A DNA stretch of 64,000 nt from Gloeobacterales cyanobacterium (GTDB lineage Bacteria > Cyanobacteriota > Cyanobacteriia > Gloeobacterales > PMM-0068). Below are positions 1 through 64,000 of this stretch, in pieces. The position numbers and the translations under genes were made by a program. How positions within the stretch are numbered: position 1 is the first letter of the stretch; every line of letters starts with the position of its first letter. The DNA lies in assembly GCA_038245785.1 (NCBI GenBank), contig JBBRSB010000003.1, positions 64,001 through 128,000 of the forward strand. Reading direction: 5' to 3'. Below the pieces are notes generated by a model, which ran no database searches, had not been told where the DNA came from, and was given only the letters and a program-made list of their open reading frames with translations.

Positions 1-1
1 A

Positions 2-415
2 CAAATCCATTCACCGTTGAACTATGTCGCCCATCACTTATCCGAAGTAGGAGAAACACAAACACAAATGATCTCAGCAGAGATTCAAATCGGTCAAAAC
101 CTGCAAACGGTCTATGGACATGGCAATGGTCCTATTGATGCGTTCTTGAATGCGCTGAGCCTCGGTGTCCATATTCATGCTTATGAAGAGCGCTCCCTTG
201 ATCAAGGCAGTGATGCCGAAGCGATCGCTTATATCGAGCTTGCAGGAGATTGGATGCAAGGCTCCCTTTACGGCGTCGGCATTCATGTCAATACCGTTAC
301 GGCTTCATTGTTAGCCATTCTCAGTGCCGTGAACCGAGCGATCAACGATGTTGATGGACCGATTCGAGATCGGTTGCTACAACGTTTCGAAAAAAACTCA
401 GTATCTATCTTGTAA
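2..415 (+). CDS. leuA: 2-isopropylmalate synthase, C-terminal regulatory domain (5' part lies outside the window)
   Basis: GNGPIDAF, YEERSL..GSDAEAIAYIE and YGVGI..NTVTASL.AILSAVNRA match the LeuA allosteric domain; the frame is open from the window start. Confidence 0.85.
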   Translation, partial: QIHSPLNYVAHHLSEVGETQTQMISAEIQIGQNLQTVYGHGNGPIDAFLNALSLGVHIHAYEERSLDQGSDAEAIAYIELAGDWMQGSLYGVGIHVNTVTASLLAILSAVNRAINDVDGPIRDRLLQRFEKNSVSIL

Positions 416-502
416 TCGGCTTTGGCTTATGGATCAAAATCGAAGGCATGCGCTATTGCCTCCTCAGACGTACTATATGTAGGCATATAGGGTACAAACA
501 AA

Positions 503-1717
503 ATGTGGCGCACCATCCCCCATGGGGTTACAGCAGCGAAAAGATTTTATGCAGGCGCTCTCGCTGCGGGCATTAAGCCCTCAGGCAAACCAGACCTCGC
601 TCTAATCGGCTCTGAAGTGGACGCCGTGGCCGCAGGCACCTTTACTCGTAACGCCTTCAGAGCCGCCTGCGTCAATATCAACGAACAACGCGTGCGGGAA
701 CAGGCCACGATGAGGGCTATTGTTGTCAATGCTGGAAATGCTAATGCCGCAACTGGAGAAGCAGGGATTCAAGCTGTCTATGAAACGGCAGAGATTTTTG
801 CACGCTTGCTTGAAGTTAGCCCAGAAAAAATTCTTGTCGCTTCTACCGGTGTGATTGGCGTACCTTTGCCCATGCAAAAGATTCGCAAAAGTGCATCTCG
901 ATTGGTCTCTGCAGTTTCTACAGAGGATGGTTCTGAAGAGGCTGCTCAAGCCATTTTGACTACTGATTTAATCGAGAAGACCATTGCTCTGGAAGGGGAG
1001 ATTGCCGGAAAAACCGTGCGTATCGGTGGCATCGCCAAAGGATCAGGCATGATCCATCCAAACATGGCTACCCTCTTAGGATTCATCACCTCCGATGTGG
1101 CTGTGGAAAAATCCCTTTGGCAGGAATTGCTCTCCAGAGCCGTAGAGATTTCTTTTAACCAAATCACGGTCGATGGAGATACCAGCACCAATGACATGAT
1201 TTTGGCACTAGCGAACGGGGCAGCGGGCAATCCTGTGATTACCGATACTCAGAGTCCAGAAGCCCATATCCTGGAGCAAATGCTCACCGTAGTCTGTATC
1301 GATCTCGCCAAGAAGGTGGCGCGGGATGGGGAAGGGGCCACCAAAATTGTGGAAGTGCAAGTAATGGGAGCCGAGGATGACCCAGCTGCTCGTCTTGTGG
1401 CTCGGACCGTAGCTGGATCTTCTCTCGTGAAATCTGCCTTTTTTGGCATGGATCCAAACTGGGGACGAATTGCTGCCGCTGCGGGGCGGGCAGGGGTGCC
1501 CTTTGAAGCTAAGGACTTAGCCGTTTGGTTGGGCGATTTTCACCTAATGGAATCCGGAGAACCTCTAGAATTTGACCGAGAAGCAGCTTCAGACTATCTG
1601 CGTAGAGAAGAGGTCTTGGTCAGAGTTGGTTTGGGCTCTGGAGCAGGTAAGGGAACAGCCTGGGGCTGTGATTTGAGCTATGACTATGTGCGCATCAACG
1701 CTGAATATACAACTTGA
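503..1717 (+). CDS. argJ: Bifunctional ornithine acetyltransferase / N-acetylglutamate synthase
   Basis: VNAGNANAATG, STGVIG, AKGSGMIHPNMAT (autocleavage Thr), DGDTSTND, DPNWGR, WGCDLSYDYVRINAEY. Confidence 0.97.
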   Translation: MWRTIPHGVTAAKRFYAGALAAGIKPSGKPDLALIGSEVDAVAAGTFTRNAFRAACVNINEQRVREQATMRAIVVNAGNANAATGEAGIQAVYETAEIFARLLEVSPEKILVASTGVIGVPLPMQKIRKSASRLVSAVSTEDGSEEAAQAILTTDLIEKTIALEGEIAGKTVRIGGIAKGSGMIHPNMATLLGFITSDVAVEKSLWQELLSRAVEISFNQITVDGDTSTNDMILALANGAAGNPVITDTQSPEAHILEQMLTVVCIDLAKKVARDGEGATKIVEVQVMGAEDDPAARLVARTVAGSSLVKSAFFGMDPNWGRIAAAAGRAGVPFEAKDLAVWLGDFHLMESGEPLEFDREAASDYLRREEVLVRVGLGSGAGKGTAWGCDLSYDYVRINAEYTT

Positions 1718-1725
1718 TAAGTTTG

Positions 1726-1833
1726 TAAGTAGCTAGGTGGAATTAAGAAGACCCCCTATAGTCCCCCTTGCTTTAGGCAAAGCCTTTCCGGAGGGTAGGG
1801 GTAGGGGGACGGCGATAGCCGGGGGTTAGTCCG
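1726..1833 (+). repeat. Short dispersed palindromic repeat (MITE/REP-like), copy 1
   Basis: TAAGTAGCTAGGTGGAATTAA...GTCCCCCTTG...CCGGAGGGT..GGGGGACGGCGATAGCCGGGG; close to the reverse complement of 7043-7148. Confidence 0.85.
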
Positions 1834-1851
1834 CTAACCAAACCTTAAACT
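1833..1851 (+). promoter_or_regulatory. Putative SphR/PhoB (Pho) box
   Basis: GCTAACCA-AAC-CTTAAACT, an 8-3-8 direct repeat resembling cyanobacterial CTTAACCT Pho boxes, about 135 bp upstream of an alkaline phosphatase. Confidence 0.45.
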
Positions 1852-1984
1852 CAGCCCTTTAGGATTCTCGTCGAGCGGTAGTTTTTTGAGTGAAATACTG
1901 CTGTTTTCACTTGAACGTAATATTTTTTGCGTTTCAACTGACGCCTTCAAAACCTCGTTTCACTGCCGATATGGAGTTTGCTCA

Positions 1985-4264
1985 ATGAAAAAATTTGTGC
2001 GGTTGCATAGAGGCATTGCCTTAGCAACCACCCTTGGTTTGGGTTGCCTCCTGATGGGATTACCAGCCTTTGCGGGTGCAGATGATGATACACAGAAGGC
2101 CAATATTGCGCCTGTCCTGGGTGCACCTCCTTTTTCGGATAACCCGACCAATGCCAGCCCGACCGTAGGTTTGCGGATTTTTCCTCCTACCGATACGCAA
2201 CTGATTGAAAAACAGCGTTTCGATTTGCGGATTGAAACCCAAGTTCCTGGAGCCACAACGCCTGTTCTCAAAAGCGTCAAAATCAATGGTGCTGAAATAA
2301 CGGATGCTTTTACCAAGAAGATTGAACAACAGGGAACTGGACTTGAAAGTGGAACTCCTGCTCTAGCCACTCTTTATGGAGCCACCGCCCGTAACCGTAG
2401 TTTCTCGAGTGGCAAGTACACTGTTGAAGCTGTTGTGACCGTGGATGGGATAGACTACACGGTTAAAAATGAATATGATGTTGCCGAGTTTGCGCTCTCG
2501 CCAAAAGTAAAACATGTAGTTTTCTTCCTCGGAGATGCGATGGGTCTCCCGATTCGGACGGCGGCCCGTATCTATGGCAAGGGCATCTTTGAGGGTCGCG
2601 CTAAGGGCAGACTGAATATGGACAAGATGGGCACCTATGGCCTCGTCTCTACCTCATCCTTCGATAGTACGATTACAGACTCAGCTCCTGGTATGGCGAG
2701 CTATGTCACAGGCATGAAGCAACCGAACAATGCCCTAAATGTTTCACCAGACAATACGCCGGAGAGTGGCCTCGACAATCCGCGCATTGAGACCCTTTGG
2801 GAATACATGAAGCGGCGTCACGGTTGGGCCACGGGCGTTGTCAGTGATGCTTTTGTGACGGATGCAACTCCTGCCGCTACAGCAGCGCACTCAAGAGCCC
2901 GCAGCAATCGTACGGCCATTGCTCAGCAATTTTTAGACTTCTACCAAGATGGCGCAGCCCAGCCTGCCGCTGGCTATAAAGCTTTGAAGAATCTCACCCA
3001 ACCGCTGGATGTGATTCTAGGGGGAGCAGCGCGCGATTGGCTTCCTGTAGGCAACCCAACCTTGCTCAATTTCTATCAGGCCACCAGCACTCAAGGTCGC
3101 ACAGATTCCCTAAACCTATTCGATACGGCTCTTGCCCAGGGCTACTCTGTGGTCAAGGATAAGGACGAACTGGCTAGTGCCCCAGCCAACAAGCCACTCT
3201 TGGGGATTTTTGCTGGGGATTTCCGGCCTGGTAATGCGCTTGGGGGCGATAATATTCCCGGAGTGCTGGATCGTTTAGTTGCTCGGGGAGACGCAAAAAT
3301 CGGCGGCAAGGATGCTGCTGCAGTGGGCATGAATGCCAGCCCACCCGTGGGTACAGCGTGTGGCAGTACTATCCAGCAGTGTTTCCAAAACATTCCTTCT
3401 AAACAGGAAATGGTGCAAAAGGCTATTCAAGTTCTTAATGCTAAGAATCCAGAAGGTTGGATTTTGCTGGTTGAGCAGTCCCAAATCGATAAGTTGGCTC
3501 ATCCCTTGGAATATGAACGGGTCGTCTACGAAGCCCTTGAGCTTGATGGGGCCTTGGGACTAGTACTGAACGGGCAAGCCAAAGATGGCAGAACGCTGAC
3601 GGTAGTAACGGCAGACCATGCTCAACCAGAGAGCATTATTGGCGTCACGATACCGAGTGCTATCAATGGCGGCCCTGGTGCTCCTATCTCGCCAGGAGGT
3701 TGCTTCAATAACTCCCTCTCTGCGGATGCCACTACAGGTTCTCTAAATCTCTCAATTGCTGGAGCAGGGGCTGCAACCAGTCCTTGTGCCCTCCAGGATG
3801 CTATTGGCACGTTTAATGACAGCACCTTCCCGACCTATATTGATGCCAATAATGATGGCTTTCCCGACGACCCAGATGCAACGGTCAAGCTTGTCCTCGA
3901 CGATGGCGGTAGACCAACCTATAGCCAGGATTTCCTGACCAATGCCATCCCCTTGAATCCCTCGGGTAGAACGGCAGCGATTCCAAATCCGCTCCGAGAT
4001 CCCCAAGGCCTTCTGATGACGGGGAACATGCCGACCCGCAACGTTCCTCCCATCAGTAAGGATGAAGGCAATGTTGGGGTTGCTCCTCACTCTGCTGATG
4101 ATGTGGTGCTGAGTGCTTCTGGTCCAGGCAGTAATTTGTTCGGAGGGACGTTCGAGAACTCAGATACGTTAGAGCGTTTGGCCGCCGCCCTTTCTGGTGG
4201 AGGACGCAGAGAGAACGAAAGGTATAGAGGCGTAATGAACATCAAAGAATTCGTGGAGCCGTAA
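1985..4264 (+). CDS. Secreted alkaline phosphatase (PhoA superfamily) with N-terminal extension
   Basis: Signal peptide from ATG 1985; FFLGDAMG, TDSAPG (catalytic Ser), TDATPA, EQSQIDKLAH, TADH and HSADDV metal-site motifs. Confidence 0.9.
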   Translation: MKKFVRLHRGIALATTLGLGCLLMGLPAFAGADDDTQKANIAPVLGAPPFSDNPTNASPTVGLRIFPPTDTQLIEKQRFDLRIETQVPGATTPVLKSVKINGAEITDAFTKKIEQQGTGLESGTPALATLYGATARNRSFSSGKYTVEAVVTVDGIDYTVKNEYDVAEFALSPKVKHVVFFLGDAMGLPIRTAARIYGKGIFEGRAKGRLNMDKMGTYGLVSTSSFDSTITDSAPGMASYVTGMKQPNNALNVSPDNTPESGLDNPRIETLWEYMKRRHGWATGVVSDAFVTDATPAATAAHSRARSNRTAIAQQFLDFYQDGAAQPAAGYKALKNLTQPLDVILGGAARDWLPVGNPTLLNFYQATSTQGRTDSLNLFDTALAQGYSVVKDKDELASAPANKPLLGIFAGDFRPGNALGGDNIPGVLDRLVARGDAKIGGKDAAAVGMNASPPVGTACGSTIQQCFQNIPSKQEMVQKAIQVLNAKNPEGWILLVEQSQIDKLAHPLEYERVVYEALELDGALGLVLNGQAKDGRTLTVVTADHAQPESIIGVTIPSAINGGPGAPISPGGCFNNSLSADATTGSLNLSIAGAGAATSPCALQDAIGTFNDSTFPTYIDANNDGFPDDPDATVKLVLDDGGRPTYSQDFLTNAIPLNPSGRTAAIPNPLRDPQGLLMTGNMPTRNVPPISKDEGNVGVAPHSADDVVLSASGPGSNLFGGTFENSDTLERLAAALSGGGRRENERYRGVMNIKEFVEP

Positions 4265-4285
4265 AAGCAGCCAGTGTGTGTATTA

Positions 4286-4313
4286 CAGGCCAGGGGAATA
4301 TTCTCCTGGCCTG
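4286..4313 (+). other. Intergenic stem-loop after the phosphatase gene
   Basis: CAGGCCAGGGGAA-TA-TTCTCCTGGCCTG; lacks a strong U-tract, so may stabilise mRNA rather than terminate. Confidence 0.55.
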
Positions 4314-4338
4314 CTCTTATTAAGTTCAGGAGAATGTC

Positions 4339-4689
4339 ATGAAATATTCAGTAGGCCTCATTAGCCTCGGACTTTTGGGATTCCTCCAGAACCCAGCCTC
4401 CGCAGGAACCATCTACGGCCGCGTCTTCGATACGCTGCGCAACGCCGGAAAAGGCGAAGTTCTGGCCCAGGCAAAAGTTACCTTGCGCAGCAATCCACCT
4501 CAGACCGTGACCACAGACACCTATGGCCAATACCAATTTGAAGGGGTACCAGAGGGTGCCTATCTCATTCGCATTCAAGCGCCAAAGCGTGAAGAGGTAA
4601 TTACCCGTTTGATTGTCCGCCAAGGCGTCACGATTGCGAACCTGGATTTCAGCAAAATCCTGGCACCAGATGAAGATGACGAATACTAG
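4339..4689 (+). CDS. Secreted carboxypeptidase-regulatory-like (transthyretin-like beta-sandwich) protein
   Basis: AGGAG RBS; signal peptide; GTIYGRVFD...A.VTL...TTD..GQYQF..VP.G.Y pattern. Confidence 0.75.
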   Translation: MKYSVGLISLGLLGFLQNPASAGTIYGRVFDTLRNAGKGEVLAQAKVTLRSNPPQTVTTDTYGQYQFEGVPEGAYLIRIQAPKREEVITRLIVRQGVTIANLDFSKILAPDEDDEY

Positions 4690-4747
4690 GCAGTTAGAAT
4701 AGCCTATGTACCTGCCCTGGCGGGCTATGGTAGTATCGTTGCTGCCT

Positions 4748-4821
4748 GCGGGTATAGTTTAGTGGCAAAACGGAAGCTTCCCAAGCTTCAGTTGCGAGTT
4801 CGATTCTCGCTACCCGCTCCA
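4748..4821 (+). tRNA. tRNA-Gly (CCC)
   Basis: GCGGGTA/TACCCGC acceptor stem, anticodon arm GAAGC-TTCCCAA-GCTTC, T-loop GTTCGA, encoded CCA. Confidence 0.96.
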
Positions 4822-4875
4822 GCTTTTCAAGGTCAGTTGTACAGTGACTAATTATGTACAGTGACGAGTTATTTG

Positions 4876-5808
4876 TCATCGGTGGGGAAGAACTGGCGAA
4901 GCCCATTTCCCTAAGTAGCGCAGGAGTTGTAAAGAATTAGCCCATAAACGATATAAACGTGGATGATGATAAGGCCATAAAGCTTCTCGAAGGGCTTGTT
5001 TGACTTCGTTACTCTGATTATCCGTAGCAATATATTCAGCCAACCAGTTCAAAAAAACTAAATGCGTAGGATTTGGCTGAAAAGGATGCCATTGTCCTGT
5101 GTCCTGTGCGCCAGAACAACAACTATCCACATGTTGACGATAGTAGTCTGTACATTCGCTATCAGCAAACACGGGAAATTGGAGTAAGACCTTGGATAAA
5201 AAGGCTAGATCCTCATACATACCCCTGAAAGATTCTTCGAATCCACCAATCTTTTCGACCAAGGCTCGCCGGATCAAGAACGAACTGGTAGCTGGTGACT
5301 CGGCTTTTCTTTTGAGACAGAGGGAAAGCAGCTTAGGAGGATAAACCAAGGTATTCGGGGATACTCCTAGGTCTCGATTACGCTCATATGACTTATCCTC
5401 AGCGTGTCCTGACCAGCCATACCACATTAAGGCAGGACCATAGACCATTCCAACTTCAGGGCGAGTTTCTAAAATTGCGACCTGACGTTCTAGCTTTTGG
5501 GATAACCAAATATCATCAGCATCCAAAAAAGCAAGGTAATCTCCCTGAGCATGGTGAATTCCCAAATTGCGCGCAGCACTCATTCCACGATTTTGATGAC
5601 CGGGGTGCTCTAGATAGTGCACTTTATCAGGATGCTGTTGGGCATAGTGCAGGGCAATCTGTGTGCTGCTATCTGTAGAACCATCATCTACCAAAAACAA
5701 TTCCCAGTGCTCATATACTTGGCTGAAAACGCTCTCTACGGCTTCCCGAATATACTGCTCGCCATTCAAGAAAATAATTACACAAGAAACTAGTGGCTTA
5801 GCAAGCAT
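4876..5808 (-). CDS. Glycosyltransferase family 2
   Basis: VDDGSTD, ARNLG, AFLDADD, YED motifs. Confidence 0.92.
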   Translation of the reverse strand: MLAKPLVSCVIIFLNGEQYIREAVESVFSQVYEHWELFLVDDGSTDSSTQIALHYAQQHPDKVHYLEHPGHQNRGMSAARNLGIHHAQGDYLAFLDADDIWLSQKLERQVAILETRPEVGMVYGPALMWYGWSGHAEDKSYERNRDLGVSPNTLVYPPKLLSLCLKRKAESPATSSFLIRRALVEKIGGFEESFRGMYEDLAFLSKVLLQFPVFADSECTDYYRQHVDSCCSGAQDTGQWHPFQPNPTHLVFLNWLAEYIATDNQSNEVKQALREALWPYHHPRLYRLWANSLQLLRYLGKWASPVLPHR

Positions 5809-5919
5809 TGAGTATCCCTTCTAGACATAAAAAGCCTTGAGCTTTACAAAAAACATAATCTCAACAAAAGCGCCCAATGGATGTACAACATAAGGACTGA
5901 GGCTATATTCGATTCAAAA

Positions 5920-7011
5920 TTATAGAGAACTTTTGAGTTGCTTTACTCGTACGCTATACAAGTCGTTAGACAACTTATAGCTTTGCTCGGCAGCTTGCTT
6001 GATGATTTCCAAATCAATTTTAGATTTTCTAAATCTTTTTCTCCATTGCATCCAAGATTGATGAGTTAAAAATAAGGAAGCAATGGGTTGCACAAGAAGA
6101 TAGATGGATTGCCGGAATATCAGCTTACGAACTTCTGGGCGTGATAGAAGAGAAGAATCTACGTTACAGGCTTTTATCATCCAAAGAAGGGAATCTCTAT
6201 GCGCTCCTACTTGTTGACATTTTCCAGCAAAATAGTAATACATCTCTGCCAAAGACCAGCGATATAGCTCAGCGGATACTTCAGGATAAAGCTTTTTCGC
6301 GATATCCATAACCAGATGATAGGAGCGTTCCATTTGCTGCCAATCATTAGACATACTCTCGGTAACTTGACGATAGGCAATTAAAATTTCCGGTACCGTT
6401 CGAAATTCATAATGTTGTGCAATTCTTAGGCCCAACTCCCAGTCTTCAAGGCCCTGAGCATTTCTTTGCTTGAGTTCTTGATTGTAAAAGCCAACCTTTT
6501 CTAGAGCGGCACGGCGGATAAGCGGTATGCTGGCAGGAATTGGGTTGTGATAGATCAGCAACTCCTGAACACACCCGTCAGCACGATTAGCTACCCAACC
6601 ATTCATCAATTCGCCATCTTCATCGATAAAGACAAACCAGGAAGAGACAATGCCTACCTGACTACCGCCTTCAAGCATACATGCTACTTGCTTCTCTAGC
6701 TTCAATGGATACCAAATGTCATCTGCATCAATCGGCGCGATGTACACTCCTTTAGCATGGTGAATAGCAAGATTTCTAGCCGCTGCTACTCCTTGATTTT
6801 CCTGACGCAAGAGTATAATTCTTTTGTCTTCCAGAGCTCTCTGCCGAACAATATCTACCGTCCGGTCTTTAGAACCATCATCGACAACAATTATTTCAAA
6901 ATCTTGATAGGTTTGAGCTAAAACAGAATCAATAGTTTCATCAATAAAATTTTCTGCATTGTATGCAGGAATAATAACTGAAATGAGAGGATTCTGTTCC
7001 TGCATTTTCAC
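5920..7011 (-). CDS. Glycosyltransferase family 2
   Basis: SVIIPAYN, VDDGSKD, ARNLAI, IDADD, LED motifs. Confidence 0.92.
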   Translation of the reverse strand: MKMQEQNPLISVIIPAYNAENFIDETIDSVLAQTYQDFEIIVVDDGSKDRTVDIVRQRALEDKRIILLRQENQGVAAARNLAIHHAKGVYIAPIDADDIWYPLKLEKQVACMLEGGSQVGIVSSWFVFIDEDGELMNGWVANRADGCVQELLIYHNPIPASIPLIRRAALEKVGFYNQELKQRNAQGLEDWELGLRIAQHYEFRTVPEILIAYRQVTESMSNDWQQMERSYHLVMDIAKKLYPEVSAELYRWSLAEMYYYFAGKCQQVGAHRDSLLWMIKACNVDSSLLSRPEVRKLIFRQSIYLLVQPIASLFLTHQSWMQWRKRFRKSKIDLEIIKQAAEQSYKLSNDLYSVRVKQLKSSL

Positions 7012-7042
7012 GGTGCCTTCTAAAAACAGTCGGAGATATTAC

Positions 7043-7148
7043 GTGGGTGGGCTTAACCCCGGCTATCGCCGTCCCCCACCCTCCGGGAAGGCTACGCCTA
7101 GTGCCAAGGGGAACTACAGAGGGTCTTTTAATTCCACCTAGCTACTTA
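7043..7148 (-). repeat. Short dispersed palindromic repeat, copy 2 (begins with the TAA stop of the upstream GT4 gene)
   Basis: Minus strand reads TAAGTAGCTAGGTGGAATTAAAAGACCCTCTGTAGTTCCCCTTGG...GGGGGACGGCGATAGCCGGGG, matching 1726-1833. Confidence 0.85.
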
Positions 7149-8330
7149 CGGGGTAACTTTATCAGAATATGTAAACAGCAAATCTTGGTATAAATGAGCT
7201 GTTCTACGAACCATAGAGCTAAGATGAAACTTTTCTTGCCAACGTTTACAGCCTGCCCGACCCATTTTTTTGTGGAGATCCTGGTCTGATAATAACTGGA
7301 GAATAGAGGCTACATAGCCATCAATATCAGGAGGAAAAACAATAAATCCTGTTTCTCCTTCCTTGACCAAATCACTAGAACCCGTCACATTGCTCAACAC
7401 ACAGGGAAGACCCGCACGCATCGCTTCCATCGGAGTATAGCTTAAGGCTTCGTAGTCTGAACTCAGCAAAAAAACATCCAACTCTAGAAGTGCTGTTTCA
7501 ACATTATCTAGCCAGCCTGTAATCTGCACCTTTTCAGTCAAATGTTTGGACTGGATCATCTGCTCAATCTCTGGGCGCATCTCACCATCTCCTATCCACC
7601 GGAATTCAACATTATGAAACTTCTCTAAAGTTCGTTCTGCAATTTCAATAAATCGTTTAGGCGCTTTTTGTTGACTAAGGCGACCGACCGTACCTACTAC
7701 GAATTTTCTAGTCGGGTCACTAAGATTGATTGCGGCTGAAGAACGAGTGAAAACTGTACTTGGAATACCACTATTAATCATATATATTTTTTGTTTGGGG
7801 CCAATTTTATGACTGATTAATTCTTCTTTTTCTGTGCTACTGACTGCAATAATGGCATCGCTTAACATCCATCCAGCTAATACTTCTAAAACGTGATATT
7901 TAGAAGATAATCTAAAGGGACTTGCATTGGGAGTATAAATCGACTTGCTTCGACCAGAGATTTTTGCTGCTAGTCTGCCAATATAGCCAGCCTTCGCACT
8001 ATGTGTATGAACAATATCAATTTCATGTCGCTTGATGTAGTCAACCACTTTTATCACGGCTCTTGCGTCCACGGATGGATTGATAGACCGTGTCATATCA
8101 CACTCAAAACAGCTCACTCCAAGAGATTCGAGTATTTTCTGATTTTCCTTGAAGTTCCCATCTGCTCGGCGAAGGGAATAGCCAAGGTGAAGTTCTACTT
8201 TATCTGGATAGTCTTGATTGAGACCATTGAGTAAATCGATAACATGGCGGCGTACTCCGGCTAAAGTTGATTCTACTAAATGCAAGACTCTTATGGGTCT
8301 ACATTGGCCATGGGAATCTGGGAGGTCCAT
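7146..8330 (-). CDS. Glycosyltransferase family 4
   Basis: DIVHTHSAKAG, VGRLSQQKAP, E-x7-E (YEALSYTPMEAM). Confidence 0.92.
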   Translation of the reverse strand: MDLPDSHGQCRPIRVLHLVESTLAGVRRHVIDLLNGLNQDYPDKVELHLGYSLRRADGNFKENQKILESLGVSCFECDMTRSINPSVDARAVIKVVDYIKRHEIDIVHTHSAKAGYIGRLAAKISGRSKSIYTPNASPFRLSSKYHVLEVLAGWMLSDAIIAVSSTEKEELISHKIGPKQKIYMINSGIPSTVFTRSSAAINLSDPTRKFVVGTVGRLSQQKAPKRFIEIAERTLEKFHNVEFRWIGDGEMRPEIEQMIQSKHLTEKVQITGWLDNVETALLELDVFLLSSDYEALSYTPMEAMRAGLPCVLSNVTGSSDLVKEGETGFIVFPPDIDGYVASILQLLSDQDLHKKMGRAGCKRWQEKFHLSSMVRRTAHLYQDLLFTYSDKVTP

Positions 8331-8533
8331 ATCTTTTTCTGATCTCCGTGATGATAAGCTAAGTTGAAAATTTCTCAGTCTTTGAGCATTGCTACGTACA
8401 CGCGCTGTGATTCGCTACATGTCTTTCAGGCGTGAGAGGGTTAGCACAGGTATCAGAAACAATGATGGGAATGCTCCGAGCGGCGGCTTCCGCTACGACT
8501 AAGGGCTATCCCTCGTACCACAGAGAAGGCAGC

Positions 8534-9970
8534 TTAGTAAGCATCATCGGGAAACAAAATGACTTTGAAGGTCTGGGCCAAGAGATAGATATCAAGCCAA
8601 ACAGACCAATTGCGTACATAGTAGGTATCCATCGCCAAGCGCTCTTCAAAAGTCACCGTACTCCGGCCACTGGTTTGCCAAATACCCGTTATTCCAGGCG
8701 GCACTTTCAAAATGAAATCTTGGGTTCCCTGCATTTGGGTGATCTGCCGTTGCAGATAGGGTCTAGGGCCTACCAAACTCATCTCTCCTTTCAAGACATT
8801 CCAGAGCTGTGGTAATTCGTCCAGGCTGAGTTTGCGAATCCATTTTCCGACTCGGGTAATCCGAGGGTCATCTTTGATTTTGCCGTAGATTCTAAATTCT
8901 TCGATCAACTCCGGAGAGAGATTTTTAAATCGCTCTTCTGCATCCAGATACATAGTCCTAAACTTAAAAATCTTGAAAAAACGTCCGCCTGCTCCTGGCC
9001 TTTCCTGTGCAAAAAGAATCGGGCCTGATGAATCCAGGCGCGTTAAGAGCGCCACGATAGCGATCGGAACCAAAAACACAGCCCCTGCAAGCAGGGCAAT
9101 AGCTAAGTCCAAAATACGTTTGGTCCGTAGTGAGCTGGGCAAAAGTAGCCTTTGGCGAACTTCAAACCCAAACAAACCATCTAAGTCTTTTGCCACCGTC
9201 CAGAGACTGGAACAGCCAAAAAGGTCAGGGATGACCAGTAAGTCTTGAAAGGTTTGACCATAACGTTCCAGCAGTTGGGTCAGCTGCTCGCGGGACATGC
9301 CAGACATCGCAAAAATGGCATAGCGGATACCATACTTTTCAGCCAGCGCTCCGGCAGATTCAATTTCGCTCATCAACGGTAAGGGAACGGGAAAAGTTTC
9401 TAGGGCTTTGGGGTTATCATCCAAGACCGCTACAGGCTTGAGACCAAGCTCTGGTTTTTGTTTTAGCGTTCGGATTATCCTTTCTCCAATTTCGCCTGCT
9501 CCAAAAACAATAACCGGATATCCCCACCAAGCCTTGCGGATGAAAAGGGAACGAAATGCCGCTCGGCTCAGGGGAACTAGGACTAAAGAGCAGACCCAGG
9601 CCAGTAGGAAGGCCGTGCGGGAATAGGTGCCTGCATCTTTGGATAGAAAGCTGGTCGCCCCCAAGGCCAAATAAATCAGTGTAGTTGCTCGACTAAGACG
9701 GAGCAGTTCATCCGGTCCTGAAAGAGCGATTCCAGGGTAAAGGCCCTTGAGTGCATAAGCCAGAACAAAGGGGACCAGAGCCAGTAGAAGGCTTAAGTAA
9801 ACTATAGGGTTCATCCCTGGATTAAACACAGAGCTAACGTAGAACCCAAAGATGCCTGAGAGCATGAGGGCGAGAATGTCAGCAGACATCAACAAACTCA
9901 CCATTAGCCAGTGAGACTGAAAGACCTTAACCGTCGGAAGAGTGGATTCTGGTAACTTTGTGATTGTCAT
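8534..9970 (-). CDS. wbaP: Undecaprenyl-phosphate sugar phosphotransferase (WbaP-type priming transferase), copy 1
   Basis: N-terminal TM helices, [51 protein letters not shown]. Confidence 0.9.
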
Positions 9971-10141
9971 CAATGCACCTTCGAACTTTTGGATTGCTTG
10001 TGCAGATTGCTTTTGCGTTCTAAAAAGAACTAGGACGCCCTCATCCCCCAACCCACTCTGGGTCTATCTGTACGAAAACCAATGAGTAGACCGAAGGCTG
10101 GGAAAGCAGCTTTATTATGGGGAATTGATATTGATAAAAAG

Positions 10142-11155
10142 CTATACGTTCTTTGAACTGACAGGACACCCTAACGTTGCGCGTATAGGGGGAGCTGCTT
10201 TGTATAGCAGGAGTTTCGGTTTCAAGTTGTCAAAGTTACCTATTAAACCATCTCGACAAGATTCTATTAAAAAATAGATTCGCTTTAGTTTTTGGTCGTT
10301 AAAGAGAAGTACTTCAACAAGATCTTTTAGATAGACCAAAACAAGACTCAGATAAAAAATGAATATATTTTTCGTGTATTTCTTGCCTGTCCATACTAAA
10401 TTTCGACGCATAAAATACTTAAGCCAATATGTCTCGTAGGGCGTTTTCAAAAATCTTTTACCCATAAATGTTACTTTAGTAATCGCAGCTTTCGCCTGTT
10501 CTTTATGCAAAATAATACTATCCGTTACTAATAATATTTTCCCTGTCTGTCTTAACCTGATGCAATACTCTAAATCATCATGCTGAATAAAGAACTCTTT
10601 CTTTGGTAATCCTATTTTGGCGACACTCCTCCGATTGACCAGAATTCCCACAAAAGAAGCCATGTCAATTTCCACAACTTCTTGATAATAGGCCTCTAAA
10701 GAGAGCGGTTGATGAAATAGGGAGAAAATTCCTTGGAAGGAAACATGTCCTCTGTGTAAAAGAGAAATACCAACTGGATCCACTACCATGCTAGCCAAAG
10801 CGCTGACCTGCTCTAGTTCAAAATTTTTGGCCAAAAATTTGAGCGCGTTCGGTTCAGGTTCGGCATCATCATCCATTAACCAGATCCATTCATGACCCAT
10901 GGCATAGGCTCGTTTGACTCCCTCATGAAAGCCTCCTGCACCTCCAGTATTTTCAGCTAGTCGTACATATTCGATCAATGGATTATCTAGATAGCCTCTT
11001 TCTTGGAGGGACTCTGGCGTTCCATCGGTAGAGGCATTATCGATCACGATGATTCTATGAATAGGATGCGTCTGATTCAGCAGTGCATCTATACATTCTG
11101 TAAGGAGCTGTTTCCGATTAAAAGTAACGACTACTGCAGCTATAGTGTTTGACAT
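10142..11155 (-). CDS. Glycosyltransferase family 2, probable galactofuranosyltransferase (GlfT1-like)
   Basis: VVVTFNR, NTGGAGGF, WLMDDD, SFVG, FFIQHDDLEY; directly downstream of a UDP-galactopyranose mutase-like gene. Confidence 0.8.
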   Translation of the reverse strand: MSNTIAAVVVTFNRKQLLTECIDALLNQTHPIHRIIVIDNASTDGTPESLQERGYLDNPLIEYVRLAENTGGAGGFHEGVKRAYAMGHEWIWLMDDDAEPEPNALKFLAKNFELEQVSALASMVVDPVGISLLHRGHVSFQGIFSLFHQPLSLEAYYQEVVEIDMASFVGILVNRRSVAKIGLPKKEFFIQHDDLEYCIRLRQTGKILLVTDSIILHKEQAKAAITKVTFMGKRFLKTPYETYWLKYFMRRNLVWTGKKYTKNIFIFYLSLVLVYLKDLVEVLLFNDQKLKRIYFLIESCRDGLIGNFDNLKPKLLLYKAAPPIRATLGCPVSSKNV

Positions 11156-11165
11156 GGAAATACTT

Positions 11166-12602
11166 CTAGACCTTTGAAATATATTTACTAGATATTGTCA
11201 TAGGCAAACTTTGTTTACCCCAATTAGAGTTAGCAACCTCAGGATAGATATAGGTTATTTCAGGGATATTTAAGACAACTCTATTCACCCACTCCACCCC
11301 TTGCATGAGGCTATGGTCCTGATTGCTGACTTCATATTTCCAGGCCCCAAAACGTCCACGTGAGCAAATCCCAAACTGTTCAAGAGCCGGGATAACCTGG
11401 TTCAAAATATCGTCCCGTTCTACAGAAGGGGTAGGGTAACCATAATCAGCTGAATAGAGCCAAGTAGAGACGATGTTTTCCCGATCCTCAATCAATTGGG
11501 TATTTAAGAGTCCTTGAATGGTCTCTTCTACTAGATCTTCTCTGTTCACCAATTTTTGAGGAGATTCACTCGTCTCTGTCATCAAGGACCAGTACTGTTT
11601 AGGATCTGGAACATGATTCGGACTGTAATTGGAAAACACCGTGACCCGATAGAAAGGACAGTCTGATTCCGGGAAGTACATCCAACATTTCGATTTCAGT
11701 TCAGGTTTTGGCTGACCTTTAAGCCCAATTCCGACGATATGGGAAGATGAGTGCTTGAGGCCCTGCGCCTTTTCTTTCAGATCTTCAGGGAAGGCTTCGA
11801 CCATATTTACGAAGCAGTCGAGTGGCACGGTGGATAGTAAATGTTCATAGGTGATACGCTGCCCATCGCTCAAGGTCAAGGTTTTATTCTGCGCTGAAAC
11901 CTCGGCTACTTTGGCATGAAAGCGAAACTTGTTGAGGCCAATCAGCTCAGCGACCGCTTGCCAGATAGCTCCTGTACCCCCACTCCGGGGAAATTGAAAT
12001 GTCTTATTCGGTCCCCAAGATAAATCATCTTGCTCAAACAAAATGTTTTGGGTTACACGCTGCAGATCGACTACGGAGACGCGTTCACCAATCCACTGAT
12101 AGGCCATTTCCTCTGCGTAGTAAGCCCATACTTTGAAGTTGTAAGGCAGCATAAATTCTTGGGCGATTCCTTGCCCAAAGGTCGCAAAAATCCATTCTTT
12201 AAAATTCCGTGGCTGTGCTCCCAGCGGAGCTTTGTAGACGTTGATGATTCCTTCCAGACACTTCCACATCGACTCTTTTGGTAGGTAGCGAATATTATTC
12301 TGAAACGGGTAAGGGACAAAGCGATTTTTCATCCATACCCAAGATTCGCGCTGATGGTGTAGCCAACCCTCGTCTCCCAAAGCCTCAATCATCAATTGGT
12401 CAAAGTAGGCATAGTGAGAAAACTGGACATGCCCACCAATGTCCCAAGTAAAGCCCTGGTTATCCACAAAACTGCTCGCCAAGCCTCCGCAGCACTCCTC
12501 TTTCTCAAGAACAATAAAATCTGTTTCCCCTAATTCTTTGAGACGGTAGGCAGCACCCAAGCCTGTGGGGCCAGACCCGATAAGGACATATTTGAACTTC
12601 AC
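11166..12602 (-). CDS. FAD-dependent UDP-galactopyranose mutase-like protein (eukaryote-type signature)
   Basis: GSGPTGLGAA, WDIGGHVQFSHY, VPYPFQNNI, PYNFKVW, WMYFPE, YGYPTP, RGRFGAWKYEVSNQDHS. Confidence 0.8.
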   Translation of the reverse strand: MKFKYVLIGSGPTGLGAAYRLKELGETDFIVLEKEECCGGLASSFVDNQGFTWDIGGHVQFSHYAYFDQLMIEALGDEGWLHHQRESWVWMKNRFVPYPFQNNIRYLPKESMWKCLEGIINVYKAPLGAQPRNFKEWIFATFGQGIAQEFMLPYNFKVWAYYAEEMAYQWIGERVSVVDLQRVTQNILFEQDDLSWGPNKTFQFPRSGGTGAIWQAVAELIGLNKFRFHAKVAEVSAQNKTLTLSDGQRITYEHLLSTVPLDCFVNMVEAFPEDLKEKAQGLKHSSSHIVGIGLKGQPKPELKSKCWMYFPESDCPFYRVTVFSNYSPNHVPDPKQYWSLMTETSESPQKLVNREDLVEETIQGLLNTQLIEDRENIVSTWLYSADYGYPTPSVERDDILNQVIPALEQFGICSRGRFGAWKYEVSNQDHSLMQGVEWVNRVVLNIPEITYIYPEVANSNWGKQSLPMTISSKYISKV

Positions 12603-12666
12603 GCGGTGGTTCTCCTACTATCTATGGCAGTCCAGTACTTCTTTTCTTGAGCCCCCCGCTCAGGAG

Positions 12667-13962
12667 TTATCTCCAAGATTGAAATTGAAAAAGGCTATAT
12701 CCTCTTCTTTTCAGCAAGAGGCCCATGCTCCCTGTGACCAAAATCTCCGTGAGCAATACCGATATAACTGTCCCTTCCGCGCCCAGCCAATGGGTCATCG
12801 GGATGATAATCGCAAGGTTAAATAGGCCAGAAAATAATAGAATTCGGCTGAAAGGCTTATTTAGCGAAAAGGTGAGCATCGTTTGACCAAATAGATTGCC
12901 TAAGGCGACTAATAAAGGTAAACAAGCCATCAAACGAACTAGGGGAATAGATTCTAGAAACTTATCTCCCAGTGCTATCCGGACCAGTGGTTCTGCCAAA
13001 CAGAAGAGGGCCACTGAGAATAGAAGAGAAACCACCCCTAAGTAAAGTAGGCTTTTACGAATGAAACCAAGAGCAGCCTCACGCGACTGCTTCGCTAGGG
13101 CGTTCATGTGGGGATAAATGGACTGAAAAACAGGACTGAGAAGACCCTGGACTGCCCTAGTCAAAGTATTTGCCGCGTTGTAGTAACCCACCGTCTGGTG
13201 GTTGGTGACCAGGCCGAGGATAAAGATGCTGCTTGTGGTGTACAAGCTTATCGAAGCACTGGACATGAAGATATACCACCCATCTTTTAAGACCGCTAGA
13301 AGTGACTTATAAGAGGGCCAAATCAAGCGTAAAGGGAAAAATTTGGCAAGCACGCCCATACTCAATAACCCAGCTACTACGGACCCAGAAGCCTGAACCC
13401 CTGCAGCCATGAGGTAGTCTTCCTTGCTATGGACTAAGGCAAAAATGGCAAGGGTGCTGAGTGACTTGGCACTGAGGTTCAGGATAGTAATATATTTCAT
13501 GCTTTCCATACCCTGGAAAAACCAGACCGGGAAGAGCACATTTCCTAAAACTAAGAGAAAAGAGAGGTAGTACACCGGGCCATACTGCTGAAAGTCTGGC
13601 AGAAAAGAAACAATCCCTACCATCAGCAGAAAGCTAACCAGCATCAAGGCACATTTAATCAGCGTCACACTGCAAAAAATTTCAGAAATAGCCTGTGGGT
13701 CATTCTGATTCAAGGCAATTTGGCGCGTAGCGCTCATGTTGAAACCATAGTCCGTAAGGATGACAAAATATTGGGCAAAAGCTTGAGCAAATCCCAGAAG
13801 ACCATAGTGCTCTGGTCCGAGCACGCGCACTAGATAGGGCACGGTGATTAAGGGTAGAAGATAGTTGGCTCCCTGTAAAACAGAAAGAGAGAAAATATTT
13901 TCGACTAGGCGTTTATTGCCTCTTACCGCATCCTTAAATTTCAGCAAAGTAGGCTGCGTCAT
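12667..13962 (-). CDS. wzx: Wzx flippase (RfbX-like)
   Basis: NYLLPLITVPYLVRVLGPE.YG, DYGF, P.WFFQG.E.M; about 12 TM segments. Confidence 0.9.
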   Translation of the reverse strand: MTQPTLLKFKDAVRGNKRLVENIFSLSVLQGANYLLPLITVPYLVRVLGPEHYGLLGFAQAFAQYFVILTDYGFNMSATRQIALNQNDPQAISEIFCSVTLIKCALMLVSFLLMVGIVSFLPDFQQYGPVYYLSFLLVLGNVLFPVWFFQGMESMKYITILNLSAKSLSTLAIFALVHSKEDYLMAAGVQASGSVVAGLLSMGVLAKFFPLRLIWPSYKSLLAVLKDGWYIFMSSASISLYTTSSIFILGLVTNHQTVGYYNAANTLTRAVQGLLSPVFQSIYPHMNALAKQSREAALGFIRKSLLYLGVVSLLFSVALFCLAEPLVRIALGDKFLESIPLVRLMACLPLLVALGNLFGQTMLTFSLNKPFSRILLFSGLFNLAIIIPMTHWLGAEGTVISVLLTEILVTGSMGLLLKRRGYSLFQFQSWR

Positions 13963-14160
13963 TAAATAACTTTCCTCATCCTTTGGCAGAAAAATTTAAC
14001 TTTCAGTTTTTAAAATCCTCTCACGTATCGTACGAGCATAGGGCAAATAGATGATGAAAAGTATTGGCTATAGTCTTATGTAGACAACTCCCCCTCATCA
14101 GTAAAACCCTCGCAATGCACGTTTAAAGCAATTAAGGAAATGGCTGAATCCCATTGCCCA

Positions 14161-14248
14161 GGCACACCTTCTCCATTCTCCGGCCTTCTTGGAATCAGAA
14201 AGCTGCGAAGGAGAGGCTGAGATTTAAAAACCGTCAAAGTCCTCTTCC
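14161..14248 (-). promoter_or_regulatory. Conserved structured leader (copy C) upstream of the wzx operon
   Basis: Minus strand GGAAGAGGACTTTGACGGTTTTTAAATCTCAGCCTCTCC...GCTTTCT..AGAAGGC...GGAGAAGGTGTG aligns with 24878-24978 and 47086-47187. Confidence 0.75.
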
Positions 14249-14279
14249 ATAAAAAAGGCAAGCTTATTTTTGTTAACCG

Positions 14280-14301
14280 GTACGTAGATTAATATACGTA
14301 C
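14280..14301. promoter_or_regulatory. Near-perfect palindrome containing GTA-N8-TAC (candidate transcription-factor site)
   Basis: GTACGTAGATTAATATACGTAC in the divergent intergenic region. Confidence 0.45.
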
Positions 14302-14754
14302 AAGCCTACTTAGTTTCTGGAGAAGAACTTTACTTGCTTTCGCTATTTCAATTTATAGACGCAAGACTATAATCTTGCATCAAAGAAAATTGTTTTGATA
14401 GTTACATTTGTTTCTACGTATATTCAACCTGTAGCACCATGCTTCGCCTACATTAGACATATTTCAGCGTCACGTGGACTAAATGTATTATGTCCAAAAA
14501 AGAACTTCAAAAGGATTGTCAAGTTAAGACAGCATCTCAAAACTCAGACACTCTTTTTCGGGGGTAAAGCTAATACCTGTAGGCAATATCACTTTCCAGG
14601 AACTAGACGAGTGGATAGATTTCCCCGATGAGTTTCATTTTCATATCTTTATGCTACGATAAACAAATCTTAACCCTATATTAAACTTACTCTTCCCTAC
14701 TTCGCATTAGAAAAGCGAGGAAAATTAGCTGAACTATAGTATGGATTACTCCCT

Positions 14755-16260
14755 ATGGATATACAGAGTTTAAGGCAGGAAGTCAGACCGGAAGTTATTA
14801 AAAAAATAAATCCTCATATGTTGCAGTTTATCCAGTTTAGGGACAGAGACTTAACAGGGAAAATGCATCCAAGACTGTTACTAACTCGAAACAGATTTGA
14901 CTTAATGGCAAAGTATATATATGCCAAATTTCGAAAGTCTGGAATCGATTCAGGCTGGGGACTGCATGTATACTATGAGCACATTCGCGCCTTCAACAAC
15001 TTTCAAGAACCGGGCAGTGAGGAAAAGACGGGGAAAGACGCATTTATTGCTGCCTTTCACAATATTTTGGAATCCATTAAAAAAGAGGGTTTTGATGAAG
15101 ATACATCCATCGTACCTCTACTAGATGAAAATCTGATTCTGGATGGTTCTCATCGAACGGTAGCTTGCCTTCTGTACGATAAAGAAGTTGCTTGTCTACG
15201 GGTGGATATTAATCCTCTTGTCAATCGAGCGGTTCTTGAATACAGCTACTCCTATTTTAGAGAGAAGGGTCTGGCTAACACGTGTTCTGATGCGATGGCC
15301 CTGGAATATTGCAGACTTAAGAGCAATACCTATGTAGTCACTGTTTTTCCGTCTGCAGTGGGCAAAGATGAACAAGTAAAAAAGGTAATTCAGGAGTATG
15401 GCGAAATTATTTATGAAAAATCTGTTCACTTGTTGAATGAAGGCCCAATTAACTTAATCAAGCAAATATACGGAAATGAAAATTGGCTAGGAAATTGGAG
15501 CGATGACTTTAGGGGAGCACGGGCAAAGGCTGCGGCCTGCTTTCGGTATAATGGTTTGGCCAGAGTTTTTATCGTTGAATCGGATAATTTAGAGAACGTT
15601 ACGAAGGCCAAGGCTAAAATAAGAAAGTTATTTAATATCGACAAACACTCAGTCCATATCAATGACACCCATGAAGAGACGATTCATCTAGCGCAGATTT
15701 TGCTAAATGATAATAGTATTCACTTTTTAAACTATGCTCGCCCAAAGAATTATGCAAAATTTTATCAATTGTTAGCAAACTATCAAGAGTGGTTGGCAGA
15801 AAAAAACTTAGACAAAGAATGCTTCTGTATTGATAGCAGCGCAGTCATGGCAGCCTATGGGATTCGAGCACCTGGAGACCTAGACTTTCTACATCACGGA
15901 TATGAGCAGATAATCTCAGACAAAGATGACATAGAAAGTAATAATGACAAGCAGCCTTATCATGCAAAACCAGTGGATGATATTATCTATAACCCTGAAA
16001 ACCACTTTTATTATAATGGACTGAAGTTTGCTACTTTAGATATCATTAAGAACATGAAAAAGAATAAAGGAGCACTTAAGGACCTAGAGGATATTCATAA
16101 AATTGATGAATTTTTAGCTTTTTCTCAAAATAATAGAATTCGCTTCTATCTAAAATATTTGTTTAACCCTTGGAATTTTTACATAGCCTCAAGAAAATTC
16201 CTAGGACTGCTACGAAAAATAAAAGCAGTCAGTTCAAGATTGAAGGGCAACAGTACCTGA
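14755..16260 (+). CDS. Hypothetical multidomain protein (ParB/Srx-like + NDK-like + nucleotidyltransferase-like motifs)
   Basis: 501-aa AT-rich ORF; ILDGSHR, SVHINDT.EE, YGIR...DLD. Confidence 0.75.
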   Translation: MDIQSLRQEVRPEVIKKINPHMLQFIQFRDRDLTGKMHPRLLLTRNRFDLMAKYIYAKFRKSGIDSGWGLHVYYEHIRAFNNFQEPGSEEKTGKDAFIAAFHNILESIKKEGFDEDTSIVPLLDENLILDGSHRTVACLLYDKEVACLRVDINPLVNRAVLEYSYSYFREKGLANTCSDAMALEYCRLKSNTYVVTVFPSAVGKDEQVKKVIQEYGEIIYEKSVHLLNEGPINLIKQIYGNENWLGNWSDDFRGARAKAAACFRYNGLARVFIVESDNLENVTKAKAKIRKLFNIDKHSVHINDTHEETIHLAQILLNDNSIHFLNYARPKNYAKFYQLLANYQEWLAEKNLDKECFCIDSSAVMAAYGIRAPGDLDFLHHGYEQIISDKDDIESNNDKQPYHAKPVDDIIYNPENHFYYNGLKFATLDIIKNMKKNKGALKDLEDIHKIDEFLAFSQNNRIRFYLKYLFNPWNFYIASRKFLGLLRKIKAVSSRLKGNST

Positions 16261-16333
16261 CAGCCTATAGAAGAATATCTCTGGCGATATTTGATAGCCA
16301 AGCGATTTATATGGGCGCTCACCTTGAAATCTT

Positions 16334-16654
16334 CTATATTTCTAGTTTTTTTCCGGTCCAGTTAGATCTCTTGTATCCTTTCTGGAGTATTGCTTGCTCA
16401 CTTGGGATTTTCCAAGACTTTCCATTGTAGTACTGTAAAACTCCTGATTTGCGCCTAAACTTGGTTACCACTTCTATAAATTGTCCATCTCGTACCCTTG
16501 ACTCAAACCTTAGGGCTGCATCAGATGCAAGTACTTTATTTAGAGCTATAGGCGAACGCTTTATCAGAATAGGCTCGCTTGATGCACTATAAATAGGCAA
16601 AAACAGGAAAGAAAAAAATAAAATAGAGGTAGGCAACATCAAACTTTTTATCAT
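16334..16654 (-). CDS. Small hypothetical secreted protein
   Basis: GAGGA RBS, hydrophobic signal-like N-terminus, basic mature region. Confidence 0.55.
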   Translation of the reverse strand: MIKSLMLPTSILFFSFLFLPIYSASSEPILIKRSPIALNKVLASDAALRFESRVRDGQFIEVVTKFRRKSGVLQYYNGKSWKIPSEQAILQKGYKRSNWTGKKLEI

Positions 16655-16737
16655 AAAATCCTCTTAAATGCGTTTTGTACTATATTCCTACGTAATTACA
16701 CTGAAGTAGCTATAGGTAGCATACTTAAAAAGTTCGG

Positions 16738-16775
16738 TTTTTACGGATAAATTCATATAAATTTATCCGTAAAAA
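16738..16775. other. Inverted repeat with 16-bp arms (terminator or operator)
   Basis: TTTTTACGGATAAATT-CATATA-AATTTATCCGTAAAAA, just downstream of the 16862 gene. Confidence 0.6.
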
Positions 16776-16861
16776 ACCAATGTGTAGGCTAAACTTGTCC
16801 GGCTCTCGCCAGACGCGCTCCACCTGTACCTGCTCAGGCACCCAAAACCCGCTACTAACGA

Positions 16862-19204
16862 TTAGCTACTGGTTGTAAAAACAACATCAACCCAGTAATT
16901 GGTCGATTGGAACGTATCCGTTGGGAACGCTCTGCCGCCATACTTGTAAACTCCGTTACCACCACTATCACCATCCTTGAGCGCTCTGAGGGGTGGGTTT
17001 TCAGTGAACGTAGCGGCGAAATAGCCTTCGTCGCTCGAGTAATGTCCAACATCCGTATGATAGGACGCGACATAAATGACGTTCGCTGTGATCGGAACAG
17101 GAGTGGCAAAGTTAAGCTGCTGCCAACCGGAGGGGGTTTCATTGATAAAAGTTTCTGTGGCCAATTGCTGACCAGTACTTGTCCACAAAGTGCCGACATG
17201 CGTTCCTGTGTTCGCGCTGCCTTTGAAAAAGCGAATGCCTGTAATGAAACCATTAGTATTGGCTTGAAATCTGACACCCAGTTCAACAGCCTGATCGTCC
17301 GCCTCAGATAATACCTCTGGGGTAGCCGTAGCATCCCAGATGCTACAGGGGCAGGTGCGTGGCGTGACAGTGACTGAAATACCAGCTCCAACTGTTTCGA
17401 GATTGCCACTATCATCTACTGCACGGCTCTTAATGTTCACAGTACCGGTGGTTGTGGGTAGCCAACTGTAACCCCAACTCTCGCGACCGTTCGCCGGATG
17501 CCAGATCGTGCCACCATCAATCGAGACTTCAACGCCCCCTACCACACCGCCGCCTGTGTCGGCTGCAGTCCCTGTAATCAGGATGAGACTACCATTTTGA
17601 ACAGTTGCCCCATCAGTAGGTGACGTAATGGTTGAGGTTGGGGCCGTCGTATCGGTAGAAGCAGTCGCTGGGACTAGCCCCGCTGGGCCTGTTTGCAAGG
17701 TTTCAGGTTGAACTCCCATATCAGCCAGTAAATTGACCGTGGCCTGTTTCATCCGTCGATCTGACCCTGGGCCAACGCGATCGTGCTTTTCATCTAAGCC
17801 CCAAGACCATTGAATCGTCCCTGCTCCAAACACAAGGGCACCGCTACTATGTCTATACAACGTCAGATGGTGGGTGGCAGTGCCAGATGCATAGGTTCCA
17901 CCAAAATCTTGTAGGACGTCAACATTGCTTGCCACCGTTGTGGATAAGCGAATTAAACCAGGTGGACGAGATCCATTATCTGCATCTTCATCCCATTCAT
18001 ACCCCAATGTTCCATCAGGGAGTGTAATCGGGCTGCTGCCGGGGGTGAGATTGGCAATATCAGTATTGCGCCAGAAACGCATCTTGCCATCTGCCTCAGG
18101 AACGACGATTGCTTTCGTGCCCTCGTTCACTTTGAAGGAAGTGCCCGTTAAGGCATTTTCGGGGCGATTACAATCTGATGTTGTACTACAGCGGGGGTCG
18201 CGCCATGTACCTGTCCAAGTGGGTGGTTCCTGGGGATCTTTTGCATTAGGATCAACCCCATTTTTTTCAAAAGTCTGCTTGTAACAAACTAAGGTGCGGT
18301 AGGGCGTATTGGATGGATCCGTGCTGTTTTCCCATCGGGTCTTCCAGAAGATTTCATTACCACTGAAGAAAGCTAGGTTAACCCCAGCATCTCGAGCCGC
18401 CTCGACGTTAACCCGCTGCTGAGCTGACCAGTATTCATCATGACCGATCGATAGAAAAACCTTGTGGTTGAGGATGAGATTGCCCCGGCGATCGCTATCG
18501 ACTCCAGTAAAGTAGCTGACGTCATAGCCGTTTGCTTCCAACCAACGCACCATCGGGTATTCCGCGTTAAAAACCCAATCTTGACCACCATCAACTGCGC
18601 GAGTGTTGAATGGACGGTTGTAGCTCACTTTGTAGGCTCTCCCTGGGTTCACACCCGGTGCTCCCACATAAAGGCTAGTTTCTCCAAAATTACCGCCTAA
18701 TTTGTCGCCAAAGTTGTTGTAGGCTTGCCAAGTAGTATCTGACGCTTGAAACAAAATGTTCGATTGACTGGCATCATCGCGAACAATGAAAAAGATATGA
18801 CTCGCGCCTGCAGGACTGGTGCGAACAACTTTCGCAAAGTAGATGCCAGAGGTTGCATCTGCCGGAACGTCCCACGTCGCAGAAACGTCCCAATTACCGC
18901 AATCGATCAGGCCCGTAGTCGCGTTTCTCAAACACTTCGGTTGATTCTGAGGCTGCTGTCGGTTAACTGGAACCGTATCAACTTTGCGAGCACCTGCTCC
19001 ACCGTAATAGCCCATGCGATAGATATCGAGACGATAGCTGGTGGCAGGGGTTTTGATTTTGAAGGAAACAGTTTCCCCCCGATTGACGCTAATCTGAGTC
19101 GCGAAACCCTGGAGGTTATCATCTCCTGCACCTTGAATGTCCCATTCAGTTTCATCATTTCCCGGTTTAGCATTCTCGACAACAATCGGATTTTGGTTTG
19201 CCAT
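16862..19204 (-). CDS. N,N-dimethylformamidase-beta-like domain + Ig-like domain + DUF4082 protein
   Basis: YRMGYYGG.GAR, TTWQAYN, VSYNRPF, GHDEYWS, FFSGN, GYEWD, GTIQWSWGL; C-terminal VELGVRF...ITGIRF...NYWVDVVF. Confidence 0.82.
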   Translation of the reverse strand: MANQNPIVVENAKPGNDETEWDIQGAGDDNLQGFATQISVNRGETVSFKIKTPATSYRLDIYRMGYYGGAGARKVDTVPVNRQQPQNQPKCLRNATTGLIDCGNWDVSATWDVPADATSGIYFAKVVRTSPAGASHIFFIVRDDASQSNILFQASDTTWQAYNNFGDKLGGNFGETSLYVGAPGVNPGRAYKVSYNRPFNTRAVDGGQDWVFNAEYPMVRWLEANGYDVSYFTGVDSDRRGNLILNHKVFLSIGHDEYWSAQQRVNVEAARDAGVNLAFFSGNEIFWKTRWENSTDPSNTPYRTLVCYKQTFEKNGVDPNAKDPQEPPTWTGTWRDPRCSTTSDCNRPENALTGTSFKVNEGTKAIVVPEADGKMRFWRNTDIANLTPGSSPITLPDGTLGYEWDEDADNGSRPPGLIRLSTTVASNVDVLQDFGGTYASGTATHHLTLYRHSSGALVFGAGTIQWSWGLDEKHDRVGPGSDRRMKQATVNLLADMGVQPETLQTGPAGLVPATASTDTTAPTSTITSPTDGATVQNGSLILITGTAADTGGGVVGGVEVSIDGGTIWHPANGRESWGYSWLPTTTGTVNIKSRAVDDSGNLETVGAGISVTVTPRTCPCSIWDATATPEVLSEADDQAVELGVRFQANTNGFITGIRFFKGSANTGTHVGTLWTSTGQQLATETFINETPSGWQQLNFATPVPITANVIYVASYHTDVGHYSSDEGYFAATFTENPPLRALKDGDSGGNGVYKYGGRAFPTDTFQSTNYWVDVVFTTSS

Positions 19205-19287
19205 AATCACTCATCTCCATCGTATGATTTAGCTGTTGCATATTCATCTTTGCTGTCCCTATGACATGGCCCAGACAACTATTCCAC

Positions 19288-19310
19288 GTTTAATTCCGCC
19301 TATCTACTTA
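19288..19310 (-). repeat. Isolated end of the dispersed repeat, overlapping a stop codon
   Basis: Minus strand TAAGTAGATAGGCGGAATTAA matches the 5' end of repeat copies 1 and 2. Confidence 0.6.
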
Positions 19311-22300
19311 TTGAAGTGTAAAGACCACATCAACCCAGTAGTTGCTCGATCGAAAAGGATCCATTGGGAACGCTCTGTTACCATACTTGTACACTCCGTT
19401 ACCATTGCTTGCACCATCTTGAAGTGCTTGTAAGGGTGGATTATTTACGCCTGCGGTTGCAAAGGCATCATTGTTAACAGAATAGAGTCCAACCTCGGTG
19501 TGATAAGACACAATCAATGTCGTGTTTGCCATGATCGGCACTGGGTTACTAAAACTAGCTTGCTGCCAACCGGAGGCGGTTTCATTCATGAATTTTACCG
19601 AGGCTAACTCCTCACCTGAACTATTCCATAAGGTTCCAATATGAGTACCTATATTATTGGCACCTTTAAAGAAGCGAATGCCTGTGATAAAACCATCTAC
19701 ATTGGATTGGAATTTGAGGCCCAGTTCGACCTCATTCGGATCGTTGACTTCTACTTGATCCGGAGTCGTTGAGTTGTTCCAGATACTACATGGACAGTTA
19801 GGTCCGCCAGCGGTTGTAAACGAGCCGTTGAAGTTTGCTTCTAGTGCATTACCAGATGGATCTTTAATGCGCGGATCAGTGGTGCCTCCTTTGACTTGAA
19901 ACGTGTAGGCCGTGGATGCAGTTAGGGTTGCATTGGGCTGTAACACCGCTGTGCGCGTCTCGGCATTATAGGAAAGCGTCGCAGCTACAACAGCGTTAGC
20001 TGGATCGCGTAACGTAAAAGTGCTGGCATTAACAGTGGATGGATCGATTGCCTCATTAAAGGTCACATTTACACTCGTATCAGCAGCGACGTTTGCCTCA
20101 CCGTTCGCAGGAACTGTTGAACTTACGGTTGGAGCAACTGTATCTTGACCGTAGGTTGCCACATAGGCTCCAGCAGTGGCTGGGAAGAAGGCATACTTGA
20201 TCCCTTTAATGGTTTCTTGGATATAGTCAACGTTGCTTCCATCTCGTGTAATGCCGTTGATCAGTGTGCCCGTTGTCGATTGTAGGGGCAGCATTGCCTG
20301 CAATCCAGTTGTATTGCTGCCTGGAGTAATCCTAAAACTCAAACTATTGCCATTCCAGGACAGCAAGCTAAATGAGGAATCCTGGCGACCATCGAGCCAG
20401 GTTAGCATTTGACGAGCGGAAACGACGGGCACCCCACGCGTTTTGGCAGATCCCACAACTGCGTCCGATTTTGACCGATCGCGATCGGTGTGTGCATTGA
20501 CGACAAAGGCACCATAATATCCTTCCGCGCCAATCGCTTTATCTAACAGAGTATCGATCGTAAATGGGTACACCTGCCCTGACTCATCTGTCATCTGCGT
20601 GGTCGCTTGGTAAACATCGATCGGAGTGCCATCAAGGTCTGCAAAGCGCATCACCATTCCACTGCCTGTGAAGAAACCTGGTTGTTTATCGACTCCTGGC
20701 TGTTTCTTATTCACCCAAGGACCGGGCCAGTAGTAATAGGTCGTATCAAGACGAATCCCGTTATTAAGCTCAGCTTTAGCCTGACTGACCCAATCGCTCC
20801 ATACAAGACAATGGCTTCGATTTGTAGTGGGTGCAGGGACACTAGGATAGTTATTGTGAAATTGTAGGAGTTGAGTGGTCAAGCTAGTTGTAATCGATTC
20901 AAGCGTGTAATTGGAACATTCGCGAGTTGTGGGCTGATCGGGGACAGTCGTGAGATGCAGCGCTACTTCAAAATTGTCAGATACGGCGTCGCCTGCGGTC
21001 TGATTATTGAAGCTCGTTGCACTGGTTTCAGGATAGACATAGGAGGTACTCCGTATACACTCCCATTTCTCCACAGAGCAGGAGGCAGGACTGGCGGTAC
21101 GATGTTCATTAAAGCGAGCAGCAGTGCCTCCTCTCGCGTGATCATCTCCTGTCAGGATTACAACTGCTTTCTTGCGATTTGGGAAATACCAGAAACGTGG
21201 AAGCGGCTTCTTCGCCAAGTTCATCTTCAAAATCAAGTTTGCCAACAAGCGCTGTTGTTCGTCTGCCTGGGGAATGGCAATTTTATCGGGGTTAACCCAA
21301 TCTTTGTTAGAAGCGAAAAGCGTATCGGGTGGACTACTTACATCAGCACAATTTGCTTTAGGTCCGCCGTAGTATGCATCGTCTGAGCGGATTGGTTCAC
21401 AACCATCGCGTTCTCGTGCTGTTTGCGGTTCCAGATTTGCCCACTGTGGATCTCCCTGGCGTGTGTAAACGATCGATTTCGCTAAGTCATAGGTAAATGC
21501 TGCCACCTGTCCCCCATTCGGACCAACACTGCGTAAGGTTAGCGCAGGATTCGCAGCACAGCTTCCTGCGTCTGCACTGGTGCACAGGGTTGCGAGACTA
21601 GCAGCACCATTCTTTAGCGTATAGGGATCAGCAGGACCATGAAACTGAATGGTTTCACCGACAATACCTTTACCCGGTTCTATCGAAGTATTGACCTGCA
21701 CATATTGATCCGAACGGGTTGTACCTGAAGCAATCAGTCCAATCAAATCAGTCAGCTGCTGGTTATTCTTGTCAGGACGCATGACAATGAGATTGCCACC
21801 TTGGTTGACCCAGTTGTTCAGCAAAGTGACCTTACTAGCATCCACAGGGGTCTCGCCCAAGAGCGTAATATCAGCACTATTGAGCGTTTGTTCTGAAACT
21901 AAATTAATATCCGTGACACTAAAGGCATTGAATCCTTCATTCCGCAAAATCTCGGCGTAGTACTTGCTGAAGGGATTTCCAGGATTTGTAATCACTAGGA
22001 TAGGACCTCCCGGTCCTAGATCAGGTAGCCGTTGAATAGCGTTCGCTGATATCCGGGGAGCTGCTGATCGACGACTCCTATCCGATGAGCTGGGTTGGGT
22101 GGGAACCTGAAGGCTTTGGCGGGGTTGACTCGTTGCCAAATCTCGCAAGATAATTTTCCCATCTCTACCTGCACTCGCAAACGCCTTTCCGTCTGGGCTA
22201 AAAGCAAGTGCGGTAATAGAATTCGGTTGTGCTCGTACGAGTTGTCTTTGTCTTTGGGCACCTGGGAGCGGTCGCCCCGTTCTTAAGTTCCACTGAATGA

Positions 22301-23141
22301 TTGAATTGTCGTCGCTTCCACTGATTAACGTCTTACCATCGGGGCTGAAAGCAACTGCTTTGATCGGACGGGGCTGACCACGAAGAATCTGCCGCTGTTG
22401 CCCAGTTGAGCTGTTCCATTGGATGAGGAGGCTGTCATCCCCCCCGCTGACAAGGGTTGTTCCGTCTGGACTGAACGCAAGTGCCCTGGCGGGTTGCGTG
22501 TGTCCCTGAAGTAATTGGCGCTGTTGTCCTGTTCCCACATCCCACAGCTGGACTGTGGCATCCCAGCTTCCGCTTGCTAATGTTTTTCCATCCGGACTAA
22601 AGGCAATGCCTACTACACCATTAGCGTGTCCTTTCAGAATCTGACGCTTCTTACCTGTTGCGACATCCCACACAATCACTTGATTATCATTACTTCCACT
22701 CGCTAGGAGTTTTCCATCAGCACTGAAGGCCACTTTATTGACGAAGTCTCTATGTCCTTCTAGAAACTGGCGTAGCTTACCAGATTTTGCATCCCACAAT
22801 CCGACCACTGTATCTAGTCCCGCACTCGCGATCGTGGTTCCATCAGGACTGAAGGCGACGGTGCTAATGGGATGTTCATGTCCCAAAAAAATCTGGCGTT
22901 GTTTCCCCGTTGGACGATCCCACAAGCGAATGACAGTATCGTTACCGACGCTGACTAAGGACTTCGTATCAGAGGAAAATGCGATCGAAGTAATTCGATT
23001 TGCTGAGGTTGAACTTTGGGGAGTCTGTTTTTGTGGAGTCTGTGCTGAGAGGATTGAGACTGGAAGCTTGATCAGCCCTGGCAGAAGAATTAGAAAGGCA
23101 ATGTAGCAAAAAAATGTAGCATATCTAAACAATCGGCTCAT
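19308..23141 (-). CDS. Secreted WD40-repeat + deacetylase-like + Ig-like + DUF4082 protein
   Basis: Signal-like N-terminus, about 7 GH...AFSPDG...WD repeats, ILTGDDH/RSH/RLDTTY region, Big_5-like TFNEAIDP, C-terminal NYWVDVVF. Confidence 0.82.
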   Translation of the reverse strand: MSRLFRYATFFCYIAFLILLPGLIKLPVSILSAQTPQKQTPQSSTSANRITSIAFSSDTKSLVSVGNDTVIRLWDRPTGKQRQIFLGHEHPISTVAFSPDGTTIASAGLDTVVGLWDAKSGKLRQFLEGHRDFVNKVAFSADGKLLASGSNDNQVIVWDVATGKKRQILKGHANGVVGIAFSPDGKTLASGSWDATVQLWDVGTGQQRQLLQGHTQPARALAFSPDGTTLVSGGDDSLLIQWNSSTGQQRQILRGQPRPIKAVAFSPDGKTLISGSDDNSIIQWNLRTGRPLPGAQRQRQLVRAQPNSITALAFSPDGKAFASAGRDGKIILRDLATSQPRQSLQVPTQPSSSDRSRRSAAPRISANAIQRLPDLGPGGPILVITNPGNPFSKYYAEILRNEGFNAFSVTDINLVSEQTLNSADITLLGETPVDASKVTLLNNWVNQGGNLIVMRPDKNNQQLTDLIGLIASGTTRSDQYVQVNTSIEPGKGIVGETIQFHGPADPYTLKNGAASLATLCTSADAGSCAANPALTLRSVGPNGGQVAAFTYDLAKSIVYTRQGDPQWANLEPQTARERDGCEPIRSDDAYYGGPKANCADVSSPPDTLFASNKDWVNPDKIAIPQADEQQRLLANLILKMNLAKKPLPRFWYFPNRKKAVVILTGDDHARGGTAARFNEHRTASPASCSVEKWECIRSTSYVYPETSATSFNNQTAGDAVSDNFEVALHLTTVPDQPTTRECSNYTLESITTSLTTQLLQFHNNYPSVPAPTTNRSHCLVWSDWVSQAKAELNNGIRLDTTYYYWPGPWVNKKQPGVDKQPGFFTGSGMVMRFADLDGTPIDVYQATTQMTDESGQVYPFTIDTLLDKAIGAEGYYGAFVVNAHTDRDRSKSDAVVGSAKTRGVPVVSARQMLTWLDGRQDSSFSLLSWNGNSLSFRITPGSNTTGLQAMLPLQSTTGTLINGITRDGSNVDYIQETIKGIKYAFFPATAGAYVATYGQDTVAPTVSSTVPANGEANVAADTSVNVTFNEAIDPSTVNASTFTLRDPANAVVAATLSYNAETRTAVLQPNATLTASTAYTFQVKGGTTDPRIKDPSGNALEANFNGSFTTAGGPNCPCSIWNNSTTPDQVEVNDPNEVELGLKFQSNVDGFITGIRFFKGANNIGTHIGTLWNSSGEELASVKFMNETASGWQQASFSNPVPIMANTTLIVSYHTEVGLYSVNNDAFATAGVNNPPLQALQDGASNGNGVYKYGNRAFPMDPFRSSNYWVDVVFTLQ

Positions 23142-23741
23142 TGCAATCACATCCTTTACTGAATTCCTAAAATTTGATGAAATAACCAACTCGCCATGAC
23201 GGTTACAAGATATTGACGCACTGGAACATTGAACTACTTTCCCCTTCAGCAGCCAGGATTGGAATTTCCCTTCGATGTTTACTCAAACTGAAATTGATAT
23301 TGCAAACATACTCATAGTCATTTAAAAAAAGACAGAAAAGAGTGTGCTTTCCGGAATGCAGAGATCCTATTGAAGAGCTAAGTTTCTATATACTATTTAG
23401 ACATCTGGCTTAATGCACAAACATCTAAGGACAAATATACTTAGCAAAAATAGAATGTCAATTGGAAGATCTTTCGGTGAATTTTGTCAGCTCTTAGGTG
23501 ATTGTTGACTTCACTAAAATTTATTTATTTTGGTCGAAATATTAGATTTTATGTGGATAAATAGCAGCATCCGGTTGACAATGACTGCTGAGCAAGTCAT
23601 TAGCTGGTTAAAGTTCGGCTAAAGTTTCTATAGACACATCCTACAAACCCAGCCTGTAACCAACTTTGAATTTTCATGAAGACGCGGTTCCCTGACCGTG
23701 GGATACTGCGATCAAGACTTATTGAGAGCAGTATCCGCCCC

Positions 23742-24455
23742 ATGCGTTCTTTCGTTTATCACACTCCTGAGTTAGTACCGTCCGAGCCGATGCCGGATTG
23801 TGCGGTGGTCATTGATGTACTCAGGGCTACTACTACCATCGCCGCCGCCTTAGCGAATGGGGCAGAAGCAGTCCAAACTTTTGCAGACTTGCAAGAACTG
23901 AATCAGGTGAGTGAGCACTGGCCTGCGGATCAGCGTATCCGCTGTGGCGAACGGGGTGGAAAACAGGTAGATGGATTTGATATCGGTAATTCTCCCTTTG
24001 AGTTCACGCCCGAAGTGGTGGCGGGAAAGCGAATTTTTATGAGTACTACCAATGGGACGCGCTCTTTGAGTCGGGTTGAGAAAAGCCCCGTACTTGTAAC
24101 CGCTTCTTTCTCTAACATTAGTAGTGTCAAGAAGTTTTTATATGAACGCGCCTTTGAGACCGTCTGGTTTGTCGGTTCCGGTTGGGAGGGCAGTTTTTCT
24201 CTAGAAGACACCGTATGCGCGGGGGCTTTGGTGCATCTTCTGGACAGCGACTTTGGTAATGACGAAGCAGTGGCAGCAGCAGCCCTATACCGAGTTTGGG
24301 CGGATAACCTGGTAGGACTTTTTGAACTAGCCAGCCACGGAAAACGGTTATTGAATTTGGACAAACGTAAAGACCTGGCCTACTGTGCCGAATTCGATAC
24401 GGTAGATGTCTTGCCGATTCAGATCAGCCCCGGTGTACTGGCCCTTGCGAAGTAG
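23742..24455 (+). CDS. comB: 2-phosphosulfolactate phosphatase family protein
   Basis: VVIDVLRATTT, GERGG, GNSP, STTNGT, SLEDTVCAG. Confidence 0.93.
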   Translation: MRSFVYHTPELVPSEPMPDCAVVIDVLRATTTIAAALANGAEAVQTFADLQELNQVSEHWPADQRIRCGERGGKQVDGFDIGNSPFEFTPEVVAGKRIFMSTTNGTRSLSRVEKSPVLVTASFSNISSVKKFLYERAFETVWFVGSGWEGSFSLEDTVCAGALVHLLDSDFGNDEAVAAAALYRVWADNLVGLFELASHGKRLLNLDKRKDLAYCAEFDTVDVLPIQISPGVLALAK

Positions 24456-24877
24456 TCTAGGCCTAAGGTCGCCCTGAGATATTCATAGAAACTCAGAAAA
24501 TACACATATCTTGCTTAGGAAAAGATAGGAAGCAATTTTATGCAAATTTGCTTGTCTTTGCTCAGCTCCTTCTCTGTTTACATTGCGTAATTCTTTACCA
24601 TACGCCAGGGAAATTTATATGAAATCATCTTACAAACATAATAAACAGAGCATATAAAAGGGGAATTTACAGTAATCTCATTAGGAATTTATCAAAAGTT
24701 CATAATGAGACCAATTCGTCTTCGCTACAATTTTGCCCAGTAGTCTCAGTGTAAATACTTATTTATGTAACAAAAAGCACATTTAGTGACGGTATGTACG
24801 TAATAGTACGTAGACATTGCAGTAGGGCCGCCTGCTGAATGCAACAAAAAGTAATCCCCAGCAATAAATTTCGGAAA

Positions 24878-24978
24878 GAGTGAGCGGGCCTTGCAGGTTT
24901 TTAAATCGCGGCCTCTCCTCCAATAGCCCTTTGGCTGTTTAAAGCAAAGAAGGGCCGTAGTCCAGAGATGGTGTGTCC
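24878..24978 (+). promoter_or_regulatory. Conserved structured leader (copy A) upstream of the wza operon
   Basis: GAGTGAGCGGGCC..GGTTTTTAAATC..GGCCTCTCCTC, GCCCTT..AAGGGC, AGAGATGGTGTG; preceded by TAAATT at 24865-24870. Confidence 0.78.
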
Positions 24979-25022
24979 AAACAACGTGAAAGTTGCCCAT
25001 GCTACAGGAGTTGAACAAGTCC

Positions 25023-26015
25023 ATGCTCTTTCAAAAGCGCTCTTCGACCGCACATATCGGCCTATCCATGGGGCTTCTAGGCACCGCTTTTATCCTCTCA
25101 ACGGCACAGGTCTCAGCTAATACGCTGAGTGCTTTCGACCGCATTTCGGTTGCTGTTATCAATGGAGAGGAATTCAGCTCGGCAAGAGGAGCTGTGGATG
25201 AAGGGTTTCTCATTGGAGAGGATGGTCAGGTTTTTATCCCTCAGTTGGGCAAGATGCGAGCCGCTGGGCGGGAAGAGTCAGAACTCCAGTCGGATCTTGT
25301 CGATCGCTTGCGGGAGTATATCAGAGTGCCCAGCGTGTCGGTACGTCTAGTCTCTGTCAGTCCTGTGTCTATTGATGTGAGTGGTGCGGTGTACCGACCG
25401 GGGACGGTCACCCTTCTACCGGATGCAGCCACCCAAGCCAGTATTAAAGATGTAGGAGTTTTGCGCACCGCTTTCAATGCGATTAGAAAAGCAGGCGGGG
25501 TCCGTCCAGATGCAAACCTGGCAGGTATCGAGATTGAGCATGAAGGTAAGCGAAAAACACTTGCGCTAGGCCAGGATACTTCTGTAATCACGGGGGACCG
25601 GATTATTATCTCCAGCTTGGGAACAGCACAAATGGATGCCAATAATGTGCCATCGCAACTAGCACCTAGCGAAATCAGCGTCTACGTCTCGGGGCAAGAT
25701 TTGCCCCCTGCTGCCATTGGTGCTGTAAAAGTCAAACCGGGCACTCCTTTATCTGGAGCCTTGACTGCTGCAGGAGCGACCGGACAAAGCTTTTTGCGTA
25801 GTGACCGAGAAGTGGTACTTATCCGTGGCAATCCAACCACGGGCAAACGAGACCTAATGTCCTACAGACTCGACAAAATAGTGACCGGGGAGACGGACCC
25901 AAAGCTACTACAGGATGACAGCATTCTAGTTAATGCGGGTTCTACAGCCAATACGGCTAGTTTTTTGGGCTTTCTTGAGCCTCTTTTCAATCCGCTCAAG
26001 CTTTTACTCCGCTAA
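25023..26015 (+). CDS. wza: Polysaccharide export protein (Wza/OPX, SLBB domains)
   Basis: Signal peptide, DGQVFIPQLG..RAAG poly_export motif, V.GAVYRPG, AI..AGG; start could also be 24999. Confidence 0.85.
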   Translation: MLFQKRSSTAHIGLSMGLLGTAFILSTAQVSANTLSAFDRISVAVINGEEFSSARGAVDEGFLIGEDGQVFIPQLGKMRAAGREESELQSDLVDRLREYIRVPSVSVRLVSVSPVSIDVSGAVYRPGTVTLLPDAATQASIKDVGVLRTAFNAIRKAGGVRPDANLAGIEIEHEGKRKTLALGQDTSVITGDRIIISSLGTAQMDANNVPSQLAPSEISVYVSGQDLPPAAIGAVKVKPGTPLSGALTAAGATGQSFLRSDREVVLIRGNPTTGKRDLMSYRLDKIVTGETDPKLLQDDSILVNAGSTANTASFLGFLEPLFNPLKLLLR

Positions 26016-26072
26016 CTTCAGCACCCATTTCTGCATCAACTGTAATCAACTGTTCATGGAGTACCAAAGTTT

Positions 26073-28133
26073 ATGAGTAACGTTACTGCCATTATCCGCA
26101 GACACTGGAAGCCTTTGCTGGCCTTAAACTGTGCTCTGTTCGCCGCCACTGTGAGTGTTGCTCTATATTGGCCACGCACATGGACAGCTACTGCCAAAGT
26201 TATTCTGCCCAATGTGACGGGAGGACTAGATGCCAGCCTGGGCACCTTGGGAAATCTCCGTGATACAGGAAACGGATTCACTCAAGAAGTGAACCCCCCT
26301 ACAATTCAAGCCACGATTCTCAAAAGTGATGATGTAATTCAGCGCGTATGGATGGATGATCCCGAGAAAGACCTATACAAAAAGCTGGACCAGTATGCCA
26401 GTTTGTTCAAGGTGTCTCCTAAGGATCAATCTACCGTGATTGATATAGAGGTCCGGGGCTCCAGCGCAGAAGGTGTCCAGGCACGCGCACAGGCGCTCCT
26501 TGCAGCATACCAACAGCGTTTGAACGAACTACGCAAGGATGATGCAGCGGTACGCGAAAAATTCAGTCGAGAGGAGCTCGAAGCAAGTCAGCGTGATCTA
26601 TCCCAAGCGCAGCTTGCCCTTTCCAAGTTTAAGCAGGCTACGGGACTGGTCAATGTCAATGAGCAGACCAGAGCACTCGCCAGTTCTATCAGCACCTTAA
26701 CTGCAGCACAGACACAGGCTCTAGGGGAGGGCAAAGCTGCTGAGATTCGGAGTAAGGTTCTAGCATCGCGCATTGGCATGACTCCTGAGCAAGCCTTCGG
26801 TTCACTGCGTCTTGGCGAGAACAAAGAGTACCAGGCTATCCGGCAGAAGCTATCGGAAGTTGAAATTGCTTTGACCGATGCGCGTGGACTCTACACCGAC
26901 AAGAATGATCGGGTACAGTCCCTGCTCTTACGCCGAGAAGAACTCCTGAATGCGCTCAAGCAAGAAGTTACCAAAGCCCTTCCCCAAGGAGCAACGCAAG
27001 GGATGGATACAACCTTGGGGGGAAACAACTATAGGGATGCCCGGATTGACCTGATTGTGCAACTTATCGAAGCAGAAAGCACAGGCAATGGAGATAAGCA
27101 GCAGGCTGCCCAAATTCAGAAGCAGCTAGATAAGTTCAATACCAATCTCAGGTCCTTTGGAAAAGATGAGGCCATACTACTAGAACTACAGCGCAAATAT
27201 GACATCACTGAGGGTGTGTACAAGGGCTTAGTCGCTCAGATAGAGCAAGCCAAGGTCAATGCCTTCAACAGCTATCCGAATGTGCAAACGCTTGACCAGC
27301 CCCATGTTGACCCCAAACCTACGAGTCCTAAAATATTCCTGATTGCCCTGGGGGGTGCGCTGGGTTCAATCTTTGGAAGCCTAGCGCTGGCCCTGGGTTT
27401 GGAAAGCCGCAACCCCCTATTTGGCCCAAGAGATTTACAGAGAACGGAGTTGCCCGTCCTTGCGCGTATGCCAAAGTTTGCAAATCCCGCATCAAATTCA
27501 GAACTCGCTCTTGCTAGGGAAGATTCGGTATTCCAACGGCTTGCTTCGGCGGTCAGCGTCATGCCGTTAGAGAACCAGCGTCTACTGGTCACTAGCTCAA
27601 CCTTCGGGGAGGGGAAAACGAGTATAACGCTAGGGTTAGCTCTAGCCTTGAATGCCCTGGGGTTTCGGGTCCTCCTTGTGGATGGGGACTTCCGCAAAGC
27701 AGACCTGAGTGGTCGCTTTGCAGCAATGCAAAAGATGACGGAACAGTTAGCCGATGCTGGGCAGCCCATCCCGATACGCGATGGTCTTGATCTGCTACGT
27801 ACCGAAGCAAAACAGGAAAGAATCGGAGAATTTGTGCTCCGTGGCGGTTTAGAACAAACTATCGATAGATTGCAGGCTAACAATCACTACGACTACGTCC
27901 TGGTAGATAGCCCACCGATGAGCCTAACCAGTGAAGCATCGCTGATGGTTACGTACCTCCAAAATGTTTTGTTTGTGGTCCGTCCTGGCGTCAGTGACCG
28001 CTATGCGGTAACAGAGAGTCTTGAGCAGCTTGCGCGGCAGAATGCCCACACCATTGGTCTATGCATTAACGGGCTAGAGACACGGACGGAAGGATACCGC
28101 TATGGACGTAGTGAAGCTCAGGTAGGAACATGA
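26073..28133 (+). CDS. wzc: Polysaccharide co-polymerase / tyrosine autokinase (Wzc/GumC)
   Basis: Two TM segments flanking a coiled coil, Walker A TSSTFGEGKTS, LVDGDFR, VLVDSPP, C-terminal GYRYG. Confidence 0.9.
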   Translation: MSNVTAIIRRHWKPLLALNCALFAATVSVALYWPRTWTATAKVILPNVTGGLDASLGTLGNLRDTGNGFTQEVNPPTIQATILKSDDVIQRVWMDDPEKDLYKKLDQYASLFKVSPKDQSTVIDIEVRGSSAEGVQARAQALLAAYQQRLNELRKDDAAVREKFSREELEASQRDLSQAQLALSKFKQATGLVNVNEQTRALASSISTLTAAQTQALGEGKAAEIRSKVLASRIGMTPEQAFGSLRLGENKEYQAIRQKLSEVEIALTDARGLYTDKNDRVQSLLLRREELLNALKQEVTKALPQGATQGMDTTLGGNNYRDARIDLIVQLIEAESTGNGDKQQAAQIQKQLDKFNTNLRSFGKDEAILLELQRKYDITEGVYKGLVAQIEQAKVNAFNSYPNVQTLDQPHVDPKPTSPKIFLIALGGALGSIFGSLALALGLESRNPLFGPRDLQRTELPVLARMPKFANPASNSELALAREDSVFQRLASAVSVMPLENQRLLVTSSTFGEGKTSITLGLALALNALGFRVLLVDGDFRKADLSGRFAAMQKMTEQLADAGQPIPIRDGLDLLRTEAKQERIGEFVLRGGLEQTIDRLQANNHYDYVLVDSPPMSLTSEASLMVTYLQNVLFVVRPGVSDRYAVTESLEQLARQNAHTIGLCINGLETRTEGYRYGRSEAQVGT

Positions 28134-29479
28134 TTCAACTGTGGGATTCATCCCTGTCTATCGCTACTCGACCTATTAAACCAGAGGAGCCTACAGGTCC
28201 TTTGCAAGGGTATGGGATTCGCTGGAAAACCCTGACCAGAGCGGAGCAGTTAGTCTGCGCAAGCATTGCTCTGCTGCCCCTTTGGTGGATATTGGGATGG
28301 AGCTGGACGCTTGCGGTGTGGATGCTGGGTATAATAGCCCACGATATTTTTCGCTATGGCAATCTCCGTTTTAAGAGTCCAACTTTATCAGCAGCTGCAT
28401 TACTGGCTTTCGGGTTTTATACCCTCATCAATTCAAATCTTAGAAGTCCTACTTTCAATCTGAACTCCGTGATCGGTCCGACAACGCTGTGGATTTGTGC
28501 TGGTTTGGCGCTTTGGTACATACAGAGCAACGACATCCGCATACGTCCGCAGGTTATGGCCTGGGCCTTCTCGGTTAGCATCATCCAGATGATTGTGTTC
28601 TGGCTAATAGTTCACTTTGGCCTGTCAGAGCATAGCTATATTCCATACCGTACTCTTTTTGGATTCCTGACAGATAAGGGTGAGCAGTTTATCCCCGGTG
28701 CCGGTAATGCTAATTATCTAAAACCCTATGAGCCGAGCGAGAAAGGATTAGGGGGCTTGGCTCGTTACAGCTTTTTCTTCGCTCACCCATCTACCTGTGC
28801 CCTGTGGGTAGGCTTTGCCGCCCTGCTGAGCTTAGATATGAAAAACCGTATCTGGGCAACATACATGGTTTTGGGGTGTTCTTTCTTATTATTGTTAGGC
28901 CAAACTCGCTCTGCCTGGCTTGCTTTTCCCGTGGCGCTGGCAGCTCGCTACTTTTTCAATAGAAGTAAAGTTTTCCTTTTTGCCCTCGTTTCAGTGGTGA
29001 GTCTTGCCGTATTGTCGCTTCCTCCAATTACTGATTCACTCCTTGGTAATTACACAGGGGCTATAGAAGCAACGAGTCATCTCCGCAAAGATTCAAGCAA
29101 GGTTCGTAATTTAATTTATGCGCGGACCTTGGAACGTATTCCAGAAGAACTACTTTTAGGACATGGCATCAATGGACCAACAGTTCTACCGGGGTTCGAT
29201 GCTGGACGTATTGGATCCCATAGCTTCTTTCTTGGAACGCTGCTCTATAAAGCTGGCGTATTGGGCACAGCCATTTTTACAACTTTTCTAGTTTCTCTCT
29301 TCTTATGGCTCGCTAGAACTAAAACAGGTAGGCCTACCTGTTGCTTTTTTATATTTCTGTATTTTGGACTGAATTTACTGGTCGAAGAGCCTGAGATAGT
29401 AACAGTTTTACTCGTCTTACTCTGCACCTTATTAAGGGAGACTGCGATAACTCTTAAGGGAGGATTGGACCATGCGTAA
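28130..29479 (+). CDS. O-antigen ligase/Wzy-family polymerase
   Basis: Multiple TM segments, FF.HP, TRSAW, LLGHG, GSHS motifs; follows wzc. Confidence 0.8.
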   Translation: MIQLWDSSLSIATRPIKPEEPTGPLQGYGIRWKTLTRAEQLVCASIALLPLWWILGWSWTLAVWMLGIIAHDIFRYGNLRFKSPTLSAAALLAFGFYTLINSNLRSPTFNLNSVIGPTTLWICAGLALWYIQSNDIRIRPQVMAWAFSVSIIQMIVFWLIVHFGLSEHSYIPYRTLFGFLTDKGEQFIPGAGNANYLKPYEPSEKGLGGLARYSFFFAHPSTCALWVGFAALLSLDMKNRIWATYMVLGCSFLLLLGQTRSAWLAFPVALAARYFFNRSKVFLFALVSVVSLAVLSLPPITDSLLGNYTGAIEATSHLRKDSSKVRNLIYARTLERIPEELLLGHGINGPTVLPGFDAGRIGSHSFFLGTLLYKAGVLGTAIFTTFLVSLFLWLARTKTGRPTCCFFIFLYFGLNLLVEEPEIVTVLLVLLCTLLRETAITLKGGLDHA

Positions 29480-30689
29480 GCTTCTGGTTCTAGCGGGAGA
29501 AAATGATGGGTTGGGCGGTACTCTGGTTTCTCGCTCGATGCTGGCCTTGGGATTTAAACAAAGTAGTGTGTCTGAGCAACTACAGATTCTAGTTCAATCT
29601 AACTCATTCATGGAGCAATACTTGCGGGATGCAGGTCACGGATTCTGTTTGCAGCCAGTCGAAGCAAAAGACAGGACCCAATTCATGCAGCGCTCCTTTC
29701 GCTGGGTGAATCAGCAACCCCGAGATTGGCCTTTGCTTCTAGATAACTGTGTTGACAAGCAAGTAATACCAGCCATTTTGAAAGCGACTCTAGCACTGCG
29801 GTTAAGTGGCCGTCCTGTCTATCACTTCTGCCATGATTTATGCCTATCTCACAATGCGCTGGGCTATGCCCTGCGGAAAATTGCTTTCACCTGCCTCTCC
29901 CCGCACGTCCTCTGTAATTCGCAATTCACCGCTACGAACGTCTGCAGTCTGATGTCTGATATCCGGGGAATTCTATACCAGCCTGTAGACCTGGAACAGT
30001 TCCATCAGCGCCCCTCTACCCAGCCAGTTCCTGAAGGATTGAAGCCCATCGTGCAGTCTGGGGCTCGTTTGATGTTGACCCCTTCCCGCATCAATCAAGT
30101 GGGAATTGTCAATGACAAAAATTTGCGGGCACTTATCCCCGTAATTGCTCAACTCAAAGCGATGGGGCATCACTACCACGGCGTGGTGATTGGTCCAGAT
30201 GGTTCTCCCGACCTGGCCAATACTCGTGTCTTGCTCGATCAAGCGGCGGAGGCAGGCGTCGGAGACCGTTTCACCATCTTGCCGCCAATGAACAAGATTG
30301 AAGACTGCTATAAGCATGCCGATATTGTTGTGACGCTTGCCCCACGAGAGCCTTTCGGTCGTACTGTCGTCGAGGCAATTGCCTGTGGCGTCCCGGTCAT
30401 TGGTAGCCGCAGCGGAGGAATTGGTGAAATTCTCAATCATTTCGCACCGCATTGGACCGTTGAACCCAATGACCCTCTAGCAGTGGCGCAGGCGATCCTC
30501 CGGGTTGCTTCTGATCCTATGACATCAGGCATTCTTGCCCACGGCAGAGCTTGGGTCGAGCAACGGTGCAGCGTTCAAGAGTATGCCCGTGGGGTGATGG
30601 AAGTTACGGGCATTACCCATAAGGTCACCCAACCAGAACACCCTCCAATTCATGCTCCATACCCTGACCCCATAGGAGAACGGGCCTAA
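29472..30689 (+). CDS. Glycosyltransferase family 4
   Basis: EPFGRTVVEAIACGVPVI. Confidence 0.9.
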   Translation: MRKLLVLAGENDGLGGTLVSRSMLALGFKQSSVSEQLQILVQSNSFMEQYLRDAGHGFCLQPVEAKDRTQFMQRSFRWVNQQPRDWPLLLDNCVDKQVIPAILKATLALRLSGRPVYHFCHDLCLSHNALGYALRKIAFTCLSPHVLCNSQFTATNVCSLMSDIRGILYQPVDLEQFHQRPSTQPVPEGLKPIVQSGARLMLTPSRINQVGIVNDKNLRALIPVIAQLKAMGHHYHGVVIGPDGSPDLANTRVLLDQAAEAGVGDRFTILPPMNKIEDCYKHADIVVTLAPREPFGRTVVEAIACGVPVIGSRSGGIGEILNHFAPHWTVEPNDPLAVAQAILRVASDPMTSGILAHGRAWVEQRCSVQEYARGVMEVTGITHKVTQPEHPPIHAPYPDPIGERA

Positions 30690-31924
30690 TGCAAAACTCA
30701 CAGCTTCAGGCCTCGACTTTCGTTGAGGCAACTTCTTCAACTGCCGACATCCTGGTAATTTCCCGTGTCTTTCCCCCCGCAGTTGGTGGTATTGAGGAAT
30801 ATGCCTATAACCGCTGCCTGCAAGACCCAGACCGGGTGATTGTTCTGACCGCATCCTGTACAGGAGAAGAGGCTTTTGATCAGGCTCAATCTTTTCCTGT
30901 ACACCGCTGGCCTATGCCGTCTTACCTCCGCTCTGTGGGTAAACTCGGCAGTCTGCTCAAACAGATCGTCAATATGGTTTGGTCATTCATTATGGCGGTC
31001 CAACTTTATGGGCGCTATCGCTATCGCTACATCGAGTGGTGCCATGGTTATGACTTTCCTGCGCTGCTGCTATTGAGCTATGTGCTCCCGATTCGTTTTT
31101 TTGTCTATCTACACGGCAACGATGTCCTTTGCCCAGCCAAAAATCCACTGCTGCATACGCTGTTTGAATGGACTCTGAGCAGAGCAGAAGGGGTCGCTTG
31201 CAATAGTTCTTTCACTCGGGATTACCTGAAAGACCATTTTCGATTTGATGCTCCCACCTACGTGATCACGCCAACGGTCAGACCAGAAAAGTTTGGCCCT
31301 AGAGATCTTTTAAAGAAAGCTCCCGCCTTACGTGCTGCAGTGCGAGCCAAGTACAATATCCCGGAAGAAGCGGTTGTCATCTTGTCCGTCGGGCGTCTTG
31401 TCCGCCGCAAGGGATTCAATCGGGTCATCGAAAATTTACCAACTTTGTTGGCTAAAGGACTAGATGTTTATTACTTAATCTGCGGTCGAGGCCCTTTAGA
31501 AGCTGAACTTAAGGCACTAGCTAGTCAACTCGGTGTCCAGGATCGCGTTCTCTTCGCAGGCTATGTACCGGATGAGCAGCTCGCCAGTTATTACGCTGCC
31601 TGTGACCTGTTCTCGATGCTTACGTTCTTCGATGCAGAAGACAAAAGTATTGAAGGCTTTGGCATCGTCTATTTGGAAGCAGGTTACTTTGCAAAACCTG
31701 TAATCGCTGCACGGGTCGGAGGCGTAGAAGATGCCGTCCACAATTTAGAGACGGGTCTACTGATTGATCCGAATGCTGAGGAGGAGATTACTGACGCTCT
31801 GCTCCAACTCTGCACGGATCAACCCTTGCGGGAACGACTTGGTCTCAATGGTCAAGCTTTAGCCAATCGCAAGATACCTCATCGAATCCTCTATAAAGAT
31901 CGAGTTGTCTCTACCCTTAGCTAA
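30689..31924 (+). CDS. Glycosyltransferase family 4 (PimB-like)
   Basis: FPPAVGGIE, VGRLVRRKG, EGFGIVYLEA. Confidence 0.92.
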   Translation: MQNSQLQASTFVEATSSTADILVISRVFPPAVGGIEEYAYNRCLQDPDRVIVLTASCTGEEAFDQAQSFPVHRWPMPSYLRSVGKLGSLLKQIVNMVWSFIMAVQLYGRYRYRYIEWCHGYDFPALLLLSYVLPIRFFVYLHGNDVLCPAKNPLLHTLFEWTLSRAEGVACNSSFTRDYLKDHFRFDAPTYVITPTVRPEKFGPRDLLKKAPALRAAVRAKYNIPEEAVVILSVGRLVRRKGFNRVIENLPTLLAKGLDVYYLICGRGPLEAELKALASQLGVQDRVLFAGYVPDEQLASYYAACDLFSMLTFFDAEDKSIEGFGIVYLEAGYFAKPVIAARVGGVEDAVHNLETGLLIDPNAEEEITDALLQLCTDQPLRERLGLNGQALANRKIPHRILYKDRVVSTLS

Positions 31925-31953
31925 ACATCAACTGTTCTACATAAGGACTAACT

Positions 31954-33132
31954 ATGAAGCCACAGACTCTAAATAGCCACCAGCAGCTTCAACTCGCTTT
32001 CGTTACGCCCTACGATGCTAGAAATGTAAGAAGTTGGTCAGGTATTCCGTACCATATGTCTCAGGCTTTCACCCATGGGGGCTCTGCCGTTGAATATATT
32101 GGACCCTTGAAGAAAGAATTATTCTCGAAGCTTGCTCTTAGCTCTAAAAAGGCAGCCTATAAACTCTTAGGCAAAAAGTATCTCACTGATTGGGATAAGC
32201 CAATTCTCAAAGGATATGCTCAACAGATATCAAAAATCCTTTCACAAAAAAAAGCAGATTTTATCTTAAGTACAATTAGCTATCCGTTTGCTTTCCTCGA
32301 ATCTGATGCTCAATTTGGATTCTGGTGTGATGGAACCTATGCAGCTATGCTCGATTATTACCAGACTTATAAACACTGTTCTTCTGAAAGTATTGAAACA
32401 GGTTTGGCTTTAGATAAGTCTATTTATCAGCGGTCAAAATTAGCTATATTTGCTTCTGATTGGGCTGCTAAGAGCGCCATTGATGATTATCAGCTAGATG
32501 CGAGCAAAGTTCATGTTGTGCCTATGGGTGCAAATCTTGAATGTAATCGAAATACTCAAGACATAGAAGATATCATTAGGTCTCGGCCTCAAAATCAATG
32601 TAATCTGCTATTTATTGGCATTGAATGGAATAGAAAAGGTGGCGCTGTAGCCTTTGAGGTTGCTCGAAAATTAAACGAATCAGGATTGAAAACCGAATTG
32701 ACTATTGTTGGCTGTGAGCCAATAGTAGATGGCCCATTGCCAAACTATGTCAAGCCTTTAGGCTTTATTAGTAAGTCGACAGAAGAAGGTCGTAATCGCC
32801 TTCATCAACTGTTTAAGGAATCACATTTTCTTATTGTTCCATCTAAAGCTGAGTGTTATGGAATCGTCTTTTGTGAGGCGAATTCCTATGGGTTGCCTTG
32901 CCTTGCTACTACGACAGGAGGTATACCTACCATTATTAAAAATAATATCAATGGGCATACCTATGCTCTTGATGCCTCGATCGATGAATACTGCTCTTTT
33001 ATTACAGAGTTTTTTGGTAATAACAATAGATATACAAATCTAGCTTTATCTTCATTCAACGAGTATAAAACTCGCCTAAATTGGTCTGTAGCCACCAAAA
33101 CAGTTGAACGATTAATTCGAGCAGTGCGTTGA
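31954..33132 (+). CDS. Glycosyltransferase family 4
   Basis: WSGIPY, LFIG.EWNRKG, ECYGIVFCEA. Confidence 0.9.
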   Translation: MKPQTLNSHQQLQLAFVTPYDARNVRSWSGIPYHMSQAFTHGGSAVEYIGPLKKELFSKLALSSKKAAYKLLGKKYLTDWDKPILKGYAQQISKILSQKKADFILSTISYPFAFLESDAQFGFWCDGTYAAMLDYYQTYKHCSSESIETGLALDKSIYQRSKLAIFASDWAAKSAIDDYQLDASKVHVVPMGANLECNRNTQDIEDIIRSRPQNQCNLLFIGIEWNRKGGAVAFEVARKLNESGLKTELTIVGCEPIVDGPLPNYVKPLGFISKSTEEGRNRLHQLFKESHFLIVPSKAECYGIVFCEANSYGLPCLATTTGGIPTIIKNNINGHTYALDASIDEYCSFITEFFGNNNRYTNLALSSFNEYKTRLNWSVATKTVERLIRAVR

Positions 33133-33180
33133 ACTAGCCTCCTACTTTCTATACAGATCAAATTCCCAATTGAAGTTTTC

Positions 33181-34611
33181 ATGACACGGATCGCCACATC
33201 AAAAATTGCTAGCAGCAGCCTATGGTTGGGTGGAAGCTTTGCCTTTGCCAAAGGATTCCAACTTATTTCTCAGGTTGTTCTTGCCCGCCTCCTCGCCCCC
33301 GAAGATTTCGGTATCTGGGCCATGGTTCTGATTTGGACGACTTTATCTGCCCTGTTCAAGGACACGTCTATCGCCCAAGTGTTGGTCCAAAGAGGGTTAG
33401 GTGACCAGAAGCGGGTGAATGCGGTCTATAGCCTGGGCGTTAACATCTCCGTTGGCATGTTTGTCCTGCAATCGCTGGCTGGATTTCCTCTATCCCAGTT
33501 TCTTGGGGTAGCTGTACTATGGCCTCTCACTGCTTGTACCGGCTTGGTTTTTCTGATCAGCGCTGGGACTGGCTCCCATGCAGCTGTCATGCAGCAGCAG
33601 ATGCGCTTCAAAGAGATTGCGATCTGTGATGCCATAGCCAGTTTGGCGAGACTGGCAGGTTCCCTCGCCTGTGCACTCTATGGTGGTGGAGTCTGGGCCT
33701 TTGCGGCGGGAGAACTGGCCGCTGCATTGACTGATTCCCTCCTCAAGCGTTGGCTGAGTGGCTACCGCTTTACTTATCACCTGATTCCAGATTCAGAGGC
33801 TCTTCGCGAGGTGCGGGGCTTTGTCAGCAGCATGGTGGGGATAAATCTGGCCGTTCAGGCCAATACAAACGGAGACAATTTAGTTATTGGTCGCTTGCTC
33901 GGAGCACAGGCACTCGGCTACTACAACCTTGCCTATCAACTAGCGATGCTACCTGTCTTTGCGCTATCGCAGATTAATCGGGTGAGCTTTTCCGTTCTAT
34001 CTTCTCTGGACAAGCCAGCCAAACAAGCGTACGTCTGTCAGGCCCTAGAGCTATACGCCATCTTGTCTGCTCCAATCTATGGAGTTGCCTTTGTGCTCTC
34101 TCCCTTACTTATTCCCTGGCTCTATGGACCTGCATGGACAGCAGCCGTATTAATTTTTCAGCTAGTACTGGTTTTTGCTTATGCACGGGGGTTTATGGGC
34201 ATTCTAGGAACAGCTTTGAATGCTCTGGATAGACCGGATACCAATGCGGCAATTAACTGGGCACTCGTGCCCCTTTCGATTCCTTCCTACCTGCTAGGAG
34301 CCTGGCTCGGGGGAACAACAGGAGTCGCCATTGCCGTAGCTATCGTTATGGGCATTGGAGCAACGATCTGGTTTTGGATAGCGACCTGTCGCGTGGCTGG
34401 CTGGAAACTGAGCACTTTCTTAGAGCCGGTTCTACTGCCCAGCTTAGTTGTGGTGATTGCGGTAGCGACGGTGACTATGACTTCCGTACCGATTATTTGG
34501 CAACCTCTGATTGTCCTCAGCATCTATGGGCTGAGCTTAGTTATATTTTCTTCCGGTCGGATTCCCCAGATGCTCTTCACCTTAGGGAGACGCGCTCTTG
34601 CAGACAAATAA
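33181..34611 (+). CDS. wzx: Wzx flippase (WzxC-like)
   Basis: VLARLLAPEDFG, DNLVIGRLLG..ALGYYNLAY; multiple TM segments. Confidence 0.9.
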   Translation: MTRIATSKIASSSLWLGGSFAFAKGFQLISQVVLARLLAPEDFGIWAMVLIWTTLSALFKDTSIAQVLVQRGLGDQKRVNAVYSLGVNISVGMFVLQSLAGFPLSQFLGVAVLWPLTACTGLVFLISAGTGSHAAVMQQQMRFKEIAICDAIASLARLAGSLACALYGGGVWAFAAGELAAALTDSLLKRWLSGYRFTYHLIPDSEALREVRGFVSSMVGINLAVQANTNGDNLVIGRLLGAQALGYYNLAYQLAMLPVFALSQINRVSFSVLSSLDKPAKQAYVCQALELYAILSAPIYGVAFVLSPLLIPWLYGPAWTAAVLIFQLVLVFAYARGFMGILGTALNALDRPDTNAAINWALVPLSIPSYLLGAWLGGTTGVAIAVAIVMGIGATIWFWIATCRVAGWKLSTFLEPVLLPSLVVVIAVATVTMTSVPIIWQPLIVLSIYGLSLVIFSSGRIPQMLFTLGRRALADK

Positions 34612-35725
34612 AGACAATCAAGCTGTTGAGATAGGTTCAGTTGCAGTGCTTGAACAACCCTCTAGCCAAGCAAGCCGGAGGTTGTTCTTCCTGGATTTAC
34701 TTAAAGCAGTCTGTATCACAGCCGTGGTTTCGTACCATGCTGTCTTTGTTCCTCGGACAAGCTATACAGACAGTCTAAATCTGATGGAAGTACTCTTTGC
34801 ACCTTTACGATTCTGTGTGCCAGTTCTTCTCACCATTTCCTTTCTTCTATTCGAGCGGGGGATGGCACGTCAGGTTGGCCCTGTCTGGCCTTCCTTGCGT
34901 AAGCGCCTCATGCGGCTTGCCATTCCTACGGTCTTCTGGTTTAGCTTAGTGCTCTGTTTAAAGGCATTTAGGGGCAGCACCCCAGAAGAACTCATCGGTG
35001 AAGTATTGAGCGGAAACATTTTCCAGGGAGCCTACTATCTCTTAGTCCTGTTCCAGTTTGTACTGGTCTTTCCCTGGATAAGGAACTGGTTCGGTCAACT
35101 TAGAAATGTTGTGATTACGGTTTTTCTCCAATTTTCAGTCTTTCTCTCCATCTATGCGCTCCTTTTACAGGACAACGAATCACAGGTACTCATAGCACTC
35201 AAAAGTATCGGGCGACCCAATTTCATTTATTGGTTAGTTTACATGGCTCTGGGGGTATACTTTGCTAGGCATTTGCCTCAAGCTATAGACTTCTCTAGGC
35301 GTCTTTCCCAGAAGAGAAAAACACTTCTGCTGGGGGGTACCGCTGTGCTGATGGGCCTTGAGTATCACTGGTTACTATCGGCTACGAAGGGGTCCGTCCC
35401 ACCCTTCGACTATGTCCTAGTAACCTGTGTGCTGAGCGTTCTAGTCGCCTTTCTTTGCTTTGCCTGTGTAGAAGAAACGCAGCTACCCGCACCAGTGACT
35501 AAAGCGGTCTCACTACTCGCGAACTATAGCCTTGGGATCTTTTGCTGCAACGGGATCTTAAGTGAGGTTTTCCTTTCACTCGGGACTCACGCATTCGCTG
35601 GGGCAACATTCGATTTTCCTGTTATCTTCTTGCTGAAATTGGCAGGTTGGGGTTTCCTTCTTACTGTTTCACTCGGGCTATCCATACTGTTGGACCGCTT
35701 GGGTCTGGGTGTTTGCGTTCGTTAG
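34598..35725 (+). CDS. Acyltransferase-3 family membrane protein
   Basis: LDLLKA....VVSYH, RFCVP, YSLGIF. Confidence 0.8.
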   Translation: MQTNKDNQAVEIGSVAVLEQPSSQASRRLFFLDLLKAVCITAVVSYHAVFVPRTSYTDSLNLMEVLFAPLRFCVPVLLTISFLLFERGMARQVGPVWPSLRKRLMRLAIPTVFWFSLVLCLKAFRGSTPEELIGEVLSGNIFQGAYYLLVLFQFVLVFPWIRNWFGQLRNVVITVFLQFSVFLSIYALLLQDNESQVLIALKSIGRPNFIYWLVYMALGVYFARHLPQAIDFSRRLSQKRKTLLLGGTAVLMGLEYHWLLSATKGSVPPFDYVLVTCVLSVLVAFLCFACVEETQLPAPVTKAVSLLANYSLGIFCCNGILSEVFLSLGTHAFAGATFDFPVIFLLKLAGWGFLLTVSLGLSILLDRLGLGVCVR

Positions 35726-35754
35726 TTTTTGTTCTTCATTAGAGATCAATTGTC

Positions 35755-36204
35755 ATGAAACTAGTACTGGTTTGCAATCCAGGGGGTCATTTTTCGACCA
35801 TGCTGGGGCTCGAAGAACTATGGTCTAAACATCAGCGTGAGTGGGTCACGTATTCCCGAGCTGATACAGAAAAACTTCGGGGTAAAGAAGTAGTCCACTG
35901 GGTCATCAAACAGGAAGCAAGAAAAACTGGCAGTACCCTAGTGAATTTTTGGAAAGCACTATGGATTCTGCACAAGAGTCGGCCAGATTTAGTCATTTCA
36001 ACAGGGTCGAGCTTAGCCGTTCCCTTTATATTTGCCAGCAAGTTATTCGGTATCAAGACTATTTTTGTGGAAAGTATCTCACGTTCCTATGACTTAAGTC
36101 TGGCAGGGAAACTAGTTTACAAAATAGTCGATGAAATTTATGTTCAATGGCCGGAGTGTTCTCAAAGTTATCCAAAAGCTCAATACAGGGGGATGGTTCT
36201 ATGA
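35755..36204 (+). CDS. Alg14/PssD/CpsF-like glycosyltransferase subunit
   Basis: CNPGGH, PDLVISTG, FVESISR, YVQWP. Confidence 0.9.
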   Translation: MKLVLVCNPGGHFSTMLGLEELWSKHQREWVTYSRADTEKLRGKEVVHWVIKQEARKTGSTLVNFWKALWILHKSRPDLVISTGSSLAVPFIFASKLFGIKTIFVESISRSYDLSLAGKLVYKIVDEIYVQWPECSQSYPKAQYRGMVL

Positions 36205-36680
36205 TTTTCTTTACCTTGGGAACTGCTTCTTTCCCCTTTGATCGTTCTATTCTTTGGTTAGAAAAATTACTAACACAAGAAATTATTAAGGAGCCTGTAT
36301 TACTACAGCATGGAATAACTCCAGTTCGTTTACAACATCCTCTCTTGACTGCAGTGGCTTCCCTCAGTCCCGATGAGATGTATAAGGCTGTGAGCAAATC
36401 CTCTTTGGTCGTATCTCACGCGGGTCAGGGTTCAACGCGTATGTTAGCCCAAAGGGGGGCTAGTTTTGTACTTTTACCCCGACTGAAAAAATTTGGAGAA
36501 CACATAGATGACCATCAATTGCTGTTTGCTACGGCGGTAGAGAAACTGGGAGTGAACTACTGTATAAAAATTGAAGATCTGACCCGATATATACAACACC
36601 CACCCCGGCCTTTCAAAGGTGAATTATTACAGGCACCTTCTTTGGCTAGTTATCTTTCCTCACGCTTTGTGACTGCCTAA
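36201..36680 (+). CDS. Alg13/PssE/CpsG-like glycosyltransferase subunit (GT28 C-terminal)
   Basis: MIFFTLGT..PFDR, SHAG.GS, PR...GEHIDDHQ; ATGA overlap with the previous gene. Confidence 0.9.
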   Translation: MIFFTLGTASFPFDRSILWLEKLLTQEIIKEPVLLQHGITPVRLQHPLLTAVASLSPDEMYKAVSKSSLVVSHAGQGSTRMLAQRGASFVLLPRLKKFGEHIDDHQLLFATAVEKLGVNYCIKIEDLTRYIQHPPRPFKGELLQAPSLASYLSSRFVTA

Positions 36681-36848
36681 GAAATTAGATCTAACTGGCT
36701 CAAGGGTAATAGCAAAGCAGATCATTCTTCTATCAGCAGTGAGCACTAGAATTTTCTTGGCAGGAGCCCGTTAAGGGCCTATTGAGTGACGGATCTTTGG
36801 AGATCTTTAATGTCCGTCCAATGTTCTTCTTATCCATAGGTGTTCAAC

Positions 36849-37979
36849 ATGCAAGTTGCAATCGTTCATGATTATCTGAATCAATTCGGAGGTGCCGAGC
36901 GGGTCGTTTGTGAACTAGCTAACCTTTACCAGGAAGCTCCTATCTACACTTCCCTCTACCACCCAGAGTTTACCTGGCCAGAATTAAAAGAGGCTTCCAT
37001 CCAGACTTCCTGGTTACAAAACTTGCCCCTTAGTCATAAGTATTTCAAGCTCCTCTTACCCCTATATCCATTCGTTTTCGATGGAATGAAGCTTTCTGGC
37101 TACGATGTCGTTCTCTCTTCCTCCAGTTCCTTCGCCAAAGGGGTTCAGTGTGATGAAGGAACGATTCACATTTGTTATTGTCATTCTCCAACCCGCTTTT
37201 TGTGGTTCTATGACGAATACGTGCGTTTGGAAAAGCATGTTTCTAGCATCAAACCATTGCTCATGCCTATAGTTGATCTTCTACGCAATTGGGACTTAGT
37301 GGCTTGCCATCGACCTGACTATTACATTGCCAACTCTTCAGCGGTACAAAAGCGCATCCGCAAAATCTATCACCGGGACTCCTGTGTTATTCATCCTCCT
37401 ATTGATGTAGAGCGGTTCCAAGTTAGTAAACGTGATGAGGGTTACTACTTGATTGTCTCTCGCTTGAATGCATACAAACGTATAGATCTGGTAGTACAGG
37501 CTTTTAACGAGTTAGATTTGCCCTTGGTGATTATCGGTGATGGTCCCCACCGTGGGGCCTTAGAGGCGATGGCAAAACCAAATATTCACTTTACGGGTCG
37601 TCTACCCGATCAGGAAGTCACTCAGTATTTTCAAGATTGCCGAGCATTTCTTTTCCCAGGAGAAGAAGACTTTGGGATCACGCCCTTAGAGGCTAACGCT
37701 TGTGGCAAACCTGTCATTGCATATGGCGCAGGAGGGGCTCTAGACAGCATCACAGAAGGGCTCAACGGTGTGTTTTTTCGCGATCAAACAGTACCAGCGC
37801 TTAAAGAGGCAGTACTGGCCAGTTTAGAGATAGTCTGGGACCCCAGAGCAATTCGCACACACGCTGAGCGTTTCAGTCCAGAGGTATTTCAAAAGAAGAT
37901 TGCGCAGTTTGTTTCTCAAATTGTGATGAATAGGGCAGTAGAATATGCACCGATTCCATCAGTTTTCAGGACCACTTAG
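36849..37979 (+). CDS. Glycosyltransferase family 4 (WbaZ-like mannosyltransferase)
   Basis: VAIVHDYL...GGAERV, SSS..AKG, CYCHSP.R, EEDFGITPLEA. Confidence 0.9.
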   Translation: MQVAIVHDYLNQFGGAERVVCELANLYQEAPIYTSLYHPEFTWPELKEASIQTSWLQNLPLSHKYFKLLLPLYPFVFDGMKLSGYDVVLSSSSSFAKGVQCDEGTIHICYCHSPTRFLWFYDEYVRLEKHVSSIKPLLMPIVDLLRNWDLVACHRPDYYIANSSAVQKRIRKIYHRDSCVIHPPIDVERFQVSKRDEGYYLIVSRLNAYKRIDLVVQAFNELDLPLVIIGDGPHRGALEAMAKPNIHFTGRLPDQEVTQYFQDCRAFLFPGEEDFGITPLEANACGKPVIAYGAGGALDSITEGLNGVFFRDQTVPALKEAVLASLEIVWDPRAIRTHAERFSPEVFQKKIAQFVSQIVMNRAVEYAPIPSVFRTT

Positions 37980-38105
37980 TGCGCCTTCGAAAGCATTGAA
38001 CAAAATAGATTCACTGTCCTTATAGATAGTAATGACTATTAATGGACATTCCGCAGCTACCTGTTTTTACTGCCGTTTAGACACAAGCACCACGAGAAAT
38101 CACAC

Positions 38106-38260
38106 ATGTCCCCTAGAAAAGTTCTACTTGCCCTAGTTTGGGCCACAGGTACACTTTTATCCTCATCTTTATTCGCCCAGAAACCAAGGATCCCAAACAT
38201 GCCCAGCGCGTACAGCAAGCTGAACAAGAACAGTTAAAACATGCTCAGACGGGACGTTAA
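38106..38260 (+). pseudogene. Frameshifted single-repeat paralog of the 44394 repeat-protein gene
   Basis: MSPRKVLLALV...FAQ, then a 2-nt insertion (GCCCAGAAACC vs GCCCAGACC); the shifted frame reads TKDPKHAQRVQQAEQEQLKHAQTGR*; flanking DNA is also homologous. Confidence 0.8.
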
Positions 38261-38392
38261 GCATACTCAAAGGATTGTCATGCAAAGCCTATCTGCTTCC
38301 GCAAGCGATTGGGCTTTCCTCGCCGGATATACAGTCGCTGCGTTGAATTGATATCTTGTCCGCTGTGCTACTTCAACAAAATGGATAGACCC

Positions 38393-39802
38393 ATGGTTAA
38401 TTCTTCGATTAATTCGTCGCCCATAGACGCACTTACAGATCTTCGTTCCCCAATGATTGCCCGCTTTCGGTCCGGAATGAGTGCTAGCGGCTTTAGAGTG
38501 ATGACGCTCATCGTGCTCGATAGTATCTTGCTTCTCACTGCTTGGGCTATGGTGAAAGGCTCACTCGGTATTATGTCGAGTCTCTTACTTGTTCTAAGTA
38601 TCAGCCTTCTCGCCGTCAGCGGACTTTACGAGTCAGGTAACGCTCGACGCAACTATTTCAGCCTTTTTAAGCCCTTGACCCTCGTACAACTGATTCACCT
38701 TTTTTATGCGCAAGCCCTGAACATACCGTTGGTAAGTTTGAGTCTTTGGGGCAGTTGGTTATTGGGCATTGTTTTTGTTTGTGCAGGTCGTCTTGGGCTA
38801 GATGCGATCGTCGGTAATCTGCGGAGTCAGGGTGAAGCTCGCTACCCTGCTTTTCTTATAGGAACATCGGCAGACCTTGCTCAGACGGCTAAACTACTGG
38901 AGCAGGATGGACGATATGTCTTACAGGGTCAAGCAGATGTTCTATATGTGGATCGAAACCGTTGGAATAGAACGCTCGAGAGAATCCAAAGCCTCGGTGT
39001 TACTGAAGTTTTTGTTTCCAATTGGAGTGCTATTAAAGACCCTCTATTTCTTTACTGGAACTTGCAAACTAGCGGTATTTCGCTAACCATTCTGCCGATT
39101 GGTCCTATCGGTTTAGAAGTGCCCCATCAACGTTCACAAATGCTTATGGTGGCAGGCTTACCAGCGCTGCGTTTTCGTCCACCTCTAATTACAGGGACCA
39201 ATTTTTGGGTAAAGCGCTGCTTTGATTTTTTTGTAGCTTCTCTTCTATTGCTGTTGATATCTCCATTGCTGATAGCAATTGCCCTATGTATTAAGCTGAA
39301 CTCAGCAGGACCAGTCTTCTTTAACCAGACTCGCATTGGGCTCCATGGTCAACCATTCAAGGTTTGGAAATTCCGTACCATGGTGAGTAATGCTGAACAA
39401 CTATTCAAGGAGCTTGAAGCCCAAAATCAGAGTAAAGATGGAGTACTTTTCAAGCTCAAGGAAGACCCGCGAGTAACTAAAGTAGGAAGTTTTTTGCGCC
39501 AATACAGTCTTGATGAACTACCCCAGCTCTTCAATATACTCTTTGGTCAGATGAGCTTAGTTGGTCCTCGTCCTTTTTCCACCCGTGATGCTGGAAAGTT
39601 GTCTGCTCATCACGCTGATCGGCATATAGTACTCCCTGGCATAACAGGTTTGTGGCAGGTTTCAGGTCGTTCTGACGCGATGGATATTGATCACGTCGTC
39701 CGTTTGGATGTTAGCTACATTCAGAATTGGTCTTTATGGTTAGATTTCAAAATACTGCTACGGACGATTCTTGTAGTGCTGCGGAAAGAGGGAGCTTATT
39801 AA
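38393..39802 (+). CDS. Priming sugar transferase (WcaJ-like polyprenyl glycosylphosphotransferase)
   Basis: [43 protein letters not shown]; start may be 38381. Confidence 0.9.
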   Translation: MVNSSINSSPIDALTDLRSPMIARFRSGMSASGFRVMTLIVLDSILLLTAWAMVKGSLGIMSSLLLVLSISLLAVSGLYESGNARRNYFSLFKPLTLVQLIHLFYAQALNIPLVSLSLWGSWLLGIVFVCAGRLGLDAIVGNLRSQGEARYPAFLIGTSADLAQTAKLLEQDGRYVLQGQADVLYVDRNRWNRTLERIQSLGVTEVFVSNWSAIKDPLFLYWNLQTSGISLTILPIGPIGLEVPHQRSQMLMVAGLPALRFRPPLITGTNFWVKRCFDFFVASLLLLLISPLLIAIALCIKLNSAGPVFFNQTRIGLHGQPFKVWKFRTMVSNAEQLFKELEAQNQSKDGVLFKLKEDPRVTKVGSFLRQYSLDELPQLFNILFGQMSLVGPRPFSTRDAGKLSAHHADRHIVLPGITGLWQVSGRSDAMDIDHVVRLDVSYIQNWSLWLDFKILLRTILVVLRKEGAY

Positions 39803-39873
39803 ACTGATGGCTCCAGTCGAGCTTGGAAAAAACGGGGGACTACTGTGGAAGCATTTGGTTATAGTTATGCCCT

Positions 39874-41355
39874 ATGCAGGGCGCTCTTCGTTTCAAGGAA
39901 TTATCCCTGTTGAAATCTCCTCTTGCTGGATTATACTTTACGCTAGCGACCCTCGCTTGCCTTCATGCCACCCCACTACACGCTGCGATCCTGGTCGATG
40001 GGGCCCAAGTCCTGCGCTCCCGTCCTCTTACCATCGGTGGGGTTGGCATCAATGCCCACAGTCCTGACTTTGCCACTAACAGCAACGATATCAATTATCA
40101 GGGCGATCTCAAGGCCGCAGGCATTAAACTGGTCCGTTCGTTAAGCTATCCAGACAAGCGTAAGCCTGAACATGACTTGAGCTATTTCGACCGCAATGCC
40201 AAGGCAATCATCGCAGCAGGCGCTATTCCTCTATCTATTCAGTACATCAAGCCCGGCCTGCCCTACCTGACAGAGGATGGTTCGCCTGGAGGCACCGTCG
40301 AGTCGAATCTGGTTTTCCTAGTCAAGCACTACATGGAGCCGCCCTTCAATCTGAAGACTCAGTACTGGGAGATCGGCAATGAGCCAAATCTGGGAATCGA
40401 TTACAAAGTCTCAAATCCCCAAGAGTACTCCGATATTTTTAACCGCTGTCACGATGCCCTAGTCAAAGCAAAGGTACGCGAGAACGTAGTACTGGCTGGT
40501 CCGGTGGTGGCCTATCCCTATCGTTGGCCCCGAGCCGATAGCGATGGCACTCAGATTATGGACTACTTCCTCAGCCACAATAGCCGCAGCGTAGACGTTG
40601 TGACCTACCATAGCTATTCCGGGGGCCTGACAACGAACGCGCTACTGAATGTCCCGCACAAACTGGACAATTTAGAAAACAGTGCCCGACCTCTTACCAG
40701 CACGACCAACTATGGGATGGCAGCACTGCTAGCTCGTATGCAGCAGGAAAAGTTTGGTCGACCCCATGTTGGTGTCGGGGTTACGGAGCACAACGCCACT
40801 TCATTTCAGCACGAAATCAGCTCGGGTCTTTGGAACCTCGCGTTGATCCACTACTATCTCTACAATCCTTTGGGCCAGATAACTACAGCCTTCGTCTTCG
40901 ATGATTACGGTCGGCAACAGGGTGGGTTCGGTTTCTATGATACTAACAAGCAGAAGGACTACAACTATTGGGCCTTGTGGATAGCAAACCAACTGCATGG
41001 TTCCCAAGTACTCGCGCAGACGACTACAGACAACCTAAATATCAGTGGGCAGCCAAATCTACTGGTCACCGCAACTAAGGACAGCGACAAACTGTACCTC
41101 GAAGTGATTAATCGCAGCGACAAGCCAATTCAGGATCATGTGGAGATCAGGGATGCCAGTCTCGCTGGTCCTGCAACCCTATTCACAATGCGTGACGGCG
41201 TACAGCCCAACACCGGGCAGCCAACCAATCTGCGTGAACGTTTTGACTACCAGTTTCTCCCTCTTTCAGCGGTAGTCTTCAAGTATCCTCTCGCCATGCC
41301 GATTCCAAAGCAACGGGCGAAACCAGCCAAGGACCTCCGACTGAAACGCAGGTAA
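39874..41355 (+). CDS. Secreted clan GH-A glycoside hydrolase (GH39/GH51-like)
   Basis: Signal peptide, YWEIGNEP acid/base motif, DVVTYHSY, VTEHN nucleophile-like motif, C-terminal beta-sandwich. Confidence 0.72.
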   Translation: MQGALRFKELSLLKSPLAGLYFTLATLACLHATPLHAAILVDGAQVLRSRPLTIGGVGINAHSPDFATNSNDINYQGDLKAAGIKLVRSLSYPDKRKPEHDLSYFDRNAKAIIAAGAIPLSIQYIKPGLPYLTEDGSPGGTVESNLVFLVKHYMEPPFNLKTQYWEIGNEPNLGIDYKVSNPQEYSDIFNRCHDALVKAKVRENVVLAGPVVAYPYRWPRADSDGTQIMDYFLSHNSRSVDVVTYHSYSGGLTTNALLNVPHKLDNLENSARPLTSTTNYGMAALLARMQQEKFGRPHVGVGVTEHNATSFQHEISSGLWNLALIHYYLYNPLGQITTAFVFDDYGRQQGGFGFYDTNKQKDYNYWALWIANQLHGSQVLAQTTTDNLNISGQPNLLVTATKDSDKLYLEVINRSDKPIQDHVEIRDASLAGPATLFTMRDGVQPNTGQPTNLRERFDYQFLPLSAVVFKYPLAMPIPKQRAKPAKDLRLKRR

Positions 41356-41591
41356 TCCTGAGCTTCCCCTCAGCTGATCGGAATGTCCCGAGGAGGATCT
41401 CTCCACTCGTTCGAGTCGGGAGCGAAAGGTAGGTTATTCCCCAAGACTGAAACCGACATCTTTGGTCCGCATGTACCAAAGTTTCTACAGGTCTGTCATC
41501 TATGTTGCTGTAGGCTTGCTGCCTCATGTCGAGCAGTCTTGCTTTGTTGTAAATGGGTTCACTAGGCCTCTTTATTTAGGAAACGCAAAAG

Positions 41592-42734
41592 TTGCAAAAC
41601 CCCACAAAACCGCGCCAGTTTTTTAGTGCATTTGAATCGCTCAGAGGCATTGCAGCCCTTATCGTCGCTATGTACCACATCTCATGGATAAATCCGACCT
41701 ATACGTGGGGATTCATCCGACATGGGTATCTGATGGTAGATTTTTTCTTTGTACTGTCTGGTTTTGTGATTTGCCTGAATTACAGTAATACTCTGCAGAG
41801 TCTTTCAGACCTCAAGCGGTTCATCTGGCTGCGCGCCGGGAGACTTTATCCACTACACTTCGTCACTCTTCTTTTTGCATTAGGGATTGAAACTTTAACT
41901 TTTATTGCTGAAAAGACAATGTCTTTATCATCTCCCCAACCAGCATTTTCAGTTAATAATTTTGCAGCATTTCTTGGAAACTTAACCTTGACTCAGTCCT
42001 TGGGATTTTTCAATAAATACACATTCAATGAAACAAGTTGGAGTATCTCTACAGAATTTTACACATATTTAGTTTTCTCGCTCTTACTTCTACTGAATAG
42101 AAAACTATTTGTGCTTTCTTCTTTTTTGATGGTAGTAGCCACTGCACTATTTCTCTTCTCTATAAACCCGACTTCGATTAAACATGAATATGATTTTGGA
42201 TTTATAAGGTGTATATTTGGATTCTTCGTCGGAGTTGTCTGCTGCCTTGTTTATTCGAAATTTCCGACACTCTTGAAAAACAAATCTTTACTATATATAC
42301 TAATCGGATCAAGCTTAGGAGGCATCCTCACAACGGTAAGTATGGGAAACAATGACTATCTTTTTGTTGGTTTTTGCTTTCTTTTAGTTTTTTCAATTTC
42401 GGTAGGCACAAACACCAATCTGAAATTTCAATTTTTGGAACATCGTTATCTGCTCTTTCTAGGTAAGATTTCTTATTCGGTTTACATGTTAAGCTTCACA
42501 TTTCAGTGGTTTTTCAAAGCATTTTTGATCTTTGCACTTAAAGTGCCGAAGACAGTAAATCCATCAGGCGGTAGATGGATAGTGCAAACTGATTCTGTTA
42601 CAGGTACTGCCGCAACCATCATCTACTTAGTTTTGCTATTGCTTGCTGCCAAATTCTTGTTTGAATTGGTAGAAGATCCTTTCCGCAAGAAGTCAAAAGA
42701 GTTGGCAAACAAGTGGCTTCCTAAAGAAGCATAG
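41592..42734 (+). CDS. Acyltransferase-3 family (OafA-like O-acetyltransferase)
   Basis: ESLRGIAA...H, VDFFFVLSGF, R..RLYP, WSIS.EFY.Y, LGKISYS.Y, VEDP.R. Confidence 0.9.
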   Translation: MQNPTKPRQFFSAFESLRGIAALIVAMYHISWINPTYTWGFIRHGYLMVDFFFVLSGFVICLNYSNTLQSLSDLKRFIWLRAGRLYPLHFVTLLFALGIETLTFIAEKTMSLSSPQPAFSVNNFAAFLGNLTLTQSLGFFNKYTFNETSWSISTEFYTYLVFSLLLLLNRKLFVLSSFLMVVATALFLFSINPTSIKHEYDFGFIRCIFGFFVGVVCCLVYSKFPTLLKNKSLLYILIGSSLGGILTTVSMGNNDYLFVGFCFLLVFSISVGTNTNLKFQFLEHRYLLFLGKISYSVYMLSFTFQWFFKAFLIFALKVPKTVNPSGGRWIVQTDSVTGTAATIIYLVLLLLAAKFLFELVEDPFRKKSKELANKWLPKEA

Positions 42735-42908
42735 CCTGTATTAGAGTCAGGACTTTACAATTGGATACGAACAATTTGCTGCTCTCGATCAGTGATGTGT
42801 GAATAACATTGGGACTTTGAGTCGGCGAGTCGGCATCCATGGGCTGAGGCGAAACTTGGACATTCTGAAAGCACTTCAGCCCATGGACACTTGTGTTTGT
42901 TCTTCTAG

Positions 42909-43010
42909 ATTCAGCGTGGATTGAGTGTGAGCAGAGCAGCACTGGCAGCAGGAAGCGTCGTGACCAAGGACGTGCCTCCGCGCTCGCTTGTAGGAGCAAC
43001 TCAGCGGAGG
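42909..43010 (+). pseudogene. Remnant of a hexapeptide-repeat (LbH) O-acetyltransferase C-terminus
   Basis: IQRGLSVSRAALAAGSVVTKDVPPRSLVGA resembles the I.PGV.IG.GAVVAAGSVVTKDVP...G signature; preceded by an in-frame stop. Confidence 0.6.
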
Positions 43011-43183
43011 TGCTCAGAAGCGATATCGAGGTTGGTCCGTATGGTCGGTTTGCAGAAGATAGTTTGTCAGTATGTTACAAAAAAGGACTGGATAGGAATA
43101 ATGTGGATGCTCTTCTGTACATTTATGGGTCACATGTCTTGAGAAAACAAAGGGATGCTAGAGAGGACAGAACATATACCCAG

Positions 43184-43999
43184 ATGCAGTTGCTTGATCT
43201 GAGCCATTTTGTGGACAAGGGGCACCAGCTTAAAGCAGCTTACGCCGCCGCCGAACCTTTTCCCCATCTTGTCATTGATGATTTTCTGCCACCTGAGGTG
43301 CTGGATGGGATCCTTGAGGAGTTCCCCAATCCTGAGGAGATCGACTGGATCACTTACGACACTAGCGAAGAGAAAACACTACGCTCGAAGTCAGAACTTC
43401 AGATTAGTGAGGCGACCAGACTGCTTCTTTACCAGTTGAATTCCTCCACTTTTTTGAATTTTCTAGAGGAACTCACGGGGATCGAAGGATTAGTCCCAGA
43501 TCCTCACTTCCTAGGGAGTGGTCTGCACCAGACTCTACCAGATGGCTATATGAAGATCCATGTGGATTTCAATCATCACAAACGATTGCCCCTGGAACAT
43601 CGCCTCAATCTGCTGATCTACCTCAATAAGGACTGGCGCGAGGAATACGGCGGGCACCTCGAACTTTGGAATCGGGACATGTCTCAGTGTGTGCGACGTA
43701 TCCTACCTATCTTCAATCGCTGTTTGATCTTCACCTCGACCGAGACCTCCTACCATGGGCATCCTGATCCGCTTACCTGCCCGAAAGACCGTAGCCGCCG
43801 CTCGCTGGCGACGTACTACTACACAATTCCCTCTTCCGGCCTTAGTAGCAACCTTCATAGAACGCTTTGGAAATCTCGACCTGGGGAATCGATACGCTCC
43901 GATGGAACCCGCCGAATCATGAAACGCCTGACGCCACCTATCCTCATTGATGTTTGGCATGCCTTTAAGCGATTTCAGGAGAGGACTCCACAGAAATAG
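43184..43999 (+). CDS. 2OG-Fe(II) oxygenase
   Basis: AEPFPHLVIDDFL, H-x-D (IHVDF), RLNLLIYLN..W..EYGG.LELW, SYHG, R.S.A.YYY; likely start at ATG 43184. Confidence 0.88.
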   Translation: MQLLDLSHFVDKGHQLKAAYAAAEPFPHLVIDDFLPPEVLDGILEEFPNPEEIDWITYDTSEEKTLRSKSELQISEATRLLLYQLNSSTFLNFLEELTGIEGLVPDPHFLGSGLHQTLPDGYMKIHVDFNHHKRLPLEHRLNLLIYLNKDWREEYGGHLELWNRDMSQCVRRILPIFNRCLIFTSTETSYHGHPDPLTCPKDRSRRSLATYYYTIPSSGLSSNLHRTLWKSRPGESIRSDGTRRIMKRLTPPILIDVWHAFKRFQERTPQK

Positions 44000-44393
44000 T
44001 ACGGTTCTCTGGCGGAAACTATCGTTTCGTGTTGCTAAAACAGTAGCCTAATAGGTAAACTTCTTCAGTTTTTAGTGCTATCTAACTAGCTAAAGACTTC
44101 CTGTTAAAGGCATTTTTTAGTCTGAACAAAAGTTATAAGATAAGGCTTTTGAGCTAGATTGCCCCTGGTGACAGGCAACTACCATATCTTCGCTAGCTCT
44201 ATGCCGATTTGGCTGACATAGTTCTCAGAATTTACAAGGACTGCTTGGTGCACTTTCTAGTGCGCATTTGGAAGCGTTGAACAACACAGATTCACCGTCC
44301 TTATAGATAGCAATGACATAGCAATGACTGTTAACTGACAATCCATCGCTATCTATTCCTACTACTGTTTAGACACACCAGGAGAAATCACAC

Positions 44394-44954
44394 ATGTCTT
44401 CTAGAAAAGTTCTTCTTGCTCTAGTTTTGTCCGTAGGTACACTTCTACCCCTGCCTGTACTAGCCCAGACCAAGGATCCCAACCATGCCCAGCGCCTACA
44501 GCAAGCTCAGCAGGACCGCTTAAAAAATGCCCAAGACCCAAATCACGCCCAGCGCGTGCAGCAAGCTAAACAAGATCGGTTAGGCAAAGCCGAGCAAGAC
44601 CGCTTACAAAATGCCAAAGACCCCAACCACGCCCAGCGTCTACAACAAGCAGAACAAGACCGCTTGCAAAATGCTAAAGACCCTAACCATGCCCAGCGCG
44701 TGCAGCAAGCAGAACAAGATCGCTTGCAAAATGCTAAAGACCCCAATCACGCCCAGCGCGTGCAGCAAGCTGAACAAGATCGGTTAGCCAAAGCTAAGCA
44801 AGACCGCTTGCAAAATGCCCAAGATCCTAACCATGCCCAGCGCGTGCTGCAAGCTCAGCAAGACCGATTGAAAAATGCTCAAGATCCCAACCATGCTCAG
44901 CGTCTTCAGCAAGCTGAACAAGATCGGTTAAAACATGCCCAAACGGGACATTAA
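44394..44954 (+). CDS. Secreted protein of seven ~20-aa DPNHAQR(L/V)QQA.QDRL.NA. repeats
   Basis: AGGAG RBS, Sec-type signal peptide ending VLA-Q, 60-bp repeat units varying mostly at synonymous positions. Confidence 0.85.
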   Translation: MSSRKVLLALVLSVGTLLPLPVLAQTKDPNHAQRLQQAQQDRLKNAQDPNHAQRVQQAKQDRLGKAEQDRLQNAKDPNHAQRLQQAEQDRLQNAKDPNHAQRVQQAEQDRLQNAKDPNHAQRVQQAEQDRLAKAKQDRLQNAQDPNHAQRVLQAQQDRLKNAQDPNHAQRLQQAEQDRLKHAQTGH

Positions 44955-44969
44955 GCCTGTCTGCTCCCT

Positions 44970-45012
44970 GTAGCGGTTGGGCTTCCCTCGCCGGAGCAAA
45001 TACAACCGCTAC
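44970..45012 (+). other. Conserved 3' stem-loop after the repeat-protein gene
   Basis: GTAGCGGTTG...CAACCGCTAC; the paralogous copy near 38300-38341 has AGCGATTG...CAGTCGCT (compensatory change). Confidence 0.65.
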
Positions 45013-45071
45013 TGGAGCTAGGGCATGAGTAAAAAATCAACAGAGGTTACTCTACTGGGCCTCAAATCAGA

Positions 45072-46685
45072 TCAGAGGGGATTGAGTGTGAGCATGGCAG
45101 CATTAGCAGGAGGAAGCTCCAAGCTATAGCTGCCATTTTGAGGCATTATCTTTTCGTTGGTGTAGGTACCCAATGGGAGTCCATCCACGGTGCCATCGAA
45201 TGTCTGTCCAGCCAGGGTGACCCCGCTAGTAGCATTGACCGATGGAGCACGAAGGCGCGTTAAAACTCCAGCGGTGCGGGGGCTGGAGAGTTGAATACGA
45301 GCCTTGCCTCCTAGAGCTGTGTCCTTATTTAAGAGAACTACTCGGACCACGCGCTGGGCATCCAGGGTGGCCCATACTTTGATATTCCCCTGGGTAGTTG
45401 TGTTTACGGGCAGTAGACGGGCACTGTTAGCAGTAGCTTGGTTGAATAGGAGAATCCCGTAGTATAGGGGGTTAACTGTTGGAGTGAAGACTGTCTCCCA
45501 GCTATCGCCCGTGCCACTTCGAACGGGACGGGGCGAGAAACGGAACGGCGTATAGTACGCCCCAGTCCCAGAGTGAAAATTCACCCCCCCTACGCCAATC
45601 TGAGCCAAATTAAACATCACATCCGTAGCCCAAAGCGCACTAGCGAAAGAATTACTGACACCATCCTTGCCGCCACAGGCAACTGAGTTGATCTCTGTGA
45701 TGCGTAGAGGCTTTCCATAGCTGCTGGCCTGGGTTGCAAAGGGAGCCACTGCTTGCGCTAAGTCTTGTGCGCTTTTGTCCGCAAGCAAGTTAGCAATAGT
45801 AGGATATGTAGCTGAGCCGGGAGTGGACCAACTACAGGCAGACAGCGGATAGCGATGATAGGTGACAGTCTTGAGCCGAGGAGCCTGGGCTGCCAGAAAA
45901 GAAGGAAGGTATTGCATCCATCCATAAGCCGAGGTTGTGAAGACTGGTCCTCCCAGCGGGACTGGATGAGAGAGTCCTTGAAGGGTGGTGGCGAAGGTGT
46001 CAAACTCCTCCAAGTATTTGGCAAAAGAATAGCCTGCAGGACGGACAAATACAGTCTGACCTGTCAACGGAGATGAGTAATAAGCGTGAGAAGCAAAGAT
46101 ATCAGGCTCATTACCCACTTCAAATGAGTAGATTTTTCCGCTGGGTAGTGCAGCTAGAGCGGCCTGGGCAAACTCTTTGGCGAGGGCAGGATTATTCTGC
46201 CCCAGGTTTAGGCCCAACATCAGACGGCTGCCGTTGGGTGTACTGCCCACAAGGTTTTCTAGGGTGTCATTAGTAATGTCATTCTTAACCCCAACAGGAC
46301 GGGAGCGAAGGGTGGGGTTCCACCATGACTCATCTGTACTGTTGCCGCCAAGGCGCACCATCGGCCAGCCATTTTGGTATGCCCCAAGATTATTGAGCAG
46401 TTGGGTAAAGATAGGGTTGAACCCTGGGCTGCTAAGAACTTGGTTGAAGGTAGAACCCGTTGCCCGCTGACCTGTAAAGTTCTTCAAGTCAGGATATTCA
46501 AGAGAAAAGCCGCTGAATTCACGGGGAATCGACAGAGAAGGATGTTCCGTGTCAATACTCGCCGCTACTACCTCATCAGCACTGAGGGGCAGGGGGGTTT
46601 GAGCCTGCGCTCTATTGCTCCAAAAGCCCATAACGGCTAGCGCCAAGACGATACTTTGTCCCCACTGTTTTGAACGCTTCATCAT
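45072..46685 (-). CDS. Secreted glycoside hydrolase family 79 (beta-glucuronidase/heparanase-like)
   Basis: Signal peptide, F.GFSLE, RLGGNS.D, FEVGNEPD, LRITEINS, FASALW, GVNFH, P.YYG; GH79 C-terminal domain. Confidence 0.85.
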   Translation of the reverse strand: MMKRSKQWGQSIVLALAVMGFWSNRAQAQTPLPLSADEVVAASIDTEHPSLSIPREFSGFSLEYPDLKNFTGQRATGSTFNQVLSSPGFNPIFTQLLNNLGAYQNGWPMVRLGGNSTDESWWNPTLRSRPVGVKNDITNDTLENLVGSTPNGSRLMLGLNLGQNNPALAKEFAQAALAALPSGKIYSFEVGNEPDIFASHAYYSSPLTGQTVFVRPAGYSFAKYLEEFDTFATTLQGLSHPVPLGGPVFTTSAYGWMQYLPSFLAAQAPRLKTVTYHRYPLSACSWSTPGSATYPTIANLLADKSAQDLAQAVAPFATQASSYGKPLRITEINSVACGGKDGVSNSFASALWATDVMFNLAQIGVGGVNFHSGTGAYYTPFRFSPRPVRSGTGDSWETVFTPTVNPLYYGILLFNQATANSARLLPVNTTTQGNIKVWATLDAQRVVRVVLLNKDTALGGKARIQLSSPRTAGVLTRLRAPSVNATSGVTLAGQTFDGTVDGLPLGTYTNEKIMPQNGSYSLELPPANAAMLTLNPL

Positions 46686-46690
46686 GTCAA

Positions 46691-46729
46691 TGCCCTGTAC
46701 CCTTGTGGGTATAGGGCACCCTTTTTTTT
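46691..46729 (+). terminator. Hairpin plus T-tract (plus-strand intrinsic-terminator-like) overlapping the GH79 ribosome-binding region
   Basis: TGCCCTGTACCC-TTGT-GGGTATAGGGCA followed by CCCTTTTTTTT. Confidence 0.55.
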
Positions 46730-46993
46730 GCTAGCCTTTGTAAAGCTCTAATCAAGTTTGTATGAGGAAAATTAAGTTTTATAGTTGAATCTAAAAAATA
46801 ATTTTAGGTTCATGACGGTATGTTACAGGGGATAGCTACATGCCTTGTGTGCGTGATTTGGTACTCATGTATTTGCTATTTATACTAAGTAAATGTAGCC
46901 AGGGATACATACGTGGCTGCCCGCCTTCGATACGATAAATTGAGTTCTTCAGTATAATTACGTATAAGCTTGGCACAAAGCATCTATTGAGAA

Positions 46994-47024
46994 AGTATTT
47001 TCCGTATCTTTCACGGAAAATACT
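46994..47024. promoter_or_regulatory. Inverted repeat with 12-bp arms in a divergent promoter region
   Basis: AGTATTTTCCGT-ATCTTTC-ACGGAAAATACT. Confidence 0.5.
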
Positions 47025-47085
47025 CAGTGCTTTAACTGAGTTTGCATGGAAACAACAACTTCATAGCTGTAAAGCTTTTCAAGAA

Positions 47086-47187
47086 GGAGGAGCGGGCTTC
47101 GTAGGTTTTTTAATCTCGGTCTCTCTTCCACTAGCCTTTTGTCTGCTTGCAGAAGAATAAAGGCGATTGTACGGAGATGGTGTGTCC
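47086..47187 (+). promoter_or_regulatory. Conserved structured leader (copy B) upstream of the third polysaccharide operon
   Basis: GGAGGAGCGGGC..GGTTTTTTAATC..GTCTCTCTTCC, GCCTTT..AAAGGC, GGAGATGGTGTGTCCAAA. Confidence 0.78.
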
Positions 47188-47460
47188 AAATTCAGACCTG
47201 AAGGCGCTTATTGCAAGAAAAGTAGATTCTAAGGAGTACAGGGAGAAACAAGAAACATCCTTTGTCTTCACTATTAATAAGCTTACCCTGACCCCATTCT
47301 CCACTAACATCTACGACCAGACAGAAGACCAATAGACACTTCTCTTGTAGTGTGCGGCCTGTACTCATGCACTCCTAACCAAAGTCAGTACCGAGCTCTA
47401 GTAGTTTTTCTCAGAGCTTTAAGGGAAACAGCTTGTGACTTCGCATAAAGCCAAAAATAG

Positions 47461-47781
47461 ATGAAAATATCTATCGCCCTAGCAGCCTATAACGGGGAAG
47501 CCTACATTTGGGACCAACTGAAATCCCTAGCAAATCAGACCTATCTTCCGCAAGAGTTAATTGTCTGTGACGAGGGCTCGGTAGACCGAACGCTGTACTG
47601 GGTGGAAAAGTTTGCCGAAATAGCACCCTTTCCTGTTTATATCTACCGTAACGAAAGACCCTTGGGATTGGCAGACAACTTTTTAAGGGCAGCCAGCTTA
47701 TGTGAGGGTGATCTGATTGCCTTTTGTAACCAAGATGAAATTGCCCTGGATTGGTCTATGCGATCAGGGCGGGAACAATGA
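47461..47781 (+). pseudogene. Truncated glycosyltransferase family 2 (N-terminal part only)
   Basis: ISIALAAYNGE..I..QL.S...QT start, but degenerate DEGS and NQD motifs and a stop after 106 aa. Confidence 0.65.
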
Positions 47782-47930
47782 TAGAACCTGCACACTGTCC
47801 TCCGCAATCCCCTACAACTTGACAGCATAAATTTGATTATGAGCGATGCTTTAAAACTCTTAAATAAACTGTTGGCATGCAACATTGAGTCAAGAGCAAA
47901 GTAGGCAGCCTTGCATAGAGGATTCGGTGA

Positions 47931-48653
47931 ATGATTAAGAGAGTAATTCGAAGCTTTATCAGGAGCCTGGGTTTTGAGCTTTCCAGAGCGAATCTAATTA
48001 CGTCAGAAGTGCTGCAGACAAAACGCTTACTGGACCATCATGAGATTGATTTAGTATTCGATGTCGGGGCAAACTGCGGTCAGTACGCTAGCTTTCTTCG
48101 TGAATGTGGGTACTCTGGAAAAATTATTTCATTCGAGCCCCTTTCTAGTGTTTATACTCAGTTGCTTAATCTAAGTAAGAAAGATCCTCTATGGAATGTT
48201 GCTCCCCGCGTTGCTATTGGAGACCGCAATGATGAAATCACCATTAATATTGCAGGTAACAATAGCCAAAGTAGTTCTGCTTTGAAAATGTTAGAGGCAC
48301 ACTTGAAAGCCGCTCCTGAGTCAGCTTATTGTGGTTCAGAGAGAGTGAAACTCAACCGATTAGATGACATTGCCCAGAAATATATTGAGAAGGATAGTAA
48401 GGTTTTTCTAAAGATAGATGTACAAGGTCTTGAAAAACAAGTTATAGAGGGGACCAAGGGAATCTTGCCGATGATTCAGGGGATTCAAGTTGAATTGTCT
48501 TTAGTTCCTCTTTATCAGGACCAGTTACTTTTCCAGGATACAATAAATCTAATGGATAAGCTGGACTACGAATTGCATTCTGTAGTTCCTAACTTTATTG
48601 ATAATGCAACAGGCCGAGTCCTTCAAATGGATGGAATTTTCTTTAGAAGATGA
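47931..48653 (+). CDS. FkbM-family methyltransferase
   Basis: VFDVGANCGQY, ISFEP, LKIDVQGLE..V..G, LQMDGIF. Confidence 0.92.
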   Translation: MIKRVIRSFIRSLGFELSRANLITSEVLQTKRLLDHHEIDLVFDVGANCGQYASFLRECGYSGKIISFEPLSSVYTQLLNLSKKDPLWNVAPRVAIGDRNDEITINIAGNNSQSSSALKMLEAHLKAAPESAYCGSERVKLNRLDDIAQKYIEKDSKVFLKIDVQGLEKQVIEGTKGILPMIQGIQVELSLVPLYQDQLLFQDTINLMDKLDYELHSVVPNFIDNATGRVLQMDGIFFRR

Positions 48654-48734
48654 ATAGGTACATACTTAACAAAGCCCACTGGTTATTTGAGATTCCCCTG
48701 TCAGAAAAGTAACTTTGAACTGTAAGCAGCTTTG

Positions 48735-48795
48735 CCTCCTACCCTCCAGGAAGGCTGCACCAATATCAACGGGGGCGTAGGCGGAACTCTTATTC
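48735..48795 (-). repeat. Degenerate internal fragment of the dispersed repeat
   Basis: CCTCCTACCCTCCAGGAAGGCTGCACC..GGGG resembles CCCCCACCCTCCGGGAAGGCTACGCC..GGGG of copy 2. Confidence 0.5.
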
Positions 48796-48873
48796 GAGTC
48801 ACAATTAAGTTCAGTCTTTTTGCAAAAGATCTAATACAAAGAATAATTTTTTATAGATTCTCAGGAGTTCTAC

Positions 48874-49680
48874 TTGACAGGAAAAATTAAAGAAGGAGGA
48901 ACTCGAAAATGGGATCTATATCAACCATCTTCTTCTCAACTTCCCTTAATCTCAATCATTATCGTAACCTACCAAGCAGCGAAGAGCTTACCCCAAACGC
49001 TGGATAGCGTTATAGCGCAGAACTATCCCTTGATTGAACTGATAATTATTGATGGGGCTTCTAAAGATGAGACCTTGAATGTTATCAAACAATATGAAGA
49101 TCGAATTGATTACTGGTGCAGTGAGTCAGATGAGGGGGTCTATCATGCCTTTAATAAAGGAATAAAGACTGCTAAAGGAGAATGGCTATACTTCTTAGGA
49201 GCTGGAGATGAGTTGGCTGGAATTAATAATTTAGCTCAAATATTTCCAGTTAACCATTTAACTCGATTGATATATGGCAATGTTGCACGAGGGAAAAGAA
49301 TATATGATGGCCCATTTACCCGTGCTAAACTTTGCCATCGAAATATCTGCCAACAAGCTATTTTTTATCATCGTGACTTGTTTGCAGAATTAGGACTTTT
49401 TGATACTCAATACCCTTGGTTGGCTGATTGGGCTTTTAATATCTATTGCTTTAGTCATCCTGAGACAAAACCACATTTTATTGATTTGATTGTCGCTAAC
49501 TATCCAAGCGGAGGAGTCAGTGATACAAGGTATGACTATAGTTTCTATCAAGATTTAGCACAATTGGTTAAAAGTTATGGCATTCAGTATTCTCTATTCA
49601 CCTGGATTTATTGGTGGTTGAAATCTTGGTTTGTCTCTAATAAGCTTCTCGCAAAATCTATGAGAGGAGAATATGTTTAG
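48874..49680 (+). CDS. Glycosyltransferase family 2 (WcaE-like)
   Basis: IDGASKD, SESDEGVY.A.NKG, FLGAGD, ICQQAIFY. Confidence 0.9.
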   Translation: MTGKIKEGGTRKWDLYQPSSSQLPLISIIIVTYQAAKSLPQTLDSVIAQNYPLIELIIIDGASKDETLNVIKQYEDRIDYWCSESDEGVYHAFNKGIKTAKGEWLYFLGAGDELAGINNLAQIFPVNHLTRLIYGNVARGKRIYDGPFTRAKLCHRNICQQAIFYHRDLFAELGLFDTQYPWLADWAFNIYCFSHPETKPHFIDLIVANYPSGGVSDTRYDYSFYQDLAQLVKSYGIQYSLFTWIYWWLKSWFVSNKLLAKSMRGEYV

Positions 49681-49810
49681 GGCTATTCAGATCAGTGATG
49701 GGATGGAGTTGCTTAAAGATTCCTGTTTTAAGATTTTCAATTCGTGCGTAGATTATTAGCTTTCCTCTGTGAACCGATGATGTCTTGTTCTTCTCTCCAA
49801 AGGTCTATTG

Positions 49811-51235
49811 ATGACAGTTACAACGCGTCCAAGAGCGATTGCACCTGTTGCAAGTATGTCTTATCCTCGTTGGCCTATGATTGGCCTGCTGATGGCTGCA
49901 GACATCCTGTCCCTCAGCTTCTCAGCAACTCTTGGGTTCTATGCCAGCCATATACTCAATCCAGGTCTTGAACCTGAGCGGTACTGGCAACTGCTACCAG
50001 CCCTCTTCCCTTTTATTCTTGCCTACGCTCTTAAGGGCCTCTACCCCGGAATAGCGCTATCAGGACCGGATGAACTGCGTCGACTCAGCCGTTCTACTAC
50101 CCTGATTTACCTGGCTTTGGGCGCTACAAGCTTTCTTTTTCAAGATGCCGGGACCTATTCCCGAGGTGCTTTTCTCCTTGCTTGGATTTGCTCTCTTGCT
50201 CTAATTCCCCTAAGTCGTGCAGCCGTTCGCTCCCTCTTTGCAGGCAAGCGCTGGTGGGGGTACCCCGTCATTATTTTTGGGTCTGGAAGAACTGCACAGA
50301 AGATAGTCCAGATTCTAAAACACAAACCAGAACTTGGTCTTAATCCTGTTGCTATTTTGAATGATGCCTCAAGAGACTCTGAGTCCTTTACCGTCCGAGA
50401 GGATATGCAATATGCTTCTGCCCTGGCGCAGCTCCATGGCATCCGCTATGCCATTGTTGCCATGCCTGCCATGCCTCGTGACAAATTCTCAGAACTTCTT
50501 GAGCGCTATAGTCAGACCTTTCCGAATCTACTCGTCATTCCTAACCTTTTCGATTTTTCTAGTCTGTGGGTAAGTGCTAAAGATTTAGATGGCTTTCTGG
50601 GGTTTGAGGTGCAACAGAGGCTCCTTATGCCTAGTTCTTTACTGGCCAAGCGTACTTTGGATTTGGCTATTGCTCTGACGGCAGGGTTTCTAAGTTTACC
50701 GCTCATTGCTATGGTGGCCCTCTTGACATGGCTAGATTCACCGGGACCGATTCTTTTTGCCCAGGATAGACCTGGTATGGGTGGTCAGCTCTTCAAAATT
50801 CTGAAGTTTAGAACGATGTATATAGACGCTGAAGAGCGATTTAATAACCTTTCCCCAGAGCTAAGAAAAGAGTTTAAAATCTACGGCAAGATAAAAAATG
50901 ACCCTAGGATTACCCGTGTGGGCAAATGGACTCGCAAACTCAGTCTTGATGAGCTTCCACAATTATGGAATGTCGTAAAAGGGGAAATGAGCTTGGTCGG
51001 TCCTAGACCTTATCTCAAAAGTCAGGTCGTTCAAATGGAAGGGACTGAAGACTTGATTCTAAGGGTTCCCCCAGGAATAACCGGTATCTGGCAAACGAGC
51101 GGACGTAGCACGGTAACCTTTGATGAACGATTGGGAATGGATACCTACTACGTGCGCAACTGGTCCGTTTGGCTGGATATTCATATATTGGCTCGGACCT
51201 TCAAAGTGCTTGTTTTTGGCGATGGAGCCTACTAG
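49811..51235 (+). CDS. wbaP: Undecaprenyl-phosphate sugar phosphotransferase (WbaP-type), copy 2
   Basis: Same motifs as 8534-9970, with long identical stretches such as [20 protein letters not shown]. Confidence 0.9.
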
Positions 51236-51312
51236 TTATAAAGACTAAGCCCATGCCAGAATTATGCGGCTATTTCTAGAAGTTACACGTACTGTTTAGA
51301 TTGGGAGGTTAG

Positions 51313-52782
51313 ATGTTAAGAAATGGATTCTATAACATTGTAGGTGCAAGTATACGAATATTGCTTGCCCTCCTAACTATCCCTGGTCTAATACACCTCA
51401 TCGGGATGAAAGAGTATGGAATATGGACCTTAATTTCATCAACTATAGCTTTAGTTACTTTGGCAGAAGCAGGTCTCTCGATATCAACTACTTTTTTTGT
51501 ATCTTATGATTTAGCTAACAATGATTATGATGGTCTCTCTCAAACACTAACAGCAACTGCGGGTGCGATGTTGTTGATCTCAACCTTGGCTGGAATCGGT
51601 CTATGGCAGGGAGCATCTCTGCTAATGTATTTTTTTCCGACACTAGAAGCATCGCAGAAAATAGCTTGTGTGGAGGCTTTGCAGATTGGGGGGATAGTAG
51701 TATGGGGAAGATTAATTCAACAAGTTCTAGTTGGCATAGAACAGGCTTATCAACAATATGGTTTGATAAATATTCTAAATATAGTGCAGTCTGTATCAAC
51801 CAATTTAGGGATATTGATGGTTGCATGGTTTGGAGGGAAGACCTTAGCCATGATGCAGTTAACGGCACTAGCGACCATTATTTTACTAATTGCTCATATA
51901 GGGGCATGTAGTTGGCTACTTAAAAATATAAAATTGCAATTTGCTTGGAGCGCTAAAAAGAGCAGCGAAATAGTTCGCTACAGCCTGAATACATGGTTTA
52001 CTTCTCTTGGAGGTGCTCTTTTTGGCCAAGTTGATAAACTAATTGTAGGAACTCTATTAGGCGTAGAAAAGCTCGGGGTGTATGCCGCAATTACCAGTGT
52101 GGCGAATCAGATCAATGTAGTTTCATCCTTGCCTGTGCAGCCTCTCCTTCCAATCCTCAGTAATTACTCAAAAAGAGAAAAAGAAAAAGAAAAAAACATA
52201 GCTATGCTGCAAAAGATAAAGCAAGCACTTCAGCTCAATGCAGTAGTTGCTCTGGGCATGGGCATTGGCCTGTTTGCACTAAGTTCTTTGGTGATAACTA
52301 TCATAATTCCTGGTGAAGTAAACAATGACCACACAACGTTATTTCAAATTGCTGTCACAATTTATACCCTCTATTCACTGAATGCAGTTGGTTACTATAC
52401 TCTTTTAGGTGTAAATGCAGTCAAATTGTGTATGTTTACTCAACTAACTGCAGGGCTCTTATCTTTACTATTAATATACTTCGGAGCACAATTTTTTGGT
52501 TTGTATGGAGCAGTTTCAGGAAATGCAGGATACATAGGGACTTATTTATTAACTTTATTTGGAATGCGAAAATTGGGTATTCCCTTTCATGCCTGGGGAG
52601 CATGGACACAGTTCCCTCTCCTATGGTTTATTGTATCGACAATAATGCATATAGCTATTCCAAACATAATTGCCCTAAGAGCGTTTGTCCTGGCACTTCA
52701 AATTGCAGTTTTAGCTTTTTGGTTTATTACTGTGCAAGGTAAGAATATACGAGTCTTTAACTGGAGTATGGCTGAGAGATGA
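51313..52782 (+). CDS. wzx: Wzx flippase
   Basis: P.LIH.IG...YGIW, VDKLIVG.LLG...LGVY; multiple TM segments. Confidence 0.85.
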   Translation: MLRNGFYNIVGASIRILLALLTIPGLIHLIGMKEYGIWTLISSTIALVTLAEAGLSISTTFFVSYDLANNDYDGLSQTLTATAGAMLLISTLAGIGLWQGASLLMYFFPTLEASQKIACVEALQIGGIVVWGRLIQQVLVGIEQAYQQYGLINILNIVQSVSTNLGILMVAWFGGKTLAMMQLTALATIILLIAHIGACSWLLKNIKLQFAWSAKKSSEIVRYSLNTWFTSLGGALFGQVDKLIVGTLLGVEKLGVYAAITSVANQINVVSSLPVQPLLPILSNYSKREKEKEKNIAMLQKIKQALQLNAVVALGMGIGLFALSSLVITIIIPGEVNNDHTTLFQIAVTIYTLYSLNAVGYYTLLGVNAVKLCMFTQLTAGLLSLLLIYFGAQFFGLYGAVSGNAGYIGTYLLTLFGMRKLGIPFHAWGAWTQFPLLWFIVSTIMHIAIPNIIALRAFVLALQIAVLAFWFITVQGKNIRVFNWSMAER

Positions 52783-52785
52783 AAG

Positions 52786-54162
52786 ATGAGAAGCTTTATA
52801 AAAATTCTAATAAATTCTGAAAAATTGAACTTTCTCACTCTCGAGGAGTTGACATTGAAAAATCTTATACAGAAAATATCTGTTGCCTTTGCTTACATTA
52901 GTGTTTGGGAAATCATCCTTGGATTTGGCGGAGATTTTATCTCCTTTGGCCCAATAAAAATAAGAGCATTCTTGGCTGTCTTTAATGTGTTTTTGCTTAT
53001 TGTTAGCATTGTTATTGGAAGTGCAAAAGTTAAAATTCACTATTTAGTTCTAAGCTCTGTAATCTTGATTGCGTCTGTAAATTTTCTATGGACTTTCTAT
53101 GGCCTTGAGATGAACAATGAGTTTGCTATTGCCGATGGTGGCGGCTCACTCTTAAGCATTCTTTCCTGCCTTTCCATAATAATTTCAGTCCTCAATATTC
53201 AGTCGAGTAAAGATACGTTATTTAATCTGCTTCAGCTTCCTCTCCTTATATTCTTCTCATCACTATCTCTTCTATGGATTACGCAACCAATCCATCACAT
53301 AGATTTACCCTTGCTACTCGAACCTTACACTGCGGTAACTATTATTGGTGGGGGAGGTGACCTGGGGAGGTACTATTTTCCTAGTACAGTATTGCTCCCT
53401 CTCAGTGCTTTTATCTTTGCGATTTATTCTCCCAAATTTAGTGTATTAAAGTTCTATAGCTACATCACCCTCTATATCATTTCAGTTCTTGCTGTAGGTT
53501 CGCGTGGAGTTGCTCTTGGAACATTATCAATTATTGCGGCAGCTTTTATTATTAGGATTCTTTCTCTACAAAACAGACCAGCTAATCTAATGATTTTTCT
53601 TTCTCCTCTGCTTGTGGCTACTCTTATTCTTTCTCCAATACTAGCTGCAAGTTTAAAGAGCACTCGTTTCTTTGAACCAAATGCAGCGTATAGTCAACTT
53701 GCATCGGATGATACAAGATTTGAGCAGGCACCATTATTACTTGAGTCTTTCCTGGAGGAACCAATATTAGGTAGAGGTTCTGGTTATTATATTAACGGAT
53801 TTCTTAGATCTAATAATCAGCCATATCTTTATGAGCTATATTTTCTTACTCTTTTGATGAAAACAGGAATCTTAGGCTCATTCCTTTATTTCTCTGCTCT
53901 CATGGCAATTCTGATAACACCCTTTGTTAGTAAATTTAGTTATCTGCTAAGCGTTAAAATATTATATGTTATTGCATTTGTAACCACCATCTTGCAGGGT
54001 TCAAGTAATCCATTTCTGGACAGGCCATGTGGATTATTACTCCTATTTGGTCCCTGGTTAGCCATTGAACTTCTGAGAAAGTTGCCTGTAGATTATTCAA
54101 TTATTAGAAAACCAATCAGACCTAAATCACAGTCACAATTTGCAGCTCAAATTATGAGCTAA
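52786..54162 (+). CDS. Putative Wzy polymerase / O-antigen-ligase-like membrane protein
   Basis: Many TM segments, GSRG, R.EQ....L.....PILG.G.G, YEL, SNP; AT-rich; follows wzx. Confidence 0.7.
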   Translation: MRSFIKILINSEKLNFLTLEELTLKNLIQKISVAFAYISVWEIILGFGGDFISFGPIKIRAFLAVFNVFLLIVSIVIGSAKVKIHYLVLSSVILIASVNFLWTFYGLEMNNEFAIADGGGSLLSILSCLSIIISVLNIQSSKDTLFNLLQLPLLIFFSSLSLLWITQPIHHIDLPLLLEPYTAVTIIGGGGDLGRYYFPSTVLLPLSAFIFAIYSPKFSVLKFYSYITLYIISVLAVGSRGVALGTLSIIAAAFIIRILSLQNRPANLMIFLSPLLVATLILSPILAASLKSTRFFEPNAAYSQLASDDTRFEQAPLLLESFLEEPILGRGSGYYINGFLRSNNQPYLYELYFLTLLMKTGILGSFLYFSALMAILITPFVSKFSYLLSVKILYVIAFVTTILQGSSNPFLDRPCGLLLLFGPWLAIELLRKLPVDYSIIRKPIRPKSQSQFAAQIMS

Positions 54163-54190
54163 TCATATAAAGCTCTTACGGAAGTTTGTG

Positions 54191-56899
54191 ATGTTACATA
54201 ATCTATTCCGTAGCAGTGTTCTTCTATCAACACTCCTAGCTCTCCTCGTTCTTTTCCTTTATGGAAATATCGCCAGAGCGCAGACGCTTCCTGGTTTTGA
54301 CTTTAAGCAGGCTTCTGTTGTTCAATCGTGGCAACCAACGAGTGATATAGCGAATATTCAAGCAACATCACAAGGCATGCTCATTGAAATCAGCGGCAAT
54401 GATCCTTATACGTTAGGGCCTGCTCGTACGTATCCTCAAAATCTCACCCTTCGACTGCGTATCCGTCTTAAGTCCGATCAGAAGGGAGTAGGTAGAATAT
54501 TCTTCTTTACATCAGCTAAAGGGCCGAACGAAGAAGATTCAGTTTCCTTCTTGGTCCCAAAGGCAGGTGAATGGGTTGAAGCACTTGTGCCAATGCCTGC
54601 ACTTGGACCTGGGACTTCACTCCGCATTGACCCACCTGGCGTTGGAATAGGCAAGTGTCTCATTTCATCCCTAACCTTCGAGCCAAACGTTAAGTTGAAG
54701 GAACCGCAGTGGCCAAAACCAACTAAACCCCAACTAGATGACATATCCTATAGCGTCCATTCTGGCGATCTCTTACTCGTACACGAAAAGCAGAAACTTG
54801 GTAGCTTCCGAATCCAGGTCGCAAAGAAGGATATGGCTGTTGGTTTTAACCGCCCTTTAATTGGCTACATCCAAGCGGGTCAACAGCAATGGCTAAACCT
54901 AAATGAGAAGGCACAGATCAAAACTAGCCTCCAGGATAATGCCCTGGCCGTGAGAGCAGTTGTTACTGACGCTGGCGGCGCGCGTTGGGGAATTGAGCAG
55001 CGGTTCATGCAGGCAAAACTGCCCAATGCGATCGATGTGGTTACAACCGTTACAGTCAATCAGGATCGCATAGTTAGCTTTCTGCCGATGCTGGTCGTAT
55101 TGCCTGGTGTTGGGTCCTTTGGGGCAGAGAGAAACCATGGACTATTCGCTGGATTGGAGTACTTAGACAAGCCAGACATAAGTAGTTCGGATGCCGATAT
55201 CATTGGGCCGGGCAGCAAGCGTCAGTTCCCCAACACTGAGCTAATGACTTTCCCCTTAATGGCTATTCAGGCTAATGACCGTTACCTTGGCCTCATCTGG
55301 GACAAGTTCCCGAAGTTTAGTGCTGTTTTTGATTCACCTGACCGCATCTTCAAGTCCGGGGGACACCTAATGGGGGTGCTGTTTCCTGGCTCCCAGGGTA
55401 TGCACTTACGGGAGGGTAGTCTGAGTCCCTATGGCAGTGAAACGCTGGTCAAGGGAAAGCCATTAGTTTTGCGCGCGACCATTATCGGAAGTACTGGTAA
55501 GAGTGTAGTTCCCGCTGTGCAGCAGTACATTGCACTACGCGGATTGCCACGTATGCCTTCCTCGGGCATGGATAAACAAGGCTACATCTCTCTGGCCGCA
55601 GGCGGCTGGCTTGACTCGAAGATTCGAGTTGGCGATGAGTTTCGGCATGCCTACTGGCCAGAAGTAATTGATGCAAAAAGCAAGGTCGCAGATGCTCCTG
55701 TCTTTTTGAAATGGCTGGCACATGCAACAGAGGACGCGACCTTGCGCACACGCCTGCACACTCAAGAAAAGGCAACTATCGCGAAGGTTAGCCCAACAGA
55801 TTACAACACTGCAGGCATCTCGCACGTACGCTATCCTTTGCCCGCTCTCATCTATGGAAATGTTGCCGAAAATGCAGACCGCGCAGAGAAATCTGGGTGG
55901 TCTATATTAGGTCGCTTCGAACCAAATGGTACGCTCCTCTACAAACCTGGGCCTAAGGAGCAGGATTTTGGGAAGACACACTTCGCACCTGACGCAAACG
56001 GACTGACTGCCGGAGTAGTGGAAAGTCTGCTGCAAGACGCAATGTTTTCTGGTGACGAAAAACTGATCCGTGCAGGATTGCGTATGTTGCGCGCGCTCGA
56101 TAAGTTTCACGATAGTGCACCACGTGGCGCGCAGACATGGGAAGTTCCTCTTCACACACCTGATATCTTGGCTTCTGCTTACCTAGTTCGAGCCTACACG
56201 CTGGGGTATGAGCTGACAGGTGACCAACATTTCCTAAAGGAAGCGATCTATTGGGCTTGGACTGGTGTTCCCTTTATCTATCTAGATAAATTGACCTCAC
56301 AGCCTGTCGGCCCCTACTCCACCATAGCCGTCCTGGGGGCTTCTAGATGGAAGGCCCCGAATTGGATAGGTCTGCCGGTTCAGTGGTGTGGTTTAGTCTA
56401 TTCGGAAGCTCTCTACCGTCTACTTCGGTACGATTCCAAAGGTCCCTGGAAACAGATCGCAGATGGCATTACTACTTCAGGTATTCAGCAAAGCTGGCCC
56501 CACACGGAAAAAGATTTTCAGGGTCTCTTACCTGACTCCTTCAATCTACAATCCCAGAAACGCAATTTTCCAGTGATCAACCCTGGAACAGTGCAAGCGA
56601 ATGCCATTCATCTTTTGGGGGGACCAGAGATATATGACTATCGTGTATTGCGTAAAAACAGTCTAATCGTCCACGCACCAGGAACAATCTCAGAGATACA
56701 AGAGAACCCAGGCCAAGTCTCTTTTACCGTAAAAGGTGACTGGTTAGAACACTCATATAACATTCTTGTGAGCGGCTTCAAGGCTCCGCCACAGGCTCGT
56801 ACCAACGGGCAGGAAGTACAGAGTCAGTACATAGGAAAGAAGGGATATCTCATTCTCACAGCAAATAAAGATATGCGGATTGATATAAGCACAAAGTAG
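54191..56899 (+). CDS. Large secreted hypothetical protein (possible carbohydrate-active enzyme)
   Basis: Signal peptide, LRIDP-containing beta domain, C-terminal helical region with PRGAQTWEVPLHTPDILAS and W.GLPVQWCG. Confidence 0.75.
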   Translation: MLHNLFRSSVLLSTLLALLVLFLYGNIARAQTLPGFDFKQASVVQSWQPTSDIANIQATSQGMLIEISGNDPYTLGPARTYPQNLTLRLRIRLKSDQKGVGRIFFFTSAKGPNEEDSVSFLVPKAGEWVEALVPMPALGPGTSLRIDPPGVGIGKCLISSLTFEPNVKLKEPQWPKPTKPQLDDISYSVHSGDLLLVHEKQKLGSFRIQVAKKDMAVGFNRPLIGYIQAGQQQWLNLNEKAQIKTSLQDNALAVRAVVTDAGGARWGIEQRFMQAKLPNAIDVVTTVTVNQDRIVSFLPMLVVLPGVGSFGAERNHGLFAGLEYLDKPDISSSDADIIGPGSKRQFPNTELMTFPLMAIQANDRYLGLIWDKFPKFSAVFDSPDRIFKSGGHLMGVLFPGSQGMHLREGSLSPYGSETLVKGKPLVLRATIIGSTGKSVVPAVQQYIALRGLPRMPSSGMDKQGYISLAAGGWLDSKIRVGDEFRHAYWPEVIDAKSKVADAPVFLKWLAHATEDATLRTRLHTQEKATIAKVSPTDYNTAGISHVRYPLPALIYGNVAENADRAEKSGWSILGRFEPNGTLLYKPGPKEQDFGKTHFAPDANGLTAGVVESLLQDAMFSGDEKLIRAGLRMLRALDKFHDSAPRGAQTWEVPLHTPDILASAYLVRAYTLGYELTGDQHFLKEAIYWAWTGVPFIYLDKLTSQPVGPYSTIAVLGASRWKAPNWIGLPVQWCGLVYSEALYRLLRYDSKGPWKQIADGITTSGIQQSWPHTEKDFQGLLPDSFNLQSQKRNFPVINPGTVQANAIHLLGGPEIYDYRVLRKNSLIVHAPGTISEIQENPGQVSFTVKGDWLEHSYNILVSGFKAPPQARTNGQEVQSQYIGKKGYLILTANKDMRIDISTK

Positions 56900-57012
56900 A
56901 GAAAAGTGCACTTCCTCAGGTTGCTTAGTATGTCTCATTGGGTATCGACAAGCTGTATTCAATGCCAATGAATATTTAATGCCTCGAATGGGGTTATTTT
57001 TAGGAAGGATAA

Positions 57013-57753
57013 ATGAAGTTTTCAGTGTGTATAGCTGTTTATAACGGTGAGGAGTATTTAAAGCAACAGCTTGTTTCCATTTTAGAGCAACTAAATATTG
57101 ATGACGAAGTTATAGTAGTTAACGATAAATCTTCAGACGACTCGATGAATATAATTAATTCGCTCTGCGATAAAAGAATTACAGTGATTAACAATGAAAC
57201 TAATCTCGGAGTGGTTCGCTCGTTCGAAAAAGCTCTTAACCAAACATCAGGTGACATTATATTTTTGTCAGATCAGGATGATATTTGGATGCCCGGAAAA
57301 ATAGAAGTGATTAGCAAGTATATGATGGAATCTCAATGCCGTGCTGTTGTATCTGATGCTTTGGTAATTGATGGGCAAGAAGAAGTCATATGCGATTCAT
57401 ATTTTACGCTGCGGCAATCTGGTCCTGGCATTTGGAAAAACTTTTATCGAAATAGTTATATTGGCTGCTGTATGGCTATCCGTTCAGATGTTAAACCTTT
57501 TATCTTACCTTTCCCTAAATCTATTCCCATGCATGATGCATGGATTGGAATGGTCTGTGACCTTCTTGGTGAAGTTAAATTTTTGCCTAAACAACTTGTT
57601 GCCTATCGAAGGCATTTAGCAAATCAGAGTGAACTACAGGGAAAAGACTGGAATAAGATGATACATAAAAGATTCATATGGCTTAGATTAATGGCTGTTG
57701 AATTGCCAAAGCTATGGTTGAAAATAATTTTAAACAAAATTATCTGTGCTTGA
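57013..57753 (+). CDS. Glycosyltransferase family 2 (putative rhamnosyltransferase)
   Basis: SVCIAVYNGE, FLSDQDDIW, GCCMA, MHDAWI, YRRH..N. Confidence 0.88.
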   Translation: MKFSVCIAVYNGEEYLKQQLVSILEQLNIDDEVIVVNDKSSDDSMNIINSLCDKRITVINNETNLGVVRSFEKALNQTSGDIIFLSDQDDIWMPGKIEVISKYMMESQCRAVVSDALVIDGQEEVICDSYFTLRQSGPGIWKNFYRNSYIGCCMAIRSDVKPFILPFPKSIPMHDAWIGMVCDLLGEVKFLPKQLVAYRRHLANQSELQGKDWNKMIHKRFIWLRLMAVELPKLWLKIILNKIICA

Positions 57754-57919
57754 CATGATGTCCAGCTATCTTTCATCTCTGAAGCTTATTTCTCCGAAAT
57801 AATGATTAGTTTTCTAATTCAAAATCAGATATGAAATCTAAGAATTCTTGCCTAAAAAGGTTCAGAAGTAATTTGCTGTTTGCCCTAAATAGTCTCTATC
57901 TCTAGCACTTCTAGGAGTC

Positions 57920-58831
57920 ATGATGCTTGATGTCGCCGTAATTATCCCTACTTTAAATGGTGTGCAAGATCTAGAACAAGTTTTACCCCGTTTGACAGAG
58001 GCAATAGATCCAAGCCGAATTTGGATTATTGATTCAGCTTCTAAAGATAAAACGGTTGAACTTAGCAAGCAGTACCGAGTTAATATATATCCCATTGAAC
58101 ATGGAAGTTTTAATCATGGAGGAACCCGCAATTTAGGGCGTTCTTTAGTTAATGCGGAGATCTTAATCTATTTAACCCAGGATGCAATTCCAGCAGGTCC
58201 GGATTTTTTAGAGAAGCTGGTCGAACCTTTTTCAGATTCCGCCGTAGCCTTGGCATACGGACGACAGCTACCCCGTATCGGGGCTGGTCCTCTTGAGGCA
58301 TTTCCCAGACTTTTTAACTACTCAGATACGAACTTAGTGAAAAGTAAAGCTGATATCGCTCAACTTGGTATTAAGACCTTCTTCTGCTCTGACTCTTTTT
58401 GTGCCTATCGGACCCATGCATGGGATGAAGTTGGAGGATTTCCTGAAAGAACTTTAACCTGGGAGGACCAGCATATTGCGGCACGCTTAATTGCTAAAGG
58501 GTACAAAATTGCCTACGTTCCTAATGCACAGGTCTACCATTCCCACAGTTATACATTGAAGGAAGAGTTTCAGAGATACTTTGATACAGGTTCCTTTTTG
58601 AAAAAAGAAACTTGGATACGCGAAATGGCAGGTAATGCAGAGGGGGAAGGAATGCGCTTTCTCAAAAAACAGATTGAGTACCTAATCACAGTACAGAAAA
58701 CTTATCTTATCCCCTACTCTCTTATTGCAACGATTGTAAAGTATATGGGATATAGAATGGGTTTGTTAGAACCTAACTTACCCATTCATTGGAAGCGGAA
58801 GTTAAGCCAGCAAAGTTATTATTGGCAATAA
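57920..58831 (+). CDS. Glycosyltransferase family 2 (WbaN/RfbN-like rhamnosyltransferase)
   Basis: IDSAS.D, FNHGGTRN, LTQDA, YGRQLP, V.HSH.Y...EF.RYFD.G. Confidence 0.88.
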   Translation: MMLDVAVIIPTLNGVQDLEQVLPRLTEAIDPSRIWIIDSASKDKTVELSKQYRVNIYPIEHGSFNHGGTRNLGRSLVNAEILIYLTQDAIPAGPDFLEKLVEPFSDSAVALAYGRQLPRIGAGPLEAFPRLFNYSDTNLVKSKADIAQLGIKTFFCSDSFCAYRTHAWDEVGGFPERTLTWEDQHIAARLIAKGYKIAYVPNAQVYHSHSYTLKEEFQRYFDTGSFLKKETWIREMAGNAEGEGMRFLKKQIEYLITVQKTYLIPYSLIATIVKYMGYRMGLLEPNLPIHWKRKLSQQSYYWQ

Positions 58832-59000
58832 ATAGGTCTAGCTGGAAAAATAGTTAGGAGTATAGGGATTTCTTAACTATTAATGCCTTAGTAACTAATA
58901 GAAAAGGAGATGAACTACCGAGAGGCAAAAAATCAGTGTATTCTTCTCCCCTAAAGTTACAGAGTATAAGCATGTAACTACATTAAAGTGATAGAGTCTT

Positions 59001-61355
59001 TTAGAAAACCTTTACTTCGCCGACAAAGAAGTATTCACCTTTTGTTTTAGCAACTCGTACGTACCGATAAGAATTACCAGAAACGACATCAGCTGTCAGA
59101 GTAGTGTCAAACCTGAGAGGTGTGCTGCCTTGAGTATATATAACTTTGTAATTAGTAAATGTTGGATCATTTGAAACTCTAATTTCGAAATTTTGTCTTG
59201 TAACTGGTTGATCATAAAAGTGTCGAGTAGTCAATTCGATACTTCTGAGGTTTTTCATTTCACCCAAATCAACCTGCCACCAAGGTAGAGTATCCTCCTC
59301 AAGCGGAGACCATCCTCCATAGGCATCATTATTGATTGCATCATCATTTGCCGTTTCAGGAAGATATGCAGAATTAAAAGATGAAGAGGCGGTGGCAGAT
59401 TTTTTGAGCGCAAGGTTTGGGAAAATAGGTAATAAGCTATTCTTAATATCTTGCTGCGCTGTTGACTGTATGCCTGCGGTATCAATAATATCCTGTACTT
59501 CATGGGGAATAGATTGCAAAGATAAGGTGGTATTATTCTGCAATGTATTTCTCGAGATACTCTCACCTCCTGATCCTGTGTCAAACGAGTTATAATAGAG
59601 GTCTTCTCCATTAGAAAAATTGTTCTCTATAGTATTGCCAAATATGGCATCATTCCAAATAAAGAGCCAATTATGTTTGTAATTAATCACAACATTATTT
59701 GAGATAGTAAATTCGCTACTGCCTAGATCAGGATAGATTGCTCCTCCATTAGTGGGTGAATTATATTGATTATAAATATAGTTTTTACTTATGACCGATT
59801 CAGGTTGAAGACCTGTTGTAAAGATTGCTCCTCCATCATTAAGAAAATTCATGAAATTATGAATTTTATTGCCTTGAATGATGTTGTTTGTAGCAGGACT
59901 TAGAATAGTGCCATCAAAACTAATTCCTACAAAAATACCTGCGTAAGGTATATCGGTAATTTCGTTGTGGATTATACGTGTATGGTCAGCGTAGCCAACA
60001 AAAATGGCAGCAGCATCATGATATTCTTGAGCTATCTTGGTAATGTAGTTATCTACGACTAAATTATTACTGACATATTTTCTTGTATCCAAGTCTTGCA
60101 CAAATTTCCAATCTGAGTTGCCAAGCTGTATTGCGCTGCCTGATATATCATCAAATCTATTATTTTCAATTGTATTGTTTTGACTGCCATCATCAAAATC
60201 TAAGGCTGCACTGCTTAAATGGCTAAAGATATTATGTTTAAAACTAATGTTTTTTGCATAGATAAAAGATATATTTCCGGGTGATTTAGAACCTATGGTT
60301 CTCCCAGATGGCTCTGTTTGAACATAAAAGCCTGTTCCTAATGATGCATAGCCATCAGATGAGTTAGGGTAGTACCAAGTCCCATACTTGAAATTCAGAT
60401 CTTGAAAAACAATGTTGTGCACTGGATTATCTACTTGGCCAGAACCAACAATCAATTTATCTAATATTGGTACAACGGCTTCTGTTTTGGCTAAATTTTC
60501 ATAGGGATGGGGTTTGTAGTAAATACATTCGTCCTTTTTGTTGTAGTACCATTCGCCAGGAGTATCCAAAAGTTCATAAGCGTTCTCTAGCCATGAAGGA
60601 TTTAAGATAGGGCGATCTTTTTGCACTGAAAGATGGAGAGAGTTACTGAAACATTGCTGGTCCATTGTAATTACCCTACCTACAATGCTAGACACTCCAC
60701 AGCGGAACGATTTAAAGAAATCAGTAGATACTATTTCTACATCGCTGACATTTTTCCACTTTTGCAGGTTCAAATCCGTAGTTGTATATCCTGTCTCTGT
60801 TCTGGTAAACCCTGTTGGGTCATCAAGGCTTCTCGCTCGGGTAGCTCTTAGCTCTCCATTATAGAATTCGCGAGGATAAGTAGTTTTGCCAAACCAGACT
60901 CGATAAATGTTTTTACTTACATCAAACAAAGACCAACGTCCAAGTCTTCTACCTCCAGAGAGCGTAACTTTAGCTCCAGGTTCTGCCCTGTAGATAATGT
61001 TATAGCCATTACTTCCTGAATCTTCAGGGCCCAACGTTAAAGGTCGATTGAGTTGATAGGTTCCGCCTTTTAGAATAACAACAATGTCTCCTATCATATT
61101 GCTATTTACGCTGCGAACGGCTGTGGCGGCTTTTTGAATCGTTTTAAATGGTTTAGCACTCGTTCCGGGCGCGGTATCAGAACCATTGGTAGCAACATAA
61201 AAATAGGTGGTTTCTGCTGCAGATGCCTTGGAAATAAGACCTTGACAGAAGATTGGAAGTATACTCAAGGAGCCTGACAGTAAGAGTTTAAGAGATGTAG
61301 ATATTGTTTTAGAAATGGTACTTTGCTGATTATGCAATGTTGCTAATGAACCCAT
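59001..61355 (-). CDS. Secreted right-handed beta-helix enzyme (GH141-like) with C-terminal F5/8 type C (CBM32-like) domain
   Basis: YVATNGSD..PGT..KPF.TI, L.GGTY, ELLDTPGEWY, DGGAI, IY.D.GS; NLALKK.A..SS, WWQVDLG, RYVRV. Confidence 0.8.
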   Translation of the reverse strand: MGSLATLHNQQSTISKTISTSLKLLLSGSLSILPIFCQGLISKASAAETTYFYVATNGSDTAPGTSAKPFKTIQKAATAVRSVNSNMIGDIVVILKGGTYQLNRPLTLGPEDSGSNGYNIIYRAEPGAKVTLSGGRRLGRWSLFDVSKNIYRVWFGKTTYPREFYNGELRATRARSLDDPTGFTRTETGYTTTDLNLQKWKNVSDVEIVSTDFFKSFRCGVSSIVGRVITMDQQCFSNSLHLSVQKDRPILNPSWLENAYELLDTPGEWYYNKKDECIYYKPHPYENLAKTEAVVPILDKLIVGSGQVDNPVHNIVFQDLNFKYGTWYYPNSSDGYASLGTGFYVQTEPSGRTIGSKSPGNISFIYAKNISFKHNIFSHLSSAALDFDDGSQNNTIENNRFDDISGSAIQLGNSDWKFVQDLDTRKYVSNNLVVDNYITKIAQEYHDAAAIFVGYADHTRIIHNEITDIPYAGIFVGISFDGTILSPATNNIIQGNKIHNFMNFLNDGGAIFTTGLQPESVISKNYIYNQYNSPTNGGAIYPDLGSSEFTISNNVVINYKHNWLFIWNDAIFGNTIENNFSNGEDLYYNSFDTGSGGESISRNTLQNNTTLSLQSIPHEVQDIIDTAGIQSTAQQDIKNSLLPIFPNLALKKSATASSSFNSAYLPETANDDAINNDAYGGWSPLEEDTLPWWQVDLGEMKNLRSIELTTRHFYDQPVTRQNFEIRVSNDPTFTNYKVIYTQGSTPLRFDTTLTADVVSGNSYRYVRVAKTKGEYFFVGEVKVF

Positions 61356-61891
61356 TTACCTGCCCCTAAAAGTGCGTAGAGGAAGAGTACCCAGCGCTTT
61401 ATAGACAATGTAAATTTTCTATAAGTTAAAAGTAGGCTTTATGTTAGTTTTCCGTAAAGTCTAATGTGACAGCTAGTGTCAAATTTAGTTTTCTATAAGG
61501 TTGAGATATGGTTCTTTTCTGTGAGATTAAAGATTCTAAAGGCATTGCATTTATTGAAATTTACTAAAGCCTTACTGTGATTATTTTCAACCCTGACCAC
61601 TTGTGCAATAGCCTATTCACTCCTGCTTATGTCTCCCACTAGATTATCGCTTGCACAGAAATGGCTATAGTAGAGCAAACGCACAAGACTAAGTGCTGAT
61701 ACGTAGATTTTGTGGATGAAGCTTGTGATTTCTGGTGCTTTTTGCTACATTTATAAGTAATTCTACGGATATAATCGCCAAAAATCACGGTTTGGGTACT
61801 GGGTAGCAACAGGCTGAATGCCGGAAGGTATGAGTCTTGCCCTGCGGGCAATAAAGTCAAAGTTATGTACGAGAATCTAGTTGGAATAGAT

Positions 61892-62197
61892 ATGCCTTCA
61901 AAATTTGCATTTTCCCTGTCTTCAACGGTGGTAGCTACTTCGGATCAAGTTTCCTCTGATTTAGCAGGAGAAGTAGTCATACTCGGTCTCAGTGCTGGTA
62001 TTTACTATGGTCTCAATGAAGTGGGAGCTAGCATCTGGAATTTGATTCAGCAGTCTAAGACCATCCAAGAAATTCAGGATGCTCTGCTGCAAGAATATGA
62101 CGTAGAAGCATCCCAATTAGAACAAGATATTTTCTCATTACTTTCAGAATTATCCGCTGTAGGACTGATCGAAATAAAAGATGAAGCTATTGTTTAA
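61892..62197 (+). CDS. PqqD-family RiPP recognition element (lasso B1)
   Basis: GEVVIL....GIYYGLNEVGA.IW.L......EI...L..EYDV. Confidence 0.88.
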   Translation: MPSKFAFSLSSTVVATSDQVSSDLAGEVVILGLSAGIYYGLNEVGASIWNLIQQSKTIQEIQDALLQEYDVEASQLEQDIFSLLSELSAVGLIEIKDEAIV

Positions 62198-62624
62198 GGT
62201 CCTGCACCTGCATAACAACGATCGCAACTTCCTTTTTAAAACTTTTATCTTGCTTAGCTTAGTGAGGTTGGGTCTGTGGCTGTTGCCCTTTCAAAAATTG
62301 CTGCACCTTTTAGGAAAGCTCGGTCACCCATCTCCTAAACAGCTGTTGAAATCCATTCCCTTAGATCGAATTGTTTGGGCCGTGAATCTGAATAGTTCTT
62401 ATACCCTGGGCAACGTCCAGTGTTTACCTCGGGCTTTGACAACGCAAGTACTCATGCGTAGCTATGGCTATGCGCCCCAACTGCGCATTGGAGTGACCAA
62501 GGGAGCACAAGGAAATCTAGAAGCCCATGCTTGGGTCGAGAACCAAGGACAGGTGGTGATTGGCTATCTCAGAGACTTTTCGCGATTTACGCCTCTGCCC
62601 TCTTTTAAAGGAAGCAAACTGTGA
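62181..62624 (+). CDS. Lasso peptide leader peptidase (B2, transglutaminase-like)
   Basis: CLPRAL, LRIGV, AHAWVE (Cys-His motifs); overlaps B1 and the cyclase. Confidence 0.9.
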   Translation: MKLLFKVLHLHNNDRNFLFKTFILLSLVRLGLWLLPFQKLLHLLGKLGHPSPKQLLKSIPLDRIVWAVNLNSSYTLGNVQCLPRALTTQVLMRSYGYAPQLRIGVTKGAQGNLEAHAWVENQGQVVIGYLRDFSRFTPLPSFKGSKL

Positions 62625-64000
62625 GTGGCATTCTCGGTATTCGCTACCTGGATGGTCGTCCATTGGGCCGTGAGTACCTAGAACGCATGGTTGATATTCT
62701 TGCCCATCGTGGACCCGATGGAGCCGCTATTTGGTGTGAAGGTTCTATCGGTCTCGGGCATCGTATGCTCTGGACCACGCCTGAGTCTCTGTTGGAAAAA
62801 CAACCCTTGGCCGATCCGTCTAGCGAACTGACTATTACAGCAGACGCTCGTATTGATAACCGAGATGAACTAATCCATGACCTAAATCTTGATTCCTATC
62901 CGTCGGAAAAAATCACAGATAGCCAATTGATTTTGGCGGCTTACCATCAGTGGGGAGAAGACTGTCCCGATAAGCTTTTGGGTGATTTTGCCTTTGCTAT
63001 CTGGGATGGTCGCAAGCAACAGCTATTTTGTGCCAGAGATCATTTTGGCATTAAGCCTTTCTACTACTACGTGTCCAATCAAACCTTCGCTTTTGCCAGC
63101 GAAATTAAAGCCCTCTTTTGCCTGCCAGAAGTCCCGCAGCAGATCAGTGAGGTCAGGATTGGCGACTACTTAGCGTCCATGTTCCATGATGGGACGAGCA
63201 CCTCCTATCAGGATATCTTCCGACTTCCTCCCGCTCATCGCATGACCGTCCGTACTAGTGGCATCCAGCTACAACCTTATTGGGCTCTGAATCCCGATCG
63301 TGAAATACGTCTAAGCTCGGATGAAGCGTATGCAGTCAAGTTTCGAGAAATTTTTACAGAAGCCGTACGCTGTCGTCTGCGGAGTGCCTTTCCGATTGGT
63401 TCCACCTTAAGCGGCGGACTCGATTCTTCCTCCATTACCTGTGTGGCAAGAGGGCTCTTGTCCGAAAAGGGAGCGCAACCCCTACACACCTTCTCAGCCG
63501 TTTTTGACAAGCTCACGGAATGCGACGAACGCAGCTACATTAACGCTGTAGTTGCTCAGGGTGGGCTCGAACCACACTACATCCAGGCAGACCAGATCAG
63601 CCCTTTGAAAGATATAGAGCAAATGTTTTGGCATCAGGATGAAGCCTTTTATGCTCCTAACTGGTGTATGGGATGGGCCTTAAATAAGGCCGCGCATCAG
63701 CAAAAAGTTCGTGTTCTCTTAGATGGCTTCGATGGCGATACGACCGTTTCCCACGGGTATGGATACTTAAGTGAATTAGCCCGCGCCGGACGTTGGCTCA
63801 CTTTGATCAAGGAAGTCAAGGGCCTCGCTCATGCGCTGGATGAATCCTTCCCTCGGTGGCTTTGGAGCTATGTAAAGCACTTCGGCATCAAAACAACGGT
63901 CTCTAGATATCGGGTTCTTCGCCTACTTCATAGGATAGGATCTTTGCTAACGTCATTTTTCCGTCGCCCAAAGAGTCAACTTTCATCGTCAGCGGATTGG
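62621..64000 (+). CDS. Lasso peptide isopeptide-forming cyclase (asparagine synthetase homolog), truncated by the window end; absent from the ORF track
   Basis: GTG 62621 reads MSGILG...LAHRGPDG, ADARIDNRDEL, GDFAFAIWD, RDHFGIKPFYY, LSGGLDSS, LDGFDGD. Confidence 0.9.
   Translation, partial: MSGILGIRYLDGRPLGREYLERMVDILAHRGPDGAAIWCEGSIGLGHRMLWTTPESLLEKQPLADPSSELTITADARIDNRDELIHDLNLDSYPSEKITDSQLILAAYHQWGEDCPDKLLGDFAFAIWDGRKQQLFCARDHFGIKPFYYYVSNQTFAFASEIKALFCLPEVPQQISEVRIGDYLASMFHDGTSTSYQDIFRLPPAHRMTVRTSGIQLQPYWALNPDREIRLSSDEAYAVKFREIFTEAVRCRLRSAFPIGSTLSGGLDSSSITCVARGLLSEKGAQPLHTFSAVFDKLTECDERSYINAVVAQGGLEPHYIQADQISPLKDIEQMFWHQDEAFYAPNWCMGWALNKAAHQQKVRVLLDGFDGDTTVSHGYGYLSELARAGRWLTLIKEVKGLAHALDESFPRWLWSYVKHFGIKTTVSRYRVLRLLHRIGSLLTSFFRRPKSQLSSSADW

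Follow-up and report, generated by a model that had tools for sequence, protein, structure and literature searches.

Long polysaccharide operons of enterobacteria (LPS, capsule, colanic acid) carry in their 5′ leader the short, conserved JUMPstart/ops signal. It is read as non-template DNA and depends on RfaH, a NusG paralog by which Rho is countered. UpxY of Bacteroides is NusG-like and is a first-gene regulator acting through the 5′ untranslated region of its own operon. In bacteriophage lambda, the arginine-rich N peptide and the promoter-proximal RNA hairpin boxB together give read-through of long transcription units, and the put RNAs of HK022 are two tandem hairpins that act in cis on the polymerase. 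The EAR (epsC) RNA is located within the eps operon, and its fold is more complex than that of the element described here. This RNA is found in exopolysaccharide operons of Bacillales and is reported to favour read-through (Weinberg et al. 2010, PMC2864571). The control of the corresponding cyanobacterial operons, for exopolysaccharide, sheath, O-antigen-type and heterocyst-envelope polysaccharides, is poorly understood, and is of relevance to biofilms, blooms, soil crusts, symbiosis and the biotechnological production of exopolysaccharides.

Here we describe a structured leader that recurs at the head of polysaccharide operons in a window of 64,000 nucleotides (the whole stretch of DNA that was analysed) from a Gloeobacterales cyanobacterium. 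Judging from sequence, we give a probability of about 0.55 to the reading that this is a member of a widespread cyanobacterial family of leader RNAs dedicated to polysaccharide operons, recognised in trans by a small protein that we refer to as X, and controlling whole operons. That the repeats in the window are a real and polysaccharide-specific regulatory leader RNA is in itself very probable. The coordinates of the three copies (A, B and C), of their parts and of the gene runs behind them are collected in Table 1.

Table 1. Leader copies in the window, their parts and the genes behind them. Scores are those of covariance models R1 and R2, which are defined in the text.
Feature	Position	Strand	Basis or detail
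Leader copy A, whole covariance-model match	24872..24990	+	R1 109.4 bits, R2 89.8 bits
Copy A hairpin P1	24878..24920	+	17 pairs with bulges, paired by hand; apex GGTT-TTTA-AATC
Copy A hairpin P2	24926..24955	+	GCCCTT / AAGGGC
Copy A 12-mer AGAGATGGTGTG	24964-24975	+	Sequence
Copy A tail AGAGATGGTGTG	24964..24979	+	Possible small hairpin TGG-TGTGT-CCA
Candidate -10 hexamer TAAATT, copy A	24865..24870	+	Sequence only
Operon behind copy A	24993..43999	+	ORFs, Pfam
Leader copy B	47080..47199	+	R1 102.4 bits; 262 nt before GT2 ORF (47461)
Copy B hairpin P1	47086..47129	+	Sequence, family covariation
Copy B hairpin P2	47134..47164	+	GCCTTT / AAAGGC
Copy B 12-mer GGAGATGGTGTG	47173-47184	+	Sequence
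Copy B tail GGAGATGGTGTG	47173..47188	+	Possible TGG-TGTGT-CCA hairpin
Candidate -10 hexamer TGTAAAGCT, copy B	47068	+	Sequence only
Gene run behind copy B	47461..58831	+	ORFs; Pfam for first two ORFs only
Leader copy C	14148..14258	-	R1 104.4 bits; 186 nt before wzx-like ORF (13962-12667, minus strand)
Copy C hairpin P1	14212..14250	-	Sequence, family covariation
Copy C hairpin P2	14185..14205	-	GCTTTCT / AGAAGGC
Copy C 12-mer GGAGAAGGTGTG	14176-14165	-	Sequence
Copy C tail GGAGAAGGTGTG	14162..14176	-	Possible AGG-TGTG-CCT hairpin
Candidate -10 hexamer TAAGCT, copy C	14266	-	Sequence only
Operon behind copy C	4876..13962	-	ORFs, Pfam

The three copies lie where the sequence-only reading had put them and are homologous, with a mean column identity of 70% in their alignment. 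Its description of the parts holds as well: the purine-rich arm of hairpin P1 pairs with a CTCTC tract beneath an apex of GGTT..AATC, the inner stem varies between copies (T/C-G-N with its complement, by hand pairing of the copies in this genome), the arms of P2 vary yet stay complementary, and a conserved 12-mer and a −10-like hexamer are present at each copy. A fourth copy in this genome, outside the window, has CCTC/GAGG as its P2. Copy A ends 3 nt upstream of the first listed start of the wza-like gene (24993), for which an ATG at 25024 is also possible. In most copies from this genome and this genus a TAnnnT hexamer ends 8–14 nt before P1, and three same-genus copies have TAAATT or TAAGTT at the equivalent place. 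Family-wide, a −10-like hexamer is found upstream in 65/127 cases vs 47–52 in control windows, a mild enrichment, and its position shows no peak across the family, so that sharp positioning is not supported; a promoter scan found no consensus sigma-70-type site adjoining any of the three window leaders.

Two covariance models were used, R1 built from four copies of this genome and R2 from 27 full-length copies. R1 matches 37 homologues in the fetched loci. Among the 27 full-length copies, 90.5% of cells are paired, compared with 40.6–60.1% when the partners are slid, compensatory changes occur in 14 of the 23 pairs, and none of 500 shuffles reaches any of five measures. A set of 101 copies, which was partly chosen by its P1 pattern so that invariance of the inner P1 pairs is built into it, is 89.2% paired with compensatory changes in 13/23 pairs, and several of its helix pairs are invariant in 97–98 of 99 rows. 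What emerges is a long, bulged P1 whose inner helix is conserved in sequence, then a short conserved linker, P2 and finally a purine-rich tail that closes with GGUGUG. Loop lengths in P1, and above all in P2, range from a few to more than 60 nt, and many of the pairs are G–U. These G–U pairs, the variable loops and the strand-specific co-orientation with the genes behind indicate an RNA transcribed from the leader strand and not a DNA palindrome or operator. The covariance search that the sequence-only reading had proposed recovers a covarying structure in this genome and in its relatives, with no match in Rfam 15.

Other pairings were tried and rejected. RNAalifold, given the three window copies, pairs the CTCTCC tract with the downstream 12-mer, but the tract covaries with the 5′ purine arm instead, and the pairing is also impossible in relatives with a different tail. 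A pairing of the 5′ arm of P2 with the tail was dismissed on inspection by eye, as the tail does not follow the covariation of P2. Within the genus of the window, six of six copies allow the GG in the 12-mer to pair with a CC that comes after it, around a UGUG(U) loop (TGG/CCA, AGG/CCT, TAG/CTA); as a family-wide feature this hairpin is not enriched, being found in 11/50 ORF-less copies vs 8.0 in shuffles, where it reaches 16 at most.

All ten copies in this genome (R2, E up to 0.001), and not only the three of the window, are co-oriented with the next ORF, which in every case is a polysaccharide gene 3–351 nt away. These next genes encode a wza-like Poly_export protein, two wzx-like Polysacc_synt proteins, three GT2 glycosyltransferases, a Wzz-like protein, an NTP_transferase, a Bac_transf protein and a GNVR/ParA Wzc-like protein. 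R1 also gives ten matches in this genome, the weakest of which (19.5 bits) has no P1 in its alignment and was discounted. By Pfam, the three gene runs in the window are polysaccharide operons, the one behind copy B being assigned by its first two ORFs, a short GT2 ORF and then an FkbM methyltransferase. Operon A contains wza-like, wzc-like (GNVR/ParA) and Wzy_C genes, GT1 genes, a wzx-like gene, acyltransferases, Alg14/Alg13-like genes, Bac_transf and a 2OG oxygenase, while operon C consists of wzx-like, amine-oxidase-like, GT2, Bac_transf, GT1, GT2 and GT2 genes.

The same association is seen in other genomes. Of the 33 next ORFs in the first set of relatives, those related to polysaccharides number 19, or 20 with an FkbM methyltransferase included; the remaining 13 comprise four of mobile type or DUF families (Uma2, DUF2887, DUF3782), five others (AMP-binding, PPTase, HAD, transaldolase and a sub-threshold GH39) and four with no family. 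In named genomes the next gene is polysaccharide-related in 55/77 cases, with Wzm-type ABC-2 permeases (32) ahead of GDP-mannose dehydratases/epimerases (7), Wzz/GNVR proteins (6), HepA-like ABC exporters (5), UDP-glucose dehydrogenases (3), Wzt (1) and FkbM (1), and the remaining 22 being mobile-type (9), other (3) or without a family (10). The proposal that polysaccharide operons are headed by a structured cis element with covarying helices is therefore upheld by all ten copies of this genome and by the covariation of the family, and the many copies at unrelated loci that would mark a generic repeat are not what was found, either here or among the named genomes. The leader is not a generic repeat.

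The sequence-only reading had taken the element to be lineage-specific, and in this it was too narrow. R1 has matches in 18 of 61 related genomes. In a sample of 151 genomes from across the class, R2 detects the motif in 39, corresponding to 35/132 good-quality genomes and 23/81 genera. A scan for the exact P1-core pattern over one genome per species (185,579 species) gave at least 123 stretches, and among the matches listed 78 of the 80 titled loci are from named cyanobacteria, with genera that include Nostoc, Anabaena, Dolichospermum, Calothrix, Fischerella, Scytonema, Leptolyngbya, Moorena, Spirulina, Pseudanabaena and Halothece. One listed locus is a 'Rhizobium' MAG contig carrying the full motif and protein X, which is probably mis-binned; another is from a Burkholderiales MAG and is not matched by the covariance model. 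Tandem copies of the leader occur.

The commoner form of the leader runs directly into a gene. Among 132 tabulated copies (34 of the 37 in the first set and 98 of the 101 in the pattern set, leaving out three partial or weak copies, L018, L035 and L043, one partial copy, L127, and two duplicates, L151), 81 continue into a conserved ORF, X, whose stop lies about 392–395 nt beyond the end of the motif. In the relatives that have this ORF, X begins inside the motif: its Shine–Dalgarno sequence (GGAGG) forms the 3′ arm of P2, 5 nt separate this from a weak start codon, GUG or UUG, and the 12-mer corresponds to the X codons Gln-Arg-Arg-Cys. This form has another hairpin right after GGUGUGA, of 3 bp and with an AAAU loop; it is 75.8% paired and shows 31 double-change cells vs 14.3 in shuffles, some of these changes destroying the reading frame. 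X stands first in wzm/wzt, wzc, hepA-like and sugar-nucleotide operons, and in some Nostocales copies it is interrupted by stops. In having a small ORF first behind the leader, the commoner form, from which the three copies of the window are excepted, recalls the UpxY/UpxZ arrangement of Bacteroides; it differs from it in that X has no Pfam or NCBIfam domain and no fold match, and is unlinked from the leaders in this genome.

The X protein is about 140 aa long, with a near-invariant Arg/Lys-rich N-terminus, a conserved C-terminal NPSV.EF motif, and invariant or near-invariant residues at C4, C18, P19, H21, C74 and C77 (alignment numbering); from these features it may be a small arginine-rich putative zinc protein. 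Its AlphaFold model has a mean pLDDT of 80.4 and a confident core, with blocks 3–10 at 90–94 and the first ten residues, modelled as disordered, at 52. X could also have a structural role in polysaccharide export and simply share the regulated operon.

The start of this ORF appears to be constrained as RNA. In 73 distinct X genes the choice of synonymous codons is almost frozen over the first ~8 codons and free later: Arg3 is AGG in 63/72, Cys4 TGT in 71/73, Arg6 CGA in 56/67 and Asn7 AAT in 71/73, while the later Cys19, 24, 75 and 78 are split between 44:29 and 35:33, and Asn133 is split 44:29. The freezing of these early synonymous sites indicates that the RNA element extends into the X ORF. 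In the ORF-less copies of the window, which have otherwise diverged to ~70% identity, the 12-mer is nearly unchanged, and its retention there without a start codon points to a nucleotide-level reason for its conservation.

Such a constraint on the 12-mer would also be expected of a JUMPstart/ops-like signal, on which the 12-mer pauses RNA polymerase and loads a NusG paralog of the RfaH, LoaP or UpxY type for processive antitermination, much along the lines that the sequence-only reading had suggested. The leaders do head polysaccharide operons of 9–19 kb, in keeping with the position of JUMPstart/ops and with the way in which one genome-wide factor could serve many operons, and copy B is by eye identical to the ops sequence, as quoted in that reading, at 8/12 positions. 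The element here is, however, a covarying RNA of ~110 nt with no Rfam match to JUMPstart or EAR, and in most members of the family the 12-mer is coding sequence, being the first codons of X in the commoner form; the 8/12 match of a G-rich word is most simply taken as a coincidence. A look for the proposed NusG paralog gave a single match to the NusG N-terminal domain (PF02357) in the whole 98.2%-complete genome, on contig C6, and hence no paralog to be recruited. Nor did this genome give any match to Rho_RNA_bind (PF07497), in a search that as a control matched nine named genomes and not Synechococcus elongatus. With one NusG gene and no Rho, neither an RfaH/LoaP/UpxY-type factor nor the suppression of Rho polarity is available, and since cyanobacteria are without Rho and RfaH the mechanism cannot be the textbook one. 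We regard an ops-like signal as highly improbable.

By comparison with the ORF-bearing form, the window copies are derivatives that have lost the ORF, with P1, P2 and the tail apparently kept under selection. The tail of copy A is homologous to the codons Q-R-R-C of X in relatives, and has no start codon in the X frame, with GTC where relatives have GTG or TTG; the frame closes within a few codons. These same features, together with the Nostocales copies that have stops in X, could be read as signs of functionless, decaying relics of X 5′ regions left behind by deletion or recombination. Decay of this kind is very unlikely, as the ten diverged copies keep P1 and P2 through compensatory changes (CCCTT/AAGGG, CCTTT/AAAGG, CTTTC/GAAGG, CCTC/GAGG), all ten are co-oriented before polysaccharide genes, and leader copies are kept in same-genus genomes too.

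The X homologues of this genome lie on three other contigs and none in the window. One, with 49% identity to the query, is directly upstream of another wza-like gene, and two are more distant paralogs, one of which adjoins a phosphopantetheinyl transferase. Upstream of the first, the model run with filters off finds no P1 or P2, and only the coding tail (12.7 bits). This genome accordingly has ten leaders that are not joined to X and one X that lacks a leader, an arrangement that fits with a trans action of X on the leaders. Of the 151 genomes in the sample, 37 have both RNA and X, two have the RNA only (both 85–86% complete), eight have X only and 104 have neither, an association which is partly circular because ~35 nt of the model are the coding start of X, and in which related genomes are not independent; most of the eight X-only genomes carry the distant paralog type (E 1e-28 to 1e-33). 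On this evidence from sequence, we judge the chances that X is the partner of the leader RNA to be evenly balanced.

A reading that needs no protein partner has the hairpins modify RNA polymerase directly, in the manner of the HK022 put RNAs or the Bacillus EAR element, or stabilise the 5′ end in cis and so shield long polysaccharide mRNAs against decay that starts from that end, X then being merely the first regulated gene. Such a role would accommodate the ORF-less leaders that keep their structure without an adjacent X, the X of this genome that has no leader, and the −10-like hexamers 8–14 nt before P1, which would place P1 at the very 5′ end of the transcript. It is harder to square with the strong sequence conservation in the helices, the single-stranded linker and the tail, which suggests a specific partner, and with the presence of X in 37 of the 39 leader-bearing genomes, so we consider it unlikely.

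On the preferred reading, that X recognises the leader in trans, X would bind the RNA by means of its Arg-rich end. At leaders that overlap the ribosome site of X, binding would exert feedback on the weakly initiated translation of X, and at ORF-less leaders X acting in trans would set the expression of the whole operon. The first of these steps has a parallel in autogenous operators, such as ribosomal-protein leaders, in which a structured leader covers the Shine–Dalgarno sequence and weak start of its own gene; unlike these, the present family has additional, ORF-less leader copies that head unrelated operons. For the second step, the most likely route would be that X stays on the nascent RNA and so accompanies RNA polymerase, in the way of lambda N on boxB, to control elongation or read-through of the long operons; first-gene regulators such as UpxY offer a second analogy. 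Control of mRNA stability, through a 5′-terminal hairpin, or of translation would be a serious alternative. The likeness to lambda N/boxB lies in the Arg/Lys-rich, low-confidence N-terminus predicted for X, in the leader hairpin and in the co-occurrence of the two, whereas lambda N/boxB and HK022 put are phage systems without any sequence relation.

A structured RNA that covers a ribosome site might in principle be a riboswitch, whose ligand would be a sugar nucleotide, a second messenger like c-di-GMP or some other small molecule, and which in the ORF-bearing form would sequester the Shine–Dalgarno sequence in P2. The placing of that sequence within P2, the unpaired conserved nucleotides in linker and tail, and the tandem copies, as known from some riboswitches, would all suit such a function. 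The fold itself, two simple hairpins without a multi-helix junction, speaks against it, as does the lack of a match to any Rfam riboswitch model. The window copies moreover seem to be without an expression platform, there being no terminator-like site after any of the three leaders and 40–270 nt to the first start codon, which makes a riboswitch less likely still; we rate it as distinctly improbable.

As to what the leader and X would do together, antitermination or control of elongation is a possible output, but from the analysis a doubtful one. Inside the 19 kb of operon A there are 21 terminator-like sites vs 20.1 in shuffles (sd 4.7), which is no enrichment, so with no such sites after the leaders and none in excess within this operon nothing computational calls for antitermination; the sequence neither supports nor excludes it. 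More speculative again is the full scheme for Rho-less and RfaH-less cyanobacteria, a new kind of elongation control in which X, loaded on the two-hairpin leader at the 5′ end of each operon, would travel with RNA polymerase and in most species would also use the same RNA to throttle its own synthesis. If true, it would amount to processive antitermination in a chromosomal form that needs no NusG paralog, acting over ten operons of this genome.

By the databases and literature covered, the leader and X are a new RNA family and a new protein family within the leader-encoded control of polysaccharide operons, and there is a realistic chance that the mechanism is new too. Already at hand are a widely conserved cis element with models and alignments, a candidate partner protein and a regulon of ten leaders in one genome. 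The sequence-only reading did not recognise the element as a described RNA motif, and Rfam 15 agrees: at gathering score the window matches tRNA only and six leader loci match nothing, and copy A together with a copy from Calothrix gave nothing relevant at E up to 10. The EAR RNA (RF01735), although likewise a structured RNA tied to exopolysaccharide operons, has no cmscan match to the leader even at this relaxed threshold. The parts of PMC2864571 that describe wcaG, epsC/EAR and JUMPstart do not describe the leader motif, and searches of openly available full texts yielded no description of the motif or of X.

Sequence searches with X gave no match in Pfam, NCBIfam or the PDB and, by tblastn, none on PLSDB plasmids; fold searches gave none against the PDB with Foldseek at E up to 0.001, and a best Z of 4.7, within noise, in a wide VIA-align search. 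Matches in the ESM Atlas are unnamed cyanobacterial clusters only. Homologues of X are named only as 'hypothetical protein', those that carry a label being cyanobacterial and one coming from Gloeobacter morelensis. The X family is small, with 156 cluster representatives at E up to 0.001, and 99 at 1e-10, among 1.84 billion.

Protein X, which in most relatives starts inside the leader, is a protein of about 140 amino acids with an arginine-rich N-terminus and conserved cysteine and histidine residues, and nothing matching it was found in Pfam, NCBIfam, the PDB or by fold. The source genome of the window carries one copy of its gene, on C10, and two more distant paralogs, on C31 and C8 (table below). 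The arrangement at the C8 paralog is paralleled in two relatives (G006, locus L031; G011, locus L039), where a single 381-aa ORF joins protein X to a 4'-phosphopantetheinyl transferase domain (ACPS).

Some protein X genes contain one in-frame stop, namely those at the fetched loci L027 and L133, one on contig 245 of genome G001, and paralogs in genomes G004, G006 and G010. At L027 (G018:C1:2021513-2021902) this is a TGA at the position of a cysteine codon that is conserved among relatives, and several other protein X genes likewise hold one TGA, TAA or TAG. Such genes may be pseudogenes or may reflect sequencing errors or recoding. Elsewhere a single protein X gene is preceded by two or three tandem leaders spaced 100-1000 nt apart; in genome G101 three copies lie back-to-back. 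A full-length leader (82.9 bits) was also found in a contig whose record title is Rhizobium sp. MAG (L075), together with a protein X gene of the type typical of Nostocales; this is probably a cyanobacterial contig that was mis-binned into the Rhizobium MAG.

Within the window, the first ORF after leader B, only 106 aa long, matches positions 1-90 of the 168 in the GT2 profile, and possibly represents a glycosyltransferase gene shortened by truncation or a frameshift. The overlapping Alg14-like and Alg13-like ORFs of operon A resemble a two-part, split glycosyltransferase. Two very large ORFs lie between polysaccharide operons, and a tRNA gene is located just past the 3' end of the leader C operon.

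Coordinates of protein X genes, tandem leaders and other features (L, fetched locus; G, sampled genome; C, contig)
Feature	Location	Strand	Remarks
Protein X gene	source genome C10:52442-52843 (L047:1477-1902)	+	directly 5' of wza-like gene
Protein X paralog	source genome C31:32971-33372 (L048)		
Protein X paralog	source genome C8:1361-1753 (L049)		adjoins phosphopantetheinyl transferase and ABC permease
Tandem leaders	L137:2485-3331; L113, L087, L111, L141, L094; G101:C142:5063-5439		
GT2 ORF	window 47461-47781	+	106 aa
Large ORF 1	within window 16862-23189	-	1293 aa; WD40 repeats, Big_5, DUF4082
Large ORF 2	within window 16862-23189	-	782 aa; DMFA2_C, Big_7, DUF4082
Alg14-like ORF	window 35755-36204	+	
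Alg13-like ORF	window 36147-36680	+	Glyco_tran_28_C
tRNA gene	window 4748-4818	+	Rfam RF00005, 69.9 bits
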